Assembly (NCBI GenBank): GCA_964573395.1 | Contig: CAZNJI010000004.1 | Location: forward strand, 27,379-91,378 | DNA: 64,000 nucleotides | Origin: an uncultured Candidatus Saccharibacteria bacterium | GTDB lineage: Bacteria > Patescibacteriota > Minisyncoccia > Phycocordibacterales > UBA9973 | Reading direction: 5' to 3' | In this document: one piece after another, positions 1 to 64,000 of the stretch | How positions within the stretch are numbered: position 1 is the stretch's first letter | Layout: each line of letters starts with the position of its first letter | Made by a program: the position numbers and the translations under genes | The notes under the pieces: model-generated | Databases searched by the model: none | The model's input: only the letters and a program-made list of their open reading frames with translations | Told to the model about the DNA's origin: nothing

Positions 1-1
1 A

Positions 2-175
2 GCGCGCGGCATGAACCAGGTGGTTAACGCCGTAGTGCCGCTTTCGGAAATGTTTGGATACATGACCAGCTTGCGTTCGATGACCGAAGGGCGCGCCGGG
101 TTCACGATGGAATTCCTCAGATACGACATAGTACCCCAGAACGTTGCCGATACGATTATCAAATCTCGAAGCTAG
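2..175 (+). CDS. fusA: Elongation factor G, C-terminal fragment (5' end lies outside the window)
   Basis: Frame-2 translation ...[44 protein letters not shown] matches the conserved EF-G C-terminus. Stop codon at 173-175. Confidence 0.8.
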
Positions 176-183
176 ATAGAGAA

Positions 184-213
184 ATGAAAAATCCCCTTTC
201 AAGGGGATTTTTT
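184..213 (+). terminator. Rho-independent terminator hairpin AAAATCCCC-TTTC-AAGGGGATTTTTT
   Basis: Perfect GC-rich stem plus T-run directly after the fusA stop. Confidence 0.7.
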
Positions 214-215
214 GA

Positions 216-247
216 TTGACAAATAGAAAAAACCAGGTTAGTATAAA
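216..247 (+). promoter_or_regulatory. Candidate sigma70-like promoter (TTGACA, 17 bp, TAGTAT)
   Basis: TTGACA at 216-221 and TAGTAT at 239-244, upstream of the ORF starting at 265. Confidence 0.3.
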
Positions 248-264
248 GAAAAATATAGTACATT

Positions 265-783
265 ATGCAATTACAAATGAAAAACACCGTACAACTGTGG
301 CCCGAAAGGCTATTTTTTAATCTCTCTCATCTCGCTTGTGATCAAGCATATCTAGAAAGAGTTGAGGTAGTTCCGTATCTCGTGCAAATGCTTCCAGTTG
401 CAATTGGCAAAGGCGATCAAAGAGGTGAAATGTGCATTGGTCTTCATACAGACTATTACACCACCACGTTCATTCTCTTTAACTCACCTTATCCGTATCG
501 TGAAAAACAGGCAAAGTCGCCCGTTATTCTAACAATAACCGGAGGGAGCGTAATAGGACCTCTTGATAATCAAGAGTATAAAAATTTGGTTTATTTTTCC
601 ACGGAAGCCCCGAAGCTGAAATTGAAGCCAGGAAGCTACTACTCAACAATGATTGCGCGGATATACCAAGAGTATGAAGCTCTGAGTCAAAGCATGAAGT
701 TAACTGAAACCAAGATTATTCCTATTGATCAGGTTCAAAAACTTCGGCCATTAGTTGGTGCAAATACGATTGGTGCGTATTAA
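265..783 (+). CDS. Hypothetical protein (172 aa)
   Basis: Clean ORF with its own terminator; no motif recognised. Confidence 0.5.
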   Translation: MQLQMKNTVQLWPERLFFNLSHLACDQAYLERVEVVPYLVQMLPVAIGKGDQRGEMCIGLHTDYYTTTFILFNSPYPYREKQAKSPVILTITGGSVIGPLDNQEYKNLVYFSTEAPKLKLKPGSYYSTMIARIYQEYEALSQSMKLTETKIIPIDQVQKLRPLVGANTIGAY

Positions 784-793
784 AAAGCAATAA

Positions 794-820
794 AAGGAGG
801 CAGCTGCCTCCTTTTTTATT
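794..820 (+). terminator. Rho-independent terminator (GGAGGCAG/CTGCCTCC + T-run)
   Basis: Perfect 8-bp stem followed by TTTTTTATT. Confidence 0.65.
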
Positions 821-865
821 TACGGATTAGGCAATTTCGTGTACGCTCAGGTAAAATCGTTACTT

Positions 866-1543
866 ATGAATAAAAAAGCAGCTCTCGTTATTGGAGGAAC
901 CGGCGACATTGGCGGAGGATTTGCGCAACTGTTCTCAGATCTCGGTTGGAAGGTATATGCTCCGGTTCGCGACCCTGCTTCACCAAAGGCAGTTACCCTA
1001 CAAGCGCTTCCTGGGGTGTACGTTTCTGGGTGCAATGTAGAACACGCTGAAGAAACCGAGCACTATATTCGGCAGCTCCATCTAACCGAATCAAGTATTG
1101 ATGCAGTGATTCTGGCGGCCGGAACGCATAAATTCGATACTGATTTTCCTCGCTCAACGGAAGAAGAGATGGTGGCAGCCGCTACCGATGCGCTGATGAA
1201 GGCAAACTTTAATACAAAGCGAAACGTTGTTGAGGCGCTTGAAAGGGCGTATGGTCCGGAGTTAAAGAAAACAGTATGCGTTGTCATCAGCTCGCACATT
1301 GTTGATAAGGACTTTCCAAACCAGACAGGGTACCGAACTGCCATGACGCGTGTTTTCAACTACGGAGAAGAAGTAGCTCCGCTCTTTCTGAAAATGATTA
1401 CGAAGAAAACCGAAGTGGTAGATACTGAAGCGAATCGAAGGAATTTAACGAAAGAGAAGATTGGAACCGAGCCTGATTGGAGCACCGTGCCAAAGCCGCT
1501 TGAATATGCACGCACCGTTCTCTCTGAAACCGGCCTGGTATAG
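866..1543 (+). CDS. NAD(P)-binding short-chain dehydrogenase/reductase-like protein
   Basis: N-terminal KAALVIGGTGDIGGG is a Rossmann GxxGxxG motif. ATG at 866 preferred over the GTG at 839 given in the ORF track. Confidence 0.55.
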   Translation: MNKKAALVIGGTGDIGGGFAQLFSDLGWKVYAPVRDPASPKAVTLQALPGVYVSGCNVEHAEETEHYIRQLHLTESSIDAVILAAGTHKFDTDFPRSTEEEMVAAATDALMKANFNTKRNVVEALERAYGPELKKTVCVVISSHIVDKDFPNQTGYRTAMTRVFNYGEEVAPLFLKMITKKTEVVDTEANRRNLTKEKIGTEPDWSTVPKPLEYARTVLSETGLV

Positions 1544-1601
1544 GCTGGTTTTTTATGTACAAAATTTACATTTATGGTATTTTTATAAAAAAGTACCAAC
1601 C

Positions 1602-2177
1602 ATGACTATACCTCTTACACCCCAACCGCTGGTTTCCGGCTGCTTTGTATGGCAGCCAATCTCATTACTTGTTGCTGAACTGCGAAAGAACACTGCCTGC
1701 TTTCTTCAAAACTGGCTGGAAAACTATGTTACGTATCGTTATTCCAGTTTAATTTTTTTTCGGCAGAAAAGTGAGAAACTTATTCCTCAGGCTGTTTCAG
1801 CCTCAGGTGAACTGGTTGACCCGATGTTTCCGAACTATATTGAACAATCAGATATAGAGCCGGCTGACACTAAAATCAATTTCACTTTTCCGGAATGGGT
1901 TAAGAAAGCGCTCAACGAACAGCTCGAGAAAAGCCCTGCAGCTCTGCTGGTGGTTCTTGAGAAGGGAAATTTGTTAGTCGAAACGGAAGACTTCGTGTAT
2001 TCTGCGTATGCAGTAAAGGTAAAAGGTCATTCGGGTATTATCGATAGAACCAAGATGAAAAAGGTTAAACCCAGAATGACAATGCCTTCGGTGTATTGCC
2101 GGAAGAAAAACAGAATTTATTACGAACCTATCAATTTCACTAAAGGCTTCTTTGCAGAGGAATCGATTCTTTCATAA
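1602..2177 (+). CDS. Hypothetical protein (ATG 1602 chosen, in frame with ORF 1461..2177)
   Basis: The ORF-track start overlaps the upstream gene, so ATG 1602 (MTIPLTPQPL...) is more likely. Followed by a terminator. Confidence 0.4.
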   Translation: MTIPLTPQPLVSGCFVWQPISLLVAELRKNTACFLQNWLENYVTYRYSSLIFFRQKSEKLIPQAVSASGELVDPMFPNYIEQSDIEPADTKINFTFPEWVKKALNEQLEKSPAALLVVLEKGNLLVETEDFVYSAYAVKVKGHSGIIDRTKMKKVKPRMTMPSVYCRKKNRIYYEPINFTKGFFAEESILS

Positions 2178-2193
2178 GGTACCAGCCGTTTAA

Positions 2194-2217
2194 AAACCCG
2201 CCACCAGGCGGGTTTTT
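2194..2217 (+). terminator. Rho-independent terminator (AAACCCGCC-ACCA-GGCGGGTTTTT)
   Basis: Stem-loop plus T-run. Confidence 0.7.
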
Positions 2218-2334
2218 CTACTATAGTTTATTGACAAACCGGGGGTATTTGCTACGATGGGTAGCAATCGCAGTTTTTGCGTTGTTTTTATTTGCGAAAC
2301 TTTATTATTGTTTAATTAATCTTCATTAAATTTT

Positions 2335-3525
<1,191 letters not shown>

Positions 3526-3550
3526 TACATCACTTGCTCTTTAGAAAAAA

Positions 3551-3931
3551 ATGACTGCTGCAACGAAAACAACCAAAGAACCAAAAGCAAAAACTACTAA
3601 GAAAGCTGCTTCAAAATCAGATGTTCCAAGTATCCTTCGCATCCGCGTACGCGCATACGAGAATAAGATTCTTGATGCCAGCACGAAGCAGATTATCGAT
3701 ACCGCACTTCGCTACGATGCAGTGGTGCGCGGACCGATTCCGCTTCCAACTGAAATCAAAAAGTACACTGTGAATCGCTCATCATTCGTGTATAAAAATT
3801 CACGAGAGCAGTTCGAGATGCGGGTACACAAACGTTTGATCGACATTGAAAATCCATCACCGAAGGTGATTGAAGCACTCACTAATCTCTCAATGCCATC
3901 TGGTGTTGATATTGATGTGAAGATGATGTAA
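3551..3931 (+). CDS. rpsJ: 30S ribosomal protein S10 with a Lys/Thr-rich N-terminal extension
   Basis: ILRIRVRAYE...RGPIPLPT...FEMRVHKRLIDI is the S10 core. Confidence 0.9.
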   Translation: MTAATKTTKEPKAKTTKKAASKSDVPSILRIRVRAYENKILDASTKQIIDTALRYDAVVRGPIPLPTEIKKYTVNRSSFVYKNSREQFEMRVHKRLIDIENPSPKVIEALTNLSMPSGVDIDVKMM

Positions 3932-3940
3932 TCAAAACAA

Positions 3941-3970
3941 AAACTCCCCAAAAGGGGAGTTTTTGTTTTC
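3941..3970 (+). terminator. Rho-independent terminator (AAAAACTCCCC-AAAA-GGGGAGTTTTTGTTTT)
   Basis: Hairpin plus T-run after rpsJ. Confidence 0.7.
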
Positions 3971-4008
3971 CCCTTGTTTTTTGGAATAGTGCGCCATACA
4001 ATAGGGGC

Positions 4009-6744
4009 GTGAAAAACAATAGAGTGCTTATCTGGCTCATTGTTTTAGTAAGTATCGGCAGTTTTCTGCCTCCTCTCTTCACGACTCCCGCAAAGGCCGT
4101 TACCTATCTCACCGAAGGGTATCGGCTTGTCTGGTCTGCACCTCCGTTATGGGAAGAAGCGGAGATTATCATCCTTCCCGAATCAACAGCTTTTATACCG
4201 CCTGAATCTGTTACGGGGTTTTTGGATGTATTACCGAGCCACACCGGTTCGTACTCAGGAGAACTTTTCTCTGTTACAGGGGACAGTGCGCGGCAATTTC
4301 TCGGTACCACAAAAGACGATGATGGATTGACGCTTTCGGCTGGTAACTACGAATTAGATATCTATAAAAATAAGCCGGTCTTTCAGGTTCGCCGGGAAAC
4401 GGTACTAGAAAAATTTGCTGCATTACTTATGCCAAGAGCGTATGCGGGAGAAGTATTTGATGATGAATACTATATAGGCACCATCCGCTTTACTATTACC
4501 GACGAACCGGAACCTGCCTGCTGTTCTTCGGTGTTGTTTCTGCCAGGACTGATGGCGTCGCGATTGTATGAAGGAGGGGAAAAGCGGTGGGAACCAACCG
4601 GAGACACTGATATTGAAGAATTATATTTGGATGAACAGGGAAAGAGTTTAAATGAAATAACTGCTACGGAAATTTTGGAAAAATTCGATGGTCCTTTATT
4701 TTTGAACAAAGATATTTACAAATCATTTCTCATTGACCTTGATAGTTTAAAACAGAGCAACACAATCGCTGACTATCAGGCAGTTTCTTACGATTGGCGT
4801 CTTTCACTCTCAGACATTCTTGCAGATGGAAGTATTGAACAAACGCTTCGATCGCTTGCTTCGGAATCAAAATCGGGGAAGGTAACGATCGTTTCCCATT
4901 CAAATGGCGGGTTGCTCGCAAAAGCGCTTATGAACGAACTTGGCCCGGATGCGGCAGACTTGGTTGACCAGATGATTTTTGTTGGAGTCCCTCAGCTTGG
5001 AACGCCGCAGGCAGTTGGAGCATTACTGCATGGGTATGATACTGGTTTGCCAACCAACTTAATACCATTCCTGCTTTCTCCGGAGCGCGCTCGAGATTTT
5101 GCCAAGAACATGCCCGGCGTGTATCAGCTCTTGCCGCAGCCTGACTATTACGAAAATGATGGCGTTTCCATCTATTCTCCGATCATCAGTTTCGAGTCCG
5201 GTGCGGCAACCGAAGCTCTTATCAATGAATATGGAACAACGATTGATACCGGCGAAGAACTCCATAATTTTCTCGTTGGTGCCGAAGGAAGAACGGCCCC
5301 ATTATTTAATGATTTAAAAAATCCTGGCGTTGCAAACAGTACGCTCCTTGAAAATACGAAGTTGCTCGCAGAAGCCGTTGGCTCATCGTGGGAGCCGCCG
5401 GAAGGGGTTGCGGTGCACGAAATTGCCGGCATCGGAGAACCAACGCTCTCTGGCATCACTTACAAAACCGTTCAAAAATGTACTCAGGTAATTCCGATTC
5501 CGCTTTCTGTTTTTCCCGGCTGTGCACAGTATGAGCCAACACTTTCATACGTGCCGAATGAGACCATTGACGGAGATGATACCGTAGTAGTGCCAAGCGC
5601 ACTTTTGATGGAAGAGAGCGGACAGATAAATCGGTGGTGGGTTGATTTAGCTGAACATAATCAATTTTTTAACTTTAAGAAAAATCGAGACCACGCAGAT
5701 CTCCTTGAGATTGATAATCTTCGATCTTTTATACTTGAAAATCTCATTACTAATTCATCTACAATACCTCCTGAGTTTATAGCCAACGAGAAGCCAATTA
5801 TTAGTAAAGGAAAACATCTATCTTTTATACTTCATTCACCGCTTTCTCTTTCTGCGGTTGATAAAAACGGCAATCGTACAGGCGAAGAATTCGATGATAT
5901 CCCTGGTGCTTCGTACAAAAGATATGGCGAGGTACAAGTGCTCCATGTCCCTGCCGATGTCGAGCCAACAATTAATTTAAATGGTATTTCTGATGGATCA
6001 TTCACGCTTGAAATCAAAGAGCTTGATAACGAAGAAATTGTTGCTGTTACTACGTTTTCTGGCATCCCATCCGTTGCGGATACTAAAGCAACAATTTCGT
6101 TTGCCGATGGTACGATTGAAAATGCTGGTGATCTTACGATCGACTATAACGGCGACGGTTCAACCGATATTGCACTCTCACCCGAGCCGGGCGAAGTCGT
6201 TACCCTCCCTGAAGCTTCCCTTGATGCAACGGCACCGGAAGCACGCATCGAGTTTTCAACTACGCTGAACAAAATTGCCATTACCGGATTCGATGAAAGC
6301 TCGGAAACGACGGACGCAACGGCTAAAAATAAAACTACCATTACTGATGCGGCAGGGAATAGTCTTGCGCTTACCCATGCAATCAAAGGGTCAAAAGCAA
6401 CTGCAATCGCAGAAATAAAACAGCTTGCCTACAATACCGCTGATACTATTTTTGCTCCCAAAACAGTGGTACGGTACCATTTCCTTAAACTGCCGAGATT
6501 GGGGCGTTATGCAGCATTTGTTGCCCACATTCGTACGCCTCATGAAAATTTGCTGGCACTCTATCATCCGGCTAAAGACAAGACCATGCTGATAACCATT
6601 CCGAAGCAGCAGGCCGAACCTGACCTTACAAGCATCGCCCTCCTGCAAAAGCCGCCAAAAGGGTCGGCGGTAAAGCAGACGCTTAATGGTTTGGTGATTC
6701 CATTCGTGGAAACGAAACAAGGAAAAATGATTATTAAGTATTAA
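4009..6744 (+). CDS. Secreted alpha/beta-hydrolase, lipase-like (911 aa)
   Basis: GTG start and a signal peptide MKNNRVLIWLIVLVSIGSFLPPLFTTPAKA. Nucleophile elbow VTIVSHSNGGLLA is a GxSxG motif of lipase/LCAT/PGAP1 type. The long C-terminal region has no recognised motif. Confidence 0.55.
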   Translation: MKNNRVLIWLIVLVSIGSFLPPLFTTPAKAVTYLTEGYRLVWSAPPLWEEAEIIILPESTAFIPPESVTGFLDVLPSHTGSYSGELFSVTGDSARQFLGTTKDDDGLTLSAGNYELDIYKNKPVFQVRRETVLEKFAALLMPRAYAGEVFDDEYYIGTIRFTITDEPEPACCSSVLFLPGLMASRLYEGGEKRWEPTGDTDIEELYLDEQGKSLNEITATEILEKFDGPLFLNKDIYKSFLIDLDSLKQSNTIADYQAVSYDWRLSLSDILADGSIEQTLRSLASESKSGKVTIVSHSNGGLLAKALMNELGPDAADLVDQMIFVGVPQLGTPQAVGALLHGYDTGLPTNLIPFLLSPERARDFAKNMPGVYQLLPQPDYYENDGVSIYSPIISFESGAATEALINEYGTTIDTGEELHNFLVGAEGRTAPLFNDLKNPGVANSTLLENTKLLAEAVGSSWEPPEGVAVHEIAGIGEPTLSGITYKTVQKCTQVIPIPLSVFPGCAQYEPTLSYVPNETIDGDDTVVVPSALLMEESGQINRWWVDLAEHNQFFNFKKNRDHADLLEIDNLRSFILENLITNSSTIPPEFIANEKPIISKGKHLSFILHSPLSLSAVDKNGNRTGEEFDDIPGASYKRYGEVQVLHVPADVEPTINLNGISDGSFTLEIKELDNEEIVAVTTFSGIPSVADTKATISFADGTIENAGDLTIDYNGDGSTDIALSPEPGEVVTLPEASLDATAPEARIEFSTTLNKIAITGFDESSETTDATAKNKTTITDAAGNSLALTHAIKGSKATAIAEIKQLAYNTADTIFAPKTVVRYHFLKLPRLGRYAAFVAHIRTPHENLLALYHPAKDKTMLITIPKQQAEPDLTSIALLQKPPKGSAVKQTLNGLVIPFVETKQGKMIIKY

Positions 6745-6754
6745 AATAAAAGGT

Positions 6755-7186
6755 ATGGAATTTTTGAAAAGAAAAAATGTTTTTATTACTTCTTTAATTT
6801 TGGTTGCACTATTTGTGTTGCTTGGTCTTATAATGAGATCTAGTCAGTGTAAACTAGATTCGGTATGTAGTTCTTTATATTGGAGTGAATTTTGGAGCGA
6901 AAAACTTCCAACTATTCTATTTGTTTTAATAATCTCAATTTTTCCTTTCTCTACCCTTACTCTTTTTGCTCCAAATAATGCCTTTGATCGCTGGAAACGA
7001 TTTGCAGTATGGGCAGTTCCTATTCTGGCCTTGCTTACATTACCTATCATAAAAGCGCTTTCTGGTGATTGGCTTGATGTTGCAACTCCAACTCTTGTCT
7101 TTCTCTACGGCATTTATTTTATTATTTCTCTTGCCATTATCATCCGCGCATGGAGAAAGGAACGAAAGCTAAAAAATAATCCTTAG
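6755..7186 (+). CDS. Hypothetical polytopic membrane protein (143 aa)
   Basis: Three to four hydrophobic helices and a good RBS (AAAAGG). Confidence 0.5.
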   Translation: MEFLKRKNVFITSLILVALFVLLGLIMRSSQCKLDSVCSSLYWSEFWSEKLPTILFVLIISIFPFSTLTLFAPNNAFDRWKRFAVWAVPILALLTLPIIKALSGDWLDVATPTLVFLYGIYFIISLAIIIRAWRKERKLKNNP

Positions 7187-7200
7187 ATGGTAGTTGGATC

Positions 7201-7226
7201 AAAAATCCCCGAAAGGGGATTTTTTG
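7201..7226 (+). terminator. Rho-independent terminator (AAAAATCCCC-GAAA-GGGGATTTTTT), near-identical to the hairpin at 184-213
   Basis: Hairpin plus T-run, followed directly by TTGACA at 7228-7233. Confidence 0.7.
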
Positions 7227-7290
7227 CTTGACAACAATATAAAAGTCAGTAAAGTCTCTGAGAACAATTTTCTTAACCAAATTTAAACCC

Positions 7291-7467
7291 ATGGTTCGTT
7301 GGACGCTTATTTTCCTTATTATTGCCATTATTTCGGCAATATTCGGATTCGGCGGTATTGCAGCAGGAGCTGCAGGAATCGCCAAAGTTCTATTTTTCAT
7401 ATTCCTGGTTCTGTTCATACTCTCGCTCTTCGTCGGGGGCAGATCATCGCCGGATTATGAGGAATGA
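7291..7467 (+). CDS. DUF1328 (UPF0391/YtjA-like) small membrane protein, 58 aa; absent from the ORF track because it is under 60 aa
   Basis: Translation [58 protein letters not shown] matches the DUF1328 signature. Confidence 0.6.
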
Positions 7468-7522
7468 CCTCCAGATTATTGTCGCCAATTCTTGCATGAG
7501 AATTGGCTTTTTCTGTTAAAAC

Positions 7523-7550
7523 TTGCGCGCTTTTAAAACCCGTGTATAAT
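7523..7550 (+). promoter_or_regulatory. Candidate promoter for the rplC segment (TTGCGC, 16 bp, TATAAT)
   Basis: -35-like 7523-7528 and perfect TATAAT at 7545-7550. Confidence 0.4.
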
Positions 7551-7559
7551 CCTCCTACC

Positions 7560-7600
7560 AACCCGGTAGTAGATCTTATTGGCATAAGCTCACTACCGGG
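7560..7600 (+). promoter_or_regulatory. 5' leader stem-loop upstream of rplC (CCCGGTAGT ... ACTACCGGG)
   Basis: 9-bp perfect inverted repeat in the predicted 5' UTR. It shares the motif CCCGGTAGTAG with the rpsS leader. Confidence 0.4.
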
Positions 7601-7670
7601 CAGTTAAATACTCTTTAAATGGTCCAATACCCAGCCGTAATTTCAAATTTACAGCTCGGCAAGAACATTC

Positions 7671-8273
7671 ATGAAATTCATTGTAGGAACAAAATCACAT
7701 ATGACCCAGCTGTTCAACGATAACGGAACGGTTATTCCAGTTACCGTGGTAAAAGCGGGTCCAATTACCGTTACCAAGGTAAAAACGGCCGATTCAGACG
7801 GCTACAGCGCCGTGCAGGTTGGTTTCGGAGACCAGAAAGAGTCTCGATCGAACAAGCCTACCCTTGGTTCTTTGGGCGGCAAGGCATACCAATTAGTGCA
7901 AGAATTCCGGGTGGATAATCCAACCGTTGCGGCAGGAGATACCATTGATGCGTCTGTTTTCTCTGAAGGAGACACCGTAACCGTTACTGGCACCTCAAAA
8001 TCAAAAGGGTTCCAGGGGGTAGTGAAGCGCCATGGGTTTGCTGGCGGTCCGCGCACGCACGGCCAGAAACACTCAGAGCGAGAACCAGGATCCATCGGCG
8101 GCGGACTTCGAACGCGCGTGCCAAAAGGAATGCGCATGGCAGGCCGCACTGGCGGGGATACGATAACGGTAAAACACCTTTCAATTGTTGCGGTTGATGC
8201 CGAAAAAGGAGAGCTCTACATTAAGGGGGCAGTGCCTGGTCGACGAGGAACATTTGTTAGCATTGTCGGATAA
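7671..8273 (+). CDS. rplC: 50S ribosomal protein L3
   Basis: MKFIVGTKSHMTQLFNDNGTVIPVTVV... is a typical L3 N-terminus. Confidence 0.95.
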   Translation: MKFIVGTKSHMTQLFNDNGTVIPVTVVKAGPITVTKVKTADSDGYSAVQVGFGDQKESRSNKPTLGSLGGKAYQLVQEFRVDNPTVAAGDTIDASVFSEGDTVTVTGTSKSKGFQGVVKRHGFAGGPRTHGQKHSEREPGSIGGGLRTRVPKGMRMAGRTGGDTITVKHLSIVAVDAEKGELYIKGAVPGRRGTFVSIVG

Positions 8274-8278
8274 ACTAT

Positions 8279-8989
8279 ATGGCTACAGCAAAAACTACAA
8301 CTAAAAAAGAGGCAGCAAAAGAGCAGAAAAATCTTGAAGCAGTGCTCTATACCCAAGTGGGAAAAGAATCAGGCTCTATTACGCTTCCTGAATCAGTATT
8401 CGGTTTGAAATGGAATGCTGACTTGGTGCACCAAGTTGCAACCAGCATGATGGCAAATGCTCGCGCAGGAACGGCGCACACCAAAGACAGAAGCGATGTT
8501 TCTGGCGGCGGCAAAAAGCCATGGAAACAGAAGGGAACCGGCCGCGCTCGCCACGGCTCGACGCGCAGCCCAATTTGGGTTGGCGGAGGAGTAACGTTCG
8601 GCCCTCGATCCGATAAGGATTACTCGAAGAAAATCAACAAGAAGATGCGCGCAAAAGCACTCTTCACCGTACTGTCGAAGAAATTCAATAATAGCGAATT
8701 GCTGTTTGTCGACAAGCTCTCTCTTGATGCGGTAAAAACAAAAGAAGCGCAACAGGTACTTGAGAACCTTGCAAAGATCAAAGGATTTGAAAAATTGAAC
8801 ACCAAAAAGAAAACCGGATCATTCGTAGTGCTTCCGGAAAAGAATGAAGCCGTCGAGAAATCATTTAGAAACATTCCAGGCGTTACTGTGGGAACGGTGC
8901 AAGACTTAAATGTTGTTTCAGCGCTTCATTTCAAATCGCTCGTTTTTGTCGGAAACGCAGCAGGCGCGCTTGAAGCAAAGCTAAAGTAA
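8279..8989 (+). CDS. rplD: 50S ribosomal protein L4
   Basis: KPWKQKGTGRARHGSTRSPIWVGGGVTFGPR motif. Confidence 0.95.
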   Translation: MATAKTTTKKEAAKEQKNLEAVLYTQVGKESGSITLPESVFGLKWNADLVHQVATSMMANARAGTAHTKDRSDVSGGGKKPWKQKGTGRARHGSTRSPIWVGGGVTFGPRSDKDYSKKINKKMRAKALFTVLSKKFNNSELLFVDKLSLDAVKTKEAQQVLENLAKIKGFEKLNTKKKTGSFVVLPEKNEAVEKSFRNIPGVTVGTVQDLNVVSALHFKSLVFVGNAAGALEAKLK

Positions 8990-9003
8990 CCGAGTAAGAT
9001 TGT

Positions 9004-9315
9004 ATGGCACGAACGAAAACAACAGAATCAAAGCAGGTAACCGCGCAGCATGGCATTTTGAAGCACCCGCGCATTACCGAAAAAGCGGCAACCGTTACGT
9101 CGTTTAACGTTTATGTATTCGACATCCTTCCTACCGTTACCAAAAGCGAAGTGGCGAAAGCGTTTTTCGCACAGTACGACATTAAGCCGGTAAAGGTGAA
9201 TGTGGTAAATAATAAGCAGAAAGCTGTGTATCGCCGCGGAGTCCTTGGATTTAAAGCTGGCATTAAAAAAGCATATGTCTATCTGCCGAAAGGAAAGACA
9301 ATTGATATCGTATAA
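9004..9315 (+). CDS. rplW: 50S ribosomal protein L23
   Basis: PRITEKA...FDI... L23 fold; operon position. Confidence 0.9.
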   Translation: MARTKTTESKQVTAQHGILKHPRITEKAATVTSFNVYVFDILPTVTKSEVAKAFFAQYDIKPVKVNVVNNKQKAVYRRGVLGFKAGIKKAYVYLPKGKTIDIV

Positions 9316-9323
9316 AACCAAGT

Positions 9324-10175
9324 ATGAAAAAGCATAAACCAACAACTCAATCTCGCCGCGCAACCATTACGCTTGAATATCGCAAGCTGCTTTCTCGCAC
9401 CACGCCGGAGAAGAAACTCACCAAAGGGGTAAAGCGCTCAGTTGGCCGAAACAACCAGGGCCGCATTACGACGCGGCACAAGGGAGGCGGAAACAAGCGC
9501 CTGTACCGTGCGGTAGATTTTGTATACGACAAGAAAAATATTCCGGCAAAGCTTTCTTCCATTGAGTACGATCCAAATCGCAGCGCATTCATCGGCGTAG
9601 CGGTATACCAAGACGGAGAAAAGCGCTATACAATCGTGCCAAAGTCGATGAAAGTTGGAGACAAATTCCAAGTGTCTGAAACAGCGCCAATTGCCCCAGG
9701 AAACCGTTTGCCGCTAAAGAACATTCCGGTTGGTACGTTTATTTTTAACATTGAACTGAAGCCAGGAAGCGGTGCAAAAATGGTTCGCTCTGCAGGAACC
9801 TTCGCGCAACTCGTAGCGCTCTCTGACGGCTACGCGCAGCTCAAGATGCCATCAACTGAAATTCGAAAAGTGATGGATGATTGTTGGGCAACTGTAGGTG
9901 AAGTGTCAAACGATGAGCACAAGCTCGTTTCCTACGGAAAAGCAGGGCGCTCTCGATGGAAGGGAATTCGCCCAACAGTGCGCGGTACTGCCATGAACCC
10001 GGTTGATCACCCATACGGTGGAGGTGAAGGACGACAGGGGCGCGGTACGAAGCGACCAAAGACCATGTGGGGTAAGATTACCGGCGGCCGCAAGACCCGC
10101 ACGCCGAAGAAATACTCGAACGACCTTATCGTCTCTCGACGCCGAGTCGGCAAGAATCGAAAGTCTGCAAGTTAG
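9324..10175 (+). CDS. rplB: 50S ribosomal protein L2
   Basis: GRNNQGRITTRHKGGG...GTAMNPVDHPYGGGEG motifs. Confidence 0.97.
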   Translation: MKKHKPTTQSRRATITLEYRKLLSRTTPEKKLTKGVKRSVGRNNQGRITTRHKGGGNKRLYRAVDFVYDKKNIPAKLSSIEYDPNRSAFIGVAVYQDGEKRYTIVPKSMKVGDKFQVSETAPIAPGNRLPLKNIPVGTFIFNIELKPGSGAKMVRSAGTFAQLVALSDGYAQLKMPSTEIRKVMDDCWATVGEVSNDEHKLVSYGKAGRSRWKGIRPTVRGTAMNPVDHPYGGGEGRQGRGTKRPKTMWGKITGGRKTRTPKKYSNDLIVSRRRVGKNRKSAS

Positions 10176-10182
10176 TTTTCAA

Positions 10183-10210
10183 AAACTCCCGTACGGGGAG
10201 TTTTTGCTAT
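10183..10210 (+). terminator. Rho-independent terminator (AAAAACTCCC-GTAC-GGGGAGTTTTTGC)
   Basis: Hairpin plus T-run after rplB. Confidence 0.7.
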
Positions 10211-10220
10211 ACTTTCCACC

Positions 10221-10625
10221 ATGGAATCTTCGCATCAGTCTTCGAAAAAGCAGTTCTCTGTTACTGCTCGGGCAAACAGCTTAAAGCATGCCCTGCGGGG
10301 AATCAGGCTCTTTTTCAAAACCCAGCACAATGCCTGGATCCAGCTTGCGATTGCCATTGTTGCGCTTTTTGCCGGCTTTTTCTTTTCTATTACCAAAGCG
10401 GAATGGATTGCGGTCATTTTTGCCATTATCATCGTTTTCATAGCCGAAGCTTTCAATACTGCCATCGAAATAGACATTAATTTAACGAGCCCTGAGTATC
10501 ACCCCTATGCCAAAGATACTAAGGATGTGGCAGCCGGAGCGGTACTCCTTGCCGTAGCAGGGGCTGGAATCATCGGAATTGTCGTCTTTTTGCCCTATAT
10601 AAAAGATTTTTTGTTGCCCAAGTAG
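10221..10625 (+). CDS. dgkA: Diacylglycerol/undecaprenol kinase family membrane protein
   Basis: LKHALRGI...IQLAIAIVALFAGF...AEWIAVIFAIIIVFIAEAFNTAIE...AKDTKDVAAGAVLLA are DgkA hallmarks, and there are three TM helices. Confidence 0.75.
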   Translation: MESSHQSSKKQFSVTARANSLKHALRGIRLFFKTQHNAWIQLAIAIVALFAGFFFSITKAEWIAVIFAIIIVFIAEAFNTAIEIDINLTSPEYHPYAKDTKDVAAGAVLLAVAGAGIIGIVVFLPYIKDFLLPK

Positions 10626-10645
10626 TAGAGCTTATTTTCCTTATC

Positions 10646-10915
10646 ATGTTCTACATTTACAGCCTTCAAAGTAAAAATCATCCTCGCCAGTTTTATTTTG
10701 GTTTTACTCGAGATTTGAAGAAAAGGGTTGTAGAACATAATAAGGGTTTAAATATTTCAACGAAACGATACAAACCATGGGAGCTTATTTATTACGAAGC
10801 TTGCCTGTCTGAAATAGACGCAAAACGTAGGGAAAAATATTTAAAAACAACTGTGGGACGCCGAATGTTTAAAAAACGCATACGAGATTACCTGTTAATT
10901 ACCACTAAGAATTGA
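10646..10915 (+). CDS. Stand-alone GIY-YIG nuclease-domain protein (89 aa)
   Basis: YIYSLQS...YFGFTRDLKKRVVEHNKG...PWELIYYE...REKYLK is a GIY-YIG/URI-domain signature. It is paralogous to the gene at 32018-32281. Confidence 0.75.
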   Translation: MFYIYSLQSKNHPRQFYFGFTRDLKKRVVEHNKGLNISTKRYKPWELIYYEACLSEIDAKRREKYLKTTVGRRMFKKRIRDYLLITTKN

Positions 10916-10919
10916 GCTC

Positions 10920-11045
10920 ACTACTGGGCTAACCCGGTAGTAGAAACTGGCAGGCTTAGGATAGATAAAATACCTAAAAAGCCTTGCCAGTTCTTACTAT
11001 CCGGGTTGACTTCTTTGGCTAATTTGCTACTATAGCCGGTACGGC
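10920..11045 (+). repeat. Structured intergenic leader with repeated CCCGGTAGTAG / CTACTA(N)CCGG motifs and small hairpins
   Basis: Hairpin CTACTGGG-CTAA-CCCGGTAG at 10922-10941; imperfect inverted repeat AACTGGCAGGCTT/AAGCCTTGCCAGTT; direct copies of CTACTATCCGGG at 10995 and CTACTATAGCCGG at 11027. Confidence 0.5.
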
Positions 11046-11069
11046 CTAGAAGGGCTTGTTTTATTTGCA

Positions 11070-11420
11070 ATGACACGATCACTTTCAAAGGGTCCTTACG
11101 TTGACCCGAAACTCCTCAAAAAGATAGAAGGAAAGAACCCGCTTCAGAGCGGGGTGATTAAGACATGGTCGCGCGATTCTCAAATCGCGCCTGAAATGGT
11201 TGGGTTTACCTTCGGCGTGCACAACGGCCGCCAGCACATTGAAGTGCTCGTGAGCGAAGACATGGTCGGCCACCGATTGGGTGAATTTTCTCCAACCCGC
11301 AAATTTACCCGCCACGGCGGTAAGATGCAGAAGGAGCTCGATCAGAAGAAGAAAGAAGCAGAAATCGCTGCAGCAAAGACCGCTAAGGCTGCAACTACCG
11401 ATGCTGCCGCAAAGAAATAA
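11070..11420 (+). CDS. rpsS: 30S ribosomal protein S19 with a Lys/Ala-rich C-terminal tail
   Basis: [11 protein letters not shown]...[11 protein letters not shown]...[13 protein letters not shown] motifs. Confidence 0.95.
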
Positions 11421-11447
11421 TAAAACAACCCCTACGCTACTAATTTT

Positions 11448-11861
11448 ATGAAAGCATCACTCAAAAATTATCGACAGTCTCCGCGAAAGGTTCGCCTGGT
11501 TGCAGGAGCGGTAAAAGGAAAGAGCGTTACCCACGCTGATGCGGTGCTCTCATACATGCCAAAGCGTGGCGCGCTTCCGATGCAGAAACTGATTCAGTCA
11601 GCGGTTGCCAACGCCGAGCTGCAGGGCGCAAAGCGGGAAGATTTAATCGTAAAAAATATTGAAGTGAACAAAGGGCTGGTGATGAAGCGATTCATGCCAC
11701 GAGCATTCGGTCGAGGAGCGCCCATCATGAAGCGCACTAGCCACGTTGCGGTTGAGCTTGCTGAAAAGCCAGTAAAGAAGGCTAAAAAAGCTCAGAGTGA
11801 GACTAAATCAGCGCGAAACGCTGATCGTCCGGCCATCAAAGATGGTTTAGGAAATAAGTAA
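11448..11861 (+). CDS. rplV: 50S ribosomal protein L22
   Basis: SPRKVRLVAGAVKGKSV...A L22 motifs. Confidence 0.93.
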   Translation: MKASLKNYRQSPRKVRLVAGAVKGKSVTHADAVLSYMPKRGALPMQKLIQSAVANAELQGAKREDLIVKNIEVNKGLVMKRFMPRAFGRGAPIMKRTSHVAVELAEKPVKKAKKAQSETKSARNADRPAIKDGLGNK

Positions 11862-11862
11862 T

Positions 11863-12534
11863 ATGTCTAAAGTAGTACATCCATACGCACATCGTCTTGT
11901 CATCCTTCGCGACTGGAAAAGCCGCTGGTTTGCGACGAATAAAAATTACGTTGCGCAGCTGAAAGCTGACGTAACCATGCGTGAATTTTTGGAAGAACGC
12001 CTTCGCGGATTTTACGTTTCTTCAATAGAAATCGAGCGCGGCCAGAAATCGGTTCGGCTTATTATCCGTACCTCGCGCCCTGGCATGATTATCGGCCGCA
12101 GCGGCGAAGGAGCAACGAAGCTCCGTGCCGATCTCTTTAAGATGCTCGGCCGAAAGAAAATCGTGCTCGACGGCGAACTGAAGATCGAAATCGTGGAAGT
12201 GCCGCAGCCTGAAGCTGATGCAAAAATCGTCTCCTACATGATTGCCGAAGGGCTCGAGAAGCGCATGCCGTTTCGCCGAGTATTAAAACAGCTCATCGAA
12301 AAGGTGATGCAGATTCGCGGCGTGGAAGGAGCCCGCTTCGTCATCGGCGGCCGGCTCGGCGGCGCTGAAATCGCTCGAACCGAACAGATTAAGCGCGGCT
12401 CCATTCCGCTCCAAACCTTCCGTGCAGACGTCGATTTCGCTCGAGAGCGAGCGCACCTTCCGTACGGCGATATCGGCATTAAGGTGTGGATCTACAAGGG
12501 CGAGGTCTTCAATAAGGAAGAAAAGAAAAAATAA
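11863..12534 (+). CDS. rpsC: 30S ribosomal protein S3
   Basis: KH and S3-C domains (GRSGEGATKLRADL..., RAHLPYGDIGIKVWIY). Confidence 0.95.
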   Translation: MSKVVHPYAHRLVILRDWKSRWFATNKNYVAQLKADVTMREFLEERLRGFYVSSIEIERGQKSVRLIIRTSRPGMIIGRSGEGATKLRADLFKMLGRKKIVLDGELKIEIVEVPQPEADAKIVSYMIAEGLEKRMPFRRVLKQLIEKVMQIRGVEGARFVIGGRLGGAEIARTEQIKRGSIPLQTFRADVDFARERAHLPYGDIGIKVWIYKGEVFNKEEKKK

Positions 12535-12540
12535 AAAGCC

Positions 12541-12957
12541 ATGTTATTCCCGAAGAAAGTAAAATTTAGAAAGTGGCAGAAATTCCGACAGAATCCTGCA
12601 AAAGTAAAAGTCGAAACGCGCGGCACGACGCTCTCTTTCGGCTCATACGGGCTGAAAGCTGAAACTGATGCCCGCATTACCTCAAACCAGCTTGAAGCGG
12701 CTCGAAAGGCAATGTCTCGAAAACTCACGAAGGTCGGCCGCGTTTGGACCCGAGTATTTCCCGACATGCCGTTCACGACGAAAGCGGCAGAAGTGCCGAT
12801 GGGAGGCGGAAAAGGCGATCTGCAGGGATACTGCACTCAAGTTTATCCAGGGCGCATCATTTTTGAAGTTGATGGCGTTAATGAAGAGACCGCTCGAGAA
12901 GCGCTCCGAAAGGCCGGAACAAAATTGCCAATAAAAACTAGAATCATTGTCCGCTAA
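12541..12957 (+). CDS. rplP: 50S ribosomal protein L16
   Basis: MLFPKKVKFRKWQK... typical L16 start. Confidence 0.95.
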   Translation: MLFPKKVKFRKWQKFRQNPAKVKVETRGTTLSFGSYGLKAETDARITSNQLEAARKAMSRKLTKVGRVWTRVFPDMPFTTKAAEVPMGGGKGDLQGYCTQVYPGRIIFEVDGVNEETAREALRKAGTKLPIKTRIIVR

Positions 12958-12974
12958 ACGCGAAGTTTTTTACC

Positions 12975-13172
12975 ATGAAGCGAGTTGATACCAAAGGAAA
13001 AGACAAGGCAACCATTGAGAAGGAAGTGCTGGCATTGCGCACGAAACTTCGAGATTTGGCATTCAAAGCGGCCGGTGCCCGAGCTGACAACGTGAAAGAA
13101 CGCCGCCAGGCGAAAAAAGACATCGCACGGCTCTTAACTGCGCTTCGCGCATTGAGCGCTACGGCTGAGTAG
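12975..13172 (+). CDS. rpmC: 50S ribosomal protein L29
   Basis: 65 aa, LRTKLRDLAFK helix, operon position. Confidence 0.85.
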   Translation: MKRVDTKGKDKATIEKEVLALRTKLRDLAFKAAGARADNVKERRQAKKDIARLLTALRALSATAE

Positions 13173-13216
13173 ACAAGCCCCAGAAAATAAGTATTATTGG
13201 AACTTCACCTATACTC

Positions 13217-13459
13217 ATGACGAAATCAACAAGCCACAAAAGAACATTGAAAGGGACGGTAGTCTCAGACAAGATGGAAAAAACCATCGTGGTTTCCGTA
13301 ACGCGCTTCGTCAAGCATCCAAAGTATAAAAAGTACATGAAGATTACGAAGAAGTACAAAGCGCACGATGAGGGAAATGCGGCTCAGGTTGGCGAAATTG
13401 TTACCATTCGCGAGACGAAACCGCTCTCGAAAGATAAACATTTTGAACTCGTAAAATAG
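13217..13459 (+). CDS. rpsQ: 30S ribosomal protein S17
   Basis: LKGTVVSDKMEKTIVV...VGEIVTIRETKPLSK motifs. Confidence 0.93.
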   Translation: MTKSTSHKRTLKGTVVSDKMEKTIVVSVTRFVKHPKYKKYMKITKKYKAHDEGNAAQVGEIVTIRETKPLSKDKHFELVK

Positions 13460-13463
13460 GCTT

Positions 13464-13835
13464 ATGTTGCAGGACGGATCAATCGTAAAAATTACAGATA
13501 ACGCCGGAGGAAGGATTGGAAAAATCTTTAAGATCCTCGGCGGCTCAAAGAAGCGATACGCAAGCATCGGCGATGTCGTGGTGCTTTCAATCAAAACGGC
13601 AGAACCGCGCAAGCTCGTGAAGAAAAAAGACGTGTGCTATGCGGTGGTCGTTCGCCAGAAGAATGCATTCCGCCGCAAAGATGGCTCATACATTCGATTC
13701 GATGATAATGCGGTCGTGATCCTTGAGAAAGGAAAGCAGGAACCGCGCGCCGGACGCGTGTTCGGTCCGATCCCTCGAGAGCTTGCCGAGCTTGGTTACC
13801 AGAAAATTATTTCGCTCGCACCTGAAGTCTTATAA
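13464..13835 (+). CDS. rplN: 50S ribosomal protein L14
   Basis: MLQDGSIVKITDNAGGR..., 123 aa. Confidence 0.95.
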   Translation: MLQDGSIVKITDNAGGRIGKIFKILGGSKKRYASIGDVVVLSIKTAEPRKLVKKKDVCYAVVVRQKNAFRRKDGSYIRFDDNAVVILEKGKQEPRAGRVFGPIPRELAELGYQKIISLAPEVL

Positions 13836-13866
13836 ATCAAGGAGCAAGGCGACTATGATTTATTGA

Positions 13867-13967
13867 CCCCGCCCTAATTTATTGATTAGAGAACGATGGT
13901 GTGATAAGGTAGGCGAGGCAAAAATTTTTATGCAAGCAGTTAATGTAATGAATAAATTAGGGCGGGG
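13867..13967. repeat. Perfect 17-bp inverted repeat (CCCCGCCCTAATTTATT ... AATAAATTAGGGCGGGG) with a 67-bp loop between rplN and rplX
   Basis: Arms at 13867-13883 and 13951-13967 are exact reverse complements. Confidence 0.85.
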
Positions 13968-14013
13968 TAGCGATTTTTATACTCGCGTTACTCGTTAAAA
14001 ATCAGCCATACGT

Positions 14014-14316
14014 ATGAAACTTAGAAAAGGAGACAACATCATCGTGATAGCCGGCAAAGACAAAGGCACTAAGGCAAGCATTAAAAAAGTGCTTCCTTCA
14101 GGACGCTTGGTGGTTGACGGCGTTGCAAAAATAAAGCGGCACCAGAAATCTCGCCGCCGGAATGAATCAGGGCAGATTATCGAGCGGGAATCGTCAATCC
14201 ACAGCTCGAACGTGTTGCTCGTTGATGCAAAATCAGGAAAGGGAACCCGCGTCGGCAAGAAGCTGGTGGGAGAAAAATGGGTTCGCGTTGCCAAAAAGAG
14301 CGGCGAACAGGTATAG
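14014..14316 (+). CDS. rplX: 50S ribosomal protein L24
   Basis: MKLRKGDNIIVIAGKDKG is a KOW motif. Confidence 0.93.
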   Translation: MKLRKGDNIIVIAGKDKGTKASIKKVLPSGRLVVDGVAKIKRHQKSRRRNESGQIIERESSIHSSNVLLVDAKSGKGTRVGKKLVGEKWVRVAKKSGEQV

Positions 14317-14328
14317 TGAGTTACTATC

Positions 14329-14865
14329 ATGCAATTAACGAAGGAAAAAGAACAATCATCATTTCAGGCGCTCGCTGAGTTTGGATACAAAAACAAGCTT
14401 GCTTCTCCGCGCCTCACTAAAATCGTCGTATCCGTTGGTACCGGTTCAGCGATGAAAAAGGCAAATGACAAAAACGAAAAGATAGCTGAGCGCCTGGCGA
14501 AAATTACCGGCCAGAAGCCGGCATTGCGCGCCGCAAAGAAATCAGTGGCAAGCTTCAAAATTCGCCAAGGAGACCCGGTCGGGCTCATGGTAACGCTCCG
14601 CGGCGCTCGGATGTACCACTTCCTCGACAAGCTCATTCATATTGCGTTTCCGCGCACCAAAGACTTCCGCGGGCTTGATGCAAAGGCGGTTGATTCAATG
14701 GGGAACCTCACTATCGGCATCAAGGAACATACTATTTTTCCGGAGACGGCCGATGAAGACCTCCGCGACGTGTTCAGCCTTGCCATTACGCTCGTCTCTA
14801 CCGCAAAGAGCAAAGAAGCAGCGACTGCATTTTTCGCTCACCTTGGCATTCCTTTCAAGAAATAA
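14329..14865 (+). CDS. rplE: 50S ribosomal protein L5
   Basis: L5 motifs (RLTKIVVSVGTG, NLTIGIKEHTIFPE). Confidence 0.93.
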   Translation: MQLTKEKEQSSFQALAEFGYKNKLASPRLTKIVVSVGTGSAMKKANDKNEKIAERLAKITGQKPALRAAKKSVASFKIRQGDPVGLMVTLRGARMYHFLDKLIHIAFPRTKDFRGLDAKAVDSMGNLTIGIKEHTIFPETADEDLRDVFSLAITLVSTAKSKEAATAFFAHLGIPFKK

Positions 14866-14880
14866 CTGCTTTTCTTGACA

Positions 14881-14914
14881 TCAGCCACCGTCTTCATCTG
14901 AAGACGGTGGCTGA
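14881..14914 (+). other. Perfect 15-bp stem-loop (TCAGCCACCGTCTTC-ATCT-GAAGACGGTGGCTGA) with no U-tract
   Basis: Seen directly. Preceded by TTGACA at 14875-14880. Confidence 0.7.
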
Positions 14915-14958
14915 TTGACTTTTCAGGGGGAGAACATACGATGTTTTAAAAGTAACAT

Positions 14959-15594
14959 ATGAATATAGATGCCCTAACGGTTGTTTGCCTACTGTTTTTT
15001 CTGATCATACTCTGGCAAGGCATGCGCATACGGCGACAGGGAAGCCTGCTTCGATCCTTCTACAAGAGCAGTATGCATCATTCGCTTAAATGCGAAAAGG
15101 AAACGCTGACCTATCGAAAAGTTATCGATTTGTGGAGCAATTCTCCCGAGTTCCTTGCAAGCCGGCGCACGCTTCTTGGCGTGCTCAGGTCCCTCTTTCG
15201 ATACATCACTTTTGCCCTTTTTGGAAAAAAGCTAGGATCGAAAGAGAAATGGGCATTCGATACAAAGGCGGAGTTCATGAGCCTGGCGACCTTGCCGCTT
15301 ATCTTGCGCATAAATGCGATTCAGTCTTACCATCTACTCCAGCTCTTTTTCAGCGGCTATGAAAAATCTTCTCCCAAGGTAATCCATGCTATCCATTTGC
15401 GGGTGGTGCATGCTACGGCAGGGCACGTTGCTGTCCTTCTGGTAAAGGAATTAGAGGCGCAAGAAAAGCGCATGCGAGAAAAACCCGAGGGTAGATTTGT
15501 CGAACAGTTCATCAGGATGGTTCAGTATACTCCTGCATTTAAGCCTTATTTGGAGCATCCAGTAGTGATCCAAGCATTGCAACCGTTTTCGTAA
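14959..15594 (+). CDS. Hypothetical protein (211 aa) inserted between rplE and rpsN
   Basis: Clean ORF with an N-terminal hydrophobic segment and its own terminator; no motif recognised. Confidence 0.45.
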   Translation: MNIDALTVVCLLFFLIILWQGMRIRRQGSLLRSFYKSSMHHSLKCEKETLTYRKVIDLWSNSPEFLASRRTLLGVLRSLFRYITFALFGKKLGSKEKWAFDTKAEFMSLATLPLILRINAIQSYHLLQLFFSGYEKSSPKVIHAIHLRVVHATAGHVAVLLVKELEAQEKRMREKPEGRFVEQFIRMVQYTPAFKPYLEHPVVIQALQPFS

Positions 15595-15595
15595 A

Positions 15596-15632
15596 GACTC
15601 CCTGAAAACTCAGAAGGGAGTCTTTTTCTTTC
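15596..15632 (+). terminator. Rho-independent terminator (GACTCCCTGA-AAACTC-AGAAGGGAGTC + TTTTTCTTTC)
   Basis: Hairpin plus T-run. Confidence 0.65.
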
Positions 15633-15787
15633 TTGACCAAAAGGGTCTATTCTGGTAGGATTGCCTGACTCCTCTTTCGAATCCGTTTTCCTCTCTTTGA
15701 TCCCGCCTTGGTCCCACCATACAAGGAATTAAAGAAAGTTACACGCGATATTCTTAGGGGAAAAGAGGTTTTATTATTTTTTTTATT

Positions 15788-15973
15788 ATGGCTAAAACAT
15801 CAACAGTTGTCCGATCTCAAAAGAAACCGAAGTACAGCACTCGGGCGGTAAACCGCTGTTTCCGCTGCACTCGCCGCCATGGCTACATGCGCGACTTCGG
15901 CCTCTGCCGCATTTGTTTCAGAGAGCTCGCAAACGAGGGACAAATTCCAGGTGTTCGCAAGTCTTCTTGGTAA
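15788..15973 (+). CDS. rpsN: 30S ribosomal protein S14, zinc-binding type Z
   Basis: 61 aa with [23 protein letters not shown] (CxxC...CxxC). Confidence 0.92.
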
Positions 15974-15974
15974 T

Positions 15975-16364
15975 ATGGACGGAATCGCAAACATGCTCAT
16001 CAGCATAAAGAACGGCAGCCTCGTCTCAAAAGAGACAGTCGTGGTTCCGTTTTCAAACATGAAGCTTGCAATCGCTGAATGCTTGAAAATAAACGGCTTT
16101 GTCGGCAGTGTGTCGAAGAAAACCGAGAAGAACAACGTTCCGGTGCTTGCAATCGAGCTGCTCTACGGAGATGCCGGTTCGAAGATCCACGACGTAAAGC
16201 GGATCTCAAAGCCGTCTCGCCGGATGTATTCTGGCGTAAAGGATCTTCGCCCGTTTAAAAACGGACACGGCATGTACGTGCTCTCAACGCCGAAGGGAAT
16301 TTTGAGCGACAAGCAGGCGAAGAAAGAACAGGTCGGCGGAGAGTTACTTTTTTCAATTTGGTAA
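15975..16364 (+). CDS. rpsH: 30S ribosomal protein S8
   Basis: MDGIANMLISIKNG is the S8 N-terminus. ATG at 15975 is in frame with ORF 15879..16364 and avoids overlap with rpsN. Confidence 0.9.
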   Translation: MDGIANMLISIKNGSLVSKETVVVPFSNMKLAIAECLKINGFVGSVSKKTEKNNVPVLAIELLYGDAGSKIHDVKRISKPSRRMYSGVKDLRPFKNGHGMYVLSTPKGILSDKQAKKEQVGGELLFSIW

Positions 16365-16368
16365 ACAT

Positions 16369-16902
16369 ATGAGTCGTATCGGCAAACAACAACTTACAGT
16401 TCCCGCAAACACTAGCTGTTCATTCGAAAACGGCGTCTTTACCGTCAAAGGCCCGCTCGGAACGCTTGCAAAAACGTTCAAGCCGGCAGTAGAGATTACG
16501 ATTGCAGATAACATAGTAACGTTTCGCCCAACTGCCGAAGATCCGTTTACCCGCGCACTCTGGGGAACATATGCTTCTCACGTGAAGAACATGATTGCGG
16601 GAGTAAATACCCAATACGTGAAGCGTCTGATTCTCGAGGGGGTCGGATTTAAGAGCGAAGTGAAAGGAAAGGAAATCCACTTTGCACTTGGGTTCTCGCA
16701 CCCGGTTGTAGTAGCAATTCCGGAAGGGCTTACCGTTACTGCTGAAAAAAACAACATCACTATTTCCGGAATTGATAAGGAGCTCGTCGGGCAGTTTGCG
16801 GCAAAAGTTCGCGCCATGAAGAAGCCTGAGCCGTATAAGGGAAAAGGATTCCGGTACGATACTGAAGTTATTCGCCGAAAAGCTGGCAAGAAAACAGCAT
16901 AA
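16369..16902 (+). CDS. rplF: 50S ribosomal protein L6
   Basis: MSRIGKQQLTVPANT...; two L6 repeats. Confidence 0.93.
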   Translation: MSRIGKQQLTVPANTSCSFENGVFTVKGPLGTLAKTFKPAVEITIADNIVTFRPTAEDPFTRALWGTYASHVKNMIAGVNTQYVKRLILEGVGFKSEVKGKEIHFALGFSHPVVVAIPEGLTVTAEKNNITISGIDKELVGQFAAKVRAMKKPEPYKGKGFRYDTEVIRRKAGKKTA

Positions 16903-16910
16903 AAATAATT

Positions 16911-17258
16911 ATGTCTAAGCAAACCACACAAGAAAAGAAGGCAAGAATCAAGCGAAAGATCCGCAGCCGGATTTCGGGTACGGAAGCGCGCCCGCGGCTC
17001 TCCGTGTACCGATCAAACGCGTTCATTTACGCTCAGCTCGTCGACGATCAGAATGGAAAAACCATTGCTGCAGCTTCAGATCTTAAAATGAAGAAAATGA
17101 AAAAAGTTGATGCGGCAAAAGCGGTTGGAAAGGAAATTGCGGCGAAGGCATTGGCGAAAGGGATTACTGCGGTATCGTTCGATCGAAACGGATTCAAGTA
17201 TACTGGCCGGGTAAAGACGCTTGCCGATGAAGCGCGAGCTGCAGGGCTTATTTTTTAA
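16911..17258 (+). CDS. rplR: 50S ribosomal protein L18
   Basis: RPRLSVYRSNAFIYAQLVDD motif. Confidence 0.93.
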   Translation: MSKQTTQEKKARIKRKIRSRISGTEARPRLSVYRSNAFIYAQLVDDQNGKTIAAASDLKMKKMKKVDAAKAVGKEIAAKALAKGITAVSFDRNGFKYTGRVKTLADEARAAGLIF

Positions 17259-17264
17259 TTACGT

Positions 17265-17855
17265 ATGACTGAAGAAAAGAAAACAACATCATCAAAGAGA
17301 CCATCAAACCGTTCAGGCGGAAGAGATGAAGGCGGCCGCCGATCGTTTGCCGACCGGCCAAAGGAATTCGACCAGAAGATGCTCGAGGTTCGCCGCGTAA
17401 CTCGCGTGGTTGCCGGAGGACGCCGCATGAGCTTTGCTGTTTCAATGATTATTGGAGACAAAAAAGGAATGGTGGGTGTTGGAACCGGCAAGGGAAACGA
17501 CACCTCTCTGGCAATTGCAAAAGCGCTTAAGAATGCCCGAAAGAATGCGGTGAAGCTCAAACTTACCGAATCGGGCTCGATCCCGCACGAAATCGGCGCG
17601 AAGTACTGCAGCTCAACGGTAACAATCTTTCCGAATAAGGGCCGCGGGTTGGTATCAGGCGCAGCCGTTCGCGCCATCCTTGAAATTGCCGGAGTAAAAG
17701 ACGTTACGTCGAAAGTACTTTCGGGAAGCAAGAACAAGCTCAACACCGCTCGCGCCGCTATTGAAGCGCTCTCAATCATTGCAACCAAGTATCAGCCGCA
17801 GGCAAGCGCTCCAGCGCGGGCTCCTGAAGAAGCTGCCGCTCCTATTGAAAGTTAA
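17265..17855 (+). CDS. rpsE: 30S ribosomal protein S5 with a C-terminal extension
   Basis: RVTRVVAGGRRMSFAVSMIIGDKKG motif. Confidence 0.93.
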   Translation: MTEEKKTTSSKRPSNRSGGRDEGGRRSFADRPKEFDQKMLEVRRVTRVVAGGRRMSFAVSMIIGDKKGMVGVGTGKGNDTSLAIAKALKNARKNAVKLKLTESGSIPHEIGAKYCSSTVTIFPNKGRGLVSGAAVRAILEIAGVKDVTSKVLSGSKNKLNTARAAIEALSIIATKYQPQASAPARAPEEAAAPIES

Positions 17856-17866
17856 GAATTATTACC

Positions 17867-18304
17867 ATGCTACATACGCTGAAACGAACAACGAAAAATA
17901 AAAAGCCAAAGCTTGTCGGGCGAGGGGGAACGCGCGGTAAAACTTCTGGCCGCGGTACGAAAGGGCAGAAAGCGCGCGCTGGGCACAAGATTCGCCCGCA
18001 GCTTCGCGATACCATCAAAAAGCTGCCAAAGCTTCGCGGCCGAGGGAAGAACGTCAATAAGGCATTCCGCCAGCGGGCGGCAGTGGTAAACCTTGCCGCA
18101 ATCAATGCACACTTTGATGCCGGCACTATTATTCGGCCGCAAACGCTTTTTTCGGCTGGCCTAATTCGACGAACCAGCGGAGCGCTTCCGGAAGTGAAAA
18201 TACTTGCTGCCGGAGAGATTACCAAGGCGTTTTCATTCTATAACTGCACCATTTCAGCCGGAGCAAAAGAAAAAATTGAGAAAGCGGGGGGAACCGTCAA
18301 GTAA
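17867..18304 (+). CDS. rplO: 50S ribosomal protein L15; no rpmD (L30) lies between rpsE and rplO
   Basis: GRGGTRGKTSGRGTKGQKARAGHK motif. Confidence 0.92.
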   Translation: MLHTLKRTTKNKKPKLVGRGGTRGKTSGRGTKGQKARAGHKIRPQLRDTIKKLPKLRGRGKNVNKAFRQRAAVVNLAAINAHFDAGTIIRPQTLFSAGLIRRTSGALPEVKILAAGEITKAFSFYNCTISAGAKEKIEKAGGTVK

Positions 18305-18310
18305 AAAGTC

Positions 18311-19588
18311 ATGCAGGCATTTTTTTCAAAAGCAAAAATCCTCTTCACCGACAGCCAGCTTCGAAACCGACTCCTTTTCATGCTCGGCGCGCTCTTTGTG
18401 TTCCGGCTTCTTGCCGCGGTTCCGATTCCGGGCGTTGATACCATTCGGTTGAACCAGTTCCTGTTCGATAACCAAGCGTTCGGCCTTTTCAATATTTTTT
18501 CCGGCGGCGGACTTTCTAATCTTTCAATCGTCATGCTCGGCGTCGGGCCGTACATTACTGCTTCGATCATCATGCAGCTCCTTACCATGATGGTTCCGCG
18601 CATGAAGGAAATGTATCAAGAGAATGGCGAGATGGGGCGAAAAAAGTTCAGCCACATTACCCGCATGATTACGGTGCCGATCGCAATCCTTCAAGGGTTC
18701 TCGTTCCTCCTCTTGTTCAAGCGCCAAGGGATCCTTCCGCTCTTAACTCCGTTTGACATGGGAATCAACATCGCAATTATCGTTGCCGGATCGATGCTGC
18801 TGATGTGGATCGGCGAATTGGTAACCGAATTCGGTATCGGAAACGGGGTTTCGCTCATCATTTTTGCCGGCATCGTGGCTGCCATTCCAACCAGCGTTTC
18901 GCAATTCCTCTTTACCTATACTGCGGCACAGCTACCAACTACCATCCTTTTTGCTGCAGTGGGAATTCTGGTCGTTGCCGGAGTCGTACTGATCGGCGAA
19001 GCTGAGCGCCCGGTGCCCGTAACCTATGCGCGCCAAGCGCACGGCGGCGGACAGCCGGCATCGGGGAAGAGCGCAAGCTACCTGCCGCTTCGCCTGAACC
19101 AGGCAGGGGTCATTCCGATTATTTTTGCGCTCTCAATTCTCTTGTTTCCGCAGATGCTCGCTAACTTCTTCCAATCTTCCGCGAATCCAACCTTGCAAGC
19201 CATTGCGCTCAACATTACCTCATTCCTCCAGAATACCTGGGCCTATGCCGCAGTATACTTTGTGCTCGTAATCGCCTTTACCTATTTTTATACGGCCGTA
19301 ACGTTCGACCCGAAGCAGATTGCAACAAACCTCCAGCGCGGCGGCGCGTTCATTCCCGGCATCCGTCCGGGTGAATCAACCATGCAGTTCTTGGGAAGCG
19401 TGGTAACCCGCATTACGCTCGTGGGCTCCATTTTCCTCGGTTTAGTGGCTGTCCTTCCGCTCATTGTGCAGGCGGCAACCGGCATCACCGCGTTAACGCT
19501 TGGCGGCACAGCACTCCTCATCGTCGTCTCTGTCATTTTGGATATTGCCAAAAAGCTTGATGCGCAGATCTCGATGCACGAGTACTAG
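18311..19588 (+). CDS. secY: Preprotein translocase subunit SecY
   Basis: 10 TM helices; LGVGPYITASIIMQLL and GIGNGVSLIIFAGI motifs. Confidence 0.95.
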   Translation: MQAFFSKAKILFTDSQLRNRLLFMLGALFVFRLLAAVPIPGVDTIRLNQFLFDNQAFGLFNIFSGGGLSNLSIVMLGVGPYITASIIMQLLTMMVPRMKEMYQENGEMGRKKFSHITRMITVPIAILQGFSFLLLFKRQGILPLLTPFDMGINIAIIVAGSMLLMWIGELVTEFGIGNGVSLIIFAGIVAAIPTSVSQFLFTYTAAQLPTTILFAAVGILVVAGVVLIGEAERPVPVTYARQAHGGGQPASGKSASYLPLRLNQAGVIPIIFALSILLFPQMLANFFQSSANPTLQAIALNITSFLQNTWAYAAVYFVLVIAFTYFYTAVTFDPKQIATNLQRGGAFIPGIRPGESTMQFLGSVVTRITLVGSIFLGLVAVLPLIVQAATGITALTLGGTALLIVVSVILDIAKKLDAQISMHEY

Positions 19589-19633
19589 TTTGGTCTGCAT
19601 ACCTGCTTATTATTTGGGCTATTTTCATTTATA

Positions 19634-20242
19634 ATGAACCATATGCTACAAGAACCGCTCGTCTGCATCTTTATCGGACAATCAGGCTGCGGCAAGGGAA
19701 CTCAGGCAGACCTGCTTGAAAAACGGCTTCGTGAATTAAATCCGGAACGGTCAATGTTCCGAGTGGAAACGGGGGACACTTTTCGGGAGTTCATTACCGG
19801 TTCTTCGTATACGGCGCGCCTTACTAAGGCAATCATGGACGAGGGGAAGCTTGCGCCTCCGTTTTTGGCAATCCACGTGTGGTCGCACATTTTAATCGAG
19901 TCGTACAAGGGAAACGAGCATGTCATTTTCGACGGAACGCCGCGCGTGTTTGCCGAAGTCTCTGCACTTGATTCAGCGGTGAGTTTTTACAAGTGGCATC
20001 CGCATGTCGTGTTCTTAAACGTTTCAGACGGCTGGGCGCGGAAGCGGCTGGGCGAACGGAAGCGGGAAGACGATCTGGAAGCATCAGACGTTGAAGAGCG
20101 GCTCCATTGGTACCACACGACAGTCGTTCCGGTTGTGGAGTATCTCCAGCACACGCCGCCCTATCTGTTCCATGAAATCAACGGCGAACAGACCATTGAA
20201 GATGTTCATCGAGACGTGGTAAAGGCAATTGGCCTTCAGTAA
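19634..20242 (+). CDS. adk: Adenylate kinase-like nucleotide kinase
   Basis: P-loop IGQSGCGKGTQA; operon position between secY and map. Confidence 0.7.
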   Translation: MNHMLQEPLVCIFIGQSGCGKGTQADLLEKRLRELNPERSMFRVETGDTFREFITGSSYTARLTKAIMDEGKLAPPFLAIHVWSHILIESYKGNEHVIFDGTPRVFAEVSALDSAVSFYKWHPHVVFLNVSDGWARKRLGERKREDDLEASDVEERLHWYHTTVVPVVEYLQHTPPYLFHEINGEQTIEDVHRDVVKAIGLQ

Positions 20243-20247
20243 TTTCT

Positions 20248-21009
20248 ATGATTATCATCAAAACCAAAGAAGAAATAGAGAAGCTCAGACGGGGCGGGCC
20301 GATTCTCGCCCGCATTTTAAAGCGCGTCGGAAAAGCAGTGAAACCAGGGGTTACCACGCTTGAGCTCGATGCGCTTGCCGAAAACCTGATCCGCGAGGCG
20401 GGCGGAGAGCCGTCGTTTTTGCACTACAAGCCCTACGGCGCGCATTTTCCCTACCCGGCAAGCCTCTGCGTTTCCATTAATAGCGAAGTGGTCCATGGTA
20501 TTCCTGGCACACGAAAAATAAAAGCCGGCGACATTGTTTCGCTTGATTTAGGGCTCAAATACGAAGGAGTATTCCTTGACCATGCTATTACCGTTACGGT
20601 CGGCGCCGTTCCGGCGAAAGATAAAGAATTGGTTGCAGTATGCCAAGAAGCGCTCGATGCTGGAATCGCGCAGGCAGTTCCGGGGAACACCACTGGCGAC
20701 ATTGGACACGCAATTGAATCGGTGATTAAACCGCACAAATTCGGCATCCTTCGAACCTTTACGGGGCACGGCGTCGGACGTGCGATCCATGAAGATCCCT
20801 ACGTTCCCAATTACGGGAAGCCAGGAAAGGGCGACAAGCTGAAGGCCGGCATGGTCATTGCAATAGAGCCCATGATTACCCGCGGTAAAGAATCGGTGTT
20901 CGTGGCACGCGACGGCTATACGGTAAAAACGACCGACAATTCCCGTGCGGCGCATTTCGAGCATACGGTACTGATTACTGAGAAAGGGCCGGAAATACTA
21001 ACCAAATAA
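20248..21009 (+). CDS. map: Methionine aminopeptidase type I
   Basis: Pita-bread fold motifs (VHGIPG, DIVSLDLG, FTGHGVGR, HFEHTVLIT). Confidence 0.95.
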   Translation: MIIIKTKEEIEKLRRGGPILARILKRVGKAVKPGVTTLELDALAENLIREAGGEPSFLHYKPYGAHFPYPASLCVSINSEVVHGIPGTRKIKAGDIVSLDLGLKYEGVFLDHAITVTVGAVPAKDKELVAVCQEALDAGIAQAVPGNTTGDIGHAIESVIKPHKFGILRTFTGHGVGRAIHEDPYVPNYGKPGKGDKLKAGMVIAIEPMITRGKESVFVARDGYTVKTTDNSRAAHFEHTVLITEKGPEILTK

Positions 21010-21040
21010 AAAACCATCCCTATAGGGATGGTTTTTTATT
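21009..21040. terminator. Bidirectional terminator (AAAAACCATCCCTATAGGGATGGTTTTTTATTTT) between convergent map and rplT
   Basis: Palindromic hairpin flanked by A-run and T-run. Confidence 0.75.
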
Positions 21041-21048
21041 TTACAAAA

Positions 21049-21396
21049 TTATTTCGTCGCTTTTTCGTAAATTCGCTTGAAGGATTCAGGGTTGTTCTGT
21101 GCAAGAGTAGCAAGCACTTTTCGGTCTACTTCAATCTTTGCTTTCTTCAGCGATCCGGCGAATTTGCTGTACGATCCGCCGAGTTCTCGAACGGCAGCGT
21201 TAATCTGTACTTGCCAGAGCGCTCGCGCGTCGGCTTTCTTGTCGCGTCGGTGCGCGAACGAATATGATCCGGCGTGTACAATCGCTTCATGTGCCTGGCG
21301 CTGCTTAGTGCTTCGTCCGAAGCGGTATCCTTTCGTTTGGCTTAATACGTTCTTTCGGCGCTTATTGGCAATAGTTCCTCGTTTTACTCGTGTCAT
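21049..21396 (-). CDS. rplT: 50S ribosomal protein L20
   Basis: MTRVKRGTIANKRRKNVL...GYRFGRS is the L20 signature. Confidence 0.95.
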   Translation of the reverse strand: MTRVKRGTIANKRRKNVLSQTKGYRFGRSTKQRQAHEAIVHAGSYSFAHRRDKKADARALWQVQINAAVRELGGSYSKFAGSLKKAKIEVDRKVLATLAQNNPESFKRIYEKATK

Positions 21397-21420
21397 GGTA
21401 GATAATTAAATTTATTTAAA

Positions 21421-21606
21421 TTAGCTGTGTGGGATGAATCGGGAAGCATTCTTATTCGTCATCGTAAAAGCCACCCCTTTTTTGCCGGCAAGCTGCTTGG
21501 TGCGAGACTGCTTCGCGTTGAAGTGGTTGAATCCTGGTTTTCGGCCGATAACTTTTCCGGTCTTGGTCAGTTTCAGGCGTTTCGTGTATGACTTATTTGT
21601 TTTCAT
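21421..21606 (-). CDS. rpmI: 50S ribosomal protein L35
   Basis: MKTNKSYTKRLKLTKTGKVIGRKPG... Confidence 0.9.
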   Translation of the reverse strand: MKTNKSYTKRLKLTKTGKVIGRKPGFNHFNAKQSRTKQLAGKKGVAFTMTNKNASRFIPHS

Positions 21607-22123
21607 GGTTTTTTGCTGACTTATCTCGCTCGATGACGATAGAGAGCCCTTTCGGGCCTCGTTTATGTGGCTCCGAAATCTTATAGTGTTCGGTTATAAA
21701 ATGCAAGACTCGATCGAGGCGCTCTTTTAAGAACGCGTCGCCCATGCCTTTTGCCCGGCCGGCCAAATACAGTTCCACCTTAATGCGATGTCCTTCCTTG
21801 AGCCATTTTGAGGCGGTTTTTGCCTTGAGCTCTAAGTCGTGGTCGCCGGTTTGAATCTTGATTTGGATTGCTTTCGTCTCTGTTGGTTTTGCCCCCTGCT
21901 TTGCTTTTTTCGCTTTCTTCGCCTGTTCATACTGGAATTTTCCAAAATCCATCAGTCGGGCAATCGGCGGCACTGCGTTTGGGCCAATTTCAATCAGGTC
22001 GACTCCTTGCTCTTCTGCCATTCGAAGCGCTTCAGCAATAGAAAACACACCTAAGTTCTTTCCTTCGTGATCGGTGACCCGAAGTTCCTGAGCGCGTATT
22101 TGCTTGTTGATTCGTTCCTTCAA
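21593..22123 (-). CDS. infC: Translation initiation factor IF-3
   Basis: INKQIRAQELRVTDHEGKNLGV plus IF3 C-terminal domain motifs; standard infC-rpmI-rplT order. Confidence 0.93.
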   Translation of the reverse strand: MKERINKQIRAQELRVTDHEGKNLGVFSIAEALRMAEEQGVDLIEIGPNAVPPIARLMDFGKFQYEQAKKAKKAKQGAKPTETKAIQIKIQTGDHDLELKAKTASKWLKEGHRIKVELYLAGRAKGMGDAFLKERLDRVLHFITEHYKISEPHKRGPKGLSIVIERDKSAKNHENK

Positions 22124-22148
22124 AATCGGTAGAGTGAGTACGATCTAA

Positions 22149-22934
22149 ATGAGCCATTATTCTAGCCTAAAACAAGAGCCTGGTCAAGGTATGCCTGGCG
22201 TTTTTCCGTTCTGGAAAAAAGCCGGCGAAACGCTTGCGGCCGCTTCCGTCCGGTTTCGGAACGAGCGGGGCATGGGGAGCGATGAAAAAATAACTTATGC
22301 GGGCAGGCTTGATCCGGCAGCAGAGGGGCTTGTGCTGTTTTTGGCGGGTGAAGCTCGCTACCAAAAAAACGAGTATCTGGGGCTTGATAAAACATATCGA
22401 CTGACGGTGCTCTTCGGCATACAGACCGACACGGGAGATTTGCTGGGCATTCCGGTGAGCGTATTGCCGAGTGAGTGCGTTCCCGCAGTGAGCGATTTCC
22501 CGAAAATATTTTCAGGTGAACAAACGCTGCCGTACCCGCTTTATTCGTCTCGTCCGGTAAAAGGAAAGCCGCTGTTCATGTATGCGCGAAGCAATGAACC
22601 GGTAGAGATACCCGAAAAAACAATAACGATACGAAAGATTGCGCTCTTGAGCGAAGAAACTCTTGATGCGAATGCGCTTCTCAACCGAGTTCGGTTCTTC
22701 ACGGAAACGGTTGTGGGCGATTTTCGCCAGGCGGCAATTAAAGAAAGTTGGGAAGAGAAACTAAAAAATGGTGGCGCGCAATTCAAACTTGCAACTTTCC
22801 GCATCACCTCTTCTTCAGGAGCGTACATGCGGAGCGTGGCAGAGAAAATGGGGGAGCAGATGCAAATTCCGGCCTGCGCCTATGCAATCATTCGGGAGAA
22901 AATAGGAGATTTTGAGGTGAGTGAATTTAATTAA
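22149..22934 (+). CDS. truB: tRNA pseudouridine(55) synthase TruB-like; the true start may be ATG 22191
   Basis: GRLDPAAEGLVLFLAGEARYQKNEYLGLDKTYRLTVLFGIQTDTGDLLG matches the TruB catalytic-Asp and KxY...G..TDT.D motifs. Confidence 0.7.
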   Translation: MSHYSSLKQEPGQGMPGVFPFWKKAGETLAAASVRFRNERGMGSDEKITYAGRLDPAAEGLVLFLAGEARYQKNEYLGLDKTYRLTVLFGIQTDTGDLLGIPVSVLPSECVPAVSDFPKIFSGEQTLPYPLYSSRPVKGKPLFMYARSNEPVEIPEKTITIRKIALLSEETLDANALLNRVRFFTETVVGDFRQAAIKESWEEKLKNGGAQFKLATFRITSSSGAYMRSVAEKMGEQMQIPACAYAIIREKIGDFEVSEFN

Positions 22935-23264
22935 AGTTTTTTAAAAGCGTGCAATTAAGCGCTCGCTTGAAATGCCGTTTCGGGAACACGCATAAAATTC
23001 TCGTGAATTTTTGATCCGCTCGCCTTACGCCGACTGCGCGAGTTTCCCAAAACGGTATTTCTGCACTCGCTTCCGAGTTCTTGCCTTGAGGAATTTTGAT
23101 CATACGAACCGGTGAATCGAAGCATTCCGAAGGAAAAAATAATCTGTCTGAGGCTTTGCGAGTTTTTATTTTTAGCGAAGGTGAGCCTCGTGAGTATTCA
23201 AAATTTCGAGGACAAGCCGGCTTTTTGCTTACTTTTTTCCGGCGAAAAAGTAAGGTATATATTA

Positions 23265-23293
23265 TTGACTAAATAGGCAAACTATGCTATAAT
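23265..23293 (+). promoter_or_regulatory. Consensus sigma70 promoter TTGACT, 17 bp, TATAAT
   Basis: TTGACT at 23265-23270 and TATAAT at 23288-23293, upstream of the ORF starting at 23328. Confidence 0.6.
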
Positions 23294-23327
23294 AGCAAAA
23301 ATTTCAAAACGTTAAATATAGAAATAA

Positions 23328-23951
23328 ATGAGAAAAATATGCATGCTGATGTTCGCGAGTATTATGCTTGCCGAATCAGCCGCTCAGTCTTCTTTCTTCA
23401 TTGAAGGCCAAGCAGTATACCCGACCTTCGGAGCAAAAGTGGACGGCCCCGACTACTATTTCATAAATCCTTTCTTTTCTGCAACGAACAAGAAAGGGAA
23501 CGGGTTTTTCATCGAAGGATCGTTTGAGCCGGAAGTGTTCTCTATTTCTCCAGGGTTGCTGATCTCACGCACCGGAAAGGGAAAAGCCAAAGTCTACAAA
23601 GAGTTCGGCGTCGGGATGGGGTTTGAGTTTCCGCGATTGAAAGGCGGGCAGAAGGAGTTGTTCTTAAACGACTACTTCTACCTTGAATCCCATTCGGAGG
23701 ACAGCGTTGACGTGAGGAAGAGAAATAAAATTATTCTGAATTTCAACCACGCCTACGCAGAATCATGGAAACACTGGTACATGCTCTCTGCTCTTTATTT
23801 TCCTTTGAAGTGGCTTGGTATTGGCGCTCATGCCCAAAGCTATGCCGCAACCGGCGCGCGCGTACAGCTTGCGCTTCCAAGCGGAATTAATATCTGGGCG
23901 GCAGGCTGGCCGAAGGAGAAAATGCAGTTTGCAGTGAATGTGTACTTTTGA
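23328..23951 (+). CDS. Hypothetical secreted protein (signal peptide MRKICMLMFASIMLAESAAQS)
   Basis: Signal peptide; aromatic-rich, beta-barrel-like composition; own promoter and terminator. Confidence 0.5.
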   Translation: MRKICMLMFASIMLAESAAQSSFFIEGQAVYPTFGAKVDGPDYYFINPFFSATNKKGNGFFIEGSFEPEVFSISPGLLISRTGKGKAKVYKEFGVGMGFEFPRLKGGQKELFLNDYFYLESHSEDSVDVRKRNKIILNFNHAYAESWKHWYMLSALYFPLKWLGIGAHAQSYAATGARVQLALPSGINIWAAGWPKEKMQFAVNVYF

Positions 23952-23961
23952 ATGAAGAGTC

Positions 23962-23999
23962 TTAAAAAAAGAAACCGCCCTCTTAGGGGCGGCTTTTTG
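23962..23999 (+). terminator. Rho-independent terminator (AAACCGCCCTCTTAGGGGCGGCTTTTTGTT)
   Basis: Hairpin plus T-run. Confidence 0.7.
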
Positions 24000-24031
24000 T
24001 TGGTTTGTAACTTTTTTTGAAGGACGATTCT

Positions 24032-24436
24032 TCATGCACTGACAGCGTTTTGCATTGCTTTTTTGATTTCTGAAACGGCTTCGTTCTTTAAAACGACGAT
24101 TCCGTCTTTGCTGTAATGAACAGCAGGATGCATGTCGGTTACCTTGGGTCGGCCGACTGAGTCTTCTCCGAATACGTCGGGGTTAATGGTTTTCATTTGG
24201 TTTAAATCAACCAAATACCTGGTGTTTCCCGGCATTTTCAGTTGGCATGCCGCTAAATTTTTCGATCGCATTTCCTGTCCAACTTCGGCAACTGCCATAT
24301 TTAAGGCAGGCTTGGAGGTAGAAACGGTTTCTGTGAACTGGCAGTTCAGAAATGGGTTTGCAGAGGCTTTAACGCTTGTCATGGGATGATTTGTTTTAAA
24401 GTGCATAAAATAAAAAGTGTTTTCAACACTATACAC
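24032..24436 (-). CDS. Hypothetical protein (134 aa or shorter; start uncertain)
   Basis: Only an ORF; no motif recognised. Confidence 0.35.
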   Translation of the reverse strand: MYSVENTFYFMHFKTNHPMTSVKASANPFLNCQFTETVSTSKPALNMAVAEVGQEMRSKNLAACQLKMPGNTRYLVDLNQMKTINPDVFGEDSVGRPKVTDMHPAVHYSKDGIVVLKNEAVSEIKKAMQNAVSA

Positions 24437-24506
24437 TCTTTTCCATAAAAATCAACTATTATTTGACAGTACCTTTTGAAAAGCGTACAGTCTAAAAAAA
24501 CAAATT

Positions 24507-24815
24507 ATGCACCTCCTAAACGCTTTTTCCCCGATTGAACACCCCATTGTACGGGGCATTCTCGCCCTCAGTGGGCTTATCATCCTCTACTTTATTTGCC
24601 GGGCTATCATTGGGCCGGAATTATACGTCGAAGTGGAAATCACTTTCGACAAAGAACAGAAGCTCGTACGGCGGTACAAAAAGGATGGCAAGTATTTCAT
24701 CGTTGAGCCTGCCGGAAACGGAGATGAGGAAAAGCTTATTGAACCGAACGAAAGCGAGGCGAAGATTATTGCAGAAGAATTTATCATCAAGCTTCAGTCT
24801 TTAAAAGTTGCCTAA
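24507..24815 (+). CDS. Hypothetical small membrane-anchored protein (102 aa)
   Basis: N-terminal TM helix followed by a charged region; terminator downstream. Confidence 0.4.
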   Translation: MHLLNAFSPIEHPIVRGILALSGLIILYFICRAIIGPELYVEVEITFDKEQKLVRRYKKDGKYFIVEPAGNGDEEKLIEPNESEAKIIAEEFIIKLQSLKVA

Positions 24816-24827
24816 TGGTACAGTAGT

Positions 24828-24862
24828 GAACCCGCGCAGTCTTAGTTGCGCGGGTTTTTGAC
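24828..24862 (+). terminator. Rho-independent terminator (GAACCCGCGCAGTCTTAGTTGCGCGGGTTTTTG)
   Basis: Hairpin plus T-run. Confidence 0.7.
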
Positions 24863-25065
24863 TCTGCGGCAGATATAGGTAAAAGAGGGAAAAGGCCACG
24901 AAAAATGAAAAAATAAAGTCTTGCTTGCCCGCTACTTTTTCAGTGTACTGCGCATAAACGGGGTTATCCACCTGGCTTCCGCCCACGCTTCTTGCTACAG
25001 TTGGTTTAGTAGTTTCGAAATATTGAAATTACTGCTTTTTTGCAATCACGAAAACGTTCTTTTAT

Positions 25066-25692
25066 ATGACACACATAACGAATTCAATGGAATGGGTTGA
25101 ATATGACCGCGGGCACAGCGTGGAATTGGTGCGGCGGCGGGAAAAGGATTGCTGGGAATGGCTCTTTCGGGGCAAAACCCTTGATTTCATCGTAAGAAAA
25201 CTCAGTAATCTACTTCCGCTTAACCAGAAAGCAGTGCTTCTTCCGTCGAAGGCAGACTGCGTTCTATTTGCCAACCCGCACCGCCCCGAAGAAATGGCTC
25301 TTGCTCTGCAGCAGCTATTTGAGCGCGAGCGTGCTCTGTGGGATGTGGTGCTCACGGCGCATGCATGGCGCGCGCCGCTCGAGCTTCCCGTACGCACCGA
25401 CCAAACAAAACGGATTATGCTCACGAAAAAAGACGAGGCGTGTTTCGACGTTTTGTTTCAGAAGAAGAATCTGGATTTCATTGCTGCCAAGCTGAATGCC
25501 GTCTGGCTTCCGGATGACGTGCGGATATTTTTTCCGGCGGCATGGAAAGAGGCGATTGTCGTGCACCGAAAAGATCTTGCCGGCGCGATATCTCAGGCAA
25601 AAGATCTGTTGTCCCGCATTGGCTCGCGGTACGACATTGGCCTTGCATGCAAGGAAGAGACGGCGCGGTTTCCATTCATGAAAGCGGTATGA
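25066..25692 (+). CDS. Hypothetical protein with an internal tandem duplication (208 aa)
   Basis: Two homologous ~60-aa segments: WEWLFRGKTLDFIVRKLSNLLP... and FDVLFQKKNLDFIAAKLNAVWLP... Locally GC-rich. Confidence 0.45.
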   Translation: MTHITNSMEWVEYDRGHSVELVRRREKDCWEWLFRGKTLDFIVRKLSNLLPLNQKAVLLPSKADCVLFANPHRPEEMALALQQLFERERALWDVVLTAHAWRAPLELPVRTDQTKRIMLTKKDEACFDVLFQKKNLDFIAAKLNAVWLPDDVRIFFPAAWKEAIVVHRKDLAGAISQAKDLLSRIGSRYDIGLACKEETARFPFMKAV

Positions 25693-25734
25693 ACCCATTC
25701 AATAACGGCTCCAGTTGACTGGAGCCGTTTCTAT

Positions 25735-26058
25735 TTGCATACTTTAGAAACTATGAAAATAAAAAAACCGCTTCCTCGTGCCGCTTATGAGCGCAACGCG
25801 GAAACCTATAAGATTCTCGCCAACCCGAAACGGCTTGAAATACTGAATCTGCTTCGAGAACAGGAAATGTCCGTTGAAGATCTGGTGAAAACGCTCGGCG
25901 TTCCGAAAGCGAACGTTTCCCAGCATCTTGCACTCCTTCGTTATGCAAAGCTAGTAACTGTGCGCCCGGATGGGTTGAACCGCCACTATGCAATCGTTGA
26001 CCCTCGGATCGTTGAGCCATGCCGTATTTTGCATCAGCTGTACTTGAAAAGGGGCTAA
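25735..26058 (+). CDS. ArsR/SmtB-family HTH transcriptional regulator
   Basis: ANPKRLEILNLLREQEMSVEDLVKTLGVPKANVSQHLALLRYAKLV is a winged helix-turn-helix of ArsR type. Confidence 0.75.
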   Translation: MHTLETMKIKKPLPRAAYERNAETYKILANPKRLEILNLLREQEMSVEDLVKTLGVPKANVSQHLALLRYAKLVTVRPDGLNRHYAIVDPRIVEPCRILHQLYLKRG

Positions 26059-26123
26059 CGGCAAAAACATCCTCATTTCAGCGTAATTAACGCGGGGGAG
26101 AGGGAAAATGGTATCATGGCGAC

Positions 26124-26969
26124 ATGCAAAAGCGTTTTATTCCAGCACTTTTTCTCGTGGTTTATGGCGCGCTCCTGATCAAGGTAATGGTATTCAAAGA
26201 CGTGCCGCTTATGAGGGTGGGCGGAATTATGCTTAATTTTGGAGGAACGGCCGAAGGCCAAGCCAACCTCGTGCCGTTCAAGACCATCGTGCCGTATTTC
26301 TTTGGCGAGCAGGGGTTGATTATCGCGGGCATTAATCTTGCCGGAAACATTGCTTTACTGGTGCCAATCGGATTTCTTATTCCATTCGTTTATCGGAACA
26401 TGCAATGGAAAAAATCTTTGGCTCTTGGTGTCGCCGCCGGCCTTACCATCGAAGGAGCGCAGGTTTTGTTTCGCGTGGGCATATTCGACATTGATGACGT
26501 GATACTGAACGCGCTGGGGGTCATGATCGGCCACTTCACATGTACGATTCTTGGAAAGTGGGTACGTGAAAAAAGATATATAAACATACTTATTGCAGTA
26601 ATTATTGTTATTGCCGCCACTGCGGGTGCGTTTTATGCACTTTATCCGAAAGATCAACCGGTGAACCCAAGAGGTGTTGTTGGCAACAGTCAGGCTGGTG
26701 CAATTCTCCAAAATGGCGATCTCTGCGGTGGCACGGGCGGCAACGGGGAAATTGCCAGCGTAGGAATAAGTAATTTTATCATCAAACGAAATGATAACGA
26801 CAGTGGTCAGATCATCCATCTTACAGGCCGGGCCAGAATCGAAACTTCAACAGGTTCGGCAACTCTATCCGATTTGAAAATAGGAGATCATGTAACGCTG
26901 GTTGGAGGACCAAACCCCGATGGTAGTTTTACCGCGGAGGCTGTTTTCCTCTGTAATCCAACATACTAA
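26124..26969 (+). CDS. VanZ-like membrane protein with a C-terminal soluble beta-rich domain
   Basis: VanZ-like TM core (NLVPFKT..., DIDDVILNALGVMIGH). C-terminal GDHVTLVGGPNPDGSFTAEAVFL looks like a DUF5666-type beta domain. Confidence 0.55.
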   Translation: MQKRFIPALFLVVYGALLIKVMVFKDVPLMRVGGIMLNFGGTAEGQANLVPFKTIVPYFFGEQGLIIAGINLAGNIALLVPIGFLIPFVYRNMQWKKSLALGVAAGLTIEGAQVLFRVGIFDIDDVILNALGVMIGHFTCTILGKWVREKRYINILIAVIIVIAATAGAFYALYPKDQPVNPRGVVGNSQAGAILQNGDLCGGTGGNGEIASVGISNFIIKRNDNDSGQIIHLTGRARIETSTGSATLSDLKIGDHVTLVGGPNPDGSFTAEAVFLCNPTY

Positions 26970-27006
26970 AAAACATGAGCGCCCGAGAGGGCGCTCATGT
27001 TTTAAC
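26970..27006 (+). terminator. Rho-independent terminator (AAAAACATGAGCGCCC-TCGAGA-GGGCGCTCATGTTTT)
   Basis: Long perfect stem plus T-run. Confidence 0.75.
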
Positions 27007-27099
27007 AGGTGTGTTTATTGTACCAAGTTAGAACCTATTTCCAAAATCGCTGACAATGTGCCACGCGCGAAGCGCGAGGTGACTCTAAACTAAATCATA

Positions 27100-27330
27100 C
27101 GCTCCACGAAAGCCCCGCCACCGCCTCGCTTCACTCGACAACCCCGAAAGAAAACACTCCTTGCTTTTTGTTTTTGCGCGGGGGTGAATTTTTTCTGAAA
27201 AAGGAAAGGGTGTTTTCTTTCGGGGTTCTGCCCTCAATGCTTCGGGCAGGTGGCGGGGCTTCAATGCGGACTCGGTTTTGCGAAAACTATTTTTCTGGGG
27301 ATTTGGATTTTCGCAAAACCGAGACTAATT
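27100..27330. repeat. Nest of perfect palindromes in a GC-rich non-coding stretch
   Basis: Three inverted-repeat pairs. 13 bp: AAGCCCCGCCACC 27111-27123 / GGTGGCGGGGCTT 27250-27262. 18 bp: AACCCCGAAAGAAAACAC 27140-27157 / GTGTTTTCTTTCGGGGTT 27210-27227. 16 bp: CTCGGTTTTGCGAAAA 27272-27287 / TTTTCGCAAAACCGAG 27308-27323. Confidence 0.85.
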
Positions 27331-27370
27331 TGTTTTTGGATTTTGTCCGCGCGGAGGAGGGGTCTGGGGA

Positions 27371-27412
27371 GGAATCCGCGCGGGCTTTCTGATTTTTTGG
27401 CGAGTTTGACAA
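27371..27412. repeat. Left copy of a perfect 42-bp inverted repeat (GGAATCCGCGCGGGCTTTCTGATTTTTTGGCGAGTTTGACAA) bounding the copper cassette
   Basis: Exact reverse complement of 31425-31466. Contains the 3' arm of a terminator-like hairpin (TCCGCGCGGA 27344-27353 / TCCGCGCGGG 27375-27384), a T-run, and a TTGACA -35 box. Confidence 0.9.
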
Positions 27413-27443
27413 ATATACCCCCTAGGGGGTATATTTGTTTTAT
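27405..27443 (+). promoter_or_regulatory. csoR promoter with an overlapping CsoR-type operator palindrome (ACAAATATACCCC-CTAG-GGGGTATATTTGT)
   Basis: TTGACA 27405-27410; perfect 13-bp-arm palindrome 27409-27438 with an ATACCCC/GGGGTAT core like known CsoR operators. Confidence 0.6.
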
Positions 27444-27452
27444 ATGAAATAC

Positions 27453-27719
27453 ATGAATGAAAATAGTAAGGCAAAAGTCGTGCGCCGCCTAAAACTTTTA
27501 GAAGGCCAGGTTCGCGGACTTCAAAGGATGGTGGAAAACGACACCTACTGCATTGACGTGATCACGCAAACATCAGCGGTAAAACAAGGCTTGTCTAATG
27601 TCGAAGACTTGCTTCTTGAAAATCACCTTGGTCATTGCGTTTTCCATCAGGTGCAATCTGGTCAAACCAAAAAGGCCAAGGAAGAAATTATCAAAGTATA
27701 CAAGCTAAAGAGAAAATAA
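27453..27719 (+). CDS. csoR: Copper-sensing transcriptional repressor, CsoR/RcnR (DUF156) family
   Basis: [36 protein letters not shown]...HLGHC motif. ATG 27453 is in frame with the ORF-track start at 27435. Confidence 0.8.
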
Positions 27720-27720
27720 T

Positions 27721-30015
27721 ATGCATACACAAACTTACAAAGTAAAAGGCATGCATTGCGCTTCCTGTTCCTCGGTCATCGAGAAAACGTTTAAGAAAGT
27801 TGAGGGAGTGCAATCTGCAGAGGTGAATTACGGCACAGAGAAAGCCAAAGTTTCTTTTGATCCGTCAAAAACGAATCCCCACGATCTTTCCAAGCACATC
27901 GAGCCACTTGGTTATTCTTTGGAGGTTCCTTCCACCGCCGAGGAGATGGGCATGTCGGAGAGTGAGCATGCGGCGCATTTGGGGTTGAATCAATCGAAAA
28001 AAGAAAAGCTTGCAGAGGTTGCGGATATGCGGATAAAAGTGCTTTCGGCTATTCCTATCGCTATTTTTGCGGCCCTCGTTATGGGTTGGGAGATTCTGGC
28101 GAAGTATGGCCTTGTCTCCGAGATGAGTACCGTGCTCGAGGAATTTTTCCACCATCTCCTCCCCGTGTTGGCGACATACATTCTTTTCGTTGTTGGTAAG
28201 CCATACCTGCTTGGTTTTTACAGATTCCTTCGATACGGCAAGGCAAACATGGACACCCTGATCGGCATTGGAACCGTTGCCGCATTTTTATATAGCTTTG
28301 CAGTTACCGCCTTTGAGGAAACGCTCAAGCCTTTTATAAACGTTGAGTATCAGTATTACGACGTGACAATCGTTGTCATTACGTTCATTGCACTTGGTAA
28401 ATATTTGGAGGCAAGATCAAAAATAAAAACAGGAGATGCAATTGAAAAACTTCTTAACCTCCAAGCTAAGACTGCGCTTGTCATTCGTGACGGCAAAGAG
28501 ATAGAAATTTCAGTAAACGACGTTAAGCATGGAGATTTGATTATTGTAAAACCCGGAGCAAAGATTCCGGTGGATGGCATCATAACCGAAGGCAGTTCTT
28601 TCGTTGATGAGTCTATGGTCACCGGAGAGCCGATGCCAGCACAGAAAAAAGTCGGAGATGGTGTAGTGTCAGGAACTATTAACACGAGCGGTTCATTTAC
28701 GTTTAAAGCCACGAAAGTTGGCTCGGAGACTTTGCTTGCCCAGATAATCAAGATGGTTGAAGAGGCTCAAGGGAGTAAAGCACCGATTCAAGCACTGGCA
28801 GACAAAATCTCATCTGTCTTTGTGCCTATCGTGCTTGTAATCGCATTCCTTACTCTTGGTGCGTGGCTCATTGTCGGCTCACAGTATATAGGATTCTCCC
28901 AATCTCTATCGTTTGGCCTAGTGTCGTTTGTCGGCATCCTAGTGATTGCGTGTCCATGCGCTTTGGGACTTGCTACCCCTACCGCCATCATTGTTGGTGT
29001 TGGCAAAGGGGCTAAGGAAGGCATTCTCATCAAAGATGCCGCTACCCTTGAAAAATTGCACAAGGTGGACACGGTCATTGTCGACAAAACCGGAACGATC
29101 ACTATTGGAAAACCAACGCTTGTCGATATTCAAAACCTCTCAAATCTAAAAGATGATGAACTAGTCTCAATTATTGCTTCGTTAGAGAAAAAATCAGAAC
29201 ATCCGATCGCCCATGCAATCGTAAGCTACGCTCAAGAAAAGAATATCCCATTATCAGAGACTTCAGCGTTCGAAGGGATACAAGGCAAAGGTCTCAAGGG
29301 TAGAGTTAAAGAAACTGAATACTTTGTCGGTAATGCAAAACTCATAAGTGATCTAGAACTTTCTTTTGATGCTACAAAATTTCATGAGTTTACATCCCAA
29401 GGCAAGACACCCGTTATTCTCTCTACCAAAGAAAAGGTGCTCGGTTTTGTGATGGTAGCTGATGAAATAAAACAGGAGTCAAAACAGGCTATCTCTGATC
29501 TCCATAAGCTGGGCATCAAGGTCGTCATGCTCACTGGCGATGATGAAAAAGCGGCAAAATATATTGCTTCGCTTGTCGGCATTGATGATGTTGTCGCCCA
29601 TGTGCTACCACAAAACAAACTTGAGAAGATACAGTCACTTCAATCACAAGGACGGATAGTGGCCATGGCTGGTGATGGTGTAAACGATGCTCCAGCACTC
29701 GCTCAGGCAGATGTGGGCATCGCTATGGGAACTGGAACTGATGTGGCGATTGAGTCAGCCGGTATCACGCTTCTTGGTGGCGATATCTCAAAACTTGTGA
29801 AGGCCATCAGACTCTCCAAGATCACCATGAGAGGAATCAAGCAAAATTTATTCTGGGCATTTATATACAACGTAGTGGGCATTCCACTTGCGGCAGGAGT
29901 TTTCTATCCGATTTTCGGATGGTTATTAAACCCTATTTTTGCCGGATTCGCCATGGCGATGTCATCGGTGTCAGTGGTGTCGAACTCACTCCGAATTAAA
30001 ACTAAGAAATTATAA
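27721..30015 (+). CDS. copA: Cu(I)-translocating P1B-type ATPase
   Basis: N-terminal HMA domain (GMHCASCSS), TM CPC motif ([11 protein letters not shown]), [15 protein letters not shown]. Confidence 0.95.
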
Positions 30016-30018
30016 ATT

Positions 30019-31026
30019 ATGAAATCATACACATTCCACGTTTCCGGTACTCATTGTGCATCATGCAAAATATTCATTGAAGACACTCTTAATGAACAGA
30101 TTGGTATTGAGCGTACTCATGTTGATTTGAAAAGTGAAACTGTCTCGATTGACACTACCCTTGAAGAGAGCCAGCACAAACTCGCAGAAATATTGACTGA
30201 AAAAATAAAGCACAACGGCTATTCTCTGTCCGTCGAGAAGAAGGTTAAAGAAAAACAGAACGGTGATGTGATTTGGAAAGCATTGCCAATTGGAATTGGT
30301 TTTCTTGTTTTGTTTTTCTTACTACAGAAGTCAGGAATCCTTAATCTTGGAATTGGCGGACAAACTACACCAGTTACAAGTTTTATTATTGGTCTCATAG
30401 CGTCAGTGTCCAGCTGTCTTGCCATCGTGGGAGGTTTGGTTTTATCTCTCTCCGCTAAGATATCACAGGACAACGTGAGCGATACAAAGACGTTCGTGCT
30501 TTTTCACGCAGGAAGGCTTGTAAGCTTTGCGGCCCTGGGTGGTGTTCTTGGGGCGGTTGGCAGTGCAATCGGCATTAACTTTACGCTTACCTCAATACTG
30601 GGGCTTTTGGCATCGGTGGTAATGCTGTTACTCGGTCTGAACTTGGTCGGAGTGTTTGAAAAAAATAAAGTTGCGCTACCTTCAGGACTATTCAATTTTT
30701 TTAGGAGAATCGAGCATAAGACATTCACCCCTCTTGTTCTTGGTTTTGCTACATTTTTCTTGCCGTGTGGCTTTACACAGTCGATGCAGGTTTCTGCACT
30801 GGGAAGCGGATCGTTTATGTCCGGACTTTTTATCATGCTTGCATTCGCACTTGGAACACTGCCAATGCTCGTGCTTCTTTCATTCGGTTCGGCCTCGTTT
30901 GCCCACGGGAAGCACGCTCCATTGTTTTTTAAGTCAGCAGGAATAGTGGTGATCGGACTCGGACTGTTTGCGTTTCTCGCTGGACTTGCCGGGCTCGGAA
31001 TTATTAACCCACTATTTAACATTTAA
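30019..31026 (+). CDS. HMA-domain membrane protein with a DsbD/CcdA-like transmembrane thiol domain
   Basis: N-terminal GTHCASC metal-binding fold; six or more TM helices with membrane-embedded Cys (SSCLA, FLPCGF). Confidence 0.6.
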   Translation: MKSYTFHVSGTHCASCKIFIEDTLNEQIGIERTHVDLKSETVSIDTTLEESQHKLAEILTEKIKHNGYSLSVEKKVKEKQNGDVIWKALPIGIGFLVLFFLLQKSGILNLGIGGQTTPVTSFIIGLIASVSSCLAIVGGLVLSLSAKISQDNVSDTKTFVLFHAGRLVSFAALGGVLGAVGSAIGINFTLTSILGLLASVVMLLLGLNLVGVFEKNKVALPSGLFNFFRRIEHKTFTPLVLGFATFFLPCGFTQSMQVSALGSGSFMSGLFIMLAFALGTLPMLVLLSFGSASFAHGKHAPLFFKSAGIVVIGLGLFAFLAGLAGLGIINPLFNI

Positions 31027-31030
31027 TTTT

Positions 31031-31423
31031 ATGAATAAAACCGCTTCCATTATCATCACGCTCGCACTTGTTATAGGTCTTGGCATTGTGTTTTTAGGGC
31101 AATCAAAAAATAACTCCGAGTCTACGACTGGATCAGCTCAAAACGTCGAAATACGAGACGGGGTTCAGTACGTCACCATTAACGCTCGAGGCGGATACTC
31201 TCCCAAGGTGACTAAAGCGCAAGCCAACATGCCGACAAAATTGATTGTTAAAACCAATGGCACATACGATTGTTCGGCATCGCTCGTTATCAGATCAATT
31301 GGTTATCAGAAAATCTTACCTCAAACAGGAGAAGAACTTATTGATCTTGGTACTCCGCAAGCTGGAACAGTCCAAGGTCTTTGCAGTATGGGAATGTACA
31401 ATTTCGCAGTCAATTTTAAGTAG
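31031..31423 (+). CDS. Membrane-anchored putative copper-binding protein (cupredoxin-like?), 130 aa
   Basis: N-terminal TM anchor; conserved Cys/Met pattern (TYDCS...GLCSMGMY); sits in the cop cluster. ATG 31031 is in frame with ORF 30968. Confidence 0.45.
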   Translation: MNKTASIIITLALVIGLGIVFLGQSKNNSESTTGSAQNVEIRDGVQYVTINARGGYSPKVTKAQANMPTKLIVKTNGTYDCSASLVIRSIGYQKILPQTGEELIDLGTPQAGTVQGLCSMGMYNFAVNFK

Positions 31424-31424
31424 C

Positions 31425-31466
31425 TGTCAAACTCGCCAAAAAATCAGAAAGCCCGCGCGGATTCCC
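31425..31466. repeat. Right copy of the perfect 42-bp inverted repeat bounding the copper cassette
   Basis: Exact reverse complement of 27371-27412; lies 93 bp from the tmRNA 3' end. Confidence 0.9.
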
Positions 31467-31500
31467 CTGCGGATTCTGAGCGAAATTCAGGCGAAACACA

Positions 31501-31525
31501 GTGGGCGTGCCTTCGGCACGCCCAC
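31501..31525 (-). terminator. Hairpin GTGGGCGTGCC-TTCG-GCACGCCCAC downstream of the ssrA 3' end
   Basis: Perfect 10-bp stem; read on the minus strand it follows the tmRNA and precedes a U-rich run. Confidence 0.5.
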
Positions 31526-31559
31526 GCATTGGCTCGTTCAGAGCCTCTTAGTTCTGTTT

Positions 31560-31944
31560 TGGTGGAGATGGGGGGAATTGAACCCCCGTGCAATAGGGAA
31601 TGACATACAAATCTCCGTGCGCAGCACAACTTGGGCGTTTAAGCGATGCACGAACAAGTCGTGCAAACTGTGCATTGCCGATCCTTTACGTTGTCGTTTT
31701 GCTCTTAAGGAAAAGAGCAGAATCTATTCTGATGTTCTTACACCTCTACCTTTCTATCAGAAATTGAAAGGAGAGACGCCAGCTTGGCTTACGCGAAAGC
31801 TGGAGCGAAGGCCTTACCGAAGTAAGGAGACTTCACCTTAGCGACACTGTTGCCAGATATCGTGTGAACGAAGGTTGCGGGATTACGTCCGTACCCGGCA
31901 CGCATGCATGTCTAATTCTTCTATTGTCGATGCCGATCATCCCC
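31560..31944 (-). ncRNA. ssrA: tmRNA (SsrA), about 385 nt, with encoded CCA
   Basis: Minus-strand 5' end GGGGAUGAUCGGCAUCGAC resembles the tmRNA consensus GGGGCUGAUUCUGGAUUCGAC. The 3' end is GGGGGUUCAAUUCCCCC-CAUCUCC-ACCA, a T-arm plus acceptor pairing with the 5' GGGGAUG, with a G3:U wobble. The internal ORF GCU AAG GUG ... GCG UAA predicts the tag AKVKSPYFGKAFAPAFA. smpB lies just upstream. Confidence 0.85.
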
Positions 31945-32017
31945 CTAAATCATTTTGCTCTGCAAAATGATCGGGCGAACATCCTAGCCCGAAACGGGCG
32001 GATGTTTTAGCCATAAA

Positions 32018-32281
32018 TCACTTATTCTGCGATTTTAAATAATCAACTTTTAGTTTCCTTTTAAACCGACCTGCCCACAGGCTTTTGAGAAATCTTTCTC
32101 GGCTAAATGCCTGTACCTTACTCTCAAATTTTTCTGAGTGAATAAGCTCAACAGGTAAGCGGTTTTGTGTGGCAGGAACATGTCCATCTTGATGACGTTT
32201 AAGTCGATTATTTAAATTGCTTGTACAACCGACGTATAACTTTTTATCTTTAAGAGATATGAGTATATAGACGATATACAT
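32018..32281 (-). CDS. Stand-alone GIY-YIG nuclease-domain protein (87 aa), wedged between smpB and ssrA
   Basis: MYIVYILISLKDKKLYVGCTSNLNNRLKRHQDG...ELIHSE...RERFLK is a GIY-YIG/URI signature. Paralogue of the gene at 10646-10915. Confidence 0.75.
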   Translation of the reverse strand: MYIVYILISLKDKKLYVGCTSNLNNRLKRHQDGHVPATQNRLPVELIHSEKFESKVQAFSRERFLKSLWAGRFKRKLKVDYLKSQNK

Positions 32282-32293
32282 ACAAGTAAGGGT

Positions 32294-32731
32294 TTACGCA
32301 TATTCGCGCCGCAGTTCGCGGTCGAGGTCGCGTTTTTTGATTCTGTCGCGTTTGTCAAAGCGCTTCTTTCCGCGAACAATGGCCACTCGGGCCTTAATTC
32401 GCTTGCCTTTGGTATACAGCGAAACAACGACTGCTGTCAAACCTTTTTCTTTCATTCTTCCAGAAATATCAAGCAGTTCTTTTTTATGGAGCAACAGCTT
32501 TCGGGAACGGTACGGGTCGAAGTCTTCTTTGGTATTCCCAGGCTGATGCGGGGGTATGTGGGCGCCAAGTAAAAACAGTTCGCCCGAAAGGAGGGCAACA
32601 TAGGAACCGTCGAGGCTGCCTTTGTGCGTTCGAATCGATTTCGTTTCGGTGCCCAAAAGCTCAATCCCTGCTTCGTAGGTCTCAAGGATTTCATACTCAA
32701 ACGAAACTTTTTTGTTCGACAAAAGCGTCAT
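32294..32731 (-). CDS. smpB: SsrA-binding protein SmpB
   Basis: YEILETYEAGIELLGTEVKSIR...GSYV...LLGAHIPPH...RKLLLHKKEL motifs. Confidence 0.92.
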   Translation of the reverse strand: MTLLSNKKVSFEYEILETYEAGIELLGTETKSIRTHKGSLDGSYVALLSGELFLLGAHIPPHQPGNTKEDFDPYRSRKLLLHKKELLDISGRMKEKGLTAVVVSLYTKGKRIKARVAIVRGKKRFDKRDRIKKRDLDRELRREYA

Positions 32732-32766
32732 ATCGTTATCCTAGCACAATATGTTATATTGGCCGG

Positions 32767-34539
32767 ATGGAAAAATATAAGACTGAATGGGATTTAGCTC
32801 TCCTCTATAAAAGCGATAATGATCCGCAAATCGAAAAAGACATGCAGACAATTGAAAAAGCATGTGCCGATTTTGAGAAAAAATATCGGAACAAAGACTT
32901 TACCTCAACTCCAGAAAAACTTCGAAAGGCTTTAGAGGATTCAGAAGCGCTCAGTAAAAAAATAATGGGACATAAGCCATGGTGGTATTTCATGCTTCGA
33001 TCTCATATGGACTCAGAAAATAGCGTAGCAAAGGCCATGGTAACACAATTTGAACAGCGTCTTACAAAATCATCCAACAAAATAACTTTTTTTTCACTAA
33101 AAGTTGCTGCGATTCCTAAAAAAGACCAAAAGAAATTTCTCACCAATTCTTTACTTAAGCCATTTAAATATAATCTTGAGCATTCATTTGAAAATGCAAA
33201 ATATAACTTGACTGAGGCGGAAGAAAATATGGCTAGCCTGTTTTCACAAACCAGTTATTCAATGTGGGTAAGCGCACAAGAGAAAAGTTTATTCCAGCAG
33301 TTAATTGATTTTAAAGGAGAAAAGATTCCCGTCTCTAAAGCAAGAGAATTACTCGCCGATCTTCCCAAAAAGGACCGTCATGAGTTATATAAAAAAATCA
33401 CTGACACACTTAAATTTGTTAGTCAATTTGCCGAAGCCGAAATAAACGCAATATGCAATTATAAAAAAGTACTCGATGAAAAGCGTGGATATAAAGAACC
33501 CTACAGTGCTTCGGTTATTGGTAATGAAAATACAGAAAAAGAAATTGAATTGCTCGCATCTGTCGTTACTAAATATTTTTCAATTAGTCATCGGTTTTAT
33601 AAATTACACGCAAAACTTCTTAAAGAAAAAACGATAACCAGAGCAGATGCAAGTGCAAAAATCGGAGAGATAAAAAAGAAATTTAATTTCCCTGAAATGG
33701 TTAAGGTTATTAATAATGCTTTTGAAAAAGTTGGGCCATGGTATGTCGACATGTTCAAAAAATATTTAACCCAAGGACAAATTGATGTATATCCACGGAA
33801 AGGAAAATACTCAGGAGGGTATCACTGGAAAACCGGCAGTAATCCTTCTTTTATTTTACTTAACCATGTTGACAGTATTAGATCAGTAGAAACACTGGGA
33901 CATGAGATGGGACATGCTTTTCATGGCGAGCTGAGTCAATTGCAGCCTCCGCGCTATCAAGATCATCCATCTTCAACGGCAGAAGTGGCGAGTACGTTTT
34001 TTGAACAGATTGTTACCGACGAAATTGAAAATATTCTTTCCGATAAAGAGAAAATTATTATGACTCATAGTAAATTGGCGCGCGATATCCATACTATTTT
34101 TACTCAAATTGCTTGCTTTAATTTTGAAACAGACCTGCATAAAAAAATTAGAGGAAAAGGACAGCTCTCAAAAGATGAAATAGCAGAATTAATGGGAAAA
34201 CACTTAAAGGCATACACTGGCCCAGCTATGAAAATTAATTCTGATGATGGATATATTTTTGTTTCTTGGATGCATCTGAGAATGTTTTTCTATACGTATA
34301 CCTATGCATATGGACATATCATAAGTAAGGCAATGTATGAGTGCTGGAAAAAAGATCGTTCTTTTGAATCAAAAGTAAGAGAATTTCTCAGTGCTGGAAG
34401 TTCAATGAGTCCTCGAGATATCTTTAAAAAAATTGGAATTGACATTAACGATCCAAAGTTTTTTGAGTCAGGACTTAAAGCCATTGATGCTGATATCACT
34501 AAGCTTGAAAAACTAGCAAAGAAAAACGGGCTGATTTAA
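32767..34539 (+). CDS. pepF: Oligoendopeptidase F, M3B family
   Basis: Zinc motif HEMGHAFH plus a downstream Glu; 590 aa. Confidence 0.85.
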   Translation: MEKYKTEWDLALLYKSDNDPQIEKDMQTIEKACADFEKKYRNKDFTSTPEKLRKALEDSEALSKKIMGHKPWWYFMLRSHMDSENSVAKAMVTQFEQRLTKSSNKITFFSLKVAAIPKKDQKKFLTNSLLKPFKYNLEHSFENAKYNLTEAEENMASLFSQTSYSMWVSAQEKSLFQQLIDFKGEKIPVSKARELLADLPKKDRHELYKKITDTLKFVSQFAEAEINAICNYKKVLDEKRGYKEPYSASVIGNENTEKEIELLASVVTKYFSISHRFYKLHAKLLKEKTITRADASAKIGEIKKKFNFPEMVKVINNAFEKVGPWYVDMFKKYLTQGQIDVYPRKGKYSGGYHWKTGSNPSFILLNHVDSIRSVETLGHEMGHAFHGELSQLQPPRYQDHPSSTAEVASTFFEQIVTDEIENILSDKEKIIMTHSKLARDIHTIFTQIACFNFETDLHKKIRGKGQLSKDEIAELMGKHLKAYTGPAMKINSDDGYIFVSWMHLRMFFYTYTYAYGHIISKAMYECWKKDRSFESKVREFLSAGSSMSPRDIFKKIGIDINDPKFFESGLKAIDADITKLEKLAKKNGLI

Positions 34540-34582
34540 GAAAAACCCTGGGCAGTCAAGGTTTTTCGTGTATAATCGCCTT

Positions 34583-36499
34583 ATGCCGGAATTAAAAAAA
34601 CCGAACAAGCAGCCGCTCCCGCCGCGACCAAAGCTCACGTCGTATATTTTCAGCGCGCTTCTTATTTTTGTACTCATCAGCGTGCTCTACTCGAGCATCT
34701 CGAAGCTCGTTCCGAAGAAGCTTGAAACGATCCCGCTCTCCGACGTAGCGGCACTCGTTAACCAAGGTGCAGTAACTGCCATTACTGTTGACGGACAGGA
34801 GCTTGAAATAACGAAAACCGATGGAACGATGGTGAAGTCGAAAAAGGAAGCCGACGCATCGCTGATTGAGACGTTCTCAGCGTATAACGTCGATCAGGCA
34901 AAACTTTCTGCAACCAAAATTACGATTGCCGAAGAAAGCGCTGGATTCTTTTTCCTGGTTACGCTTCTGCCAATTATTCTGCCGGTTGGCTTGATTATTT
35001 TCTTCTTCTGGATGCTCACCCGCCAGGCGAAAGGGGCAGGAATGCAAGCATTCTCATTTGGGCAGTCGAAGGCGCGCGTTACCGACCCCTCTGACAAGCG
35101 CAATCGCGTTACTTTCAAAGACGTTGCCGGAGCAAAAGAAGCAAAAGAGGAATTGAAAGAAATCGTTGATTTCCTGCGGAACCCGAAAAAGTTTCTTGAT
35201 ATCGGTGCGCGCATTCCGAAAGGCGTGCTCTTAACCGGTGCACCAGGAACGGGAAAGACCTTGCTTGCTCGCGCAGTTGCAGGGGAAGCAGGCGTGCCAT
35301 TCTTCCATCTTTCTGGGTCCGAATTTGTTGAAATGTTTGTGGGCGTTGGCGCATCGCGCGTTCGTGATTTGTTCAAAATGGCAAAGCGGGCGGCACCGGC
35401 AATTATTTTCGTAGACGAAATTGATGCAGTTGGCCGCGTGCGCGGTACCGGCTACGGCGGGGGAAACGACGAGCGCGAACAAACGCTCAACCAAATTCTG
35501 GTTGAAATGGATGGCTTCGAGCCCAATGACAAGGTAATCGTGATGGCGGCAACAAACCGCTCAGACGTGCTTGATCCGGCACTGCTTCGCCCGGGCCGAT
35601 TCGACCGGCGTGTCATGCTTGATTTGCCTGACCGAAAAGACCGAGAAGAAATTTTGAGCGTGCACTCAACCAAGAAGCCGCTTGCTGAAGATGTAAATTT
35701 GAAAGTCGTTGCAGAGCGAACTCCGGGATTTTCCGGCGCCGATCTTTTCTCGCTCATGAACGAGGGGGCAATTTTGGCAGCGCGCGAAAACCGAAAGAAG
35801 ATTTCGCAGTACGATTTGATTCGTTCGATCGAAAAAGTCATGCTTGGCCCTGAGCGAAAGAGCCACCTGCTTTCAAAAAAAGAAAAAGAAATCACCGCGT
35901 ACCATGAAGCGGGGCATGCGCTTGTTGCATCAGTTCTTCCACATGCCGATCCGGTGCACAAAGTTTCGATTGTTGCCCGCGGGCGCGCTGGGGGCTACAC
36001 ACTCTCGCTGCCGCTTGAAGAGCGCAAGCTGCAATCTCGAAAAGAATTCTTAGACGATCTGGCAATGAGCTTGGGCGGCTATGCAGCCGAGCAGTTGGTA
36101 TTCGGCGACATTACCACCGGTCCGTCGAATGACCTGCAGGTTGCAACAAACCTGGCGCGGGCGATGGTAACCCGCTGGGGAATGAGCGAAACCATTGGGC
36201 CAATTGCGCTTGAAAATGACGGCGGAAAAGTACTCTTCGGTTCGGGCGTTGACGGAAAAGACTACTCTGAAAAAGTGAGCGCGCTTATTGATGCGGAAGT
36301 AGAGCAAATTATGAAAACCGCACTTGAACGCGCGCAGACGGTATTAACCGAATACCGTAAGGCACTTGATGCTATCTCGTCTAAATTAATGGAGGTTGAA
36401 ACGCTGGAGCAAGATTCGTATGAACAGCTGATTTCCTCATTTGGCATTACACTCAAAAAAGATAAACCGGCAACGGCAGAATTCGGGCCGGAGCAATAA
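34583..36499 (+). CDS. ftsH: ATP-dependent zinc metalloprotease FtsH
   Basis: TM helices; AAA Walker [24 protein letters not shown]; SRH; protease motif HEAGHAL. A TATAAT at 34571-34576 suggests ATG 34583 is the start, possibly on a leaderless mRNA. Confidence 0.95.
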
Positions 36500-36505
36500 T
36501 ATTCT

Positions 36506-38095
36506 ATGGTTAAGAAACTTTTTATCACACTGCTATTCTTGAGCGGGATACTTCTCCTCGTTCTCTGGAATGATTCTTTATCCGGCTCAAAAATCCAGTC
36601 GGAACTTTCTGCCATTAAATCCATCTTGGCGGTCGAGGAAAAATCGGAACCGATTACCGTGGCCTTCGTTGGCGACATCATGCTCGATCGCGGCGTGAAG
36701 AGTTCAGTAGTCAAAAATTTCGGCGGCGATTACGGAGCGTTGTTTGCGAATGTTCCCGAGCTGCGGTCGGCAGACATTGCTTTTGCGAATCTTGAAGGAC
36801 CGGTTTCCGATACCGGTAAAAACGTGGGAAGCAAGTATTCGTTCCGGATGGATCCGAACGTATTGCCCATGCTTCGCGAGGCGGGCTTCGACGTGTTCTC
36901 GTTTGCGAACAATCACGTCGGCGATTGGTCGAAAAGTGCGTTCGACCAGACGCTTGAACTTTTACGAGCACAGGGAATACTTTTTGCCGGAGCGGGAAAA
37001 AACTACCAGGAAGCAATTACTCCGCAGATTATAACCGTGCACGATACAAAAATAGGATTCTTAGCATTTTCGGATGTGGGTCCGAATTGGATGGCCGCAA
37101 CCAGCGAGCAGTCGGGGATTCTGCTTGCTACCGACAAACAGTTGCCTGAAATAATTTCTGCTGCAAAGGCCCAAACCGATTATCTGTTCGTTTCCTTCCA
37201 CTGGGGCGTTGAATACGATCCGGCAACTACTAGGCAAAAAACGCTGGCGCGCCAAACGATTGATGCCGGCGCAGACGGCGTTATCGGGCACCATCCGCAC
37301 GTTATTCAGGCAAACGAAACCTATAACGGCAAGCCGATTTTCTACAGCCTCGGCAATTTTATTTTTGATCAGTATTTTTCTCCTGAAACGATGCGCGGCA
37401 TGCTGGCGCTTGTTACCATTTCGCCAGAAGGAGAAATTTCGTCTGAACTATTTACTACCACATTGAGCAAGCAGTATCAGCCAGGGCCGTTTGCGCCATA
37501 TAAAACATCTGATGCGGTGCTGACGAAAAAGGCGGTACCGTTTAGTTGCCCGAAGCCAAAAACAACTTCTCCTAACTATTGGATGATTTCGCTTCCCAAC
37601 AAGGAAATTACACTGAAGGATCACACTCCGAATAATTTGGTGAAAGTTTCAAATAGCGTCACGGGAGAAAACAACATTTGCATTACGAAGGAAACCTATG
37701 CCGCGTATGAGGAGATGCGCAAAGACATGGAAGAAGACGGGGTGTCGGCACATGTGCTTTCGGGGTATCGCGATGCAAAAACACAGGCTGAAAATGTGGC
37801 TGAACGAAAAGAGCTTGCTGCGCCGGTGGGGCAATCAGAACACCACTTAGGAACGGCAATCGATTTCACCTCCGGGACGAAGCCGGTGAAATTTGAAGAA
37901 AGCCCTGAATATCCGTGGATGGTGGAAAATGCCTGGAAGTACGGATTCGTGCAGAGCTATCAGGCAGATAAGGAAGGGAAGACCGGCTTTAAGGGGGAAG
38001 CATGGCACTGGCGCTATGTGGGAGAAGACATTGCCCGAAAATTGCGGCGAAGCACCAAGCCGCTCAATGATTACCTTGAAGATCTAGCCGACTAA
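36506..38095 (+). CDS. Fusion protein: CapA/PGA-type metallophosphatase domain plus LAS/M15B (VanY-like) D-Ala-D-Ala carboxypeptidase domain
   Basis: N-terminal signal/TM. CapA-like motifs (VAFVGDIM, NLEGPV, FANNH, GHHPH). C-terminal M15 motifs (SGYRDAKTQ, EHHLGTAIDF, WHWRYVG). Confidence 0.7.
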   Translation: MVKKLFITLLFLSGILLLVLWNDSLSGSKIQSELSAIKSILAVEEKSEPITVAFVGDIMLDRGVKSSVVKNFGGDYGALFANVPELRSADIAFANLEGPVSDTGKNVGSKYSFRMDPNVLPMLREAGFDVFSFANNHVGDWSKSAFDQTLELLRAQGILFAGAGKNYQEAITPQIITVHDTKIGFLAFSDVGPNWMAATSEQSGILLATDKQLPEIISAAKAQTDYLFVSFHWGVEYDPATTRQKTLARQTIDAGADGVIGHHPHVIQANETYNGKPIFYSLGNFIFDQYFSPETMRGMLALVTISPEGEISSELFTTTLSKQYQPGPFAPYKTSDAVLTKKAVPFSCPKPKTTSPNYWMISLPNKEITLKDHTPNNLVKVSNSVTGENNICITKETYAAYEEMRKDMEEDGVSAHVLSGYRDAKTQAENVAERKELAAPVGQSEHHLGTAIDFTSGTKPVKFEESPEYPWMVENAWKYGFVQSYQADKEGKTGFKGEAWHWRYVGEDIARKLRRSTKPLNDYLEDLAD

Positions 38096-38099
38096 TTTT

Positions 38100-38576
38100 T
38101 TACGAAGCGGTTGTTTTGTCTTCTCCTCGCTCGGAAAGCTCGCCTTCAGCAAGTTCGAGCAGTTCATAATGCCAGTTGATTCCTTCGTGGGCAAAAGTAA
38201 GGAGCGTTTCATTATTCAGCCCCTCGGCAACTCCCCGGATGACTGCCCAGTGCACGATTGCCGCTCCTTCGAAAAATCCGCTCCACTCGAAGAGTTCGGT
38301 GGTGTTGTCCCACTCTTCTCCAATATAGAGATCGCGCATTTTTCCAAGCTTCTCTTTGGTTTTTTCTGCTTTCGCCAGTACTATTTCTTGCACTCCGGCA
38401 TCGGCTGCAATTTTTAAGATGCCGTCGCCATGTAGGCGGAACTTCTCTTCCATGTCGGCAAGCGGGGCTTCTCCCAGGGCAGAGGCGAGGGCATTCCTTC
38501 CTTTCTCGATCGTTTCAAGGCCTACTTTATTAAAGGCGAGGATTTCGCCAAGTTTTTTCGCAGCAAATTCATTCAT
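38100..38576 (-). CDS. Hypothetical protein, possibly a ferritin-like helical bundle (158 aa)
   Basis: Helical acidic protein; no confident motif. Confidence 0.35.
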   Translation of the reverse strand: MNEFAAKKLGEILAFNKVGLETIEKGRNALASALGEAPLADMEEKFRLHGDGILKIAADAGVQEIVLAKAEKTKEKLGKMRDLYIGEEWDNTTELFEWSGFFEGAAIVHWAVIRGVAEGLNNETLLTFAHEGINWHYELLELAEGELSERGEDKTTAS

Positions 38577-38644
38577 ATATAAAGTAAAACATGAAGTTGT
38601 GAATTATTCCAACCTTGGCTAGAATCAGTGTCAGTTCTTTCGAT

Positions 38645-38718
38645 GGGAGTATAGCTCAGTTGGTTAGAGCATCGAGCTTATACCTCGAGGGTCGATGGTT
38701 CGAGTCCATCTACTCCCA
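38645..38718 (+). tRNA. tRNA-Ile with anticodon UAU (reads AUA); CCA not encoded
   Basis: Cloverleaf folded by hand. Acceptor GGGAGTA/TACTCCC; D-stem GCTC/GAGC. Anticodon stem TCGAG/CTCGA with loop CTTATAC, so anticodon TAT. T-arm GATGG-TTCGAGT-CCATC. Discriminator A. Confidence 0.8.
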
Positions 38719-38829
38719 CCCGTTTGGATGCATTATCTGAAGGCTTACCTGACCTTTATCCACAAGCAGGATTCTGGCATCTGGTTTCTCTGTGGACTTT
38801 CGTATCTCTACTGCGATACAATAAAGGGC

Positions 38830-41800
38830 ATGAACAAATATATAGGGGCACTATTATCAGCAGGTTTTTTCTTGTTAATCATTGGTTTCGGCGTCGTTCC
38901 AGCTCACGCGCAAACAACTACGCCTTTTACTACTAATCTCTCGATCGGCTCAACCGGCCCCGAAGTACTCAAGCTGCAGCAGTGGCTCAATGCAAACGGC
39001 TTCGTTGTTGCCCAATCCGGGCCTGGTTCTCCTGGGAACGAAACAAGCAGCTACGGACGGGCAACTGCGAATGCGGTGCTGAAATTCCAAGAAGCGCACT
39101 TCTCGCAGATTCTTGCCCCGCTTGGCATCTCAAAAGGAACTGGCAGATTTGCCGCCGCAACCAGAAACTACCTGAATTCTCTTTTGGGAGGAATGGTGTT
39201 AGGGGAAACAACTGAATCGTTCCTGGCATCTGCCGGCACTCCTGCAGGAATTGAAGACAATACCTCTTCGTTGGAGATCGGCATGAAGTTCACTCCGAAT
39301 GTTTCTGGAAAGATTACCGGCGTTCGCTTCTATAAAGCGTCAAACAACTACGGCACGCACACCGGAACGCTCTGGGGTTCGAACGGCTCGCGCCTTGCTA
39401 CTGGTACCTTTACCAACGAAACGAGCTCTGGCTGGCAAACCCTTACCTTCGATGCTCCTGTTTCTGTTACTGCCGGCACAACGTACACTGCCTCGTACTT
39501 TGCGCCACAGGGAAGATACTCGTTTACCTGTAACTACTTCACTTCTCCTCGAACCGTGGGTAATATTTCTACTCCAACATCTGCCGGCGTTTACCGATAC
39601 GGATCATCCTCTGCATTTCCAAGCCAGACCTTTAATTACTGCAACTACTGGGTAGACGTGGTTTTTGTAACCGGATCAACTGATCCGGCTCCTACGCCAA
39701 CACCTACCCCGACACCAACACCTACTCCAACTCCGACACCTTCAGGAACGGTATCTCTGTGGTCAAATAGCACCACGCCAACGCTCGTTACCGACATTCA
39801 GGCATACCCGGTTGAACTCGGAATAAAATTCAGCACTACCGTTCCGGGAACGATTACCGGCATTAAATACTATAAAGGTCCGCAGAATACCGGCACTCAC
39901 ACCGGAACGCTCTGGAGCAGTAATGGATCAAAACTTGCAAGCGTCACGTTCACGAACGAAACCAGCTCGGGCTGGCAGACGGCGCTCTTCTCGAATCCGG
40001 TATCAATTCAGGCAAACACGACATATGTCGCTTCCTACTTTACCCCGGTCGGATTCTTCTCAGTTGACATGAATTATTTCACCGCTTCCCGATCGTTTAA
40101 TACCTACTTCAATACTTCGGTTGGAGCTGGCGTATTTAAATACGGATCCGCAGGTTTCCCAACCACGACCCTCTATTCTAATTACTGGGTAGACGTGCTC
40201 TTCGTGCCAAGCACTGGCGGAACAACTCCACCTCCACCACCTCCGCCAAGTAATGACACCAGTTCTCCAACCGTTTCATTGACTGCTCCGGGAAACCGAT
40301 CGACGGTAAGCAACACGGTTACCGTTTCAGCGAGCGCCTCTGACAATGTGGGGGTTGCCGGCGTACAGTTCCGAGTGGATGGCAACAATATTGGTGGAGA
40401 AGATACGGTTGCACCGTACGTAATAGATTGGGATACCCGAAGCATTGCGAATGGACGGCATTACCTAACCGCGGTTGCGCGCGATGCAGCAGGAAATACC
40501 CGAACCTCAAGCCAGCGCCGCGTTACGGTAAGTAACACCACCACGACTCCTCCATCTAGTGATACGACTGCACCAACCGTTTCAATTACCGCTCCGGCAA
40601 ATGGCGCAACAGTTTCTGGAACGACTACCGTTTCAGCGAGCGCCTCTGATAATATGGGCGTAGTAGGCGTACAGTTCAAGTTAAATGGTACGAACCTCGG
40701 CCTTGAAGACACCAGTTCGCCATACTCAACTTCATGGAACACGACCGGTGCGGCAAACGGAACTTATACCCTTACCGCAACTGCGCGCGATGCGGCAGGA
40801 AATACCAGAACGACAAGTGCTGTTTCGATTACCGTGAATAACGTTGTGACGCCGCCAGCTGACACAACCAATCCAAGCGTCTCATTTTCTGCTCCAGCAA
40901 GCGGTGCAACGGTAAGCCTTGCGACTACCGTCTCGGCAAACGCTTCCGACAATGTCGGTGTTGCGAGCGTCCAGTTCTTGGTTGATGGCGTTAGTATCGG
41001 AGAAGACACTACTGCGCCATATTCAGTTTCATGGATTACCACGACAACTACGAATGGCTCGCATACCCTTTCGGCAATTGCTCGCGATGCGGCAGGAAAC
41101 ACCGCAACCGCAACTCGATCGGTAACGGTTAACAATGCAACTGCTTCGAACGATACGACTCCGCCGGTCGTTACCATGCTAACGCCGATTAATAACAGCA
41201 CCGTATCGGGTACTGCTCTCGTTACCGCTTCGGCAACCGATAACATTGGCGTGGTAGGCGTACAGTTCAAACTAAACGGCCAGAATCTTGGTTCTGAAGA
41301 CACTACGCTTCCATATGAATACTCATGGAACACCAGCGACTATGCGAATGGTTCATACACGCTTACCGCAACCGCTCGCGATGCGGCAGGAAACACGAGA
41401 ACAGCGCCTGGATTCGGAATCAACGTATCGAACGGAACTGTACCGCCGCCAACCGGAGGGAGCAGTTTTACCTTTACCCAAATTCCTTACTCAGATCCTG
41501 ACATCATCGCGCCAGGACGCGGAGCGGAACAGTGGCACAATAGTACTGCGCGAATTCCGAATCCAACCGAGAGCCAATCACGAACAACCGAGAACTCGCT
41601 TGACGTGTACTACCGATTCGAATGGGCAAGAATTGAAGGGGCAACCCAAGGTTCATACAACTGGACGTACTTCGATAACTTAATACGAGGTGCAATTAAC
41701 AACGGACAGAAATTCTCGTTCGGTATCATGACTCACTACAGCGACGGCGGATATGTTTCATATGACGGTGGTACCTCTTCTTATCCACAGTATCTGCACA

Positions 41801-42924
41801 ACATGATGCAAGCTGAGAGTCCGAAAGATTGGCGCAGCTCTAACGGCGTGTGGGTGCCAAACTGGAATAGTCCAAGCTACCTCAACCGATTAAGAGCGCT
41901 GCACGAAGCACTCTATGCACACATCATGAATACCTCTTACACTCCTACGACAGGACCGCGTGCAGGACAAAGCATTCCATTCAAAGATGCTATCTATGCA
42001 ATCGATATCCGCGGATTCGGTAACTGGGGCGAATGGCACACCGGAGACATCGTTGACTGGAATGCACACCCAGCAGGAACCGCGCCAACTATCGCAACAC
42101 TCAAAACGATTATCGATCACCACACACAAGTATTTAAAGATTGGCCGCTTGTATTCATGGTTGCTGGCTATGATGGTGGTGCTACTGGCATTTCACTCTT
42201 CCCTCCATACCCAGAAGTTGCGTACTATGCGCTTACGGCAAAGAACGCCTGGGGTGACGTTGGATTCCGCCGCGACCAATGGGGTGCAACTGACAGCTAC
42301 CTCCATACGCTCATGGCAGGAAACAATAAAACATACAATGGATCAGTGCCATTTAAGACACTCATTCTCAACAAGTACAAGACGGCACCGATTACTGGCG
42401 AGCCGATGCCTGCAAGCCTCGACATGGCTGACCTTGAAAACCAGGTAAATACCTACCATGCTACCTCGTTTGGAAATGGAAACTACGGAGCATACCCAAG
42501 TTCACAAACAACACGAGACAGAATTCGAGCAGCGTTCAAACGGGCTGGATACCGACTGATCCTTGAAGGAGGAAGCGTTGGAAACATCAGTCGCGGTTCG
42601 GCATTTTCGATCAGCTTAGACTGGAAAAACGTTGGAATTGCGCCAACATACGAAAACTGGGTTCCGACGTACGAGCTGAAGAATTCAAGCGGTACCGTTG
42701 TTTGGTCAGGAACTTCAAGCTTTAATCCGAAACTCTTCCTTCCGGAAAGCGGCACGAAGAAGGTAACGGACAGCTTCGTTGTTCCAACATCAGTACCGGC
42801 AGGAACCTATACGCTTTCGTTGAAAGTGAAGGATCCAGCAAACTACCGCCAGCCGCTTCCGCTCGCTATCCAGGGAAGACAGTCTGATGGAAGCTACGTC
42901 TTGAAGAGCGTAACCGTGCAGTAG
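38830..42924 (+). CDS. Large secreted multi-domain surface protein (1364 aa): PG-binding domain, two paralogous beta domains, PT linker, five Ig-like repeats, C-terminal glycoside-hydrolase-like domain
   Basis: Signal peptide MNKYIGALLSAGFFLLIIGFGVVPAHA. PG_binding_1-like segment (GSTGPEVLKLQQWLNANGF...ATANAVLKFQ). Two homologous ~150-aa domains (GVRFYKASNNYGTHTGTLW / GIKYYKGPQNTGTHTGTLW). (PT)n linker. Five ~100-aa repeats (SASASDNVGV.GVQF..DG...G.EDT..PY...W.T....NG.H.L.A.ARDAAGNT). C-terminal region with NWGEWH. Confidence 0.7.
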   Translation: MNKYIGALLSAGFFLLIIGFGVVPAHAQTTTPFTTNLSIGSTGPEVLKLQQWLNANGFVVAQSGPGSPGNETSSYGRATANAVLKFQEAHFSQILAPLGISKGTGRFAAATRNYLNSLLGGMVLGETTESFLASAGTPAGIEDNTSSLEIGMKFTPNVSGKITGVRFYKASNNYGTHTGTLWGSNGSRLATGTFTNETSSGWQTLTFDAPVSVTAGTTYTASYFAPQGRYSFTCNYFTSPRTVGNISTPTSAGVYRYGSSSAFPSQTFNYCNYWVDVVFVTGSTDPAPTPTPTPTPTPTPTPTPSGTVSLWSNSTTPTLVTDIQAYPVELGIKFSTTVPGTITGIKYYKGPQNTGTHTGTLWSSNGSKLASVTFTNETSSGWQTALFSNPVSIQANTTYVASYFTPVGFFSVDMNYFTASRSFNTYFNTSVGAGVFKYGSAGFPTTTLYSNYWVDVLFVPSTGGTTPPPPPPPSNDTSSPTVSLTAPGNRSTVSNTVTVSASASDNVGVAGVQFRVDGNNIGGEDTVAPYVIDWDTRSIANGRHYLTAVARDAAGNTRTSSQRRVTVSNTTTTPPSSDTTAPTVSITAPANGATVSGTTTVSASASDNMGVVGVQFKLNGTNLGLEDTSSPYSTSWNTTGAANGTYTLTATARDAAGNTRTTSAVSITVNNVVTPPADTTNPSVSFSAPASGATVSLATTVSANASDNVGVASVQFLVDGVSIGEDTTAPYSVSWITTTTTNGSHTLSAIARDAAGNTATATRSVTVNNATASNDTTPPVVTMLTPINNSTVSGTALVTASATDNIGVVGVQFKLNGQNLGSEDTTLPYEYSWNTSDYANGSYTLTATARDAAGNTRTAPGFGINVSNGTVPPPTGGSSFTFTQIPYSDPDIIAPGRGAEQWHNSTARIPNPTESQSRTTENSLDVYYRFEWARIEGATQGSYNWTYFDNLIRGAINNGQKFSFGIMTHYSDGGYVSYDGGTSSYPQYLHNMMQAESPKDWRSSNGVWVPNWNSPSYLNRLRALHEALYAHIMNTSYTPTTGPRAGQSIPFKDAIYAIDIRGFGNWGEWHTGDIVDWNAHPAGTAPTIATLKTIIDHHTQVFKDWPLVFMVAGYDGGATGISLFPPYPEVAYYALTAKNAWGDVGFRRDQWGATDSYLHTLMAGNNKTYNGSVPFKTLILNKYKTAPITGEPMPASLDMADLENQVNTYHATSFGNGNYGAYPSSQTTRDRIRAAFKRAGYRLILEGGSVGNISRGSAFSISLDWKNVGIAPTYENWVPTYELKNSSGTVVWSGTSSFNPKLFLPESGTKKVTDSFVVPTSVPAGTYTLSLKVKDPANYRQPLPLAIQGRQSDGSYVLKSVTVQ
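40255..41440 (+). repeat. Five tandem ~300-bp coding repeats (Ig-like domain array) inside the 1364-aa gene
   Basis: Repeated protein motif seen five times; the DNA repeats are diverged. Confidence 0.7.
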
Positions 42925-42946
42925 AATCAATAAATTAAAATTCAGT

Positions 42947-42990
42947 TTTAAAACAATAAAACCATTCTTGCGAATGGTTTTATTGTTTTA
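42947..42990 (+). terminator. Rho-independent terminator (AAAACAATAAAACCATTC-TTGC-GAATGGTTTTATTGTTTT)
   Basis: Long perfect hairpin plus T-run. Confidence 0.75.
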
Positions 42991-43107
42991 AGTTTTCAAC
43001 ATCCGCATGGTTTTTCTCGTTCCATCGGCATCGTGCGCGTTATATACTGTAAAAGATTACCCCTGCAATGGTCATGCGCGTGGTAATCAAAGTGGATGTA
43101 GCTTACA

Positions 43108-43509
43108 TTGAAACATATGCATGTACAAAAATTAGCAAAAGTATTCGGGTGGATATTCATCCTGCTTGGCGTCCTTGGTTTCGTACCGGGAGTAACCAGT
43201 GCAGACGGTATGCTCCTCGGTATTTTTCAAGTGAGTCCGCTGCATAATGTGCTGTACCTCATTTCTGGCGTACTCGCATTATGGCTCGGTAGAAGCGGTG
43301 CAGGTGCAAAATCTTACTTTAAGATTTTCGGTATTGTCTACGCGCTCGTGACCGTACTTGGATTCCTAAGCGGAGAAGTACTTGGTCTCATCAGCGTGAA
43401 TTTGGCCGACAATGTCTTTCACCTGGTAATCGCCGTTGTTGCCCTTTGGACAGGGTTTTCAAGAAGCACTCCAAGAATGCCAAACCTGCAACAGGGGCAG
43501 CAGATGTAA
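43108..43509 (+). CDS. DUF4383-like small membrane protein
   Basis: Four TM helices; FGWIFILLGVLGFVPG and GVLALWLG motifs. Confidence 0.5.
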   Translation: MKHMHVQKLAKVFGWIFILLGVLGFVPGVTSADGMLLGIFQVSPLHNVLYLISGVLALWLGRSGAGAKSYFKIFGIVYALVTVLGFLSGEVLGLISVNLADNVFHLVIAVVALWTGFSRSTPRMPNLQQGQQM

Positions 43510-43559
43510 TTTTGGAAAGCTTATTTGAAAAACCCTCTGCTTACTAGCAGAGGGTTTTT

Positions 43560-45743
43560 CTATTCAAAATGCACCTGCGCGAGCATTCCTGCTTTTTCTT
43601 TCAAGAGGGGATAAGAATCTAAAGCAACATCTTCTGAAACTATTTTCTGTGCTTCGAGACGCGCCGCCTCAACGAGTTTGAGGTTTTTTATTGCATCCAT
43701 GCCGATATCGGTAATGCCCCACTGCTTGAGGCCGGTCAGCTCGCCGGTGCCGCGCAGTTCGAGATCATATTCGGCAAGTTCAAAGCCGTTCTTCGCTTGA
43801 GTAAATAACCGAAGCCGCTCGATGGTCTTTTCCGTTTTAATATCGGCAAAAAGGTAGCAATATGCCTGCAGGTTGCTCCGAGCGATGCGTCCGCGGAGCT
43901 GGTGCAGCTGCGCCAATCCGAACCGTTCAGCCCCTTCGATAATCATGAGCGTTGCATTCGGCACGTTCACGCCCACTTCGACGACGGAAGTTGCCACCAG
44001 AATGGCAATGGTTCCCTCATGAAACGCACGCATCACAGATTCTTTTTTCTGCTTGGTCATTTTGCTGTGCAGGATGCCAATGTCGTATTCGGGGAAGACA
44101 TGTTCCTTTAACCGCCGTGCTTCTTCAGTCACTGATTTCACCTGCAGCTTCACTGCTGTTTCAGGATCGGCTTCGGCTATGCGCGGACAGATAACGTACA
44201 ACTGCCGTCCACTCTGCAGTTCTTGCTGTATCCTTTCATAGATCTGGTTTCGGTTTTCCGGAATGACTATTTCGGTGGCAACCGGTTTCCGTCCAAGCGG
44301 CATTTCATCGAGGAGCGAAAGATCAAGATCACCATACATGGTAAGCGCGAGCGTTCGAGGAATCGGCGTTGCGGTCATCGATAACAGGTGCGGAAAATGC
44401 TCGTCTTTTTTTGCAATTGCTTTGCGTTGATTTAATCCAAAACGGTGCTGCTCGTCGATGATGGCAAGGGCAAGATGTTTGAACTTTAGCGATTTCTGAA
44501 TCAGCGCGTGCGTGCCGATGACCATCGGAATTTCTCCATTCGCTATCCATTTTGCAAGCTGTGCTCGCGAGATGGCGGTCCATGGTGTAGCTGCACTTGC
44601 TACCTTGCTCGGGAATTTGCGGCAACCACTGCCGGTGATGAGCGCAATTGAAATGCCGCTTCCTTTAAAATAGTTAATAAAGGATTCGAAATGCTGGGTC
44701 GCCAGGATTTCAGTGGGAGCCATGTAGGCAACTTGCAAATTGCCGTACGTTTGGCGTTTTCCTGCCACCGACGGCCGATTGGTAACCGTTACGTAGGCTG
44801 CCGCTGCGGCAACCGCCGTTTTTCCCGATCCAACATCGCCTTCAAGCAGCCTCGACATCGGGACGGTTTTTTCGAGGTCACTTCCAATTTGTAGAATGGC
44901 GCGCTCCTGCCCCTTGGTGAGCGGAAACGGGAAGCGATCCGTGAATTGCTTCAACGCTTTCTGATCGATTGTTATTGCATATGAAATATTTTTCTTTAAG
45001 AGTTCTCGTTCTTGTAGCCGCGCGAGCTGCAAGAAAAAAATTTCTTCGAACGAAAATCGTTTCCGGGCAACGAGGGCATCGGCGCGCATTTTCGGCTGGT
45101 GAATCCAAATGAAGGCACTCTTCAGCGTTGGCAGGCTGTACTGATTCAGTATGTTCTCCGGCAGGTATTCCGGAAATTCATTCAGCAGGCGGAGCGTTTT
45201 TTTAACGGTGTGCTCGATCCAGTTCGATGAAATCCCTTTTGTTTCTCCATAGACTGGCTGGAGCGCACCTTTTGCATCTTGGCCGAAGATGCTGTCGTGC
45301 GAATCGATCGGCAATATTTTTACCTTGTTGATGGAAGGGTTGGCAAGCGTTAAACCGCTGCGCTGCCGGCTCACTTTTCCGGAGAGCGATACGGTCGTTC
45401 CTGCGGGGTACATTTTTGCAATGTAGGGCTGATTGAACCACACGGCGCGCAGCGTGCCGCTCGGATCCTCAATGATTCCTTCGGTCATCGGGGTTTTCGT
45501 TTGGTGGGTTTTTTTCGTCTCCATCCTTTTCAGGATTCCGTATACGGTAACTTGCTCTTCGGCTGTAATGCTGCTTATTGATCTGAATTCTGCAGCGTCA
45601 GCGTACCGTGCAGGGAAGTAGCGGAGCAGATCTTCAAGGGTCTTCAGTTTCAGCCGAATGAGCCCGTCGCGGACGGGTTTTTCAAGCCGGAAGTGCTGCT
45701 CGATTGTATCGGAGAGATGTGCCATGCAAAAACACGCCGGCAA
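43560..45743 (-). CDS. recG: ATP-dependent DNA helicase RecG
   Basis: Wedge/OB N-terminal region; helicase motif I GDVGSGKTAVAAAAA; DEQH box IIDEQHRFG; motif VI QLHQLRGRIAR. Confidence 0.93.
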   Translation of the reverse strand: MPACFCMAHLSDTIEQHFRLEKPVRDGLIRLKLKTLEDLLRYFPARYADAAEFRSISSITAEEQVTVYGILKRMETKKTHQTKTPMTEGIIEDPSGTLRAVWFNQPYIAKMYPAGTTVSLSGKVSRQRSGLTLANPSINKVKILPIDSHDSIFGQDAKGALQPVYGETKGISSNWIEHTVKKTLRLLNEFPEYLPENILNQYSLPTLKSAFIWIHQPKMRADALVARKRFSFEEIFFLQLARLQERELLKKNISYAITIDQKALKQFTDRFPFPLTKGQERAILQIGSDLEKTVPMSRLLEGDVGSGKTAVAAAAAYVTVTNRPSVAGKRQTYGNLQVAYMAPTEILATQHFESFINYFKGSGISIALITGSGCRKFPSKVASAATPWTAISRAQLAKWIANGEIPMVIGTHALIQKSLKFKHLALAIIDEQHRFGLNQRKAIAKKDEHFPHLLSMTATPIPRTLALTMYGDLDLSLLDEMPLGRKPVATEIVIPENRNQIYERIQQELQSGRQLYVICPRIAEADPETAVKLQVKSVTEEARRLKEHVFPEYDIGILHSKMTKQKKESVMRAFHEGTIAILVATSVVEVGVNVPNATLMIIEGAERFGLAQLHQLRGRIARSNLQAYCYLFADIKTEKTIERLRLFTQAKNGFELAEYDLELRGTGELTGLKQWGITDIGMDAIKNLKLVEAARLEAQKIVSEDVALDSYPLLKEKAGMLAQVHFE

Positions 45744-45760
45744 TCGGCGTGTACAAACTG

Positions 45761-46126
45761 CTACCCGACGATTCCTTTTATCTTTTGCACAATCTCGTCG
45801 AGGGTGTAATTTGCTTTAATGATGAATTCAGTCGCTCCGGCAGCTTTTGCTTTTTCCATGTCTTTTTCGTCCGAAAGATTCGAAAAAATGATGACGGGAA
45901 CATTCTTCGTTTTTTCGTCCATTTTCAGTTTTTCAAGAATTTGGAATCCATCGAGGCCGGGAAGCACAAGGTCGAGCAGTACTATGTCAGGAGTAATTTC
46001 GCCTAAAATGCGATTGATGTCTTCATTGGAGGTAGCGGGGAATACTTCAAAACCTTCTCGGTTAAATTTCGAGCTCTCAAGGTTTTTGAGGAATGAGTCG
46101 TCTTCGACTATCAGGATCTTCTTCAT
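45761..46126 (-). CDS. Single-domain response regulator (REC only, CheY-like)
   Basis: ILIVEDD...DLVLPGLDGF...IIFSNLSDEKD...K motifs, with the phospho-acceptor Asp. Confidence 0.85.
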   Translation of the reverse strand: MKKILIVEDDSFLKNLESSKFNREGFEVFPATSNEDINRILGEITPDIVLLDLVLPGLDGFQILEKLKMDEKTKNVPVIIFSNLSDEKDMEKAKAAGATEFIIKANYTLDEIVQKIKGIVG

Positions 46127-46141
46127 ATCTGGCTAGTATAC

Positions 46142-46906
46142 CTAAGAAGCGGGCTTTTCGGAAGTGGCAAGCGGAATGGTAATGGTAAAGGTGGTTCCGA
46201 CCCCTTCTTTACTCTCAAACGCAATGGTTCCGCCATGCTTTTCGATGATCTGCTTGGTGGTATAGAGGCCGAGCCCCGAGCCGACCATTTCCTTCTTGAT
46301 GGCGTTCGTTGCGCGGAAGAATTTGTTGAAAATGTTCTGCTGTTCCGATTCCGGAATGCCGATGCCGCCGTCTTTAACGAGCAGTGTGGCATTTTTTTCA
46401 TCAGCCGAGAGGGCAACTGAGACGCGCTTGCCCGGCTCGCTGTACTTGATGCCGTTTTCAATTAAGTTTTGAATGACGACGCGAAGCTTCAGCTGATCGG
46501 CAAAGACAATCATCTGATTTGCCGGTTTGATGAAAACCAGTTCAACGCCGCGCTTGAATCCTTCGCTTCTGAAATCGAATATCACTTCATCAACGAGCGA
46601 AACGAGATCGAGCTCGGAAAAATCATACTTGATGGTCGCATTATCGGTATGGTTGAGCGTGAGGACGTCGTTGACGAGGCTGACCATGCGGTCGTTTGAA
46701 AGTATGGCCCGCTCAAGGAGCGAATGCTGGCCTTCGGAAAGGGTGCCGAAATCGCCGTCAACGAGCATCTTCAACAGCCACTTTACCGCGGAGAGCGAAG
46801 TGCGAAGTTCATGTGCAGAAATGGAAATGAGATCGGCTTTGTTCTGATTGGCGGTTTGGAGCCGTTTAATCTCTGCTTCGTATACTTCTTTTTCAGATTC
46901 CGTCAT
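46142..46906 (-). CDS. Soluble sensor histidine kinase (HisKA + HATPase_c, no TM segment)
   Basis: H-box ISAHELRTSLSAVKW; N, G1 and G2 boxes (IENGIKYS, DGGIGIPE, GSGLGLY). Confidence 0.85.
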   Translation of the reverse strand: MTESEKEVYEAEIKRLQTANQNKADLISISAHELRTSLSAVKWLLKMLVDGDFGTLSEGQHSLLERAILSNDRMVSLVNDVLTLNHTDNATIKYDFSELDLVSLVDEVIFDFRSEGFKRGVELVFIKPANQMIVFADQLKLRVVIQNLIENGIKYSEPGKRVSVALSADEKNATLLVKDGGIGIPESEQQNIFNKFFRATNAIKKEMVGSGLGLYTTKQIIEKHGGTIAFESKEGVGTTFTITIPLATSEKPAS

Positions 46907-46912
46907 GGTTCT

Positions 46913-47392
46913 TTAGCAGGTGCACACGCCTTTGATGCAATCACATCCTGGTTTGCAGTTGCACTTCTCGCCATGGATGGAGCAGACGCCGTTTTTGCAG
47001 TCAGCGCAGTGCGCTCCGCCGTGCCTGCAGGCGTGGCAGCTGCACCAGCTTGATCGAAGGTATGAACCAACCCATACCAGGAAGAGGGCACCGCCGGCAA
47101 TCAGGCCGCTCATGCCAAGCATTAATTCAACTGCCACTGCGCCGCCAAGGACGCTGCTTGCAGCAAGAATGGCAAAGCGGTGCGTTTTAGGAATCCAGAG
47201 GAGGACGGTAAGAAGTATTTCAACGACGCCGAGCGCTACGCGGTATTGATCGATGCCGAGTGATTGAAACAGAATTGTTTCCTGGGAAGCGCCTGAAATT
47301 TTCCCGAAGCCGTTAATGAAGAGTAGAAGCGTGGGAAGTGCCAATACTATGCTGCCAATGATTTTTTTTGCCGAATGGGTGCCTAATGTCAT
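46913..47392 (-). CDS. DoxX-family membrane protein fused to a Cys-rich metallothionein-like tail
   Basis: Four TM helices. C-terminal CSCHACRHGGAHCADCKNGVCSIHGEKCNCKPGCDCIKGVCTC carries 14 Cys in 42 aa. Confidence 0.6.
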   Translation of the reverse strand: MTLGTHSAKKIIGSIVLALPTLLLFINGFGKISGASQETILFQSLGIDQYRVALGVVEILLTVLLWIPKTHRFAILAASSVLGGAVAVELMLGMSGLIAGGALFLVWVGSYLRSSWCSCHACRHGGAHCADCKNGVCSIHGEKCNCKPGCDCIKGVCTC

Positions 47393-47491
47393 GCGAATAT
47401 ATGTAATTGATAGATAATGACTTATTGTAGCATTTTCGGCAGTCGATAGAAAAAAGCGCTTTTTTATGTTAGAGTTTGCCGGAATATATAT

Positions 47492-47581
47492 GGAGACGTG
47501 GCTGAGCTGGTCGAAAGCGCCTCACTGCTAACGAGGTAAGCCCGTTAAACGGCTTCGAGGGTTCGAATCCCTCCGTCTCCG
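47492..47581 (+). tRNA. tRNA-Ser(GCU) with a long variable arm; CCA not encoded
   Basis: Acceptor GGAGACG/CGTCTCC; D-arm GCTG-AGCTGGTCGAA-AGCG; anticodon loop CTGCTAA, so anticodon GCT; variable arm TAAGCCCGTTAAACGGCTTC; T-arm GAGGG-TTCGAAT-CCCTC; discriminator G. Confidence 0.85.
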
Positions 47582-48006
47582 CAAAGTCTTGAGCGAAGTG
47601 AAAGCTTTGCAGAGACGAGCAAAACAGGGTTTTGCGTGGGGGATTCGAACGACGGAGGCAATTGAGTATTCAAGAGAATACGAAGCCGAGTCGGTGCCCA
47701 GACTAACATTTTCGGGCGAGAAAATTTAAGTCGCGGGCGAATCCTCCGTCTCCGCCAACCCCCGACCCCCATGTTGGACACCTTCGATTTCCAACGCTAT
47801 CGCTGCCTTCCACCACAGGGGTTGGCGACAATCGCACAATGAGGCGCGATTGCGGAGACGGTGACATACTTGAGTATGTCACGGGAGGGATTCGAAAAGC
47901 GCAGCGATGTTTTGCGAGCCAGCAAAACCGCGAGCTGGGGTCGAGAAATTTTAAGAGCGACGGCGAATAAAATATTCGTGACCGAATATTCCCCCGTCTC
48001 CGCCAG
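47582..48006. repeat. Array of direct and inverted copies of the tRNA-Ser 3' end (att-scar-like repeats)
   Basis: Direct copies GGCGAATCCTCCGTCTCCGCCA at 47737-47758 and CGAATATTCCCCCGTCTCCGCCA at 47983-48006, each preceded by CGAGAAA(A)TTT(T)AAG. Minus-strand copy at 47855-47903, where GCGGAGACGG-TGACATACTTGAGTATGTCAC-GGGAGGGATTCGAA reverse-complements to the T-loop and acceptor end with a 22-bp palindrome inserted. Scrambled inverted fragment TGGGGGATTCGAACGACGGAGG at 47637-47660. Confidence 0.8.
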
Positions 48007-48084
48007 TACAGATTTCTTGACATTAGTTTTTATATATGATACAAAAATATTGAAAAAGCTTTTTCTAAAATTAAATTTTTAATT

Positions 48085-48306
48085 ATGCAAAAAAAGACGA
48101 ACACCCGTTTTAAAGACAATGATTTCAAGAAAGGAACGGGTAGTGACGGTAAGCCCTTTTGCTGTGTAATGGTCGCTCGTGATAAAGATGGAGTGGCTGT
48201 TCGTGACAGTAAGGATTCGAAAAAAAACACCCTTCACTTTAATAACAAGGAATGGGAAGTTTTTCTTCAAGCCATCAAGGATGGAGAATTTGAAGTAGTG
48301 AAATAA
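48085..48306 (+). CDS. DUF397-domain protein (73 aa)
   Basis: FKKGTGSDGKPFCCVMVARDKDGVAVRDSKDSKKNTLHFNNKEWEVFLQAIKDGEFE matches the DUF397 signature (..RDSKDP....L.F...EW.AF...VK.GEFD). This is a family mostly known from actinomycetes. Confidence 0.65.
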   Translation: MQKKTNTRFKDNDFKKGTGSDGKPFCCVMVARDKDGVAVRDSKDSKKNTLHFNNKEWEVFLQAIKDGEFEVVK

Positions 48307-48361
48307 TTTCTGATTTTAGAAAGTAGTTAATCACTACTTTCTTTTTTATTAAAAAAATATT

Positions 48362-48859
48362 ATGCATCAAAAAGATAAAAAACTTTATATTATTCCAGGA
48401 TACCGAGAATCTACTAGGAAAAAACCCTATAGACAGATAGCAGCCCTTGGGTTAAAGAAAAAATATAAAATCATTAAGATAAATCCAAAATGGAACGTAT
48501 CGTTAGTATCACAAATCGTTCCTGTGGGTAAGAATGATGTTATTTTTGGTTTTTCTCTCGGGGGTATTCTTGCTCTTTTGATTGCTCAAAAATTTGCTTG
48601 TAAAAAAGTAATACTTGCTTCTGCTACTACGCATAAATGTGCTAATGATTTAAAAACATTTCTACCTGCTGATATCATAAAAGATATTAGAAAAACAAAG
48701 AAAAATGTTGCAAGTAAGGTAATTAGGTTCTATGGAGAGTTCGAACGAGAGGATGCAATAAAATACTTACCGGAAGGTGCTTCTATACAGAAATTTATTT
48801 CAAAAACTGAGCACAATCTATCCGAGGCTTATATTGATGCTATTGATAAGGTACTTTAA
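48362..48859 (+). CDS. Small alpha/beta-fold serine hydrolase (RBBP9/YdeN-like esterase)
   Basis: Nucleophile elbow VIFGFSLGGILAL is a GxSxG motif; ~165 aa; very AT-rich gene. Confidence 0.5.
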   Translation: MHQKDKKLYIIPGYRESTRKKPYRQIAALGLKKKYKIIKINPKWNVSLVSQIVPVGKNDVIFGFSLGGILALLIAQKFACKKVILASATTHKCANDLKTFLPADIIKDIRKTKKNVASKVIRFYGEFEREDAIKYLPEGASIQKFISKTEHNLSEAYIDAIDKVL

Positions 48860-48996
48860 AAATTCTGAAAATAAATTTAACTTCGTACATATAGAGTCAA
48901 TAGTAAAAACTACCCATCTCTAATAAAAAATACTCGTTTGATTTCACACATAAAAAATCAAAAAAATCAGGGAAATATACTATACTATAAGGAACC

Positions 48997-51900
48997 ATGA
49001 GACGAATCCGCTCCGGCATATTTCGGCGTTACCGAATGACCATTCTCGGTTTGCTTGGAGCATTCCTTTTTTCGGCCATCATCTCATTTGCCGCTCCACC
49101 CAGCTCACCATACACTCCCGGAGAAACGCTTGATCCAACCTGTGCGCCGGGAGACGCGAATTGTTACGTTGAAAGTTCAAGCGGAGATTCTTTTTATACC
49201 GATGATGGCGCGCTAACTGGAAACAGAGCAATCGATTTAGATGGCAACACACTTAGTTTTACTGGCGGAACGGTTTTAATCGGCGGAACACCAACGTTTT
49301 CCGGCTTCTCAACAAATGGCGGGCTCCTTTATACAAACGGCTCCGGCGTCGTCTCACAAACAGGCGCAGGCACTGCCAACCAAGTGCTCCACGGCGGAAT
49401 CAATCCGACATACTCAGCAGTCTCGCTTTCTGCTGATGTTTCTGGTGATCTGCCGTTTGCAAACCTCGCCCAGATTACCGGCCTTTCAGTATTAGGTGTT
49501 ACCGGAACCAGCACCGCTGATGTTGCGGCAATTACCGGTACGGCAAATCAGGTGCTTCGCATTAATGCAGGCGGAACAGCGCTTGGTTTTGGCACGATAG
49601 CAAATGCAGGGCTTGCAAACTCCTCAATTAGTTTCGCGACCGGAACTTCAGGTACTAACGTGAACTGGTCTTCATCTCCCGTTTCTCTGGGCGGAACGGC
49701 AACCTTAAATATCCCCGATGCTAGTGCTTCGGCGCGAGGCTTGGTAACAACAACCGGCACGCAAACCTTTGCTGGAGACAAAATCTTTACCAGTGAAGTG
49801 GCAGTTGGCACCGATTTGGTAGACGGCCGATTCCAAGTAAGTTCTGCGGAGGGAAATTACCTGCGCATAGACAACGACAACGGAATTTACGGAATAGGAG
49901 ATCTCAGCGGCCTCTATAATGGCAGTTACTTTCAGATTGATGATGCTAATCACGAGATAGACCTTTGGGTTACCGGAGAAGTAACTGAAAATAATTTTGA
50001 AATTGGTGATGGGTATGGAGGTTTTTCTAGCTACTATCAAAATGGAACCGTAACAGCATCAAGCGAGTATTATTTGGAGGCACTTGGCGGAATTACTATT
50101 AGTTATGATTATGAAGATACGAATACAACTCAAGTTATAGATTCCGGCCTCCGTTTTGATGGAAATTTTATTGAGCTAAAAACAGAAGAAAATTATGATA
50201 ACGGAGCCGAAGTATCTTATGCTGGTCTTATGCTCAATCAAGCTTGGGCAGAGCTTGGTGCAAGTTATGAATTTAATAATTACGACTATGATGCAACGAT
50301 CCAAACCTCAAATGGTGGTACCGAGCTCTATTCTTCTCGAGAGTACAATGGAGAAACTGAAGCATTTTCAGAACTGAGCCTCAGACCTGATATTTCAGAA
50401 ATGATAACTCCTCGGTTAGGTATTGTGGGCACCTATGCCTATAACGACACGCTTCCGTTTCAAGACGCTCAGGTTGCAATTCTTGGCGGATTGGGGCCGG
50501 AAGAGATTACGAACGGCACTTTCACCGGCAATGCCAATGGATGGGTAACGGGAGGAGATGACGATACGCTTCCTTCTGATAACTGGGCGTATGGCACCAA
50601 TAATGCACAGCATACTCCCGGGGAAGATGTTGTTCTTCGCCAAGATGGTGAGCTGGTATACGGAGAAACATATAAAGCTCAATTTACTATTGGCGGCACA
50701 ACCGGTTGGGTACAGGTATGTTTGGGTGAGAACGGCGACTGTGCAGAGTTTGATGCAGGAGACGGTTCGGTAACTTTTACGGGAAGTTGGGAGGCGCTGA
50801 CCAGCAGTAAGATACTTTTTTACCCATCATCCGATTTCGACGGCACGATCGACAATGTGTCGGTAAAGCGCGTGTTCTCTAACCGGCATGCTGCGCTTGA
50901 TGTGCAAGGGAAAACCAACCTGCAGAATTTGGCGATATCAGGCACCGCCCTTGGCGATTTATATGGTGCCGAATTGATAACGAACGGAACCTTTACGGCT
51001 AATACAGATGGCTGGCAAACGGAAGATCCAGGGGGCGGTAATCCGGAAGCGCTTGATTCAAAAGGTTGGGCATATGATAACCGGGGATGGGTTGAATTTG
51101 ATTCGGGTACGCAACAATCAAATTACCTGACCCAAGTCATAGATTTGACTGAAGGCGCCCAATACCGTGTTTCGATAAAGGTACAAGATGGAGACGGAAG
51201 AGTATACGTAGCGCTTGGAGGGGATAATGATGCAAATTATATCGAGCTTAGTGGAGAGAGTGGTATTACTACTGTAACGCTTACTGCTGGCGCGGGTGAT
51301 TTTCTCTGGATTGTTCCTGACACGGACAATAACGGCGATTGGTTTAGTGGTTTTATTGATGAAGTATCCGTAAAAGAGGTTACCGGAGAAGCGGCGCTGA
51401 GTGTTACTGGCAACACCGTGCTACATAGTTTGGCCGGAAACGGGAGCGGTTTTGTTTCGGTTGATAACGATGGCGTGCTTTCGTGGAGTGCAGGCGGAGC
51501 CGGCGGGGTGGGGGGTAGCAATACGCAGCTGCAATTCAACGACGATGGCAACATGGCTGGCGCAACTGATGTTCTCTATAGTAAAGGAGCTTCCGGTAGT
51601 TCAGGCGATTCATTGGGCGACGAAGAAATAACTAATGGCTCTGTTACTGGAAATACAAATGGCTGGACGGCCATTAATGGCGACCCACTCCCAGCGAACA
51701 ACTGGTCTTATGGCAGTAACAACCTTAATTACGACCCAAACGGAGGAAACCCAGTTGCACAACTAGGAGAACTTGTGGAAGGAGCAACCTACAGAATTAC
51801 ATTTACAGTAACTGGAACTGCTGGAACAATAAGCGTAAGACTCGATGGTGACATTGATGCTGAATATGCTTATAACGCCGGCACAGTAACACTAGATAAA

Positions 51901-54735
51901 ATCTATGGATTCGATAACGGTACGAAAATTGTTTTTTCTCCATCAAATGATTTTGATGGAAATCTTGATGATATCTCAGTAAAAAGAGTTAATCTTGAAG
52001 AGGGTGCAGAGCAAATTACGAATGGCACCTTTACCGGCAATGCTGATGATTGGGAGTCGAATGGTAATCCGCTTCCTGACGGAAACTGGGCATATGGCAG
52101 TAATAATGTAGAGCACACCTCAGGTTCTATAGAACCTGTCTATCAATTCGGAAACTTGGTTGAAGGTGGAAGGTATATTGTTCGGTTTGATATTGGAGGA
52201 ACTACTGGAAGCGTTAATGCTTGTCTAGGCAACGGCGATTGTGAACAATTTGCTGCAGGCGATGGGTCAGTGGAATTTTTAGGTCACTGGCAAGATCTTT
52301 TTGGTATTTCAATCTATTTTGAACCAACTACTGATTTTGACGGCACGATTGACAATGTTTCAGTAAAACCAATTCTCTATGAGGAAGGCAGTGAAGAGTT
52401 AACGAACGGCACCTTTACTGGCAATGGGGATGATTGGGTCACAGATACTAATGATGTTCTTCCTTCAAATGATTGGGCCTATAGCAGTAACAATGTCGAG
52501 CATACTGCAGGTACTGCAGTTCGGTTTAGACAGGATGGAGAATTAACACAAGATGGTCACTATATCGCTCGGTTTAATATTGGAGGAACAACAGGAACGG
52601 TTGAGGCATGCTTGGGAGAGAACGGAGACTGCTTCGAAGTTAGTGCCGGAGACGGGGATGTAACATTTATTGGAACATGGAGAGCGATATTAAGCAGTAA
52701 AATATTATTTGATCCATCAAGTGATTTTGACGGTACCATCGATAATGTGTCAGTAAAAAGCATCACCTATTCTGCTAGTGAGACTACTACTACTAGCCAG
52801 GCAAAATTCGGCATCGGCTATACCGATATTGCAGAATTTACGAGCGCAAAAGTTTCAGTGAGCGGGCTTGGCGACGAAGAGTTGACGAATGGGAAGTTTA
52901 CCGGCAACGCAACTGGATGGGACCTCGGATCAAATTGGGATTATGACGATAACACTGTTGTGCACGACCCGGTTGGAGAGACTATTCTTTCTCAGGACGG
53001 AAGTTTAACTGATGATGTTACCTATCATGTCAGTTTTACAATGACAGGAACTGACGGGATAGTTACGGTTTATTTGGATGAAAGTGCTTCGTATACGTTC
53101 ACAGGAGATACCAATGGTACAACAAGAACGTTTTCATTTACGCATACTTATGACGATTCGAGTGCTCTCGATACAGAAATAATTGTATTTTTTCCCGATA
53201 GTGATTTTGACGGTACGATAGACAATGTCTCAATTCGGGAGGTTCTAAATTCAGATTCAATCAATGCAATCGGAAACATTGCTATTAAAGGAGAGTTAGA
53301 CGTAGAACATAGAGTTACCCAAGATGCTGATTTATACGGCGTGCGAAGCGAGGTATCTCTTAATGATACGGATAATGGAAGCTTGAATTATCAGTACGGA
53401 GGCTACTTTAGTGCCACAAGCTTGGGAGAAGTAGGTTCGTACGGCGTATACGCAGTATCGGAAACTGATGGCGAGATAAGCGTCGGCGTATACGGGCGAG
53501 GCGCACGCGGCGTTCATGCGGTATCAACGTCAGATGATGCCGGCGCGGCTCTGTACGCTGAATCAATCAATGGGCCAGTTTTATACGGAGAAACTGCAAG
53601 AGTGGCCGCAACAGGAGAAGTTTTTCCAGCATTGTATGTACAGAATACGGGAACGTTTGATACTACTGCAGAGGAACTTATTTCCTACGGTGCGGTTCTT
53701 GATACCACTACCACTCGATCTGCCGGTGCAAATGATTTAATTAATATCGGATTAGCGATTTCCGTGAGTGGAGGCCAGGAAAATTACGCGCTCATAACTA
53801 CTGGCGGTAATGTTGGTATTGGAAATAGTACTCCCAATGTGCTACTCCATGTGGGAGATGATTCAGTAACAGATTTCACTGATTTGCTTACCCTAGAAGA
53901 CGAAGACTCAATTTGTAGTTTCAATGCTGATTCTGGTTCGCCAACATGCGGATCTGATTTGACGCTGAAAAAAGACATCGAAAGCTTGAATACGGTCGAC
54001 ATCCTGATGAAAGTTTCGCTCTTGAACCCTGTGTCATATCGCTGGAAGACGGATGAAGAGGGCAAGCCAGTACAGTTCGGATTCATTGCCCAGGAAGTAG
54101 AAGAGCAGTTTCCGGAGCTGGTAACCGAACGCGAATGGATAGACGGCAGTACGAAAAAATTCCTCAACATTGGCGGGCTGATGCCATATGCGATCGGTGC
54201 CATAAAAGAGTTGAATTTGAAGGTAGCGAATATTGAAAATATTTCTGCGCCCGAAAACTCGTTCGCGGCGATATTGAAAGCGTGGTTTGCCGATGCGGCA
54301 AATGCGATTGAAGAATTCGTAGCAACGAGAATTAAAGCTCGCGAAACATTCTGCATCAATGAAACCTGTTTGACTGAAACGGAATTGAAAGCACTGCTTG
54401 AAAATGCCGGTATTGCAATTCCGCCGCCGGCAGTTACTGAATCGGAAAATAACGAAGCACCTGAAGAAGAAATGCCCGAACCTACGCCGAGCGAGACAGA
54501 AACTGAAACCGAAGACCTTGTGTCTCCAGTAGAAAATCCGCCTACCGAAGAACCAATAGAAGAAGAGTTATCTGACGGGCCAGTCGAAGAGTCTGGCACT
54601 CCTCTGGAGCAACCGGTGGAGGAATATACAGAAGATACGCCAACTCCTCCAGAGAATTCTCCTGAACCAGAACCAGGTGAACAAGAAGAAAGTAATTCTG
54701 GAGAGACGCCAGCAGTTCCTCCGGCTACTCCGTAA
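48997..54735 (+). CDS. Giant surface protein (1912 aa): N-terminal TM anchor, Gly/Thr-rich fibre-like region, six tandem ~125-aa beta-sandwich modules, C-terminal S74-type intramolecular chaperone domain, acidic Pro/Glu-rich tail
   Basis: N-terminal TM helix. Six modules with the pattern EE.TNG.FTGN..GW...........W.Y......H.........Q.G.L......Y...F...GTTG.V..CLG.NGDC..F.AGDG.V.F.G.W........I.F.PS.DFDGTIDNVSVK. C-terminal LTLKKDIESLNTVDILMKVSLLNPVSYRWKTDEEGKPVQFGFIAQEVEEQFPELV matches the peptidase-S74 chaperone domain of phage tail fibres. Confidence 0.75.
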   Translation: MRRIRSGIFRRYRMTILGLLGAFLFSAIISFAAPPSSPYTPGETLDPTCAPGDANCYVESSSGDSFYTDDGALTGNRAIDLDGNTLSFTGGTVLIGGTPTFSGFSTNGGLLYTNGSGVVSQTGAGTANQVLHGGINPTYSAVSLSADVSGDLPFANLAQITGLSVLGVTGTSTADVAAITGTANQVLRINAGGTALGFGTIANAGLANSSISFATGTSGTNVNWSSSPVSLGGTATLNIPDASASARGLVTTTGTQTFAGDKIFTSEVAVGTDLVDGRFQVSSAEGNYLRIDNDNGIYGIGDLSGLYNGSYFQIDDANHEIDLWVTGEVTENNFEIGDGYGGFSSYYQNGTVTASSEYYLEALGGITISYDYEDTNTTQVIDSGLRFDGNFIELKTEENYDNGAEVSYAGLMLNQAWAELGASYEFNNYDYDATIQTSNGGTELYSSREYNGETEAFSELSLRPDISEMITPRLGIVGTYAYNDTLPFQDAQVAILGGLGPEEITNGTFTGNANGWVTGGDDDTLPSDNWAYGTNNAQHTPGEDVVLRQDGELVYGETYKAQFTIGGTTGWVQVCLGENGDCAEFDAGDGSVTFTGSWEALTSSKILFYPSSDFDGTIDNVSVKRVFSNRHAALDVQGKTNLQNLAISGTALGDLYGAELITNGTFTANTDGWQTEDPGGGNPEALDSKGWAYDNRGWVEFDSGTQQSNYLTQVIDLTEGAQYRVSIKVQDGDGRVYVALGGDNDANYIELSGESGITTVTLTAGAGDFLWIVPDTDNNGDWFSGFIDEVSVKEVTGEAALSVTGNTVLHSLAGNGSGFVSVDNDGVLSWSAGGAGGVGGSNTQLQFNDDGNMAGATDVLYSKGASGSSGDSLGDEEITNGSVTGNTNGWTAINGDPLPANNWSYGSNNLNYDPNGGNPVAQLGELVEGATYRITFTVTGTAGTISVRLDGDIDAEYAYNAGTVTLDKIYGFDNGTKIVFSPSNDFDGNLDDISVKRVNLEEGAEQITNGTFTGNADDWESNGNPLPDGNWAYGSNNVEHTSGSIEPVYQFGNLVEGGRYIVRFDIGGTTGSVNACLGNGDCEQFAAGDGSVEFLGHWQDLFGISIYFEPTTDFDGTIDNVSVKPILYEEGSEELTNGTFTGNGDDWVTDTNDVLPSNDWAYSSNNVEHTAGTAVRFRQDGELTQDGHYIARFNIGGTTGTVEACLGENGDCFEVSAGDGDVTFIGTWRAILSSKILFDPSSDFDGTIDNVSVKSITYSASETTTTSQAKFGIGYTDIAEFTSAKVSVSGLGDEELTNGKFTGNATGWDLGSNWDYDDNTVVHDPVGETILSQDGSLTDDVTYHVSFTMTGTDGIVTVYLDESASYTFTGDTNGTTRTFSFTHTYDDSSALDTEIIVFFPDSDFDGTIDNVSIREVLNSDSINAIGNIAIKGELDVEHRVTQDADLYGVRSEVSLNDTDNGSLNYQYGGYFSATSLGEVGSYGVYAVSETDGEISVGVYGRGARGVHAVSTSDDAGAALYAESINGPVLYGETARVAATGEVFPALYVQNTGTFDTTAEELISYGAVLDTTTTRSAGANDLINIGLAISVSGGQENYALITTGGNVGIGNSTPNVLLHVGDDSVTDFTDLLTLEDEDSICSFNADSGSPTCGSDLTLKKDIESLNTVDILMKVSLLNPVSYRWKTDEEGKPVQFGFIAQEVEEQFPELVTEREWIDGSTKKFLNIGGLMPYAIGAIKELNLKVANIENISAPENSFAAILKAWFADAANAIEEFVATRIKARETFCINETCLTETELKALLENAGIAIPPPAVTESENNEAPEEEMPEPTPSETETETEDLVSPVENPPTEEPIEEELSDGPVEESGTPLEQPVEEYTEDTPTPPENSPEPEPGEQEESNSGETPAVPPATP
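50500..53245 (+). repeat. Six tandem ~375-bp coding repeats (putative carbohydrate-binding beta-sandwich modules) inside the giant gene
   Basis: The EE(I/L)TNGTFTGN...DFDGTIDNVSVK unit recurs six times. Confidence 0.75.
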
Positions 54736-54743
54736 ACTTGCGC

Positions 54744-55415
54744 TTACTTTTCAAGCGGCGCATGCGCCAATGCGAATCCGATCGATCGCTTTGCTCCCGC
54801 CATTTCAAGCGCTTTTCGGGCGGCAGAGAGCGTTGCTCCGGTAGTTACCACGTCATCAACGCATATATACATAGTGCGAGGGTTCGTTTCTGCGCCAAAC
54901 GAAAATATCTGCTCCATGTTCCGAAGCCGCGCTTCGCGATTTTGCATTTTGGTCTGCGGCAACGCCTGCTTCGTTTTTTGCAGAGCGTTTTGAATCGATA
55001 TATGTTCAAACGGCAGCGTTTTCTTGAGCGCTTTTGCGATGACGAGCGATTGGTTGAATCCGCGCGCCCGGCCGTGCTGTGTGCTGGCAGGAATCGGAAC
55101 AAGAACGATGCGCGTACCTGCATCCGTTTCCATCCGTTCATCGAGATGGCTAATGAGCACGTCGCCTGCAAGGCGGGAAAGCAGCCGTGCGCCTTGGGTG
55201 CGATGGCGGTACTTCAAATCGTGGATGCAGGTTTTTATGAGCGTGTCCCGATAGGAGAAAGCGCCCAAAACGCCAGGTATGCCGGTTTCCCGCGCCGGTG
55301 CTAATCGAGCGCTGCAGGGAGAGCAAAGATAAAAGCCATGCCTACCGCAACCGAGGCACTTTGGCGGAAAGAGAAAATCGAGGAGGCGGCCGAGCATAGA
55401 AGAAGCACGATGCAT
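54744..55415 (-). CDS. comF: ComF-family protein (competence protein F / phosphoribosyltransferase-like)
   Basis: N-terminal Cys4 motif (CLGCG...CSPC) and C-terminal PRTase motif YICVDDVVTTGATL. Start taken at the internal Met (MHRASSM) because the ORF-track start would overlap divergent pilM. Confidence 0.7.
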   Translation of the reverse strand: MHRASSMLGRLLDFLFPPKCLGCGRHGFYLCSPCSARLAPARETGIPGVLGAFSYRDTLIKTCIHDLKYRHRTQGARLLSRLAGDVLISHLDERMETDAGTRIVLVPIPASTQHGRARGFNQSLVIAKALKKTLPFEHISIQNALQKTKQALPQTKMQNREARLRNMEQIFSFGAETNPRTMYICVDDVVTTGATLSAARKALEMAGAKRSIGFALAHAPLEK

Positions 55416-55434
55416 AGCGTATACTATAACAATA

Positions 55435-56562
55435 ATGGAAAAACTGATTTCGGCAATGAAAAGAATGTTTGCCTTCGGAGGAGGCGATAATAATGTCGCC
55501 ATTGGCATTGATATTGGCACCTCTTCAATCAAAGTAGTGCAAATCAAAAAAGAGGGAGGCCGGGCAGTGCTCGATACCTATGGTGCGCTCGCGCTTGGCC
55601 CGTATGCAGACGAAAAGGGAATGATCGGCCAGGTAACGAATCTCTCTCCCGAGCAGCTTGCCCGGGCGCTGAAGGACGTACTGCGGGAAACGAACATTAC
55701 GAGCAAGAATGCGGTGCTCGGCATTCCATCCATTTCATGCATCATTTTCATCATCCAGCTGCCGGCAGTCATCAATGAATCCGAATTTGCGACCGTCATT
55801 CCAAACGAAGCGAAGAAATTCATTCCGGTTCCGCTTTCTGACGTCACGCTCGATTGGTACGTGATTCCGCGCCGCGAAGACTCGAGTACGCAGGTTGACG
55901 CGCTTGCCGCCAGCGGCGGAGAGCTGAAAGTTTCCATTCTGGTCGTCGCGACGCTCAATGATACGCTGGTGAAATACACGAGCACGCTCCAAAAAACAGG
56001 GCTGCCGGTCGATGCGCTTGAGATTGACGTTTTTTCAAGCATCCGCTCGATCCTCTCACGGGAACTTTCGCCGGTACTGCTCATGGACATTGGCGCATCG
56101 AAAACAAAGCTCGCAATCGTAGAGCATGGCATCGTTGAGACGTTCCATTTGGTAAACAAAGGAGGGCAGGACATTACCCTTGGCATTGCGCGGAGCTTGG
56201 AAATTCCGTTCGATCGGGCTGAAGTAATTAAAAAAGAGCACGGGCTGGTGCCGGGAACGGATTATCCGAAGCTTCCCGAGATCATCAAGGGCCAACTGGC
56301 AACCATTATTACGGAGACGAACACCATTTTGCTCGCGTACGAGAAGCGCTATAACAAAAATGTCTCGAAGGTCATCTTTACGGGGGGCGGCGCGCTGACT
56401 CGCGGCATCTTTGAATATGCGCGAGAGCAGTTTTCAGCAGAAGTAGAGCTGGCAAATCCGTTCTCGAAGGTTGATGCGCCGGTATTTTTGCAAGGCGTGC
56501 TCAAAGCAACTGGCCCTGAGTTTGCCATTGCCATCGGATTGGCGCTGAAGCGGCTGCAATAA
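55435..56562 (+). CDS. pilM: Type IV pilus assembly protein PilM (actin-like ATPase)
   Basis: VAIGIDIGTSSIKVVQIK start and actin/FtsA-like fold motifs; followed by pilN/O-like genes. Confidence 0.85.
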   Translation: MEKLISAMKRMFAFGGGDNNVAIGIDIGTSSIKVVQIKKEGGRAVLDTYGALALGPYADEKGMIGQVTNLSPEQLARALKDVLRETNITSKNAVLGIPSISCIIFIIQLPAVINESEFATVIPNEAKKFIPVPLSDVTLDWYVIPRREDSSTQVDALAASGGELKVSILVVATLNDTLVKYTSTLQKTGLPVDALEIDVFSSIRSILSRELSPVLLMDIGASKTKLAIVEHGIVETFHLVNKGGQDITLGIARSLEIPFDRAEVIKKEHGLVPGTDYPKLPEIIKGQLATIITETNTILLAYEKRYNKNVSKVIFTGGGALTRGIFEYAREQFSAEVELANPFSKVDAPVFLQGVLKATGPEFAIAIGLALKRLQ

Positions 56563-56617
56563 GTGCAAAACTTTGTTTGTTTGCGTTTTCTCCGTGTTAT
56601 ACTTTTATGAGCAGCGC

Positions 56618-57274
56618 ATGGATCCAATCATCCCAACATCATTTATTCCAAAACGGCCAATCGTAACCGAACCGGCTGCGAATGTTTCTCGACGCTCGTC
56701 GAGTATTTGGTCGCTCCTTATTCCGGTTATCTTAGCCGCAACGCTTTTGGCGGCAGGCGGAGTATTCCTCTTCGAGCGCCAGCTTGAATCTCAAGTACAG
56801 CAGATGGAGAAAAAAATCAGCGCGGCGCGCGAATCATTCGGCAGCGACTTCATTACCCAGATGAAAACGCTCGACAACCGCATTACGGCCATCAAGAAAC
56901 TCATCCAAAGCCACGTCATCGTAACGCCTATTTTCCAAGCACTCCAAGATGCAACACTCCGTTCGGTGCAGTACAAATCATTTACCTATACGCTCGGAAC
57001 CGATGAAGTGAGCAAGCGCCGGGTTGTTAGAGTCGAAATGAACGGTACGGCACGCAATTACGAAACCATTGCGCTTCAGTCGGATGCGTTTGCAAAAAGC
57101 AAATTCATCAAAGATGCCGTATTTGCTAATTTGGTCGTCGACGAAAGAAAGGGAACGATTAATTTCAAGCTTAATTTCAACATTGACGCCGCAGCGGTGT
57201 CGTATCAGTCATACATTGATGCCTTGGCACGGCCAACGCCTGGCCAGTCACCGGTTGACGGAGTTACCCTATGA
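56618..57274 (+). CDS. pilN: PilN-like bitopic pilus assembly protein
   Basis: Single TM helix then coiled-coil; operon position. ATG 56618 is in frame with ORF 56573. Confidence 0.6.
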   Translation: MDPIIPTSFIPKRPIVTEPAANVSRRSSSIWSLLIPVILAATLLAAGGVFLFERQLESQVQQMEKKISAARESFGSDFITQMKTLDNRITAIKKLIQSHVIVTPIFQALQDATLRSVQYKSFTYTLGTDEVSKRRVVRVEMNGTARNYETIALQSDAFAKSKFIKDAVFANLVVDERKGTINFKLNFNIDAAAVSYQSYIDALARPTPGQSPVDGVTL

Positions 57275-57825
57275 TGCGATTTTTCACTTTCATTATTATT
57301 CTTGGCGCAAGCGTTGCAACCATCGTGCTGTTTGTGAATCCGCGTTATGCCCACATTAAAGAGCTCCGCGCGCAGGTGCGTTCCTACGACACGGCGTTGC
57401 AAAATGCCGAAGAACTTAAACGTGAGCGCGAAGAACTGCAGGCAAAGTACAATGGCATTCGGGTAGAAGACATCCATGCAGTTGAAACGGTGCTTCCTGA
57501 TAACGTTGATAACATACGGCTCATTATTCAAATGAATTCAATCGCGCTCAAAACGGGCATGTCATCGCTTCGAGACGTAAACTACAGCACCGAAGCAAAA
57601 ACGAATGTGGAAAAAAGCAAGGAGAGCGAACTCTACGGAGAATTTGAAACGAGTTTTTCCACTACCGGATCCTATAAGAATTTCTTGAACTTCATTGCTT
57701 CGCTTGAGCAGAACCTTCGCTTGGTAGACATTACGAAAGTGGCGTTCGAGGTGGTTGAAGATCCGACGAAGGTCGATAACAATAAATATACCGTTACGCT
57801 CAAAACGTATTGGCTGAAAAATTAA
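57271..57825 (+). CDS. pilO: PilO-like pilus assembly protein
   Basis: TM helix plus coiled-coil (IKELRAQVRSYDTALQNAEELKREREELQ); 4-bp overlap with the previous gene. Confidence 0.6.
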   Translation: MMRFFTFIIILGASVATIVLFVNPRYAHIKELRAQVRSYDTALQNAEELKREREELQAKYNGIRVEDIHAVETVLPDNVDNIRLIIQMNSIALKTGMSSLRDVNYSTEAKTNVEKSKESELYGEFETSFSTTGSYKNFLNFIASLEQNLRLVDITKVAFEVVEDPTKVDNNKYTVTLKTYWLKN

Positions 57826-57826
57826 T

Positions 57827-58510
57827 ATGATATCAAAACAGGTCAAAAAAATACTCATCGGGCTCGCAGTGGTTGCTCTTGCCATTTTGGGAATTGCCTA
57901 TGGCGGAAGAGGCAGCACCAGTCAGGAATCAACGGGGCTTACCAGCAGCCGAGTTGACGGCCCCATTGAAGAAGGGGTGGTTGCGCAGAGTAATGATGAA
58001 TTTCTGAGCATGCTCTTAAACGTTCGAAACATTACCATCGATACGTCTCTATTTAAAAACGAAGCATTTCTTTACCTCAAAGACCACCCGATTGTATTGG
58101 GAACGGATACCATCGGCCGCCCAAACCCATTCGCTCCGGTTGGAACCGATCCGTTGTACCAGAATGTTTCAGTGAACCAGCCAACCAGCCAGCAGTTCGG
58201 CTCAACTGCGCTTCCGGCAACAGGTATCGAAACGCTTCAGCCCGGCAAGGTGCGCGCAACGAGTGCCGAACTGGGAGCAAGCGTAAACTTTCCTGCAGGA
58301 ACCGGCCCTGCGGTAGTAACGTTTGAATACGGTACCAGTGAAGCGTCGTTTGTCCCAACTGAATCGCTCATCATTAATGCGGCGGGAACGGTAACATTGC
58401 CAGTCTCAGGACTTTTGAGAAATACGAAATACTTTGTTCGCGCATCGCTCGGTTACGGAACGCAAACGCTTCGAGGGTCGATTATGAGCTTTACGACGCC
58501 TGCGCAGTAG
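57827..58510 (+). CDS. Hypothetical bitopic protein in the pilus operon (PilP/PilX-like?)
   Basis: TM anchor then extracellular beta-rich domain; operon position only. Confidence 0.4.
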   Translation: MISKQVKKILIGLAVVALAILGIAYGGRGSTSQESTGLTSSRVDGPIEEGVVAQSNDEFLSMLLNVRNITIDTSLFKNEAFLYLKDHPIVLGTDTIGRPNPFAPVGTDPLYQNVSVNQPTSQQFGSTALPATGIETLQPGKVRATSAELGASVNFPAGTGPAVVTFEYGTSEASFVPTESLIINAAGTVTLPVSGLLRNTKYFVRASLGYGTQTLRGSIMSFTTPAQ

Positions 58511-58530
58511 GCACGCTACTCTTTATTTAA

Positions 58531-60261
58531 ATGACCTTTCTCGATTTTCTGTTAGAGCAGAATATTATCACTCCTTCCCAGCACCAGGACATATTGACGA
58601 GACTTGATACGGAGTTCCATGGCAGCGTTACGAACGCTGTCGCTGCACTTGGCATTCCTACGGAAACGCTGACGCAGGCAAAAGCAACATTTTACCGCGT
58701 GCCGTATCAAAAAGTAAATTCCCAGAACGTCCCGTTTGAAATCATGCGGTTTATTGAAGAGGATGCCGCACGGCATTACCGCTTCGTGCCGATCGCGTTT
58801 TCCGATGACGTGCTTTCGGTTGGCATTACCGAACCTGAAAATATTGAAGGAATGAATGCGCTCCAGTTCATTTCTGCAAAACTGAATGTGCCATTCAAGG
58901 TATTTCTCATTTCAGAAAACGATTTTAACGACGTGCTGCAGAATTACCGGGGCGTAACCCATGAGGTAGACCGCGCGCTGGATGACTTGAATACCGAACT
59001 GACGGAAGCAAGCGCAGAAGTCTCGAAAGAAAAAACGCAAAAGCAGAAAGTAGAAGAAAAAATCAACGCTGAAAAAATCATTGAAGACGCACCGATCATC
59101 AAGATCGTGGCGGTGATCATCAACCACGCCGTTGAAGGATCCGCGTCAGACATTCATATTGAGCATACCGGGGAAAAAGTGAAAGTGCGCTACCGCGTTG
59201 ACGGAGTGCTGCACACGACGCTCATCATGCCTCTCAATACGTTCGACGGCATCATTGCCCGCATTAAAATCTTGGCGAAACTGCGCCTCGATGAAAAACG
59301 AAAACCGCAAGACGGAAGCTTTGCGACGATTGTCGAAGGAAGAAAGATTGAATTCCGTGTCTCAACCTTTCCGGCATACTACGGCGAAAAAGTGGTAATG
59401 CGTATTCTCGATTCCGAGCGGGGAGTAGTAGCACTTGAGTCATTGAATCTTTCTGAAACCAACTACAAGCTAATTAATGACGCACTCAGTAAACCGCACG
59501 GCCTCGTACTTATTACCGGCCCAACTGGATCTGGTAAATCAACAACGCTCTATTCGATGCTCAGTAAAATCGATCGGGAAGGATACAATGTTGTTTCTTT
59601 GGAAGATCCGGTTGAGTATCAGGTGGCTGGTGTTTCGCAATCGCAAGTACTGCCCGAGATTGGCTATACGTTTGCAACCGGTCTGCGCTCCATTTTGCGC
59701 CAAGACCCAGACATCATCATGGTGGGGGAAATCCGCGATAAGGAAACCGCACAGCTTGCGATCCAGGCGTCGCTTACCGGACACTTGGTATTCTCAACCC
59801 TCCACACCAATACTTCGATTGGCGCAATTCCTCGATTGATCGACATGGGAGTTGACCCGTACCTCATTGCGCCAACCTTGAAACTGGTGATTGCGCAGCG
59901 TCTGGCTCGCCGGGTCCACCCGAGTGCGCGAAAGAAGATTCCGATAGATAATGCGACAAAAGAATTCGTTAAAAAACAGTTTTCCGATCTTCCGGAAGCG
60001 TTCTTGAAGACGCTGCCGATCGGGGAGTCGATGTATGAGATTGTTCCATCTTCAGAATGCCCATCGGGGACGAGGGGCCGCATTGCCGTATTTGAAATGT
60101 TCGAAGTGGATAACGATCTGCAGGAGCTTATATTGAAAGGCCCGGGCGAGCAGGAGCTTTTTGAGATGCTTCGCAAAAAGGGCATGCTGACGATTCGCGA
60201 AGATGCCCTCTTGAAGGCGCTCCAGGGGGAGATTATGATGCAGGAAGTGTATAGCTTCTAG
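58531..60261 (+). CDS. pilB: Type IV pilus assembly ATPase PilB (GspE family)
   Basis: Walker A LITGPTGSGKSTTLYSML; Asp box; His box GHLVFSTLHTN; tetracysteine-like CPSG...; N-terminal GspE_N domain. Confidence 0.93.
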   Translation: MTFLDFLLEQNIITPSQHQDILTRLDTEFHGSVTNAVAALGIPTETLTQAKATFYRVPYQKVNSQNVPFEIMRFIEEDAARHYRFVPIAFSDDVLSVGITEPENIEGMNALQFISAKLNVPFKVFLISENDFNDVLQNYRGVTHEVDRALDDLNTELTEASAEVSKEKTQKQKVEEKINAEKIIEDAPIIKIVAVIINHAVEGSASDIHIEHTGEKVKVRYRVDGVLHTTLIMPLNTFDGIIARIKILAKLRLDEKRKPQDGSFATIVEGRKIEFRVSTFPAYYGEKVVMRILDSERGVVALESLNLSETNYKLINDALSKPHGLVLITGPTGSGKSTTLYSMLSKIDREGYNVVSLEDPVEYQVAGVSQSQVLPEIGYTFATGLRSILRQDPDIIMVGEIRDKETAQLAIQASLTGHLVFSTLHTNTSIGAIPRLIDMGVDPYLIAPTLKLVIAQRLARRVHPSARKKIPIDNATKEFVKKQFSDLPEAFLKTLPIGESMYEIVPSSECPSGTRGRIAVFEMFEVDNDLQELILKGPGEQELFEMLRKKGMLTIREDALLKALQGEIMMQEVYSF

Positions 60262-60268
60262 TCCGGGT

Positions 60269-60372
60269 CCAGCCGTAGTTTTGCGTTATATAGAGAGCGC
60301 GTGAGTAGTTCTTATTGGGGTGCGCAGTCTTCTTAAATTAACAAGCCGCAGGACTAGCAAAACTACGGCTGG
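60269..60372. promoter_or_regulatory. 16-bp perfect inverted repeat (CCAGCCGTAGTTTTGC ... GCAAAACTACGGCTGG, 72-bp spacer) abutting a TATAAT -10 box
   Basis: Arms 60269-60284 and 60357-60372 are exact reverse complements. TATAAT at 60377-60382 lies 11 bp before the REC start codon. Confidence 0.6.
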
Positions 60373-60392
60373 GCGGTATAATAAAAAGCAGT

Positions 60393-60791
60393 ATGGAAAA
60401 AGAAAAGAACAAGAAAACGATTTTTATTGTTGATGATGACAGTTTCCTCCTCGACATGTACGCGCTTCGCTTCACCCAAGCAGGGTTTCAGGTTGAAACC
60501 GCAATGAATGCCGAACAGGCGCTTGAAAAGCTCCGTGCCGGATTAGTTCCCGACGTGATGCTCCTTGACATCGTGATGCCAATCATGGACGGCTTCGAGC
60601 TTTTAGAGGCGATTAACGCCGAAAAGCTTATTTCCGGATCGGTAAGAATCATTCTCTCTAACCTCGGCCAGCAGCAGGATTTTGACCGCGGCAAAGAGCT
60701 TGGCGCGGATAGTTACATCGTGAAGGCAAACAGCACTCCGTCGGAGGTCGTTGCGCACGTAAACGACGTCTTAAAAGAGCACGGAAAATAA
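60393..60791 (+). CDS. Single-domain response regulator (REC only) embedded in the pilus operon (PilH/PilG-like)
   Basis: IFIVDDD...MLLDIVMPIMDGF...IILSNLGQQQD...K motifs. Confidence 0.85.
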   Translation: MEKEKNKKTIFIVDDDSFLLDMYALRFTQAGFQVETAMNAEQALEKLRAGLVPDVMLLDIVMPIMDGFELLEAINAEKLISGSVRIILSNLGQQQDFDRGKELGADSYIVKANSTPSEVVAHVNDVLKEHGK

Positions 60792-60793
60792 CT

Positions 60794-61852
60794 ATGCAAC
60801 ACCATAAGGAGTTAGAAGAATTGTTCGAGATTTTGGTCCGAGAAGGAGGATCTGATCTGTACATTGCATCCGGACGGTTTCCAACCATTCGCGTTAATGG
60901 CGAACTCGTTTTTTTGATGACCCGAGCGCAGTTTACCGAAGATGATGTCCGGTCGATATTGAAACTGCTTATTTCAAAAACTCATTATGAACATTTTGAA
61001 AAAGAACAGGAAGTAGATTTTTCATACGAATATAAAAAAGAGGCGCGTTTGCGCGGAAACGCCTTCATTCAGCGCGGTGTCTGTTCAATCATCATGCGCC
61101 TGATTCCGAAAGTGAAAACGCTTGAGGAGCTCAATTTGCCGCCGATTCTTGCTGATTTTGCCCGAAAGCGGCAAGGGTTCTTCCTGGTGGTCGGACCGGT
61201 CGGTTCCGGAAAATCTTCAACCATGGCTTCGATGGTCAATATCATCAACCAAGAGCGGGCCGCTCATATCTTAACGGTCGAAGATCCGGTCGAGTATGTC
61301 TACGACCAAGGGAAATCGATTATCGACCAGCGGGAAGTAGGCATTGATACGAAAGATTTTGCTTCAGCGCTCAAGTCGGCATTCCGGCAGGACATGAATG
61401 TCATCTTGATTGGAGAAATGAGAAACCCGGAAACAATCTCAAGCGCCGTAACCGCCGCTGAAACGGGGCACCTGGTGCTCTCGACGCTCCACACGAACAC
61501 TGCATCGCAAACTATCGACCGCATCATCGACTCATTCCCGCCTGCACAGCAAGACCAGATTCGCATCCAGCTTGCCGCCTCTTTGGTCGGAGTATTTTCA
61601 CAGCGTTTGGTGCCGAAGGTAACCGGAGGCCGCATTCCGGCGTACGAGCTCATGATGAACAACAACGCGGTTGCGAACCTGATCCGCGAAAAACGAACGC
61701 ATGAAATCGACATCGTGATTGAAACCGGGTATGAGCAGGGAATGGTCGACATGAACCGATCGCTGGTCGACTTAGTTCGCCGCGGAGAAATTACCATCGA
61801 AAATGCGTACGCATTTTCGACGAATCCGAAGACGCTTGAGCGACTTCTATAA
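60794..61852 (+). CDS. pilT: Twitching-motility retraction ATPase PilT
   Basis: Walker A FLVVGPVGSGKSSTMASM; GHLVLSTLHTN; AIRNLIRE-like ANLIREKRTHEI motif. Confidence 0.92.
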   Translation: MQHHKELEELFEILVREGGSDLYIASGRFPTIRVNGELVFLMTRAQFTEDDVRSILKLLISKTHYEHFEKEQEVDFSYEYKKEARLRGNAFIQRGVCSIIMRLIPKVKTLEELNLPPILADFARKRQGFFLVVGPVGSGKSSTMASMVNIINQERAAHILTVEDPVEYVYDQGKSIIDQREVGIDTKDFASALKSAFRQDMNVILIGEMRNPETISSAVTAAETGHLVLSTLHTNTASQTIDRIIDSFPPAQQDQIRIQLAASLVGVFSQRLVPKVTGGRIPAYELMMNNNAVANLIREKRTHEIDIVIETGYEQGMVDMNRSLVDLVRRGEITIENAYAFSTNPKTLERLL

Positions 61853-61854
61853 TC

Positions 61855-63063
61855 ATGATCTATCGCTACACTGCAGTAACTGAAAAAGGGGAAAAACGGG
61901 ACGGCGTCATCGAAGCGGTGAGCCGCGAACTTGCCGTTGCCGGCTTGCAGCGCCGCGGGCTGATCGTTACCTCGCTGAAGACCGAAGCGGAGTCGAAGAA
62001 ATGGTTTGAAATAACAATCTTCGAGAAAGTGCCGATGAAAGAGATTGTGATTCTTTCCCGGCAGATGGCAACGCTGTTCGAAGCCCAAGTCTCCGCGCTC
62101 AAGGCGTTTAATCTGCTTGCAGGGAACACTGAAAACAGGCTCCTGCAGCAGAAGCTCACCCAGGTAGTTGCCGACTTGCAGGCCGGCGCCTCAATTGCAA
62201 ACGCGCTCGGAAAGCACACCGATGTTTTTTCCGAATTTTACGTCAACATGGTTCGTGCCGGGGAAGAGTCGGGTAAATTAACGGATGTATTCAACTATCT
62301 TGCCGACTATCTCGATCGCCAATATGCGCTCACCTCAAAAACGAAACACGCGTTGGTGTACCCATCGTTCGTGATTGGTATTTTCATTTTGGTGATGTCG
62401 CTTATGTTTACCGTCGTCATTCCGAAGCTCTCTGTTATTATTCTTGAAAGCGGGCAGGAAATTCCTATTTACACGCGCATGGTTATTGCTACCAGTAACT
62501 TTTTTGTGAACTACGGCTTATACTTGCTTATTTTCCTTGTTGTACTCGGTTTTTACTTCTTCCAGCTTTCTCGTTCTCCAAAAGGGAAAGCGTACCTTGA
62601 TGAAGCGAAGTTGACGTTTCCAGTGTTTGGAAACCTGTACCGAAAGCTCTACCTTGCCCGAATTGCAGACAACATGGACACGATGCTTTCGGCCGGCATC
62701 CCGATCGTTCGCGCCATTGAAATTACGGCAACGGTTGTTGGCAATCGCCGCTACCAGGGAATTATGACCGAAGCAATGCAGGCAGTGAAAAGCGGTAAGG
62801 CATTCTCGCAGTCGCTCGAAGGGCATCCGAAGGAAATTCCGGCGCTTATGCCGCAGATTATTCGCGTAGGAGAAGAAACCGGAAGCCTGGGCTCAATTTT
62901 GAAGATGCTTGCGAAGTTCTACAAGCGTGAAGTTGATGAGGCGATTGATACGCTGGTTGGCCTTATTGAACCATTCATGATTATTGTGCTCGGGTTAGGG
63001 GTAGGGCTCCTTCTGGTCTCGGTATTGGTGCCAATTTATAATATTGCGGGAAGTATCAGCTAG
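61855..63063 (+). CDS. pilC: Type IV pilus platform protein PilC (GspF family)
   Basis: Two GspF repeats and three TM segments; operon position. Confidence 0.9.
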   Translation: MIYRYTAVTEKGEKRDGVIEAVSRELAVAGLQRRGLIVTSLKTEAESKKWFEITIFEKVPMKEIVILSRQMATLFEAQVSALKAFNLLAGNTENRLLQQKLTQVVADLQAGASIANALGKHTDVFSEFYVNMVRAGEESGKLTDVFNYLADYLDRQYALTSKTKHALVYPSFVIGIFILVMSLMFTVVIPKLSVIILESGQEIPIYTRMVIATSNFFVNYGLYLLIFLVVLGFYFFQLSRSPKGKAYLDEAKLTFPVFGNLYRKLYLARIADNMDTMLSAGIPIVRAIEITATVVGNRRYQGIMTEAMQAVKSGKAFSQSLEGHPKEIPALMPQIIRVGEETGSLGSILKMLAKFYKREVDEAIDTLVGLIEPFMIIVLGLGVGLLLVSVLVPIYNIAGSIS

Positions 63064-63068
63064 TTTCG

Positions 63069-63121
63069 TCATAGTTTTTCACACATGTTGTTGTGAAAAA
63101 CTATGATTGGGGGTGTATAAT
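63069..63121 (+). promoter_or_regulatory. 15-bp perfect palindrome (TCATAGTTTTTCACA-N8-TGTGAAAAACTATGA) plus TATAAT -10 upstream of the major pilin
   Basis: Arms 63069-63083 and 63092-63106; TATAAT at 63116-63121. Confidence 0.6.
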
Positions 63122-63182
63122 AAAAGGGTTACAAAGCGATTTGTAATAATCGATTATTAGCAGATACGAAAAAAAGTTTTTT

Positions 63183-63680
63183 ATGAAAAAGAATTTCAAT
63201 AGAGGTTTCACCCTGATTGAACTGTTGGTGGTTATTGCCATCATCGGTATCTTGGCCTCAGTGGTGCTTGCTTCTCTTAACTCTGCTCGAACCAAAGGAG
63301 CAGATGCAGCGATTAAGGCAAACCTGAATAACATGCGCGCACAGGCTGAGTTGTTCTATGACAGCAATAATAATTCATACCTCCCTTCAGGTGGTACGGC
63401 TATTACTACTGCAGCAACTTGCCCTACGTACAGCGCGACAGGAACAAGCATGGTTGCAAAAGATCAAAATATTGCAAATGCAATTGCTCAGGCAACAACC
63501 CAGGGTGGTGCAGGAAATGCATGTTACAATTCCGGATCCGCATGGGCAGTCGCTGTAACACTGAAGTCTGCAAACACTACTGCGTGGTGTGTTGACTCAA
63601 CTGGCCAGTCAAAACAGGCAACAATTACAGCAAGTACTCCTGCTGGTGCTATTTCAAACACCACAGGCGCTTGTAACTAA
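63183..63680 (+). CDS. pilA: Type IV pilin (prepilin with class III signal peptide)
   Basis: MKKNFNRG|FTLIELLVVIAIIGILASVVLASL is the prepilin peptidase site plus N-methylation helix. C-terminal Cys pair. Confidence 0.93.
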   Translation: MKKNFNRGFTLIELLVVIAIIGILASVVLASLNSARTKGADAAIKANLNNMRAQAELFYDSNNNSYLPSGGTAITTAATCPTYSATGTSMVAKDQNIANAIAQATTQGGAGNACYNSGSAWAVAVTLKSANTTAWCVDSTGQSKQATITASTPAGAISNTTGACN

Positions 63681-63698
63681 GCAGTATTGGTTTACATA

Positions 63699-63735
63699 AA
63701 AACACCAAACTATTATGTTTGGTGTTTTTTGTTTA
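63699..63735 (+). terminator. Rho-independent terminator (AAAAACACCAAAC-TATTATG-TTTGGTGTTTTTTGTTT)
   Basis: Hairpin plus T-run between the two pilin genes. Confidence 0.75.
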
Positions 63736-63747
63736 TAATAGAGAGGT

Positions 63748-64000
63748 ATGAATAAAAAGAAATACGACAAGGGATTTACCCTGCTTGAACTCTTAATAGT
63801 TATTGCGGTCATTGGAATTTTAACAGCAATTGTTGTTGCGTCATTAAGTAGTAGCCGGGCAAAGGGAGCTGATGCGGCGATTAAATCGAATCTAGCAAAT
63901 ATCCGCGCACAGGCTGAACTTGTTTCACCAACGCTCGGGAATACTTATGGAACTCGTGCCTCAGGTAGTTGTCCGGGTATTGCAAATACAGGAACTGGCA
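63748..64000 (+). CDS. Second type IV pilin paralogue, 3'-truncated by the window edge
   Basis: MNKKKYDKG|FTLLELLIVIAVIGILTAIVVASL prepilin leader; RBS GAGAGG. Confidence 0.88.
   Translation, partial: MNKKKYDKGFTLLELLIVIAVIGILTAIVVASLSSSRAKGADAAIKSNLANIRAQAELVSPTLGNTYGTRASGSCPGIANTGTG

Follow-up and report, generated by a model that had tools for sequence, protein, structure and literature searches.

The closest described counterparts of the locus analysed here are genomic islands at tRNA and tmRNA genes (ssrA islands, tycheposons); the tycheposons of Prochlorococcus are reportedly integrative elements or islands that site-specific recombinases insert at the 3' ends of such genes. Common to these islands and the present locus are an ssrA or tRNA 3' end as target, reconstitution of the gene end, an empty site in a relative, a short identical core at both junctions, variable accessory cargo (metal resistance, defence), and decayed, recombinase-less derivatives. 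In contrast, the recombinase of the elements described here is a large serine recombinase (LSR) with the attP site at the 3' end of its own gene, and the cargo is flanked on both sides by inverted hairpin-rich copies, which are long (up to at least 487 bp) and as a rule identical.

The LSR integrases (phiC31, Bxb1, TP901-1, TnpX, CcrAB) have the same Resolvase + Recombinase + Zn-ribbon architecture and, as the junctions suggest, the same conservative attP x attB exchange at a very short core, with no long junction repeats. Unlike these integrases, the present elements carry two inverted attP-like sites each (X-core-unit), the att flank forms part of a conserved multi-hairpin unit, and the hosts are Patescibacteria, which are organisms with tiny genomes, few recognised mobile elements and extensive gene exchange. 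Composite or MITE-bracketed cargo, mobile insertion cassettes and recombinase-mediated cassette exchange (RMCE) share with the present elements an enzyme-less cargo between inverted copies, and identical arms around unrelated cargo; in contrast to composite or MITE-bracketed cargo and mobile insertion cassettes, the arms here do not terminate the integrating unit, and both a target duplication and a transposase are absent. RMCE that uses inverted att sites is a laboratory design, and we know of no natural system of this type. In the literature searched, no description was found of cargo between long, usually identical, inverted hairpin-rich copies beside an LSR gene.

The window, i.e. the whole 64-kb stretch of DNA that was analysed, contains a copper module between two inverted arms, with the following features.

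27371..27411, plus strand: left arm, the inner 41 nt of a full-length repeat unit, ending in the csoR -35 box (last 6-7 nt)
27406..27438, plus strand: predicted csoR promoter and operator, TTGACA-18-TATATT overlapping a 30-nt palindrome (CsoR-box)
27444..31423, plus strand: four-gene copper module (Pfam), the cargo
27444-27719, plus strand: csoR (CsoR, PF02583)
27721-30015, plus strand: copA (HMA, E1-E2 ATPase and hydrolase domains)
30019-31026, plus strand: gene with HMA and DsbD_2 domains
31031-31423, plus strand: cupredoxin gene (Cupredoxin_1)
31425..31465, minus strand: right arm, the inner 41 nt of a second unit (arm b), truncated on its outer side

The gene content proposed in an earlier, sequence-only reading (csoR, copA, an HMA/DsbD-like gene, and a gene for a Cu-binding protein) was confirmed by Pfam. 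The module combines a PF02583 regulator, a P1B ATPase with HMA domain and a palindromic operator at the promoter, as in CsoR-regulated copper efflux operons; its metal specificity is predicted from family membership. The promoter-like TTGACA-18-TATATT (27406-27435; 11/12 match) overlaps a perfect 30-nt palindrome (27409-27438), and relatives without arms have the same arrangement of TTGAC(A/T) and ATACCCCCTAGGGGGTAT upstream of csoR; an exact TTGACA occurs within 75 nt upstream of csoR in 27 relatives. The CsoR repressor, a GC-rich palindromic box over the promoter and a P1B-type ATPase with N-terminal HMA domain are shared with CsoR-CopA operons in general, to which the module in the window adds the HMA-DsbD_2 membrane protein and a secreted cupredoxin-like protein. 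Gene set and order are identical in most of the 80 GTDB loci that were retained out of 541 or more relatives, and the four-gene order was also found in JGI loci (e.g. L010); this form of the operon is conserved in hundreds of Patescibacteria genomes.

The inverted repeat that brackets the module had been described as perfect over 42/42 bp. It is real and exact, and it comprises 41/41 bp (27371-27411 and 31425-31465), with the edge bases unpaired on both sides (27412, A, against 31424, C; 27370, A, against 31466, C); the chance expectation is none, and none of 100 dinucleotide-preserving shuffles matched it. The right copy is close to the 3' end of the tmRNA gene, as had been pointed out, with a gap of 94 nt (3' end at 31560) instead of 93. 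Half of a hairpin and a T-run, attributed in the same reading to each copy, are present in the left arm (3' half of the hairpin at 27347-27384), and the right arm lacks the 5' half. Logan unitigs (k=31; same sample, independent assembly) end exactly 30 nt into each arm when followed from outside (27400 and 31436); because they stop at these positions, the arm boundaries represent genuine branchings in the read data instead of an error of assembly. An ENA contig from another sample with the same cassette (L003) has arms of at least 141 nt on both sides, and its right arm continues for at least 100 nt further as the reverse complement of 27271-27370. Contig L003 could in principle represent a graph 'lollipop', a shape that in itself implies an inverted repeat of at least k.

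The insertion site was located by comparison with relatives, and its features are as follows.

26970..27003, no strand assigned: bidirectional terminator hairpin after vanZ, AAAAACATGAGCGCCCGAGAGGGCGCTCATGTTTT; left half of attB
27008..27011, no strand assigned: GGTG crossover core at the left junction (attL), from the four-way alignment of attB, attP-like site, attL and attR
31560..31944, minus strand: ssrA (tmRNA; Rfam RF00023, 103 bits), the integration target
31561..31564, no strand assigned: GGTG crossover core at the right junction (attR), inside the CCA end of ssrA, from the same four-way alignment

The arrangement FtsH-PepF-SmpB-ssrA on one side and TruB-IF3-L20-MAP-ADK-SecY on the other is conserved between the window and L002, and only the intervening stretch varies; the ssrA gene of the window is 82-83% identical to those of L002 and L231. 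L231, whose SmpB is 78% identical to that of the window, provides the empty site: its ssrA 3' end directly abuts the terminator on the vanZ side, and in the window the two stand 4.55 kb apart. Immediately downstream of ssrA, L231 reads CTCCACC/TGTTAAAACATTAGCGCC..GGCGCT (slashes mark boundaries), and the junction ...CATCTCCACC/TGTTAAAACATTAGCGCC equals the ssrA end of the window joined to the reverse complement of 27007-26970. The inserted DNA therefore spans 27008-31560 (4,553 bp), and the terminator at 26970..27003 would have directly followed the ssrA 3' end before insertion. In the four-way alignment (attB from L231, the attP-like site from L131, attL and attR from the window), attL reads catgttttaaca/GGTG/tgtttattgtaccaag, i.e. 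attB-left plus attP-right, and attR reads ttagttctgtttt/GGTG/gagatgggggg, i.e. attP-left plus attB-right; the two junctions are exact hybrids of the attB of L231 and the attP-like site of L131, with GGTG at both, and L209 has the same attP-like arrangement as L131. The insertion termini at 27008 and 31560 are not inverted repeats of each other. The empty site and the att hybrids bear out the suggestions that the copper cassette is horizontally mobile and that the tmRNA 3' end serves as an integration hotspot, and the search for an empty site in relatives, which had been recommended as a check, succeeded with L231.

Between the attL core and the cargo lies one full-length unit, and between the right arm and ssrA a short segment termed X.

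27012..27411, plus strand: full-length repeat unit (arm a), about 400 bp and hairpin-rich, with the outer end GGTG/TGTTTATTGTACCAAG
27108-27263: long composite hairpin of arm a
27271-27323: hairpin 1 of arm a, with loop CTATTTTTCTGGGGATTTGGAT
27347-27384: hairpin 2 of arm a, with loop AGGAGGGGTCTGGGGAGGAAT, followed by a T-run and the inner end at TTGACA
31466..31560, plus strand: X segment with two hairpins, fused to ssrA (BLAST against L131)

Arm a is a member of a repeat family that is defined here by hairpin 1 with loop CTATTTTTCTGGGGAnnnGGA, hairpin 2 with loop AGGAGGGGTYTGGGGAGGAAT, the GGTG outer end and an inner end that abuts the cargo, and the nhmmer family profile matches the window at 27092-27411 (E=6e-58). 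It is homologous to the arm of L209 and to the outer parts of L131, L129, L174 and L201. The same profile matches the right arm at 31465-31410 (E=1.6e-4). Compensatory changes were observed in 14 of the 17 predicted stem pairs (75 units compared); a scan of 26950-27460 against Rfam 15 gave sub-threshold, chance-level matches only, none near the gathering score. The X segment is 80% identical to positions 76-153 of L131 over 79 nt (BLAST, E=4e-13) and matches the LSR 3' flanks of L209 and L066 more weakly; in intact elements, X is found where the recombinase gene ends or a short distance downstream of it, and extends to the att core. Furthermore, X contains a strong, terminator-like hairpin (31501-31525; fold z=-3.9) that probably now terminates ssrA.

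The hairpin-2 loop motif was found in at least 120 metagenome contigs. Units across the family are about 200-490 bp in size, with arms of 59-487 nt, and the pairs are mostly 100% identical; an exact search with a 23-mer of the arm found nothing in GTDB representative genomes or JGI metagenomes. In the 38 two-copy contigs, the copies face inward (+/-) in 35, with two -/+ and one -/-. A second full-length inverted unit is thus present in 35/38 two-copy loci and extends over at least 141 nt in L003; in the window, 41 nt of it are left, and the 64 kb that were searched contain one full unit and this 41-nt fragment. The cargo of the 35 pairs comprises 83 protein clusters with no enzyme in common, and defence genes (e.g. 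for a ThsB-like TIR protein) are the cargo of at least one other element; arms with 95% identity or more carry unrelated cargo, as does the arm type of the window itself in L109, L131 and L164. The unit family is widespread in ultra-small Patescibacteria and apparently undescribed. The sequence-only reading had named a common genome-wide repeat as the observation that would speak against it, and this applies by half: a repeat family present in many genomes was indeed found, and it is linked to mobile elements and is probably not a generic REP or terminator repeat. One of its three options, a cassette captured between two copies of a repeat element, agrees with this family.

The only recurrent enzyme of the family is an LSR (Resolvase, Recombinase and Zn_ribbon_recom domains), which is encoded outside the arms, just beyond one of them; of 39 units for which 1.5 kb or more of sequence outside the arm is available, 12 have an LSR gene beside the arms. 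This gene is often fused to a tRNA gene; its 3' end overlaps a tRNA 3' end in L103, L148 and L210, and is about 60 nt away from one in L137. No LSR homologue was detected in the 64-kb window (tblastn, four queries), and the copy in the window is therefore a recombinase-less derivative. The earlier statement that the window lacks a transposase, integrase or invertase gene holds for the LSR class, at which this screen was aimed; other recombinase classes were covered non-exhaustively.

We consider it likely that 27008-31560 is an LSR-type integrative element that was inserted at the tmRNA 3' end and later suffered an internal deletion. The comparisons establish the insertion with its limits, the hybrid att junctions, the place of arm a in the unit family, and the link of this family to LSR and tRNA genes. 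In intact relatives, the order is: host, unit (a) pointing inward, cargo, unit (b) pointing inward, X, a promoter and the LSR gene reading toward X', X', and a tRNA or tmRNA gene. A conservative, site-specific exchange of LSR type between attP (X-GGTG-unit) and attB (terminator-GGTG-ssrA end) would have placed the element at the tmRNA 3' end, with the slot between the two inverted hairpin-rich units filled by csoR-copA-HMA/DsbD-cupredoxin. A later internal deletion would then have removed the LSR gene, the upstream copy of X and the outer ~360 bp of unit (b), with the junction at 31465/31466. The 41 bp of unit (b) left facing the intact unit (a) would be the observed perfect inverted repeat, and the element would now be fixed. 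Loss of the recombinase gene together with ~360 bp of the second unit is most likely, because the 94 bp at ssrA correspond to the segment 3' of the LSR gene; the former presence of an LSR gene is proposed from relatives, among which no copy with intact LSR, copper cassette and arms was recovered. A microhomology, ATTCC, might have been used at the deletion junction, as suggested by one distant relative (L066).

A non-autonomous transposon or mobile insertion cassette at 27371-31465, with 41-bp terminal inverted repeats (TIRs) and a transposase acting in trans, would be suggested by a perfect inverted repeat that immediately brackets the four genes, and by the related cassette L010, which in a different genomic context carries a 12-nt inverted repeat (ATATTTGACAGT) at exactly these positions. 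This reading is highly unlikely and is largely refuted by the empty site, which sets the boundaries at 27008 and 31560, i.e. about 360 and 95 bp outside the arms; the arms are not termini, and the right one is a truncated remnant of an arm that measures at least 141 bp in the other sample. The left arm represents just the innermost tenth of a unit of 400 bp, which borders unrelated cargo elsewhere; in about 50 complete relatives of the cassette, flanking inverted repeats do not exceed background, and no transposase is linked to the family (83 cargo protein clusters). The search for a target-site duplication that had been proposed revealed no direct repeat beside the arms; the junctions are attP x attB hybrids with a 4-bp core. 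That the repeat is an assembly artefact or a chimeric join is extremely improbable: the window does come from a metagenome-assembled genome, short exact repeats are often found at misjoins, and related contigs have the form of 'lollipops' truncated at the k of the assembler, but the Logan unitigs of the same run extend from both flanks 30 nt into the arms, synteny with relatives is preserved on either side, and the outer junctions rebuild the empty site of a relative to the base.

An invertible segment, with the cassette flipping between the arms by site-specific or homologous recombination as a switch or a by-product, was another of the earlier options and has in its favour the inverted orientation of the repeats, the serine recombinase adjoining intact elements, and the usual 100% identity of arms within pairs that differ between elements, which suggests ongoing recombination or gene conversion. 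We regard it as very unlikely: promoter and operator are located within the arm and cassette, so that expression would be the same after inversion; no recombinase or invertase was found in the window in the screen, which was aimed at LSR homologues; 41 bp are a poor substrate for homologous recombination; five elements (L210, L103, L105, L148, L206) always have the same inner hairpin and cargo end at the LSR gene; and no contig was found with the cassette reversed relative to its flanks. About as unlikely is an origin of the right arm de novo, by template switching or inverted duplication of the csoR upstream region to the 3' end of the operon. The repeat does include 7 nt (TTTGACA) of the csoR promoter of arm-less relatives, and the duplicated length differs (41 nt in the window, at least 141 nt in L003), but the family as a rule has full-length units in inverted pairs (35/38), and the arm stops where X begins, as expected for a deletion within the canonical layout. 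The arms in the window end with TTTGACA, and closely related units usually end with ...GGCGGCTA at the inner side; L010, an arm-less cassette with 79% identity, shows TTTGACA...TGTCAAA at both corresponding positions. The occurrence of TTTGACA both at the arm ends and in the arm-less L010 is left unexplained by the integrative-element model.

For the integrative element, our best guess is that the inverted second unit forms, with the first, inward-facing terminator or insulator blocks, that the units also serve as conserved homology or att-bearing arms through which elements swap cargo, and that their inverted orientation keeps the cargo from being lost by recombination. A more specific proposal, in which the paired inverted units, as two attP-like sites with conserved structured modules of DNA or RNA, are a dedicated cargo-docking platform and the LSR or structure-guided recombination swaps whole cassettes between elements without ever deleting them, is rather doubtful; if true, it would be a natural counterpart of RMCE, widespread in Patescibacteria. 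The inverted arms, with conserved loops on covarying stems, pose a specific question of how cargo is acquired and retained. The family points to a concrete and abundant vehicle for gene exchange, with LSR elements at tRNA/tmRNA genes, one interchangeable slot, and long identical inverted arms; its att sites (attB, attP, attL and attR) can be read from the sequence, and the system might yield new integrases with natural tRNA-end targets. For annotation, the comparison sets a fixed, recombinase-less copper island apart from the host backbone. Some loci of the family carry three units or have no LSR gene (L140, L185), and the canonical layout is a simplification of this variety.

The segments at 27371-27411 and 31425-31465 of the window are reverse complements of each other, exact across 41 nt, and pairing ends at both edges. 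The sequence-only reading had claimed 42 of 42 paired positions, abrupt edges, and a right copy 93 bp from the 3' end of the tmRNA gene; the exactness, the edges and the proximity to the tmRNA hold, the 42nd position is unpaired, and the gap between the right arm and the tmRNA gene (ssrA, 31560-31944, minus strand) is 94 nt. Only these two copies of the arm were found in the 64-kb window when up to 3 mismatches were tolerated, and 0 in 100 shuffles. The four co-oriented genes that had been recognized between the arms were borne out by domain calls (CsoR, CopA, HMA + DsbD_2, cupredoxin-like):

27406-27435, near-consensus promoter, overlapping a 30-nt perfect palindrome of the CsoR-box type
27444-27719, CsoR (PF02583, Pfam), same orientation as the other three genes
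27721-30015, CopA-type P1B ATPase with an N-terminal HMA domain
30019-31026, HMA + DsbD_2 membrane protein
31031-31423, cupredoxin-like protein

Logan k=31 unitigs of the run behind the window (SRR15237806) and of a sister run were used as an independent assembly for comparison. In both runs, unitigs entering from the vanZ side end at 27400, and one unitig entering from smpB/ssrA ends at 31436; these ends lie exactly 30 nt inside each arm, as expected at k=31 for a true repeat boundary, and the inverted repeat is genuine and no assembly artefact. At 27409-27438 the csoR operator contains a perfect palindrome of 30 nt, which also interrupts k=31 unitigs, and for this reason the cassette contigs in public assemblies start there and not in the arm (Logan contigs L004 and L005 begin at 27406 and 27409, respectively).

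The window is syntenic with a related contig (L002) through FtsH-PepF-SmpB-ssrA on one flank and TruB-IF3-L20-MAP-ADK-SecY on the other, and the difference between the two is confined to the TruB-ssrA interval (window 22935-31559). SmpB homologues assign the organism to the Patescibacteria/Paceibacterota. The GC content, which had been proposed as a check against the rest of the contig, is alike in the element and its flanks and does not discriminate. Beyond ssrA follow a small GIY-YIG gene and then smpB; the former (32018-32281, minus strand) encodes a stand-alone nuclease of 87 aa, is missing from the same position in L002, and has no called counterpart in a second relative (L231). A tRNA-Ile with anticodon TAT was predicted at 38644-38721 by ARAGORN.

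The left arm forms the tip of a larger, hairpin-rich unit. An exact search with a 23-mer from the arm gave no match in the GTDB representative genomes or the JGI metagenomes; the exact arm sequence is rare, and the family came to light only via the loop motif of hairpin 2. This hairpin lies just outside the left arm, and its loop AGGAGGGGTCTGGGGAGGAAT occurs also in two unrelated loci (L036, L047) on different stems. Scanning for the loop in JGI/ENA metagenome contigs yielded at least 120 loci; nine matches on viral contigs are unrelated, being G-rich stretches without hairpins. Each family unit comprises two hairpins, 1 (loop CTATTTTTCTGGGGAnnnGGA) and 2, with a T-rich tail behind them, and variable DNA starts where the unit ends; the conserved loops of the unit hairpins are GGAGGGGTYTGGGGAGGAA and CTGGGGAnnnGGA. 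Among 75 non-redundant units, compensatory double changes were observed in 14 of the 17 predicted stem pairs, with invariant loops. U-G and A-C cells are about equal in the tally of stem pair types for these units, and with no strand bias in the wobble counts, structure at the RNA level is not distinguishable from structure at the DNA level. The family profile matched the window at 27092-27411 (E=6e-58) and at the right arm (E=1.6e-4), with no further credible match anywhere in the window, and homology with five other loci (L209, L131, L129, L174, L201) extends the unit leftwards to about 27012. No credible Rfam family was found for the unit at a relaxed threshold. The invariant loops of hairpins 2 and 1 (27355-27375 and 27287-27310) are rich in Shine-Dalgarno-like/GGA motifs (AGGAGG, GGAGGA, CTGGGGA), and their opposite strand is rich in CCUCC; such motifs could serve for protein binding or for pairing with ribosome-binding sites.

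The boundaries of the element were located through the 94-nt segment at 31466-31559 that separates the right arm from ssrA; this segment, termed X, is 80% identical over 79 nt to positions 76-153 of metagenome locus L131 (E=4e-13). In L131, TGGTG and then the outer end of a unit come after X. X also has weaker matches at the 3' flank of the large serine recombinase (LSR) genes of L209 and L066, and the X of L066 is joined to a tRNA. The segment forms two covarying hairpins, the first of which (31501-31525) is now the putative terminator of ssrA. The outer end of the arms was also considered as a fragment of a tRNA- or tmRNA-like gene or as part of a recombinase coding region, and an open reading frame does run through it in the L140/L210 subfamily; for the subfamily of the window both readings were set aside, and X is better taken as non-coding there because of stops in all frames and the covarying hairpins.

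From the homologies of X, the right junction was predicted between X and ssrA, the left junction between host and unit at about 27008, and the empty site as the vanZ-side terminator directly after ssrA. The sequence-only reading had suggested looking for an empty site in relatives lacking the cassette, and L231 (SmpB 78% identical, ssrA 83%) has it as predicted, with the vanZ-side terminator abutting ssrA (...CCCCCCATCTCCACC/TGTTAAAACATTAGCGCC..GGCGCT). Aligned around GGTG (core between slashes), the four sites prove to be reciprocal hybrids:

attB, L231: aatgttttaaca/GGTG/gagatgggggg
attP-like, L131: cgctaagttctattct/GGTG/tctctattgtaccaa
attL, window, core 27008-27011: catgttttaaca/GGTG/tgtttattgtaccaa
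attR, window, core 31561-31564: ctcttagttctgtttt/GGTG/gagatgggggg

The inserted DNA thus delimited comprises 4553 bp, with one copy of the core counted. No LSR homologue was found in the 64-kb window.

Elsewhere in the family, units occur in pairs. Among the matches listed, 38 loci carry two motifs, of which 35 face inward (+/-), two are -/+ and one is -/-; their arms are 59-487 nt long and most pairs are 100% identical. Many family contigs are 'lollipops' ending at the assembler's k, as is the ENA contig L003; nine pairs lie wholly inside their contigs, between flanks that differ on each side, and the inverted repeats are therefore real. The cargo is extremely diverse: in 35 pairs among the matches listed it comprises 83 protein clusters, and no enzyme is shared. 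Arms at least 95% identical border unrelated cargo-side sequences (11 instances of arm cluster 1 have 11 different cargo sides), and the arm type of the window occurs with other cargo in L109, L131 and L164. An LSR (Resolvase + Recombinase + Zn_ribbon_recom) lies just outside one arm, in most cases with its transcription directed away from that arm; 23 of the 120 listed loci have one, and one adjoins 12 of the 39 units whose outside flank reaches 1.5 kb or more. The 3' end of the LSR gene meets the 3' end of a tRNA, with overlap in L103, L148 and L210 and a spacing of about 60 nt in L137; in L210, whose LSR gene is at 2564-4102, the reading frame enters the reverse complement of a tRNA exactly at TGGCGG. 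Inverted copies of the core-adjacent segment flank the LSR gene itself (L140 I2, L126).

Within one arm type (L103, L105, L112, L148, L152, L159, L206, L210, L214, L221) the inner ends differ: the LSR-proximal one carries the hairpin ATTTTGC-AAA-GCAAAAT and the distal one GCCAGTT-GAAA-AACTGGC, each followed by G(C/T)GCCACC and immediately by variable cargo. Hence, sequence varies while the structure is the same and the boundary is precise. In one intact element of this type (L210; 4540-7326 and 7698-9271), the cargo suggests a role in defence, as it encodes a TIR protein of the ThsB-like kind together with the membrane protein 8xMP; the two genes just outside the distal arm look like an AbiEi/AbiEii-type pair, as judged by translations alone. 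The cargo between the inverted arms of L036 contains a LOOT RNA (Rfam RF03000, 87 bits; 13619-13741, minus strand), separated from the right arm by about 70 nt.

In its canonical integrated layout (L210), the element reads host, unit(a) pointing into the cargo, cargo, unit(b) and X pointing back towards it, promoter and LSR gene reading towards X', X' itself, and tRNA. In the window, unit(a) and the cargo are followed by 41 nt of unit(b), after which X' adjoins ssrA. The simplest reading of the 41-bp arm is an internal deletion, which would have run from the hairpin-2 loop of unit(b) to a point within X' and left the 41-nt arm; at the junction GGATTCC/CCTGCGG an ATTCC microhomology would fit, on comparison of the reverse-complemented left unit with X' of L066. 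An intact progenitor is not among the sequences recovered. Elsewhere unit(b) is longer: in another sample, L003 (a MEGAHIT contig) corresponds to window 27271-31465 followed by the reverse complement of 27370-27271, i.e. an inverted repeat of at least 141 nt (the assembler's k) that takes in sequence belonging, in the window, to the left flank of the arm. The element in the window belongs to the hairpin-unit family and, on this reading, has decayed.

The window's element has the structure of tRNA/tmRNA-targeting integrative islands and serine-integrase elements, save for the missing recombinase. Of the readings proposed from sequence, that of a cassette caught between repeat-element copies beside an integration hotspot came close to the truth; a TIR-bounded transposon and an invertible segment are unsupported. 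Tested as a TIR transposon, as a MITE and as an invertible switch, the element failed each time. As to REP-type repeats, which occur as many dispersed copies, the 64-kb window has one full unit and the 41-nt fragment. An IS-like arrangement (TIR-LSR-TIR, with the inner ends of the units as termini) or a composite transposon was rejected because a pair has only a single LSR and its distal arm stops at the att core. The limited set of papers searched, among them one on gene exchange in aquifer Patescibacteria, gave no description of hairpin units or inverted-arm cargo slots.

With respect to the role of the units, the arms within a pair are usually identical and those of different elements differ; the cargo junctions fall within a few nt of the same unit position, often with a cargo promoter right at the boundary; and the hairpins and T-run of the unit point inward. 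The proximal arm retains an intact X-core-unit, a second attP-like site in inverted orientation. We tentatively suggest that the units combine the roles of inward-facing insulators and of conserved arms for cargo exchange between elements, and, with similarly low confidence, that the inverted orientation guards against loss of cargo or recombinase by deletion. True recombinase-mediated cassette exchange may take place, or the conserved loops may be recognized by the LSR or another factor.

The copper cassette itself is mobile. It was found at 99.9-100% nucleotide identity in other accession series (DRR736439, DRR736418, DRR736432, DRR404984, ENA ERZ27309384), and a 79%-identical copy in JGI metagenomes (L010) is located between rplL/tRNA and mraZ. 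GTDB species representatives contain at least 541 relatives; of the 80 loci kept, most have the four genes in the same order. Exact protein look-up gave records for CsoR and HMA-DsbD and nothing for CopA. A flanking inverted repeat as a general trait of the cassette was rejected: in about 50 complete relatives the best upstream/downstream inverted match is 7-14 nt, equal to the direct-repeat control, and the window (41 nt) is exceptional. The innermost 7 nt of both arms (TTTGACA/TGTCAAA; 27405-27411 and 31425-31431) coincide with the csoR -35 box. L010 is without hairpin units, yet it has a 12-nt inverted repeat, ATATTTGACAGT, at the same two positions (9959-9970 and 13985-13996), and TGTCAA(A) directly follows the cupredoxin stop codon in the window and L010 only (2 of 80 cassettes). 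This may be left over from a time when arms bracketed the cassette, or the cassette itself may have a short TIR. In L010 a tRNA stands before the cassette, and upstream of it the 5' half of the tRNA is partly duplicated (GCGCCCTTAGCTCCCTGGCC...GGTAGAGCG; 9760-9900), which looks like the scar of past integration or excision at that tRNA.

A different LSR (Resolvase + Recombinase + Zn-ribbon; about 35% identical to the LSR of L210) adjoins the cassette in ten GTDB loci (L022, L026, L030, L032, L046, L048, L059, L070, L079, L090), and the cassette thus travels on more than one family of serine-recombinase elements. Many other cassette-bearing GTDB records are labelled Saccharibacteria; four loci (L023, L026, L027, L031) with a Patescibacteria-type cassette (HMA-DsbD protein 78-90% identical) are in MAGs labelled Gammaproteobacteria, Flavobacteriaceae and Oligoflexales, which suggests either that they were wrongly binned or labelled or that the cassette has crossed the phylum boundary.

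Follow-up and report, generated by a model that had tools for sequence, protein, structure and literature searches.

A small GIY-YIG gene and its double-hairpin unit are inserted at the 5' boundary of ssrA in CPR bacteria: a candidate site-specific, homing-like element

RESULTS

A GIY-YIG gene lies between smpB and ssrA

The window (the whole 64,000-nt stretch of DNA that was analysed) carries smpB, an intact GIY-YIG ORF, and the tmRNA gene ssrA in this order on the minus strand (Table 1). The original prediction had placed the ORF 12 nt past smpB and 73 nt ahead of the tmRNA 5' end, with all three genes on one strand, and every coordinate and distance was reproduced. The tmRNA gene was missed by ARAGORN and found with Rfam; it is intact and encodes the normal tag peptide GNSVAKVKSPYFGKAFAPAFA, followed by a stop codon. 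On the far side of ssrA, the copper cassette bounded by terminal inverted repeats that had been described there is indeed enclosed by perfect 41-nt inverted repeats (27371-27411 and 31425-31465), and the genes within the repeats are csoR-copA-HMA/DsbD-cupredoxin.

A promoter and terminator check between smpB and the ORF had been proposed together with the coordinates. On the minus strand of smpB-ORF-ssrA, our scan detected no promoter- or terminator-like site, given a consensus that may not fit CPR promoters, and this outcome fits co-transcription of the three genes. A strong terminator-like hairpin is present 3' of ssrA and is likely the end of a smpB-GIY-ssrA transcription unit. The 12-nt spacer upstream of the ORF in the window, ACCCTTACTTGT, contains no Shine-Dalgarno-like motif. 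In 61 distinct members of the family, the ORF starts a median of 12 nt past the smpB stop, and a Shine-Dalgarno-like motif precedes it in only 4 genes.

Table 1. Features of the smpB-ssrA locus, in coordinates of the window
Feature	Position	Strand	Description
smpB	32294..32731	minus	Upstream host gene; Pfam SmpB E=1e-46 and NCBIfam equivalog
12-nt spacer, ACCCTTACTTGT	32282..32293	minus	Between smpB and GIY-YIG ORF
GIY-YIG ORF	32018..32281	minus	87 aa, intact; Pfam PF01541 E=1.1e-13
73-nt spacer	31945..32017	minus	Between GIY-YIG ORF and tmRNA +1
Double-hairpin unit	31945..32012	minus	Right end of element; 68 nt; ends exactly at tmRNA +1
GGCTAA	32012-32007	minus	5' part of unit
Hairpin 1	32006-31978	minus	Part of unit
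CGCCCGA linker	31977-31971	minus	Part of unit
Hairpin 2	31970-31950	minus	Part of unit
TTTAG	31949-31945	minus	3' end of unit
ssrA (tmRNA)	31560..31944	minus	Rfam RF00023, 103 bits, model positions 1-374, full length
Terminator-like hairpin	31501..31525	minus	11 bp (9 GC); promoter/terminator scan; 3' of ssrA
Inserted segment	31946..32296	minus	~351 nt; alignment A5 columns 58-408; boundaries +/-1-8 nt

The protein is a predicted minimal GIY-YIG nuclease

The ORF product matches PF01541 at 51.7 bits (cut-off 22.6), and no other Pfam domain scored above cut-off in the 87-aa protein. The residues Y, Y, G, R, H, E, and E, which are invariant across 36 sequences (alignment A2), are all present in the window protein, and the same alignment contains no invariant or near-invariant Asn after the conserved Glu. 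Such a C-terminal Asn is the mark of the UvrC/HEase lineage (PMC1564403). A profile search against the PDB ranked the UPF0213 proteins 1ywl (E=5e-10) and 1zg2 (E=9e-10) first, followed by Slx1. The AF2 model (pLDDT 96.5) predicts a three-stranded sheet with helices in the order beta-beta-alpha-beta-alpha-alpha, and outside the catalytic domain it shows just a basic C-terminal helix. Foldseek returned 1zg2 as the best match to this model, then Slx1 (7cq3, rmsd 1.9 A), and then the catalytic domain of I-TevI. By these profile and model comparisons, the protein is a predicted nuclease that would consist of a minimal, stand-alone GIY-YIG domain of the Slx1/UPF0213 type.

Among members of the family, dN/dS was 0.09, which is equal to that of the adjacent smpB. 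Purifying selection on the ORF is thus as strong as that on smpB and keeps the protein functional. A profile search of 1.84 billion cluster representatives gave 21,386 matches at E<=1e-3, of which only 8 reached E<=1e-30; the closest relatives of the ORF, which we call subfamily A and which share an ERFLKSLW motif, therefore form a narrow branch of a very large radiation. Homologues of both GIY-YIG proteins of the window belong to Patescibacteria/CPR of the Paceibacteria type, e.g., Nomurabacteria and Lloydbacteria. Subfamily A has no relative in IMG/VR (2.9 million viral contigs), and a phage origin is unsupported, given that the lone pattern match there (L176) came without the hairpins and without a tmRNA.

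The ORF and its spacer are an insertion of about 351 nt

To place the locus among its relatives, one genome per GTDB species was scanned with an SmpB alignment, and the 80 best loci were kept. Within each locus, smpB, GIY-YIG genes, and the tmRNA were annotated, the tmRNA with an nhmmer profile that was checked against Rfam on 40 loci (20 of these species-representative loci and 20 metagenomic occupied loci). In 79 of the 80 best species loci, ssrA follows smpB on the same strand, and in the 80th the contig ends too early. The smpB-ssrA gap has a median of 43 nt (range, -11 to 828) and is no longer than 150 nt in 71 of the 79. Given that the gaps in relatives are as short as 0 to 20 nt or are overlaps, ssrA would be co-transcribed with smpB there. 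Only one of the 80 loci, L064, carries a GIY-YIG ORF in this gap, and the four closest SmpB relatives of the window (78, 73, 73, and 67% identical) all lack it. A smpB-GIY-YIG-ssrA arrangement conserved across the lineage, which would have spoken against acquisition, is therefore not what we observed.

The empty junctions of close relatives are compact. In both L083 and L085, smpB ends with a TGA that falls within the tmRNA 5' end, GGGGATGA, and the two genes overlap by 8 nt; the empty junction of L083 includes GAATACGCACGGGGATGATCGGCATCGAC. The gap is 8 nt in L086 and 79 nt, AT-rich, in L084. L085 and the window have the gene order FtsH-PepF-SmpB-ssrA in common. When the window was aligned with L083 and L085 at the DNA level (alignment A5), both flanks aligned, and about 351 nt were present in the window only, opposite a clean gap in the two relatives. 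The inserted segment comprises a new smpB stop codon, the 12-nt spacer, the GIY-YIG ORF, and the double-hairpin unit. The SmpB C-terminus reads EYA and then stop in the window versus EYARG and then stop in L083; the last two codons and the stop of smpB differ from those of the nearest relatives because the insertion supplies a new stop codon. The GC content is 35% (GC3, 30%) in the ORF versus 48% (GC3, 53%) in the window smpB, and the ORF was AT-richer than its smpB in 57 of 57 loci. The ORF and the spacer downstream are thus an insertion of about 351 nt, and its target would be the 5' boundary of ssrA. The original prediction that the ORF is acquired DNA splitting the coupled smpB-ssrA pair is supported by this comparison with relatives.

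Subfamily A has a single address

Metagenomes were scanned with an alignment of the closest homologues of the ORF; the patterns searched for lie inside the protein, and the search is therefore blind to genomic context. It found 238 relatives, and the best 80 (59 to 71% identical) were kept. Among these best 80 of 238, smpB lies directly upstream on the same strand in 78; of the two exceptions, one has its upstream side cut by the contig end, and the other (L100) has a different upstream gene and no smpB. On the other side, ssrA lies directly downstream in all 72 of the 72 loci among the best 80 whose contig is long enough. Rfam confirmed a full-length tmRNA with the same +1 position in 20 of 20 occupied loci checked. 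Because smpB and ssrA flank matches that were found blind to context, subfamily A has one address, just upstream of ssrA, and the unit on this side of ssrA occupies the same spot in many related ultra-small (CPR) bacteria.

The spacer holds a conserved double-hairpin unit

The spacer between the ORF and the tmRNA consists of one to four tandem units of the form GGCTAA-[hairpin 1]-CGCCCGA-[hairpin 2]-TTTAG, and the last unit ends at the tmRNA +1 (TTTAG/GGGG). The TAA of GGCTAA is the stop codon of the ORF in many loci, and in a few loci the unit overlaps the 3' end of the coding region. The window unit folds as two hairpins at -35.2 kcal/mol (z=-3.9). Across 30 units (alignment A3), 95.4% of the cells at paired positions can pair, compared to 66.7% in shuffles, and none of 500 shuffles reached the observed value; when the 3' partners were slid by 1 to 3 columns, pairing fell to 37 to 45%. 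In these 30 units, changes occur on both sides in 16 of 17 pairs, and the three linkers are invariant. The initial set of units had been filtered by a fold-energy cut-off and was partly circular in this respect; a covariance-model search recovered the units without that filter. The 73-nt spacer therefore holds a conserved, structured part of the element.

The covariance model (R1) scored the window unit at 65.7 bits, its only strong match in the window, and detected units in nearly every occupied locus. We also searched 510 kb made up of the window, 84 smpB loci (with the ORF only in L064), and 9 loci of the family of the other GIY-YIG gene, and matches were confined to the window, L064, and L038, the last of which is unoccupied and carries a solo unit. 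The unit is thus kept in 1 of 83 empty loci. The spacer ends in TTTAG or a close variant in 52 of 56 occupied loci versus 3 of 80 empty ones. One occupied locus, L096, has the ORF and lacks the unit.

Units were also found inside tmRNA genes (L064/L107, L117, L143, L156, and others). The site of these intra-ssrA units, GGGCATAAT, resembles the tmRNA 5' end, GGGGATGAT. Hairpin 1 of the intra-ssrA copies matches the upstream unit of the same locus, which implies local, repeated copying of units.

Several other identities for the unit were considered. A known ribozyme or RNA family was rejected, given that the region 31900-32320 had no Rfam match up to E=10. A genome-wide repeat of the REP or MITE kind was rejected for the window, which contains the unit, its reverse-strand echo, and one weak, probably chance match in rplV. 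A sigma-70 promoter within the unit was not found by a consensus scan, and the geometry relative to the tmRNA +1 does not fit one.

Distribution and divergence point to horizontal movement

On the SmpB tree, a weakly resolved neighbour-joining tree on 145 aa, loci with and without the ORF are intermixed, and the pattern takes 33 Fitch steps compared to 43.8 on average in permutations. In 22 of the 57 distinct occupied loci, SmpB has its nearest neighbour at a locus without the ORF, and in some occupied/empty pairs, such as L096 and L010, the SmpB proteins are 89 to 91% identical. In L096, 44 nt of the smpB 3' end are repeated downstream of the ORF; the duplicate differs at 2 positions, encodes an unchanged peptide, and is read as an insertion footprint.

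Synonymous divergence was discordant in one clade, chosen after all pairs had been inspected: between L131 and L129/L126, pS was 0.10 to 0.12 in the ORF versus 0.53 in the adjacent smpB (Fisher p, 1e-7 to 3e-7), so that the ORF has diverged 4 to 5 times less than its neighbour. The tract of high identity takes in the final ~120 nt of smpB and extends into ssrA, and the contigs are unrelated upstream of smpB. This discordance suggests horizontal movement. The interleaved distribution, the L096 footprint, and the L131 tract are all compatible with a transfer, or a gene conversion, in which the flanks went along with the element.

Beyond close relatives, a global test of ORF versus smpB divergence is uninformative, given that third codon positions are saturated and AT-biased. 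In 88% of locus pairs, the GIY proteins are more alike than the SmpB proteins, and GIY identity stays flat at about 0.6 at greater SmpB divergence, a plateau that constraint and saturation can explain. The window protein is 73% identical to its best match, and no near-identical copies in distant hosts were present among the homologues found. The GC content of the ORF tracks that of the host (r=0.78), which implies long residence in each lineage.

Other GIY-YIG genes sit at other addresses

The second GIY-YIG gene of the window (10646..10915), to which the original prediction had also drawn attention, is real and lies with dgkA between rplB and rpsS. A recent duplication was rejected as the source of the pair, given that the two proteins are 33% identical and have no DNA similarity. 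The closest homologues of the 10646..10915 copy follow rny at 18 nt (three cases) or uvrB at 27 nt (one case); with dgkA as the neighbour in the window, the site-specificity of that subfamily is only partial. At least two other GIY-YIG subfamilies occur 90 to 250 nt past the tmRNA 3' end, on the same strand, in 7 of the 80 best species loci, where such genes are far denser than elsewhere in those loci. The genes 3' of ssrA or after rny or uvrB are always co-oriented and tightly packed. These other subfamilies seem to have their own addresses (3' of ssrA; after rny or uvrB), with the address specificity of subfamilies B and C coming from a biased sample, as these were sampled only in loci chosen for smpB/ssrA.

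DISCUSSION

We propose that the ORF and its 68-nt unit are a site-specific, homing-like selfish element at the 5' boundary of ssrA, an interpretation to which we give a probability of roughly 60%. Three points on which it draws had escaped the original prediction, namely, that the insertion is recurrent and locus-specific, that the 73-nt spacer is structured, and that the two GIY-YIG genes belong to subfamilies with separate addresses. The nuclease would most likely aid the spread or retention of the element by cutting at or near unoccupied smpB/ssrA junctions, and repair by recombination with an occupied copy would then bring in the element along with some flanking sequence, i.e., homing without an intron. 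The hairpin unit may serve as the conserved right end, which could be duplicated in tandem and copied to the look-alike secondary site within ssrA. No promoter, terminator, or ribosome-binding site is recognisable within the element, which therefore probably rides on the smpB-ssrA transcript, with translation of the ORF probably coupled to that of smpB. RNase P would still free the normal tmRNA 5' end, and the insertion would thus cost the host little.

Homing genes are recognised by a fixed site in a conserved locus combined with sporadic presence, by horizontal movement relative to the flanks, and by a nuclease joined to a DNA-binding module. The first of these was found. Movement relative to the flanks is indicated by the L131 clade and by L096, and the signal is saturated at larger divergence. 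The third was not found, as the 87-aa protein contains a catalytic domain only. This lack of a DNA-binding domain, unlike every characterised GIY-YIG homing endonuclease, argues against homing, and site recognition by an 87-aa catalytic domain is the weakest link of our interpretation. Other observations also count against it. The protein belongs to the Slx1-like lineage, whose prokaryotic class has been described as ancestral, cellular, and vertically inherited housekeeping repair nucleases (PMC1564403). The pattern we found departs from housekeeping-type vertical inheritance: the ORF occurs in one of the 80 best species loci, the closest relatives are empty, the tree is interleaved, and dS is discordant. 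In addition, the ORF is more conserved than SmpB, which is unusual for a selfish gene; its GC content follows the host, and near-identical copies in distant hosts were absent among the homologues found. Finally, the invariant linkers suggest a specific recognition event that homing does not explain.

An alternative that we consider unlikely makes the hairpin unit itself the mobile agent, in the form of a MITE-like or hairpin-ended element with short CTAAA...TTTAG termini, for which the Slx1-like protein would be the structure-specific enzyme. Folded hairpins in single-stranded or cruciform DNA would be recognised and cut at TTTAG/G, with no long duplex target required. The inverted CTAAA/TTTAG termini, the one to four tandem copies, the secondary ssrA site at which hairpin 1 matches the local upstream copy, and the solo unit without an ORF in L038 are all consistent with such an agent, as is the fact that the nearest structural relatives, the Slx1 proteins, are structure-specific nucleases. 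In about a third of loci, moreover, CGCCTAAAGC stands right before the ATG and mirrors the right end. However, spread of units through the genome was not observed: the window holds one copy, and almost all others lie within about 1 kb of the ORF; L096, furthermore, carries the ORF without the unit.

We regard it as rather improbable that the gene is instead a host accessory of the smpB-ssrA operon with a role in trans-translation or tmRNA maturation. The nuclease could, for example, read the unit in a precursor RNA and part the mRNA from the tmRNA, or excise a unit from within ssrA; units inside tmRNA genes would in any case have to be either tolerated or taken out. In favour of a host function, the protein is always associated with ssrA, it strictly goes together with the unit, purifying selection equals that on smpB, and the protein is more conserved than SmpB; in addition, an RNA role was once suggested for domains of the Slx1-like kind on the basis of a TrmH fusion (PMC1564403). 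Against this, the ORF is missing in about 99% of the related species sampled, as it is in the closest relatives, and all of these make tmRNA anyway. The unit is absent there as well, so that the supposed function would serve the element alone. To our knowledge, no GIY-YIG enzyme cleaves RNA, and the dS discordance and insertion footprints point to mobility.

It is doubtful, in our estimation, that specificity is supplied by the element's own 3' unit, as a folded cofactor or a recognised structure, or that the whole represents a new RNA-processing cassette with which an element could reside beside or inside structural RNA genes of CPR bacteria. Least probable of all is an ancestral, immobile gene of the Paceibacteria smpB-ssrA locus that was lost many times and whose function (e.g., DNA repair) is unrelated to its position: the fixed position, the correlation of ORF GC with host GC, the correlated GIY and SmpB identities in close relatives (GIY ~85% where SmpB is 80 to 95%), and the lack of recent cross-lineage copies among those found would suit it, but it would need dozens of precise, remnant-free losses (with a unit left in 1 of 83 empty loci) and the re-creation of the smpB/ssrA overlap in the sister lineages of the window, and it is at odds with an ORF pS 4 to 5 times below that of the adjacent smpB in the L131 clade and with the duplication footprint of L096.

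The tiny genomes of CPR/Patescibacteria carry many small genes of the "GIY-YIG family" that are annotated and then ignored. Our findings suggest that at least one GIY-YIG subfamily is an element with a precise address bordering an essential RNA gene, with a conserved structured end and signs of transfer between lineages. Such an element could open unculturable organisms to studies of DNA exchange and of selfish DNA. It also poses the problem of how site specificity is achieved by a nuclease that lacks a DNA-binding domain. If the unit confers that specificity, the pair would be of interest as a minimal targeting system, and the ORF with its unit would be the smallest known self-targeting mobile unit. 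There is also a consequence for annotation, given that such ORFs, and units inside tmRNA genes, disturb the prediction of tmRNAs and operons.

Among known systems, our proposed homing-like element most resembles the Seg genes of T4-like phages ("intronless homing"), in that an intronless GIY-YIG ORF lies between conserved genes in the same orientation, has no obvious expression signals of its own, is sporadically present, and shows signs of flank co-conversion. Seg proteins and I-TevI, however, are members of the HEase/UvrC lineage, about 200 to 250 aa long and equipped with a DNA-binding domain at the C-terminus, whereas the protein here has 87 aa, is catalytic only, and is Slx1-like. Unlike the Seg genes, it belongs to the genome of a cellular organism, a CPR bacterium, was not found among 2.9 million viral contigs, and is accompanied by a conserved double-hairpin unit. 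The UPF0213 proteins (1ywl, 1zg2) are the best matches in both sequence profile and structure and share its size, fold, motif pattern, and lack of auxiliary domains. In contrast to the vertical UPF0213 class (PMC1564403), the genes described here form several subfamilies per genome, have their own addresses, are patchy, and come with evidence of insertion and transfer. GIY-YIG insertion sequences in the rRNA genes of CPR bacteria were described by Tsurumaki et al. in 2024 and judged by those authors to stand outside a homing context (PMC11270868). Compared by description, both cases involve a CPR host and a GIY-YIG ORF in a non-intron insertion at a structural RNA gene, but those insertions are scattered over sites inside 16S and 23S, whereas ours occupies a single, precise position on the 5' edge of ssrA and has a defined structured end.

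The tmRNA gene is known in standard, intron-containing, and permuted forms, and the elements known from it are integrase-borne islands at the 3' end and group I introns, some with LAGLIDADG, in the T-psi-C loop (PMC11915505). Our element shares with them a highly conserved tmRNA gene as the landing site (PMC11915505) and differs in lying at the 5' boundary, in having neither integrase nor ribozyme, and in measuring only about 350 nt. An integrase-borne island, marked by a tyrosine integrase and a duplicated ssrA 3' end, does not match a segment of ~351 nt that lies at the 5' boundary and whose single ORF encodes 87 aa, and Rfam returned no group I or group II intron or ribozyme around the ORF, with only tmRNA and tRNA matches in 40 related loci. 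There is a further likeness, by analogy only, to IS200/IS605-TnpB, where the 3' end of a nuclease ORF overlaps a structured right-end module that abuts a target-like flank and where the ends carry hairpins. Unlike IS200/IS605, our element has no TnpA or TnpB, its protein is about five times smaller, and RNase P would part the module from the flank; membership in the OMEGA systems was rejected, given that the sole ORF is GIY-YIG, the unit has no Rfam match, and there is no sign of RNA guidance. We found no description of the arrangement or of the unit in the searchable literature. Taken together with these comparisons, the insertion at the 5' boundary of ssrA looks like a so far undescribed site-specific selfish DNA element.

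Structured inserts and GIY-YIG genes around ssrA

No tmRNA was called by ARAGORN at ssrA in the window, and the program misses the tmRNA in about one-third of the related loci; all of the missed tmRNAs were recovered by Rfam and by our family-specific profile. Copies of the double-hairpin unit, which in the window ends at position +1 of the tmRNA, are also inserted within the tmRNA genes of the seven related loci listed below. Most of these internal units share one site, immediately 5' of G(C/T)RTAATA, and their hairpin 1 matches that of the unit upstream of ssrA in the same locus. A solo unit in L038, a locus without the GIY-YIG ORF of the element, is either the remnant left after ORF loss or an element copy without an ORF. 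Two more GIY-YIG subfamilies, with the motifs REIQIKKWRREKKE and FEKYLKSSSGHAF, lie on the same strand just 3' of ssrA, 90 to 250 nt from the tmRNA 3' end, and the double-hairpin unit does not accompany them.

Features at the loci discussed (window positions unless an L-number, denoting a related smpB-ssrA locus, is given)
Feature	Position or loci	Remarks
Region of copy 1 and the diacylglycerol kinase gene	10221-11069
GIY-YIG ORF copy 1	10646-10915	34% GC; between rplB and rpsS
Inverted repeats	27371-27411 and 31425-31465	41 nt, perfect
ssrA (tmRNA)	31560-31944
M3 oligopeptidase gene	32767-34539	GC 34.8%, GC3 29%
smpB stop codon within tmRNA 5' end	L083:1430-1437; L085:4437-4444; L053, L054, L075	overlap 8-11 nt
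Other spacer inserts, ~110 nt	L012, L015, L029; L025, L032
GIY-YIG ORFs 3' of ssrA	L007, L026, L031, L043, L063, L064, L074, L094, L096, L124	REIQIKKWRREKKE/FEKYLKSSSGHAF subfamilies
Units within tmRNA genes	L064:3609-3667; L117:1519-1574; L143:3111-3171; L156:3109-3161; L090:3288-3344; L092:2914-2970; L145:3065-3124
Solo double-hairpin unit	L038:2980-3043	directly 5' of tmRNA

Genomic surroundings in the window

The M3 oligopeptidase gene adjoining smpB has a low GC content compared with smpB and ftsH (48 to 51%), yet the order FtsH-PepF-SmpB-ssrA is common to the window and its relative L085. The inverted repeats enclose csoR and genes for a copper P-type ATPase, an HMA/DsbD-like protein and a cupredoxin. 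Roughly 95 nt separate the end of the right repeat from the 3' end of the tmRNA, and L085 carries other genes in place of this cassette. The adjacency of the L2 and S19 genes is normally universal and is broken in the window, given that copy 1, the other GIY-YIG ORF of the window, and a diacylglycerol kinase gene separate rplB from rpsS. The closest homologues of copy 1 elsewhere lie 18 nt 3' of rny (n = 3) or 27 nt 3' of uvrB, in every case in the orientation of that neighbor.

The smpB-ssrA junction in loci without the ORF

Two other highly structured inserts, each common to several loci, fill the smpB-ssrA spacer of loci lacking the GIY-YIG ORF, and neither matches an Rfam family at the gathering threshold. 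This junction looks like a hot spot for small inserts in general. Where smpB overlaps ssrA, its stop codon falls within the tmRNA 5' end, so that tmRNA maturation would strip the stop codon from the smpB mRNA, as was proposed earlier for Carsonella (PMC4131195).

Follow-up and report, generated by a model that had tools for sequence, protein, structure and literature searches.

TilS is generally treated as essential, and its gene is among the commonly used bacterial marker genes; in the canonical lysidine system, C34 of tRNA-Ile2(CAU) is modified to lysidine, AUA is read as isoleucine and AUG is excluded. The tilS gene is present in ~98% of annotated bacterial genomes (PMC12514573), and surveys have listed bacteria with a tRNA-Ile(UAU) as 19 species (PMC4013482) or 17 genomes (PMC8450103). 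Among the described systems, Mycoplasma mobile has no tilS and possesses a tRNA-Ile2 with an unmodified UAU anticodon; its isoleucyl-tRNA synthetase (IleRS) carries Arg865 where TilS-bearing species have Trp, its ribosome disfavours the reading of AUG, and the UAU tRNA is charged poorly by IleRS of the E. coli type (PMC3575796). Bifidobacterium and Neorickettsia, also without tilS, combine a UAU tRNA with an IleRS of the eukaryote/archaeal type (IleRS2; PMC3575796). In a suppressor of a tilS deletion of Bacillus subtilis, tRNA-Ile1 carries the change G34U (PMC3919564). This suppressor shows that a cell can do without TilS after one change of an anticodon to UAU, although it is a laboratory mutant of tRNA-Ile1(GAU), unlike the natural tRNA of the CPR described below. 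Outside the bacteria, the ultra-small or episymbiotic Nanoarchaeum equitans and Korarchaeum cryptofilum possess a tRNA-Ile3(UAU) that replaces a modified-C system based on agmatidine (PMC8450103); these organisms, however, belong to another domain of life and the enzyme that was lost there is TiaS, not TilS. We found no literature that ties CPR, Patescibacteria or Parcubacteria to lysidine, tilS or the Ile anticodon.

The stretch of DNA analyzed here (64 kb; hereafter the window) derives from a Paceibacteria-type Patescibacterium (CPR). Among the matches listed, locus L114, from a MAG titled Candidatus Paceibacterota bacterium, has both the nearest FtsH, with 77% identity, and the nearest tRNA, with 2 differences. 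The window is gene-dense, with a GC content of 42-51%, and contains EF-Tu, an S10/spc-type ribosomal-protein region, IF3, truB, a type IV pilus cluster and giant surface proteins. An earlier note, made from the sequence by hand folding, had claimed a canonical cloverleaf with the loop CTTATAC and the anticodon UAU at 38645-38718, and both the coordinates and the fold turned out to be exact. ARAGORN reports a tRNA-Ile with anticodon (tat) at 38644-38721 on the + strand, with no other folding of the anticodon loop and no call of Met or another identity. The Rfam model RF00005 is matched over its whole length at 38645-38718 with 74.8 bits and E=1.5e-14, every helix position being paired and non-canonical pairs numbering 0. 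The gene (38645..38718, + strand, 74 nt; ARAGORN and Rfam RF00005) has the unbroken sequence GGGAGTATAGCTCAGTTGGTTAGAGCATCGAGCTTATACCTCGAGGGTCGATGGTTCGAGTCCATCTACTCCCA, which divides by element into GGGAGTA TA GCTC AGTTGGTTA GAGC A TCGAG CTTATAC CTCGA GGGTC GATGG TTCGAGT CCATC TACTCCC A. The anticodon T34-A35-T36 lies at 38679-38681 inside the 7-nt loop CTTATAC, with U at position 33 and A at position 37, and the discriminator is A73 (38718). A73, U12-A23 and the D-arm are typical identity features of bacterial tRNA-Ile, and all are present in the window tRNA. Single-sequence MFE folding did not exactly reproduce the T-arm; the structural evidence on which we rely is the covariance-model alignment together with covariation, rather than such folding. 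The covariance model of the UAU family (R1) scores the window copy with 96.2 bits. The identity that had been claimed, a tRNA-Ile(UAU) that reads AUA directly, is thus supported by both programs, and we consider the gene confirmed as a real and canonical tRNA-Ile(UAU).

The gene lies in a block that is conserved in relatives in the order tmRNA-smpB-ftsH-tRNA(UAU)-recG, with recG as the usual convergent neighbour. Among the loci listed, the tRNA is located downstream of ftsH in all UAU loci that contain ftsH (75/75; median gap 119 nt). Furthermore, recG is its downstream neighbour in at least 59 related loci, smpB adjoins ftsH on its upstream side in at least 37 and a tmRNA occurs near the UAU tRNA in many relatives. 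In the window, the tmRNA gene (ssrA; 31560..31944, - strand; Rfam RF00023, 103 bits, E=4e-39) is followed by smpB (32294..32731, - strand; NCBIfam SmpB equivalog, 162.5 bits), by pepF (32767-34539), which sits between smpB and ftsH, and by ftsH itself (34568..36499, + strand; Pfam Peptidase_M41 and AAA), our syntenic anchor. Then come a PGA_cap/VanY protein (36506-38095, + strand), a 158-aa ORF without family (38100-38576, - strand), tRNA-Ile(UAU), a 1364-aa DUF4082/Big_7 protein (38830-42924) and recG (43560..45743, - strand; Pfam RecG_wedge/DEAD/Helicase_C), which is convergent with ftsH. Beyond recG, a response-regulator/histidine-kinase pair precedes tRNA-Ser(GCU) (47492..47582, + strand; ARAGORN and Rfam), which recurs in the syntenic block in many related loci; this gene and the tmRNA are the only further RNA genes in the window according to ARAGORN and Rfam. 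The window departs from the conserved block by lineage-specific insertions only. The insertion between ftsH and the tRNA (36506..38576; Pfam) is, among the loci listed, common only to the closest relatives, e.g., L114, and the same arrangement is present on the Logan contigs L001 and L002. Look-ups of the exact 158-aa, PilC and EF-Tu proteins of the window yielded two short Logan contigs or no match. The DUF4082/Big_7 protein displaces recG from the tRNA. With its 2 DUF4082 domains, 4 Big_7 domains and one peptidoglycan-binding domain, it represents an insertion between tRNA and recG in comparison with most relatives. The tmRNA of the window was seen by Rfam but not by ARAGORN, although ARAGORN reports tmRNAs in many related loci; smpB lies just upstream of it on the same strand.

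These insertions (PGA_cap/VanY protein, 158-aa ORF and giant surface protein) flank the tRNA in the window, and no CCA is encoded in the gene, ACCC coming next in the DNA. Both observations would fit a non-functional or stray gene, i.e., a pseudogene, another tRNA altered by a recent point mutation, or the cargo of a mobile element or phage. However, most members of the family likewise lack an encoded CCA, and the invariable position 3' of ftsH is not that of a stray gene. The earlier note had considered that the gene might score as a pseudogene, which was not seen: the Rfam score compares with a gathering score of 29 for RF00005, and since ARAGORN and Rfam both give Ile(TAT) with a high score, the gene is not a pseudogene. 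A plausible promoter is also present; a sigma-70-like consensus match, TTGTGA-17-TAGAAT (38597..38625, + strand), ends ~20 nt 5' of the tRNA and is a candidate for its own promoter, with 9/12 consensus matches in a region that holds 3 such sites vs 0.8 expected in a consensus scan.

The family to which the tRNA belongs also argues against a stray gene. In a scan of species-representative genomes with a pattern made from the body of the window tRNA, in which position 34 was left free, T34 (TAT) was found in at least 112 genomes, nearly all of them Patescibacteria/CPR MAGs. Among the matches listed, the holders of T34 are Paceibacterota/Parcubacteria, Nomura-, Taylor-, Kaiser-, Adler-, Uhr- and Doudnabacteria and many MAGs labelled 'uncultured Candidatus Saccharibacteria', and C34 (CAT) occurs in 8, all non-CPR. 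ARAGORN assigns Ile(tat) to the CPR TAT loci with a complete gene. Six more UAU tRNAs were reached via FtsH, independently of the pattern, and their position 38 is C, U or A; the pattern scan, therefore, underestimates the family. When 78 distinct 74-nt members were aligned, with 31 columns fixed by the search pattern and the varying columns of the acceptor, anticodon stem and T-stem free, all pair cells held standard pairs (1638/1638; 100%). Compensatory double changes occur at 14 of the 21 pairs of these 78 members, and the covariation score amounts to 0.542 vs 0.139 for shuffles and <=0.13 for slid partners. A chance match is excluded by the Rfam E-value in combination with the co-varying stems of homologues in more than 118 other loci, and the UAU tRNA is under selection. 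Perfect pairing and abundant compensatory changes across the family, together with the conserved position, effectively refute a pseudogene or stray gene, a reading that we regard as highly improbable.

Two further observations on the family can be made. The first acceptor pair is C1-G72, an unusual pair among bacterial elongator tRNAs, in 38 of the 78 distinct members (alignment A1, loci L003-L122, columns 1 and 73); the window copy has G1-C72. A descent of the UAU tRNA from tRNA-Ile2 is not demonstrable: the family covariance model gives 79-87 bits to CPR tRNA-Val and 70-87 bits to tilS-adjacent CAU tRNAs.

The usage of AUA, which the earlier note had proposed to examine, reveals that the codon is really used. 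ATA represents 172 of the 18,571 codons in the ORFs of the window (9.3 per 1000; 13% of Ile codons) and drops to 5.1 per 1000 in the ribosomal-protein and EF-Tu genes. A UAU tRNA charged with Met or another amino acid would imply that AUA does not stand for isoleucine, as is the case in many mitochondria. The orthologue residues at 12 ATA codons of the window (in ftsH, recG and smpB) are, however, I (56%), V (19%) and L (14%), 89% in total, with M at 2%, a profile that is the same as that at ATT/ATC positions; at ATG positions M reaches 59%. These residues rule out a reassignment, and the A73, U12-A23 and D-arm of the tRNA are as in bacterial tRNA-Ile. We consider another identity of this tRNA barely conceivable: AUA is isoleucine here. 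In ftsH, the ATA share of the Ile codons is 23% in UAU-type CPR vs 20% in TilS-type CPR, which is no clear difference.

The immediate upstream neighbour of ftsH is tilS in many bacteria. Domain searches detected neither ileS nor tilS in the 64-kb window, for tilS also with an E. coli TilS probe and a CPR-tuned HMM, and we found neither tRNA-Ile2(CAU) nor tilS in the window or in the syntenic region of relatives. The same probe and HMM revealed no TilS in the 118 UAU loci examined (0.95 Mb). The HMM does match ~47 non-UAU loci, and the E. coli probe identified TilS beside the tRNA in 4/8 of the non-CPR CAU loci listed, two of which are ordered tRNA(CAU)-tilS-ftsH. A second approach started from 80 FtsH neighbourhoods from metagenomes, with 46-71% identity to the window FtsH. 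Those FtsH-seeded loci for which both flanks are available comprise 19 with tilS and without UAU tRNA, 5 with UAU tRNA and without tilS, 10 with neither and 0 with both (Fisher p=0.011). The 58 UAU-linked FtsH constitute one NJ clade without any tilS-linked member. The site upstream of ftsH that is occupied by tilS in TilS-bearing CPR holds smpB or pepF here. The CPR thus show two mutually exclusive locus types, since UAU loci lack tilS and tilS loci lack the UAU tRNA. In the UAU-type locus L050, one initiator-like and one elongator-like CAU tRNA adjoin the UAU tRNA. An IleRS beside the tRNA was considered for L019 and L015, but the class-I aaRS fragments there are ValRS, adjoining tRNA-Val.

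Saccharimonadia, Kazan, JAEDAM01 and some Gracilibacteria retain the canonical TilS and tRNA-Ile2(CAU). In Southlakia epibionticum, a cultured Saccharibacterium, TilS (SEML1_0730) is encoded immediately upstream of FtsH (SEML1_0729) and was rated essential in 2/3 analyses, and the genome has three 'tRNA-Met' genes and one tRNA-Ile (PMC10633639 supplement). The metagenome locus L132 likewise shows three tRNA(CAU), then tilS-ftsH-murJ, and the named relatives of its 327-aa TilS are from the Patescibacteria group, Kazan and Gracilibacteria. All four L132-like TilS loci (4/4) contain DivIC, three tRNA(CAU), tilS-ftsH-murJ and, farther on, lepA-hrcA-grpE-dnaK, and the UAU tRNA is absent from them. 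No Parcubacteria-type name is present among the named holders of CPR-type TilS, for which organism names are sparse; we treat this as supporting rather than decisive evidence. A protein search with a mixed TilS alignment yielded mostly Gastranaerophilales-like matches and is uninformative on CPR. The UAU locus resembles that of the lysidine system in its ftsH neighbourhood, and the task, to read AUA as Ile and to exclude AUG, would be the same in either case, but the anticodon is TAT instead of CAT, so that a C34 for modification is missing, and the locus lacks TilS, the arrangement being smpB-ftsH-tRNA(UAU)-recG here vs three tRNA(CAU)-tilS-ftsH-murJ in the lysidine lineages.

The tilS loci show some peculiarities of their own. 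In L132 (5376-9080) and L205-L210, all from TilS-bearing Patescibacteria, the three CAU tRNAs are packed just upstream of tilS-ftsH-murJ, beside the divergent DivIC. They are presumably those for fMet, Met and Ile2, which would bring the genes for AUG and AUA decoding together in one compact cluster; the three tRNA-Met genes of Southlakia are likewise near SEML1_0730. In non-CPR or unplaced bacteria (L013:4603-7759, L029, L143, L153 and L193), a tRNA(CAU) is found directly upstream of tilS-ftsH, which points to a shared location, and perhaps a shared transcript, of tRNA-Ile2 and the enzyme that modifies it. The tilS adjoining a tRNA(CAU) in L054 (286-1861, - strand) is split into overlapping ORFs (286-1230 and 1199-1861), which may mean that the gene is frameshifted, that it is a pseudogene or that the sequence is in error.

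The tRNA content of complete genomes is consistent with the locus types. Supplementary Table 2 of a study of tRNA introns (PMC13011429, 2026) lists, for 95 complete Patescibacteria genomes, the number of tRNA genes for each amino acid. The table gives amino-acid names, without anticodons. We tallied the tRNAscan-SE 'Ile' genes against the ARAGORN CAU tRNAs. All 50 genomes with 1 tRNA-Ile have at least three CAU tRNAs and 0 have two or fewer, whereas 40 of the 45 genomes with at least two tRNA-Ile have two or fewer CAU tRNAs and 5 have three or more (Fisher p ~1e-21 for the 95). The text of the study mentions neither UAU nor TilS, and it reports group I introns in some CAU tRNAs of Patescibacteria, which escape detection (PMC13011429). 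The two-Ile state characterizes Dojkabacteria (7/7), Microgenomatia (12/12), ABY1 (4/4), Doudnabacteria (1/1), WWE3 (1/1), UBA1384 (1/1), Paceibacteria (15/20) and Gracilibacteria (2/5). The state with one tRNA-Ile and three CAU tRNAs is found in Saccharimonadia (34/36), JAEDAM01 (7/7), Kazan (1/1), Gracilibacteria (3/5) and Paceibacteria (5/20). In the loci that we examined, TAT was seen in Paceibacteria-, ABY1- and Doudnabacteria-type lineages, and the second tRNA-Ile of the remaining classes is presumably TAT as well. Because the two-Ile genomes have fewer CAU tRNAs, the extra tRNA-Ile replaces the third CAU tRNA, and a genome that has no tRNA-Ile2(CAU) leaves TilS without a substrate. The five genomes with a second tRNA-Ile as well as three CAU tRNAs (2 ABY1, 1 Paceibacteria and 2 Saccharimonadia) may be in a transitional or redundant state, or they may have duplicates of tRNA-Ile(GAU).

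Lactobacillus casei, Cyanothece PCC 7424 and Ferrimonas balearica possess a tRNA-Ile(TAT) too, but have kept tilS, and a redundant decoding of AUA by both systems has been proposed for L. casei, Cyanothece PCC 7424 and Ferrimonas (PMC3575796). The same could hold here if TilS and tRNA-Ile2(CAU) were encoded elsewhere in the genome, of which our data cover the 64-kb window, and the five complete genomes with three CAU tRNAs among the 45 with a second tRNA-Ile would be in line with this. However, in 14 of the 15 complete Paceibacteria with a second tRNA-Ile the CAU tRNAs number only two, so that the counts at the level of the lineage, in contrast to the dual-system bacteria, indicate the loss of tRNA-Ile2(CAU). 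Also at odds with two decoders are the 0.95 Mb of UAU-type loci without tilS, the tight linkage of tilS to ftsH in TilS-bearing CPR, at a site that is smpB or pepF here, and the fact that the named holders of CPR-type TilS include no Parcubacteria-type organism. We, therefore, regard redundant decoding in this organism as unlikely, and we infer from its relatives that tilS is absent from its genome.

It is likely, in our view, that the window gene is a functional minor tRNA-Ile by which AUA is decoded as isoleucine without lysidine, that it replaces TilS and tRNA-Ile2(CAU), and that it is most likely the sole decoder of AUA. The tRNA would be transcribed from its own promoter, receive its CCA after transcription and be charged by IleRS; its U34 would then pair with the A of AUA codons, so that AUA would be read as Ile without lysidine, by the mechanism that has been demonstrated for Mycoplasma mobile. 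The IleRS of this organism presumably accepts the UAU anticodon, which would call for an IleRS1 with Arg instead of the residue equivalent to Trp905 of E. coli, or for a type-2 IleRS. In the cultured, Paceibacteria-type Minisyncoccus archaeiphilus, IleRS is annotated with PF19302 (DUF5915), which we take to be a mark of the C-terminus of type-2 IleRS. Misreading of AUG would be prevented by a modification of U34, by the tRNA body or by the ribosome.

As in M. mobile, a genomically encoded UAU would read AUA in a reduced genome as a minor Ile isoacceptor, and the tilS and tRNA-Ile(CAU) that M. mobile lacks are probably both absent here. Unlike M. mobile, the Patescibacteria do not belong to the Mollicutes, and the trait extends across a whole radiation, not a single species. 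For M. mobile, moreover, the unmodified U34, the Arg865 of IleRS and the contribution of the ribosome to the rejection of AUG have been shown experimentally. With Bifidobacterium and Neorickettsia it shares the occurrence of a UAU tRNA in bacteria that lack TilS, as this organism probably does.

The window gene represents a known mechanism, TilS-independent decoding of AUA by tRNA-Ile(UAU), in a new lineage, and within its own lineage it is ordinary. The earlier note had called such a tRNA uncommon, which holds for bacteria in the literature surveys (17-19 genomes) but not for its own lineage, where a second tRNA-Ile is found in 45/95 complete Patescibacteria and 15/20 Paceibacteria. The UAU strategy looks like a common state of the CPR rather than an oddity. 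What appears to be undescribed is the replacement of the lysidine system at the class level across about half of the complete CPR genomes. It seems reasonably probable that a large part of the Patescibacteria, i.e., most Paceibacteria, Microgenomatia, Dojkabacteria, ABY1, Doudnabacteria, WWE3 and UBA1384, or about half of the complete CPR genomes, dropped TilS and tRNA-Ile2(CAU) and reads AUA by a UAU tRNA. With similar, moderate confidence we propose that this swap can be seen at a single ancestral locus, as three tRNA(CAU)-tilS-ftsH-murJ vs smpB-ftsH-tRNA(UAU)-recG. If true, this clade would exceed every other TilS-less clade of bacteria in size by a wide margin; it is apparently undescribed in the searchable literature. 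Where tilS is used as a marker gene, its absence from CPR MAGs would then be real biology and not incompleteness, and the UAU lineages would escape the target range of TilS-targeted antibacterials. It would also pose the question of how organisms with reduced ribosomes and a small set of modification enzymes keep U34 off AUG. The CPR would offer a natural system for the old question of how U34 in the split AUN box avoids AUG, and, since cultured Patescibacteria exist, this is testable in any strain shown to carry the UAU tRNA.

A few minor observations concern the taxonomic labels and the remainder of the window. The loci L003, L019, L072, L079 and L106 have a CPR-type tRNA and synteny, yet are titled 'uncultured Gammaproteobacteria' or 'archaeon', and many loci titled 'uncultured Candidatus Saccharibacteria' show a non-Saccharimonadia locus type; the taxonomy in such record titles is probably imprecise or mistaken. 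In the window, the S10 operon is broken up, rpsJ (3551-3931) and rplC (7671-8273) flanking a 911-aa LCAT/lipase-like ORF (4009-6744) and a 143-aa ORF without family. A 1912-aa giant surface-type protein (48997-54735) combines a CshA adhesin repeat with a Peptidase_S74 'chaperone of endosialidase' domain, which is typical of phage tail fibres. The type IV pilus cluster (55435-63680) consists of pilM, pilO-like, pilB, a receiver domain, pilT, pilC and a pilin with N-methylation motif; such clusters are typical of CPR episymbionts.
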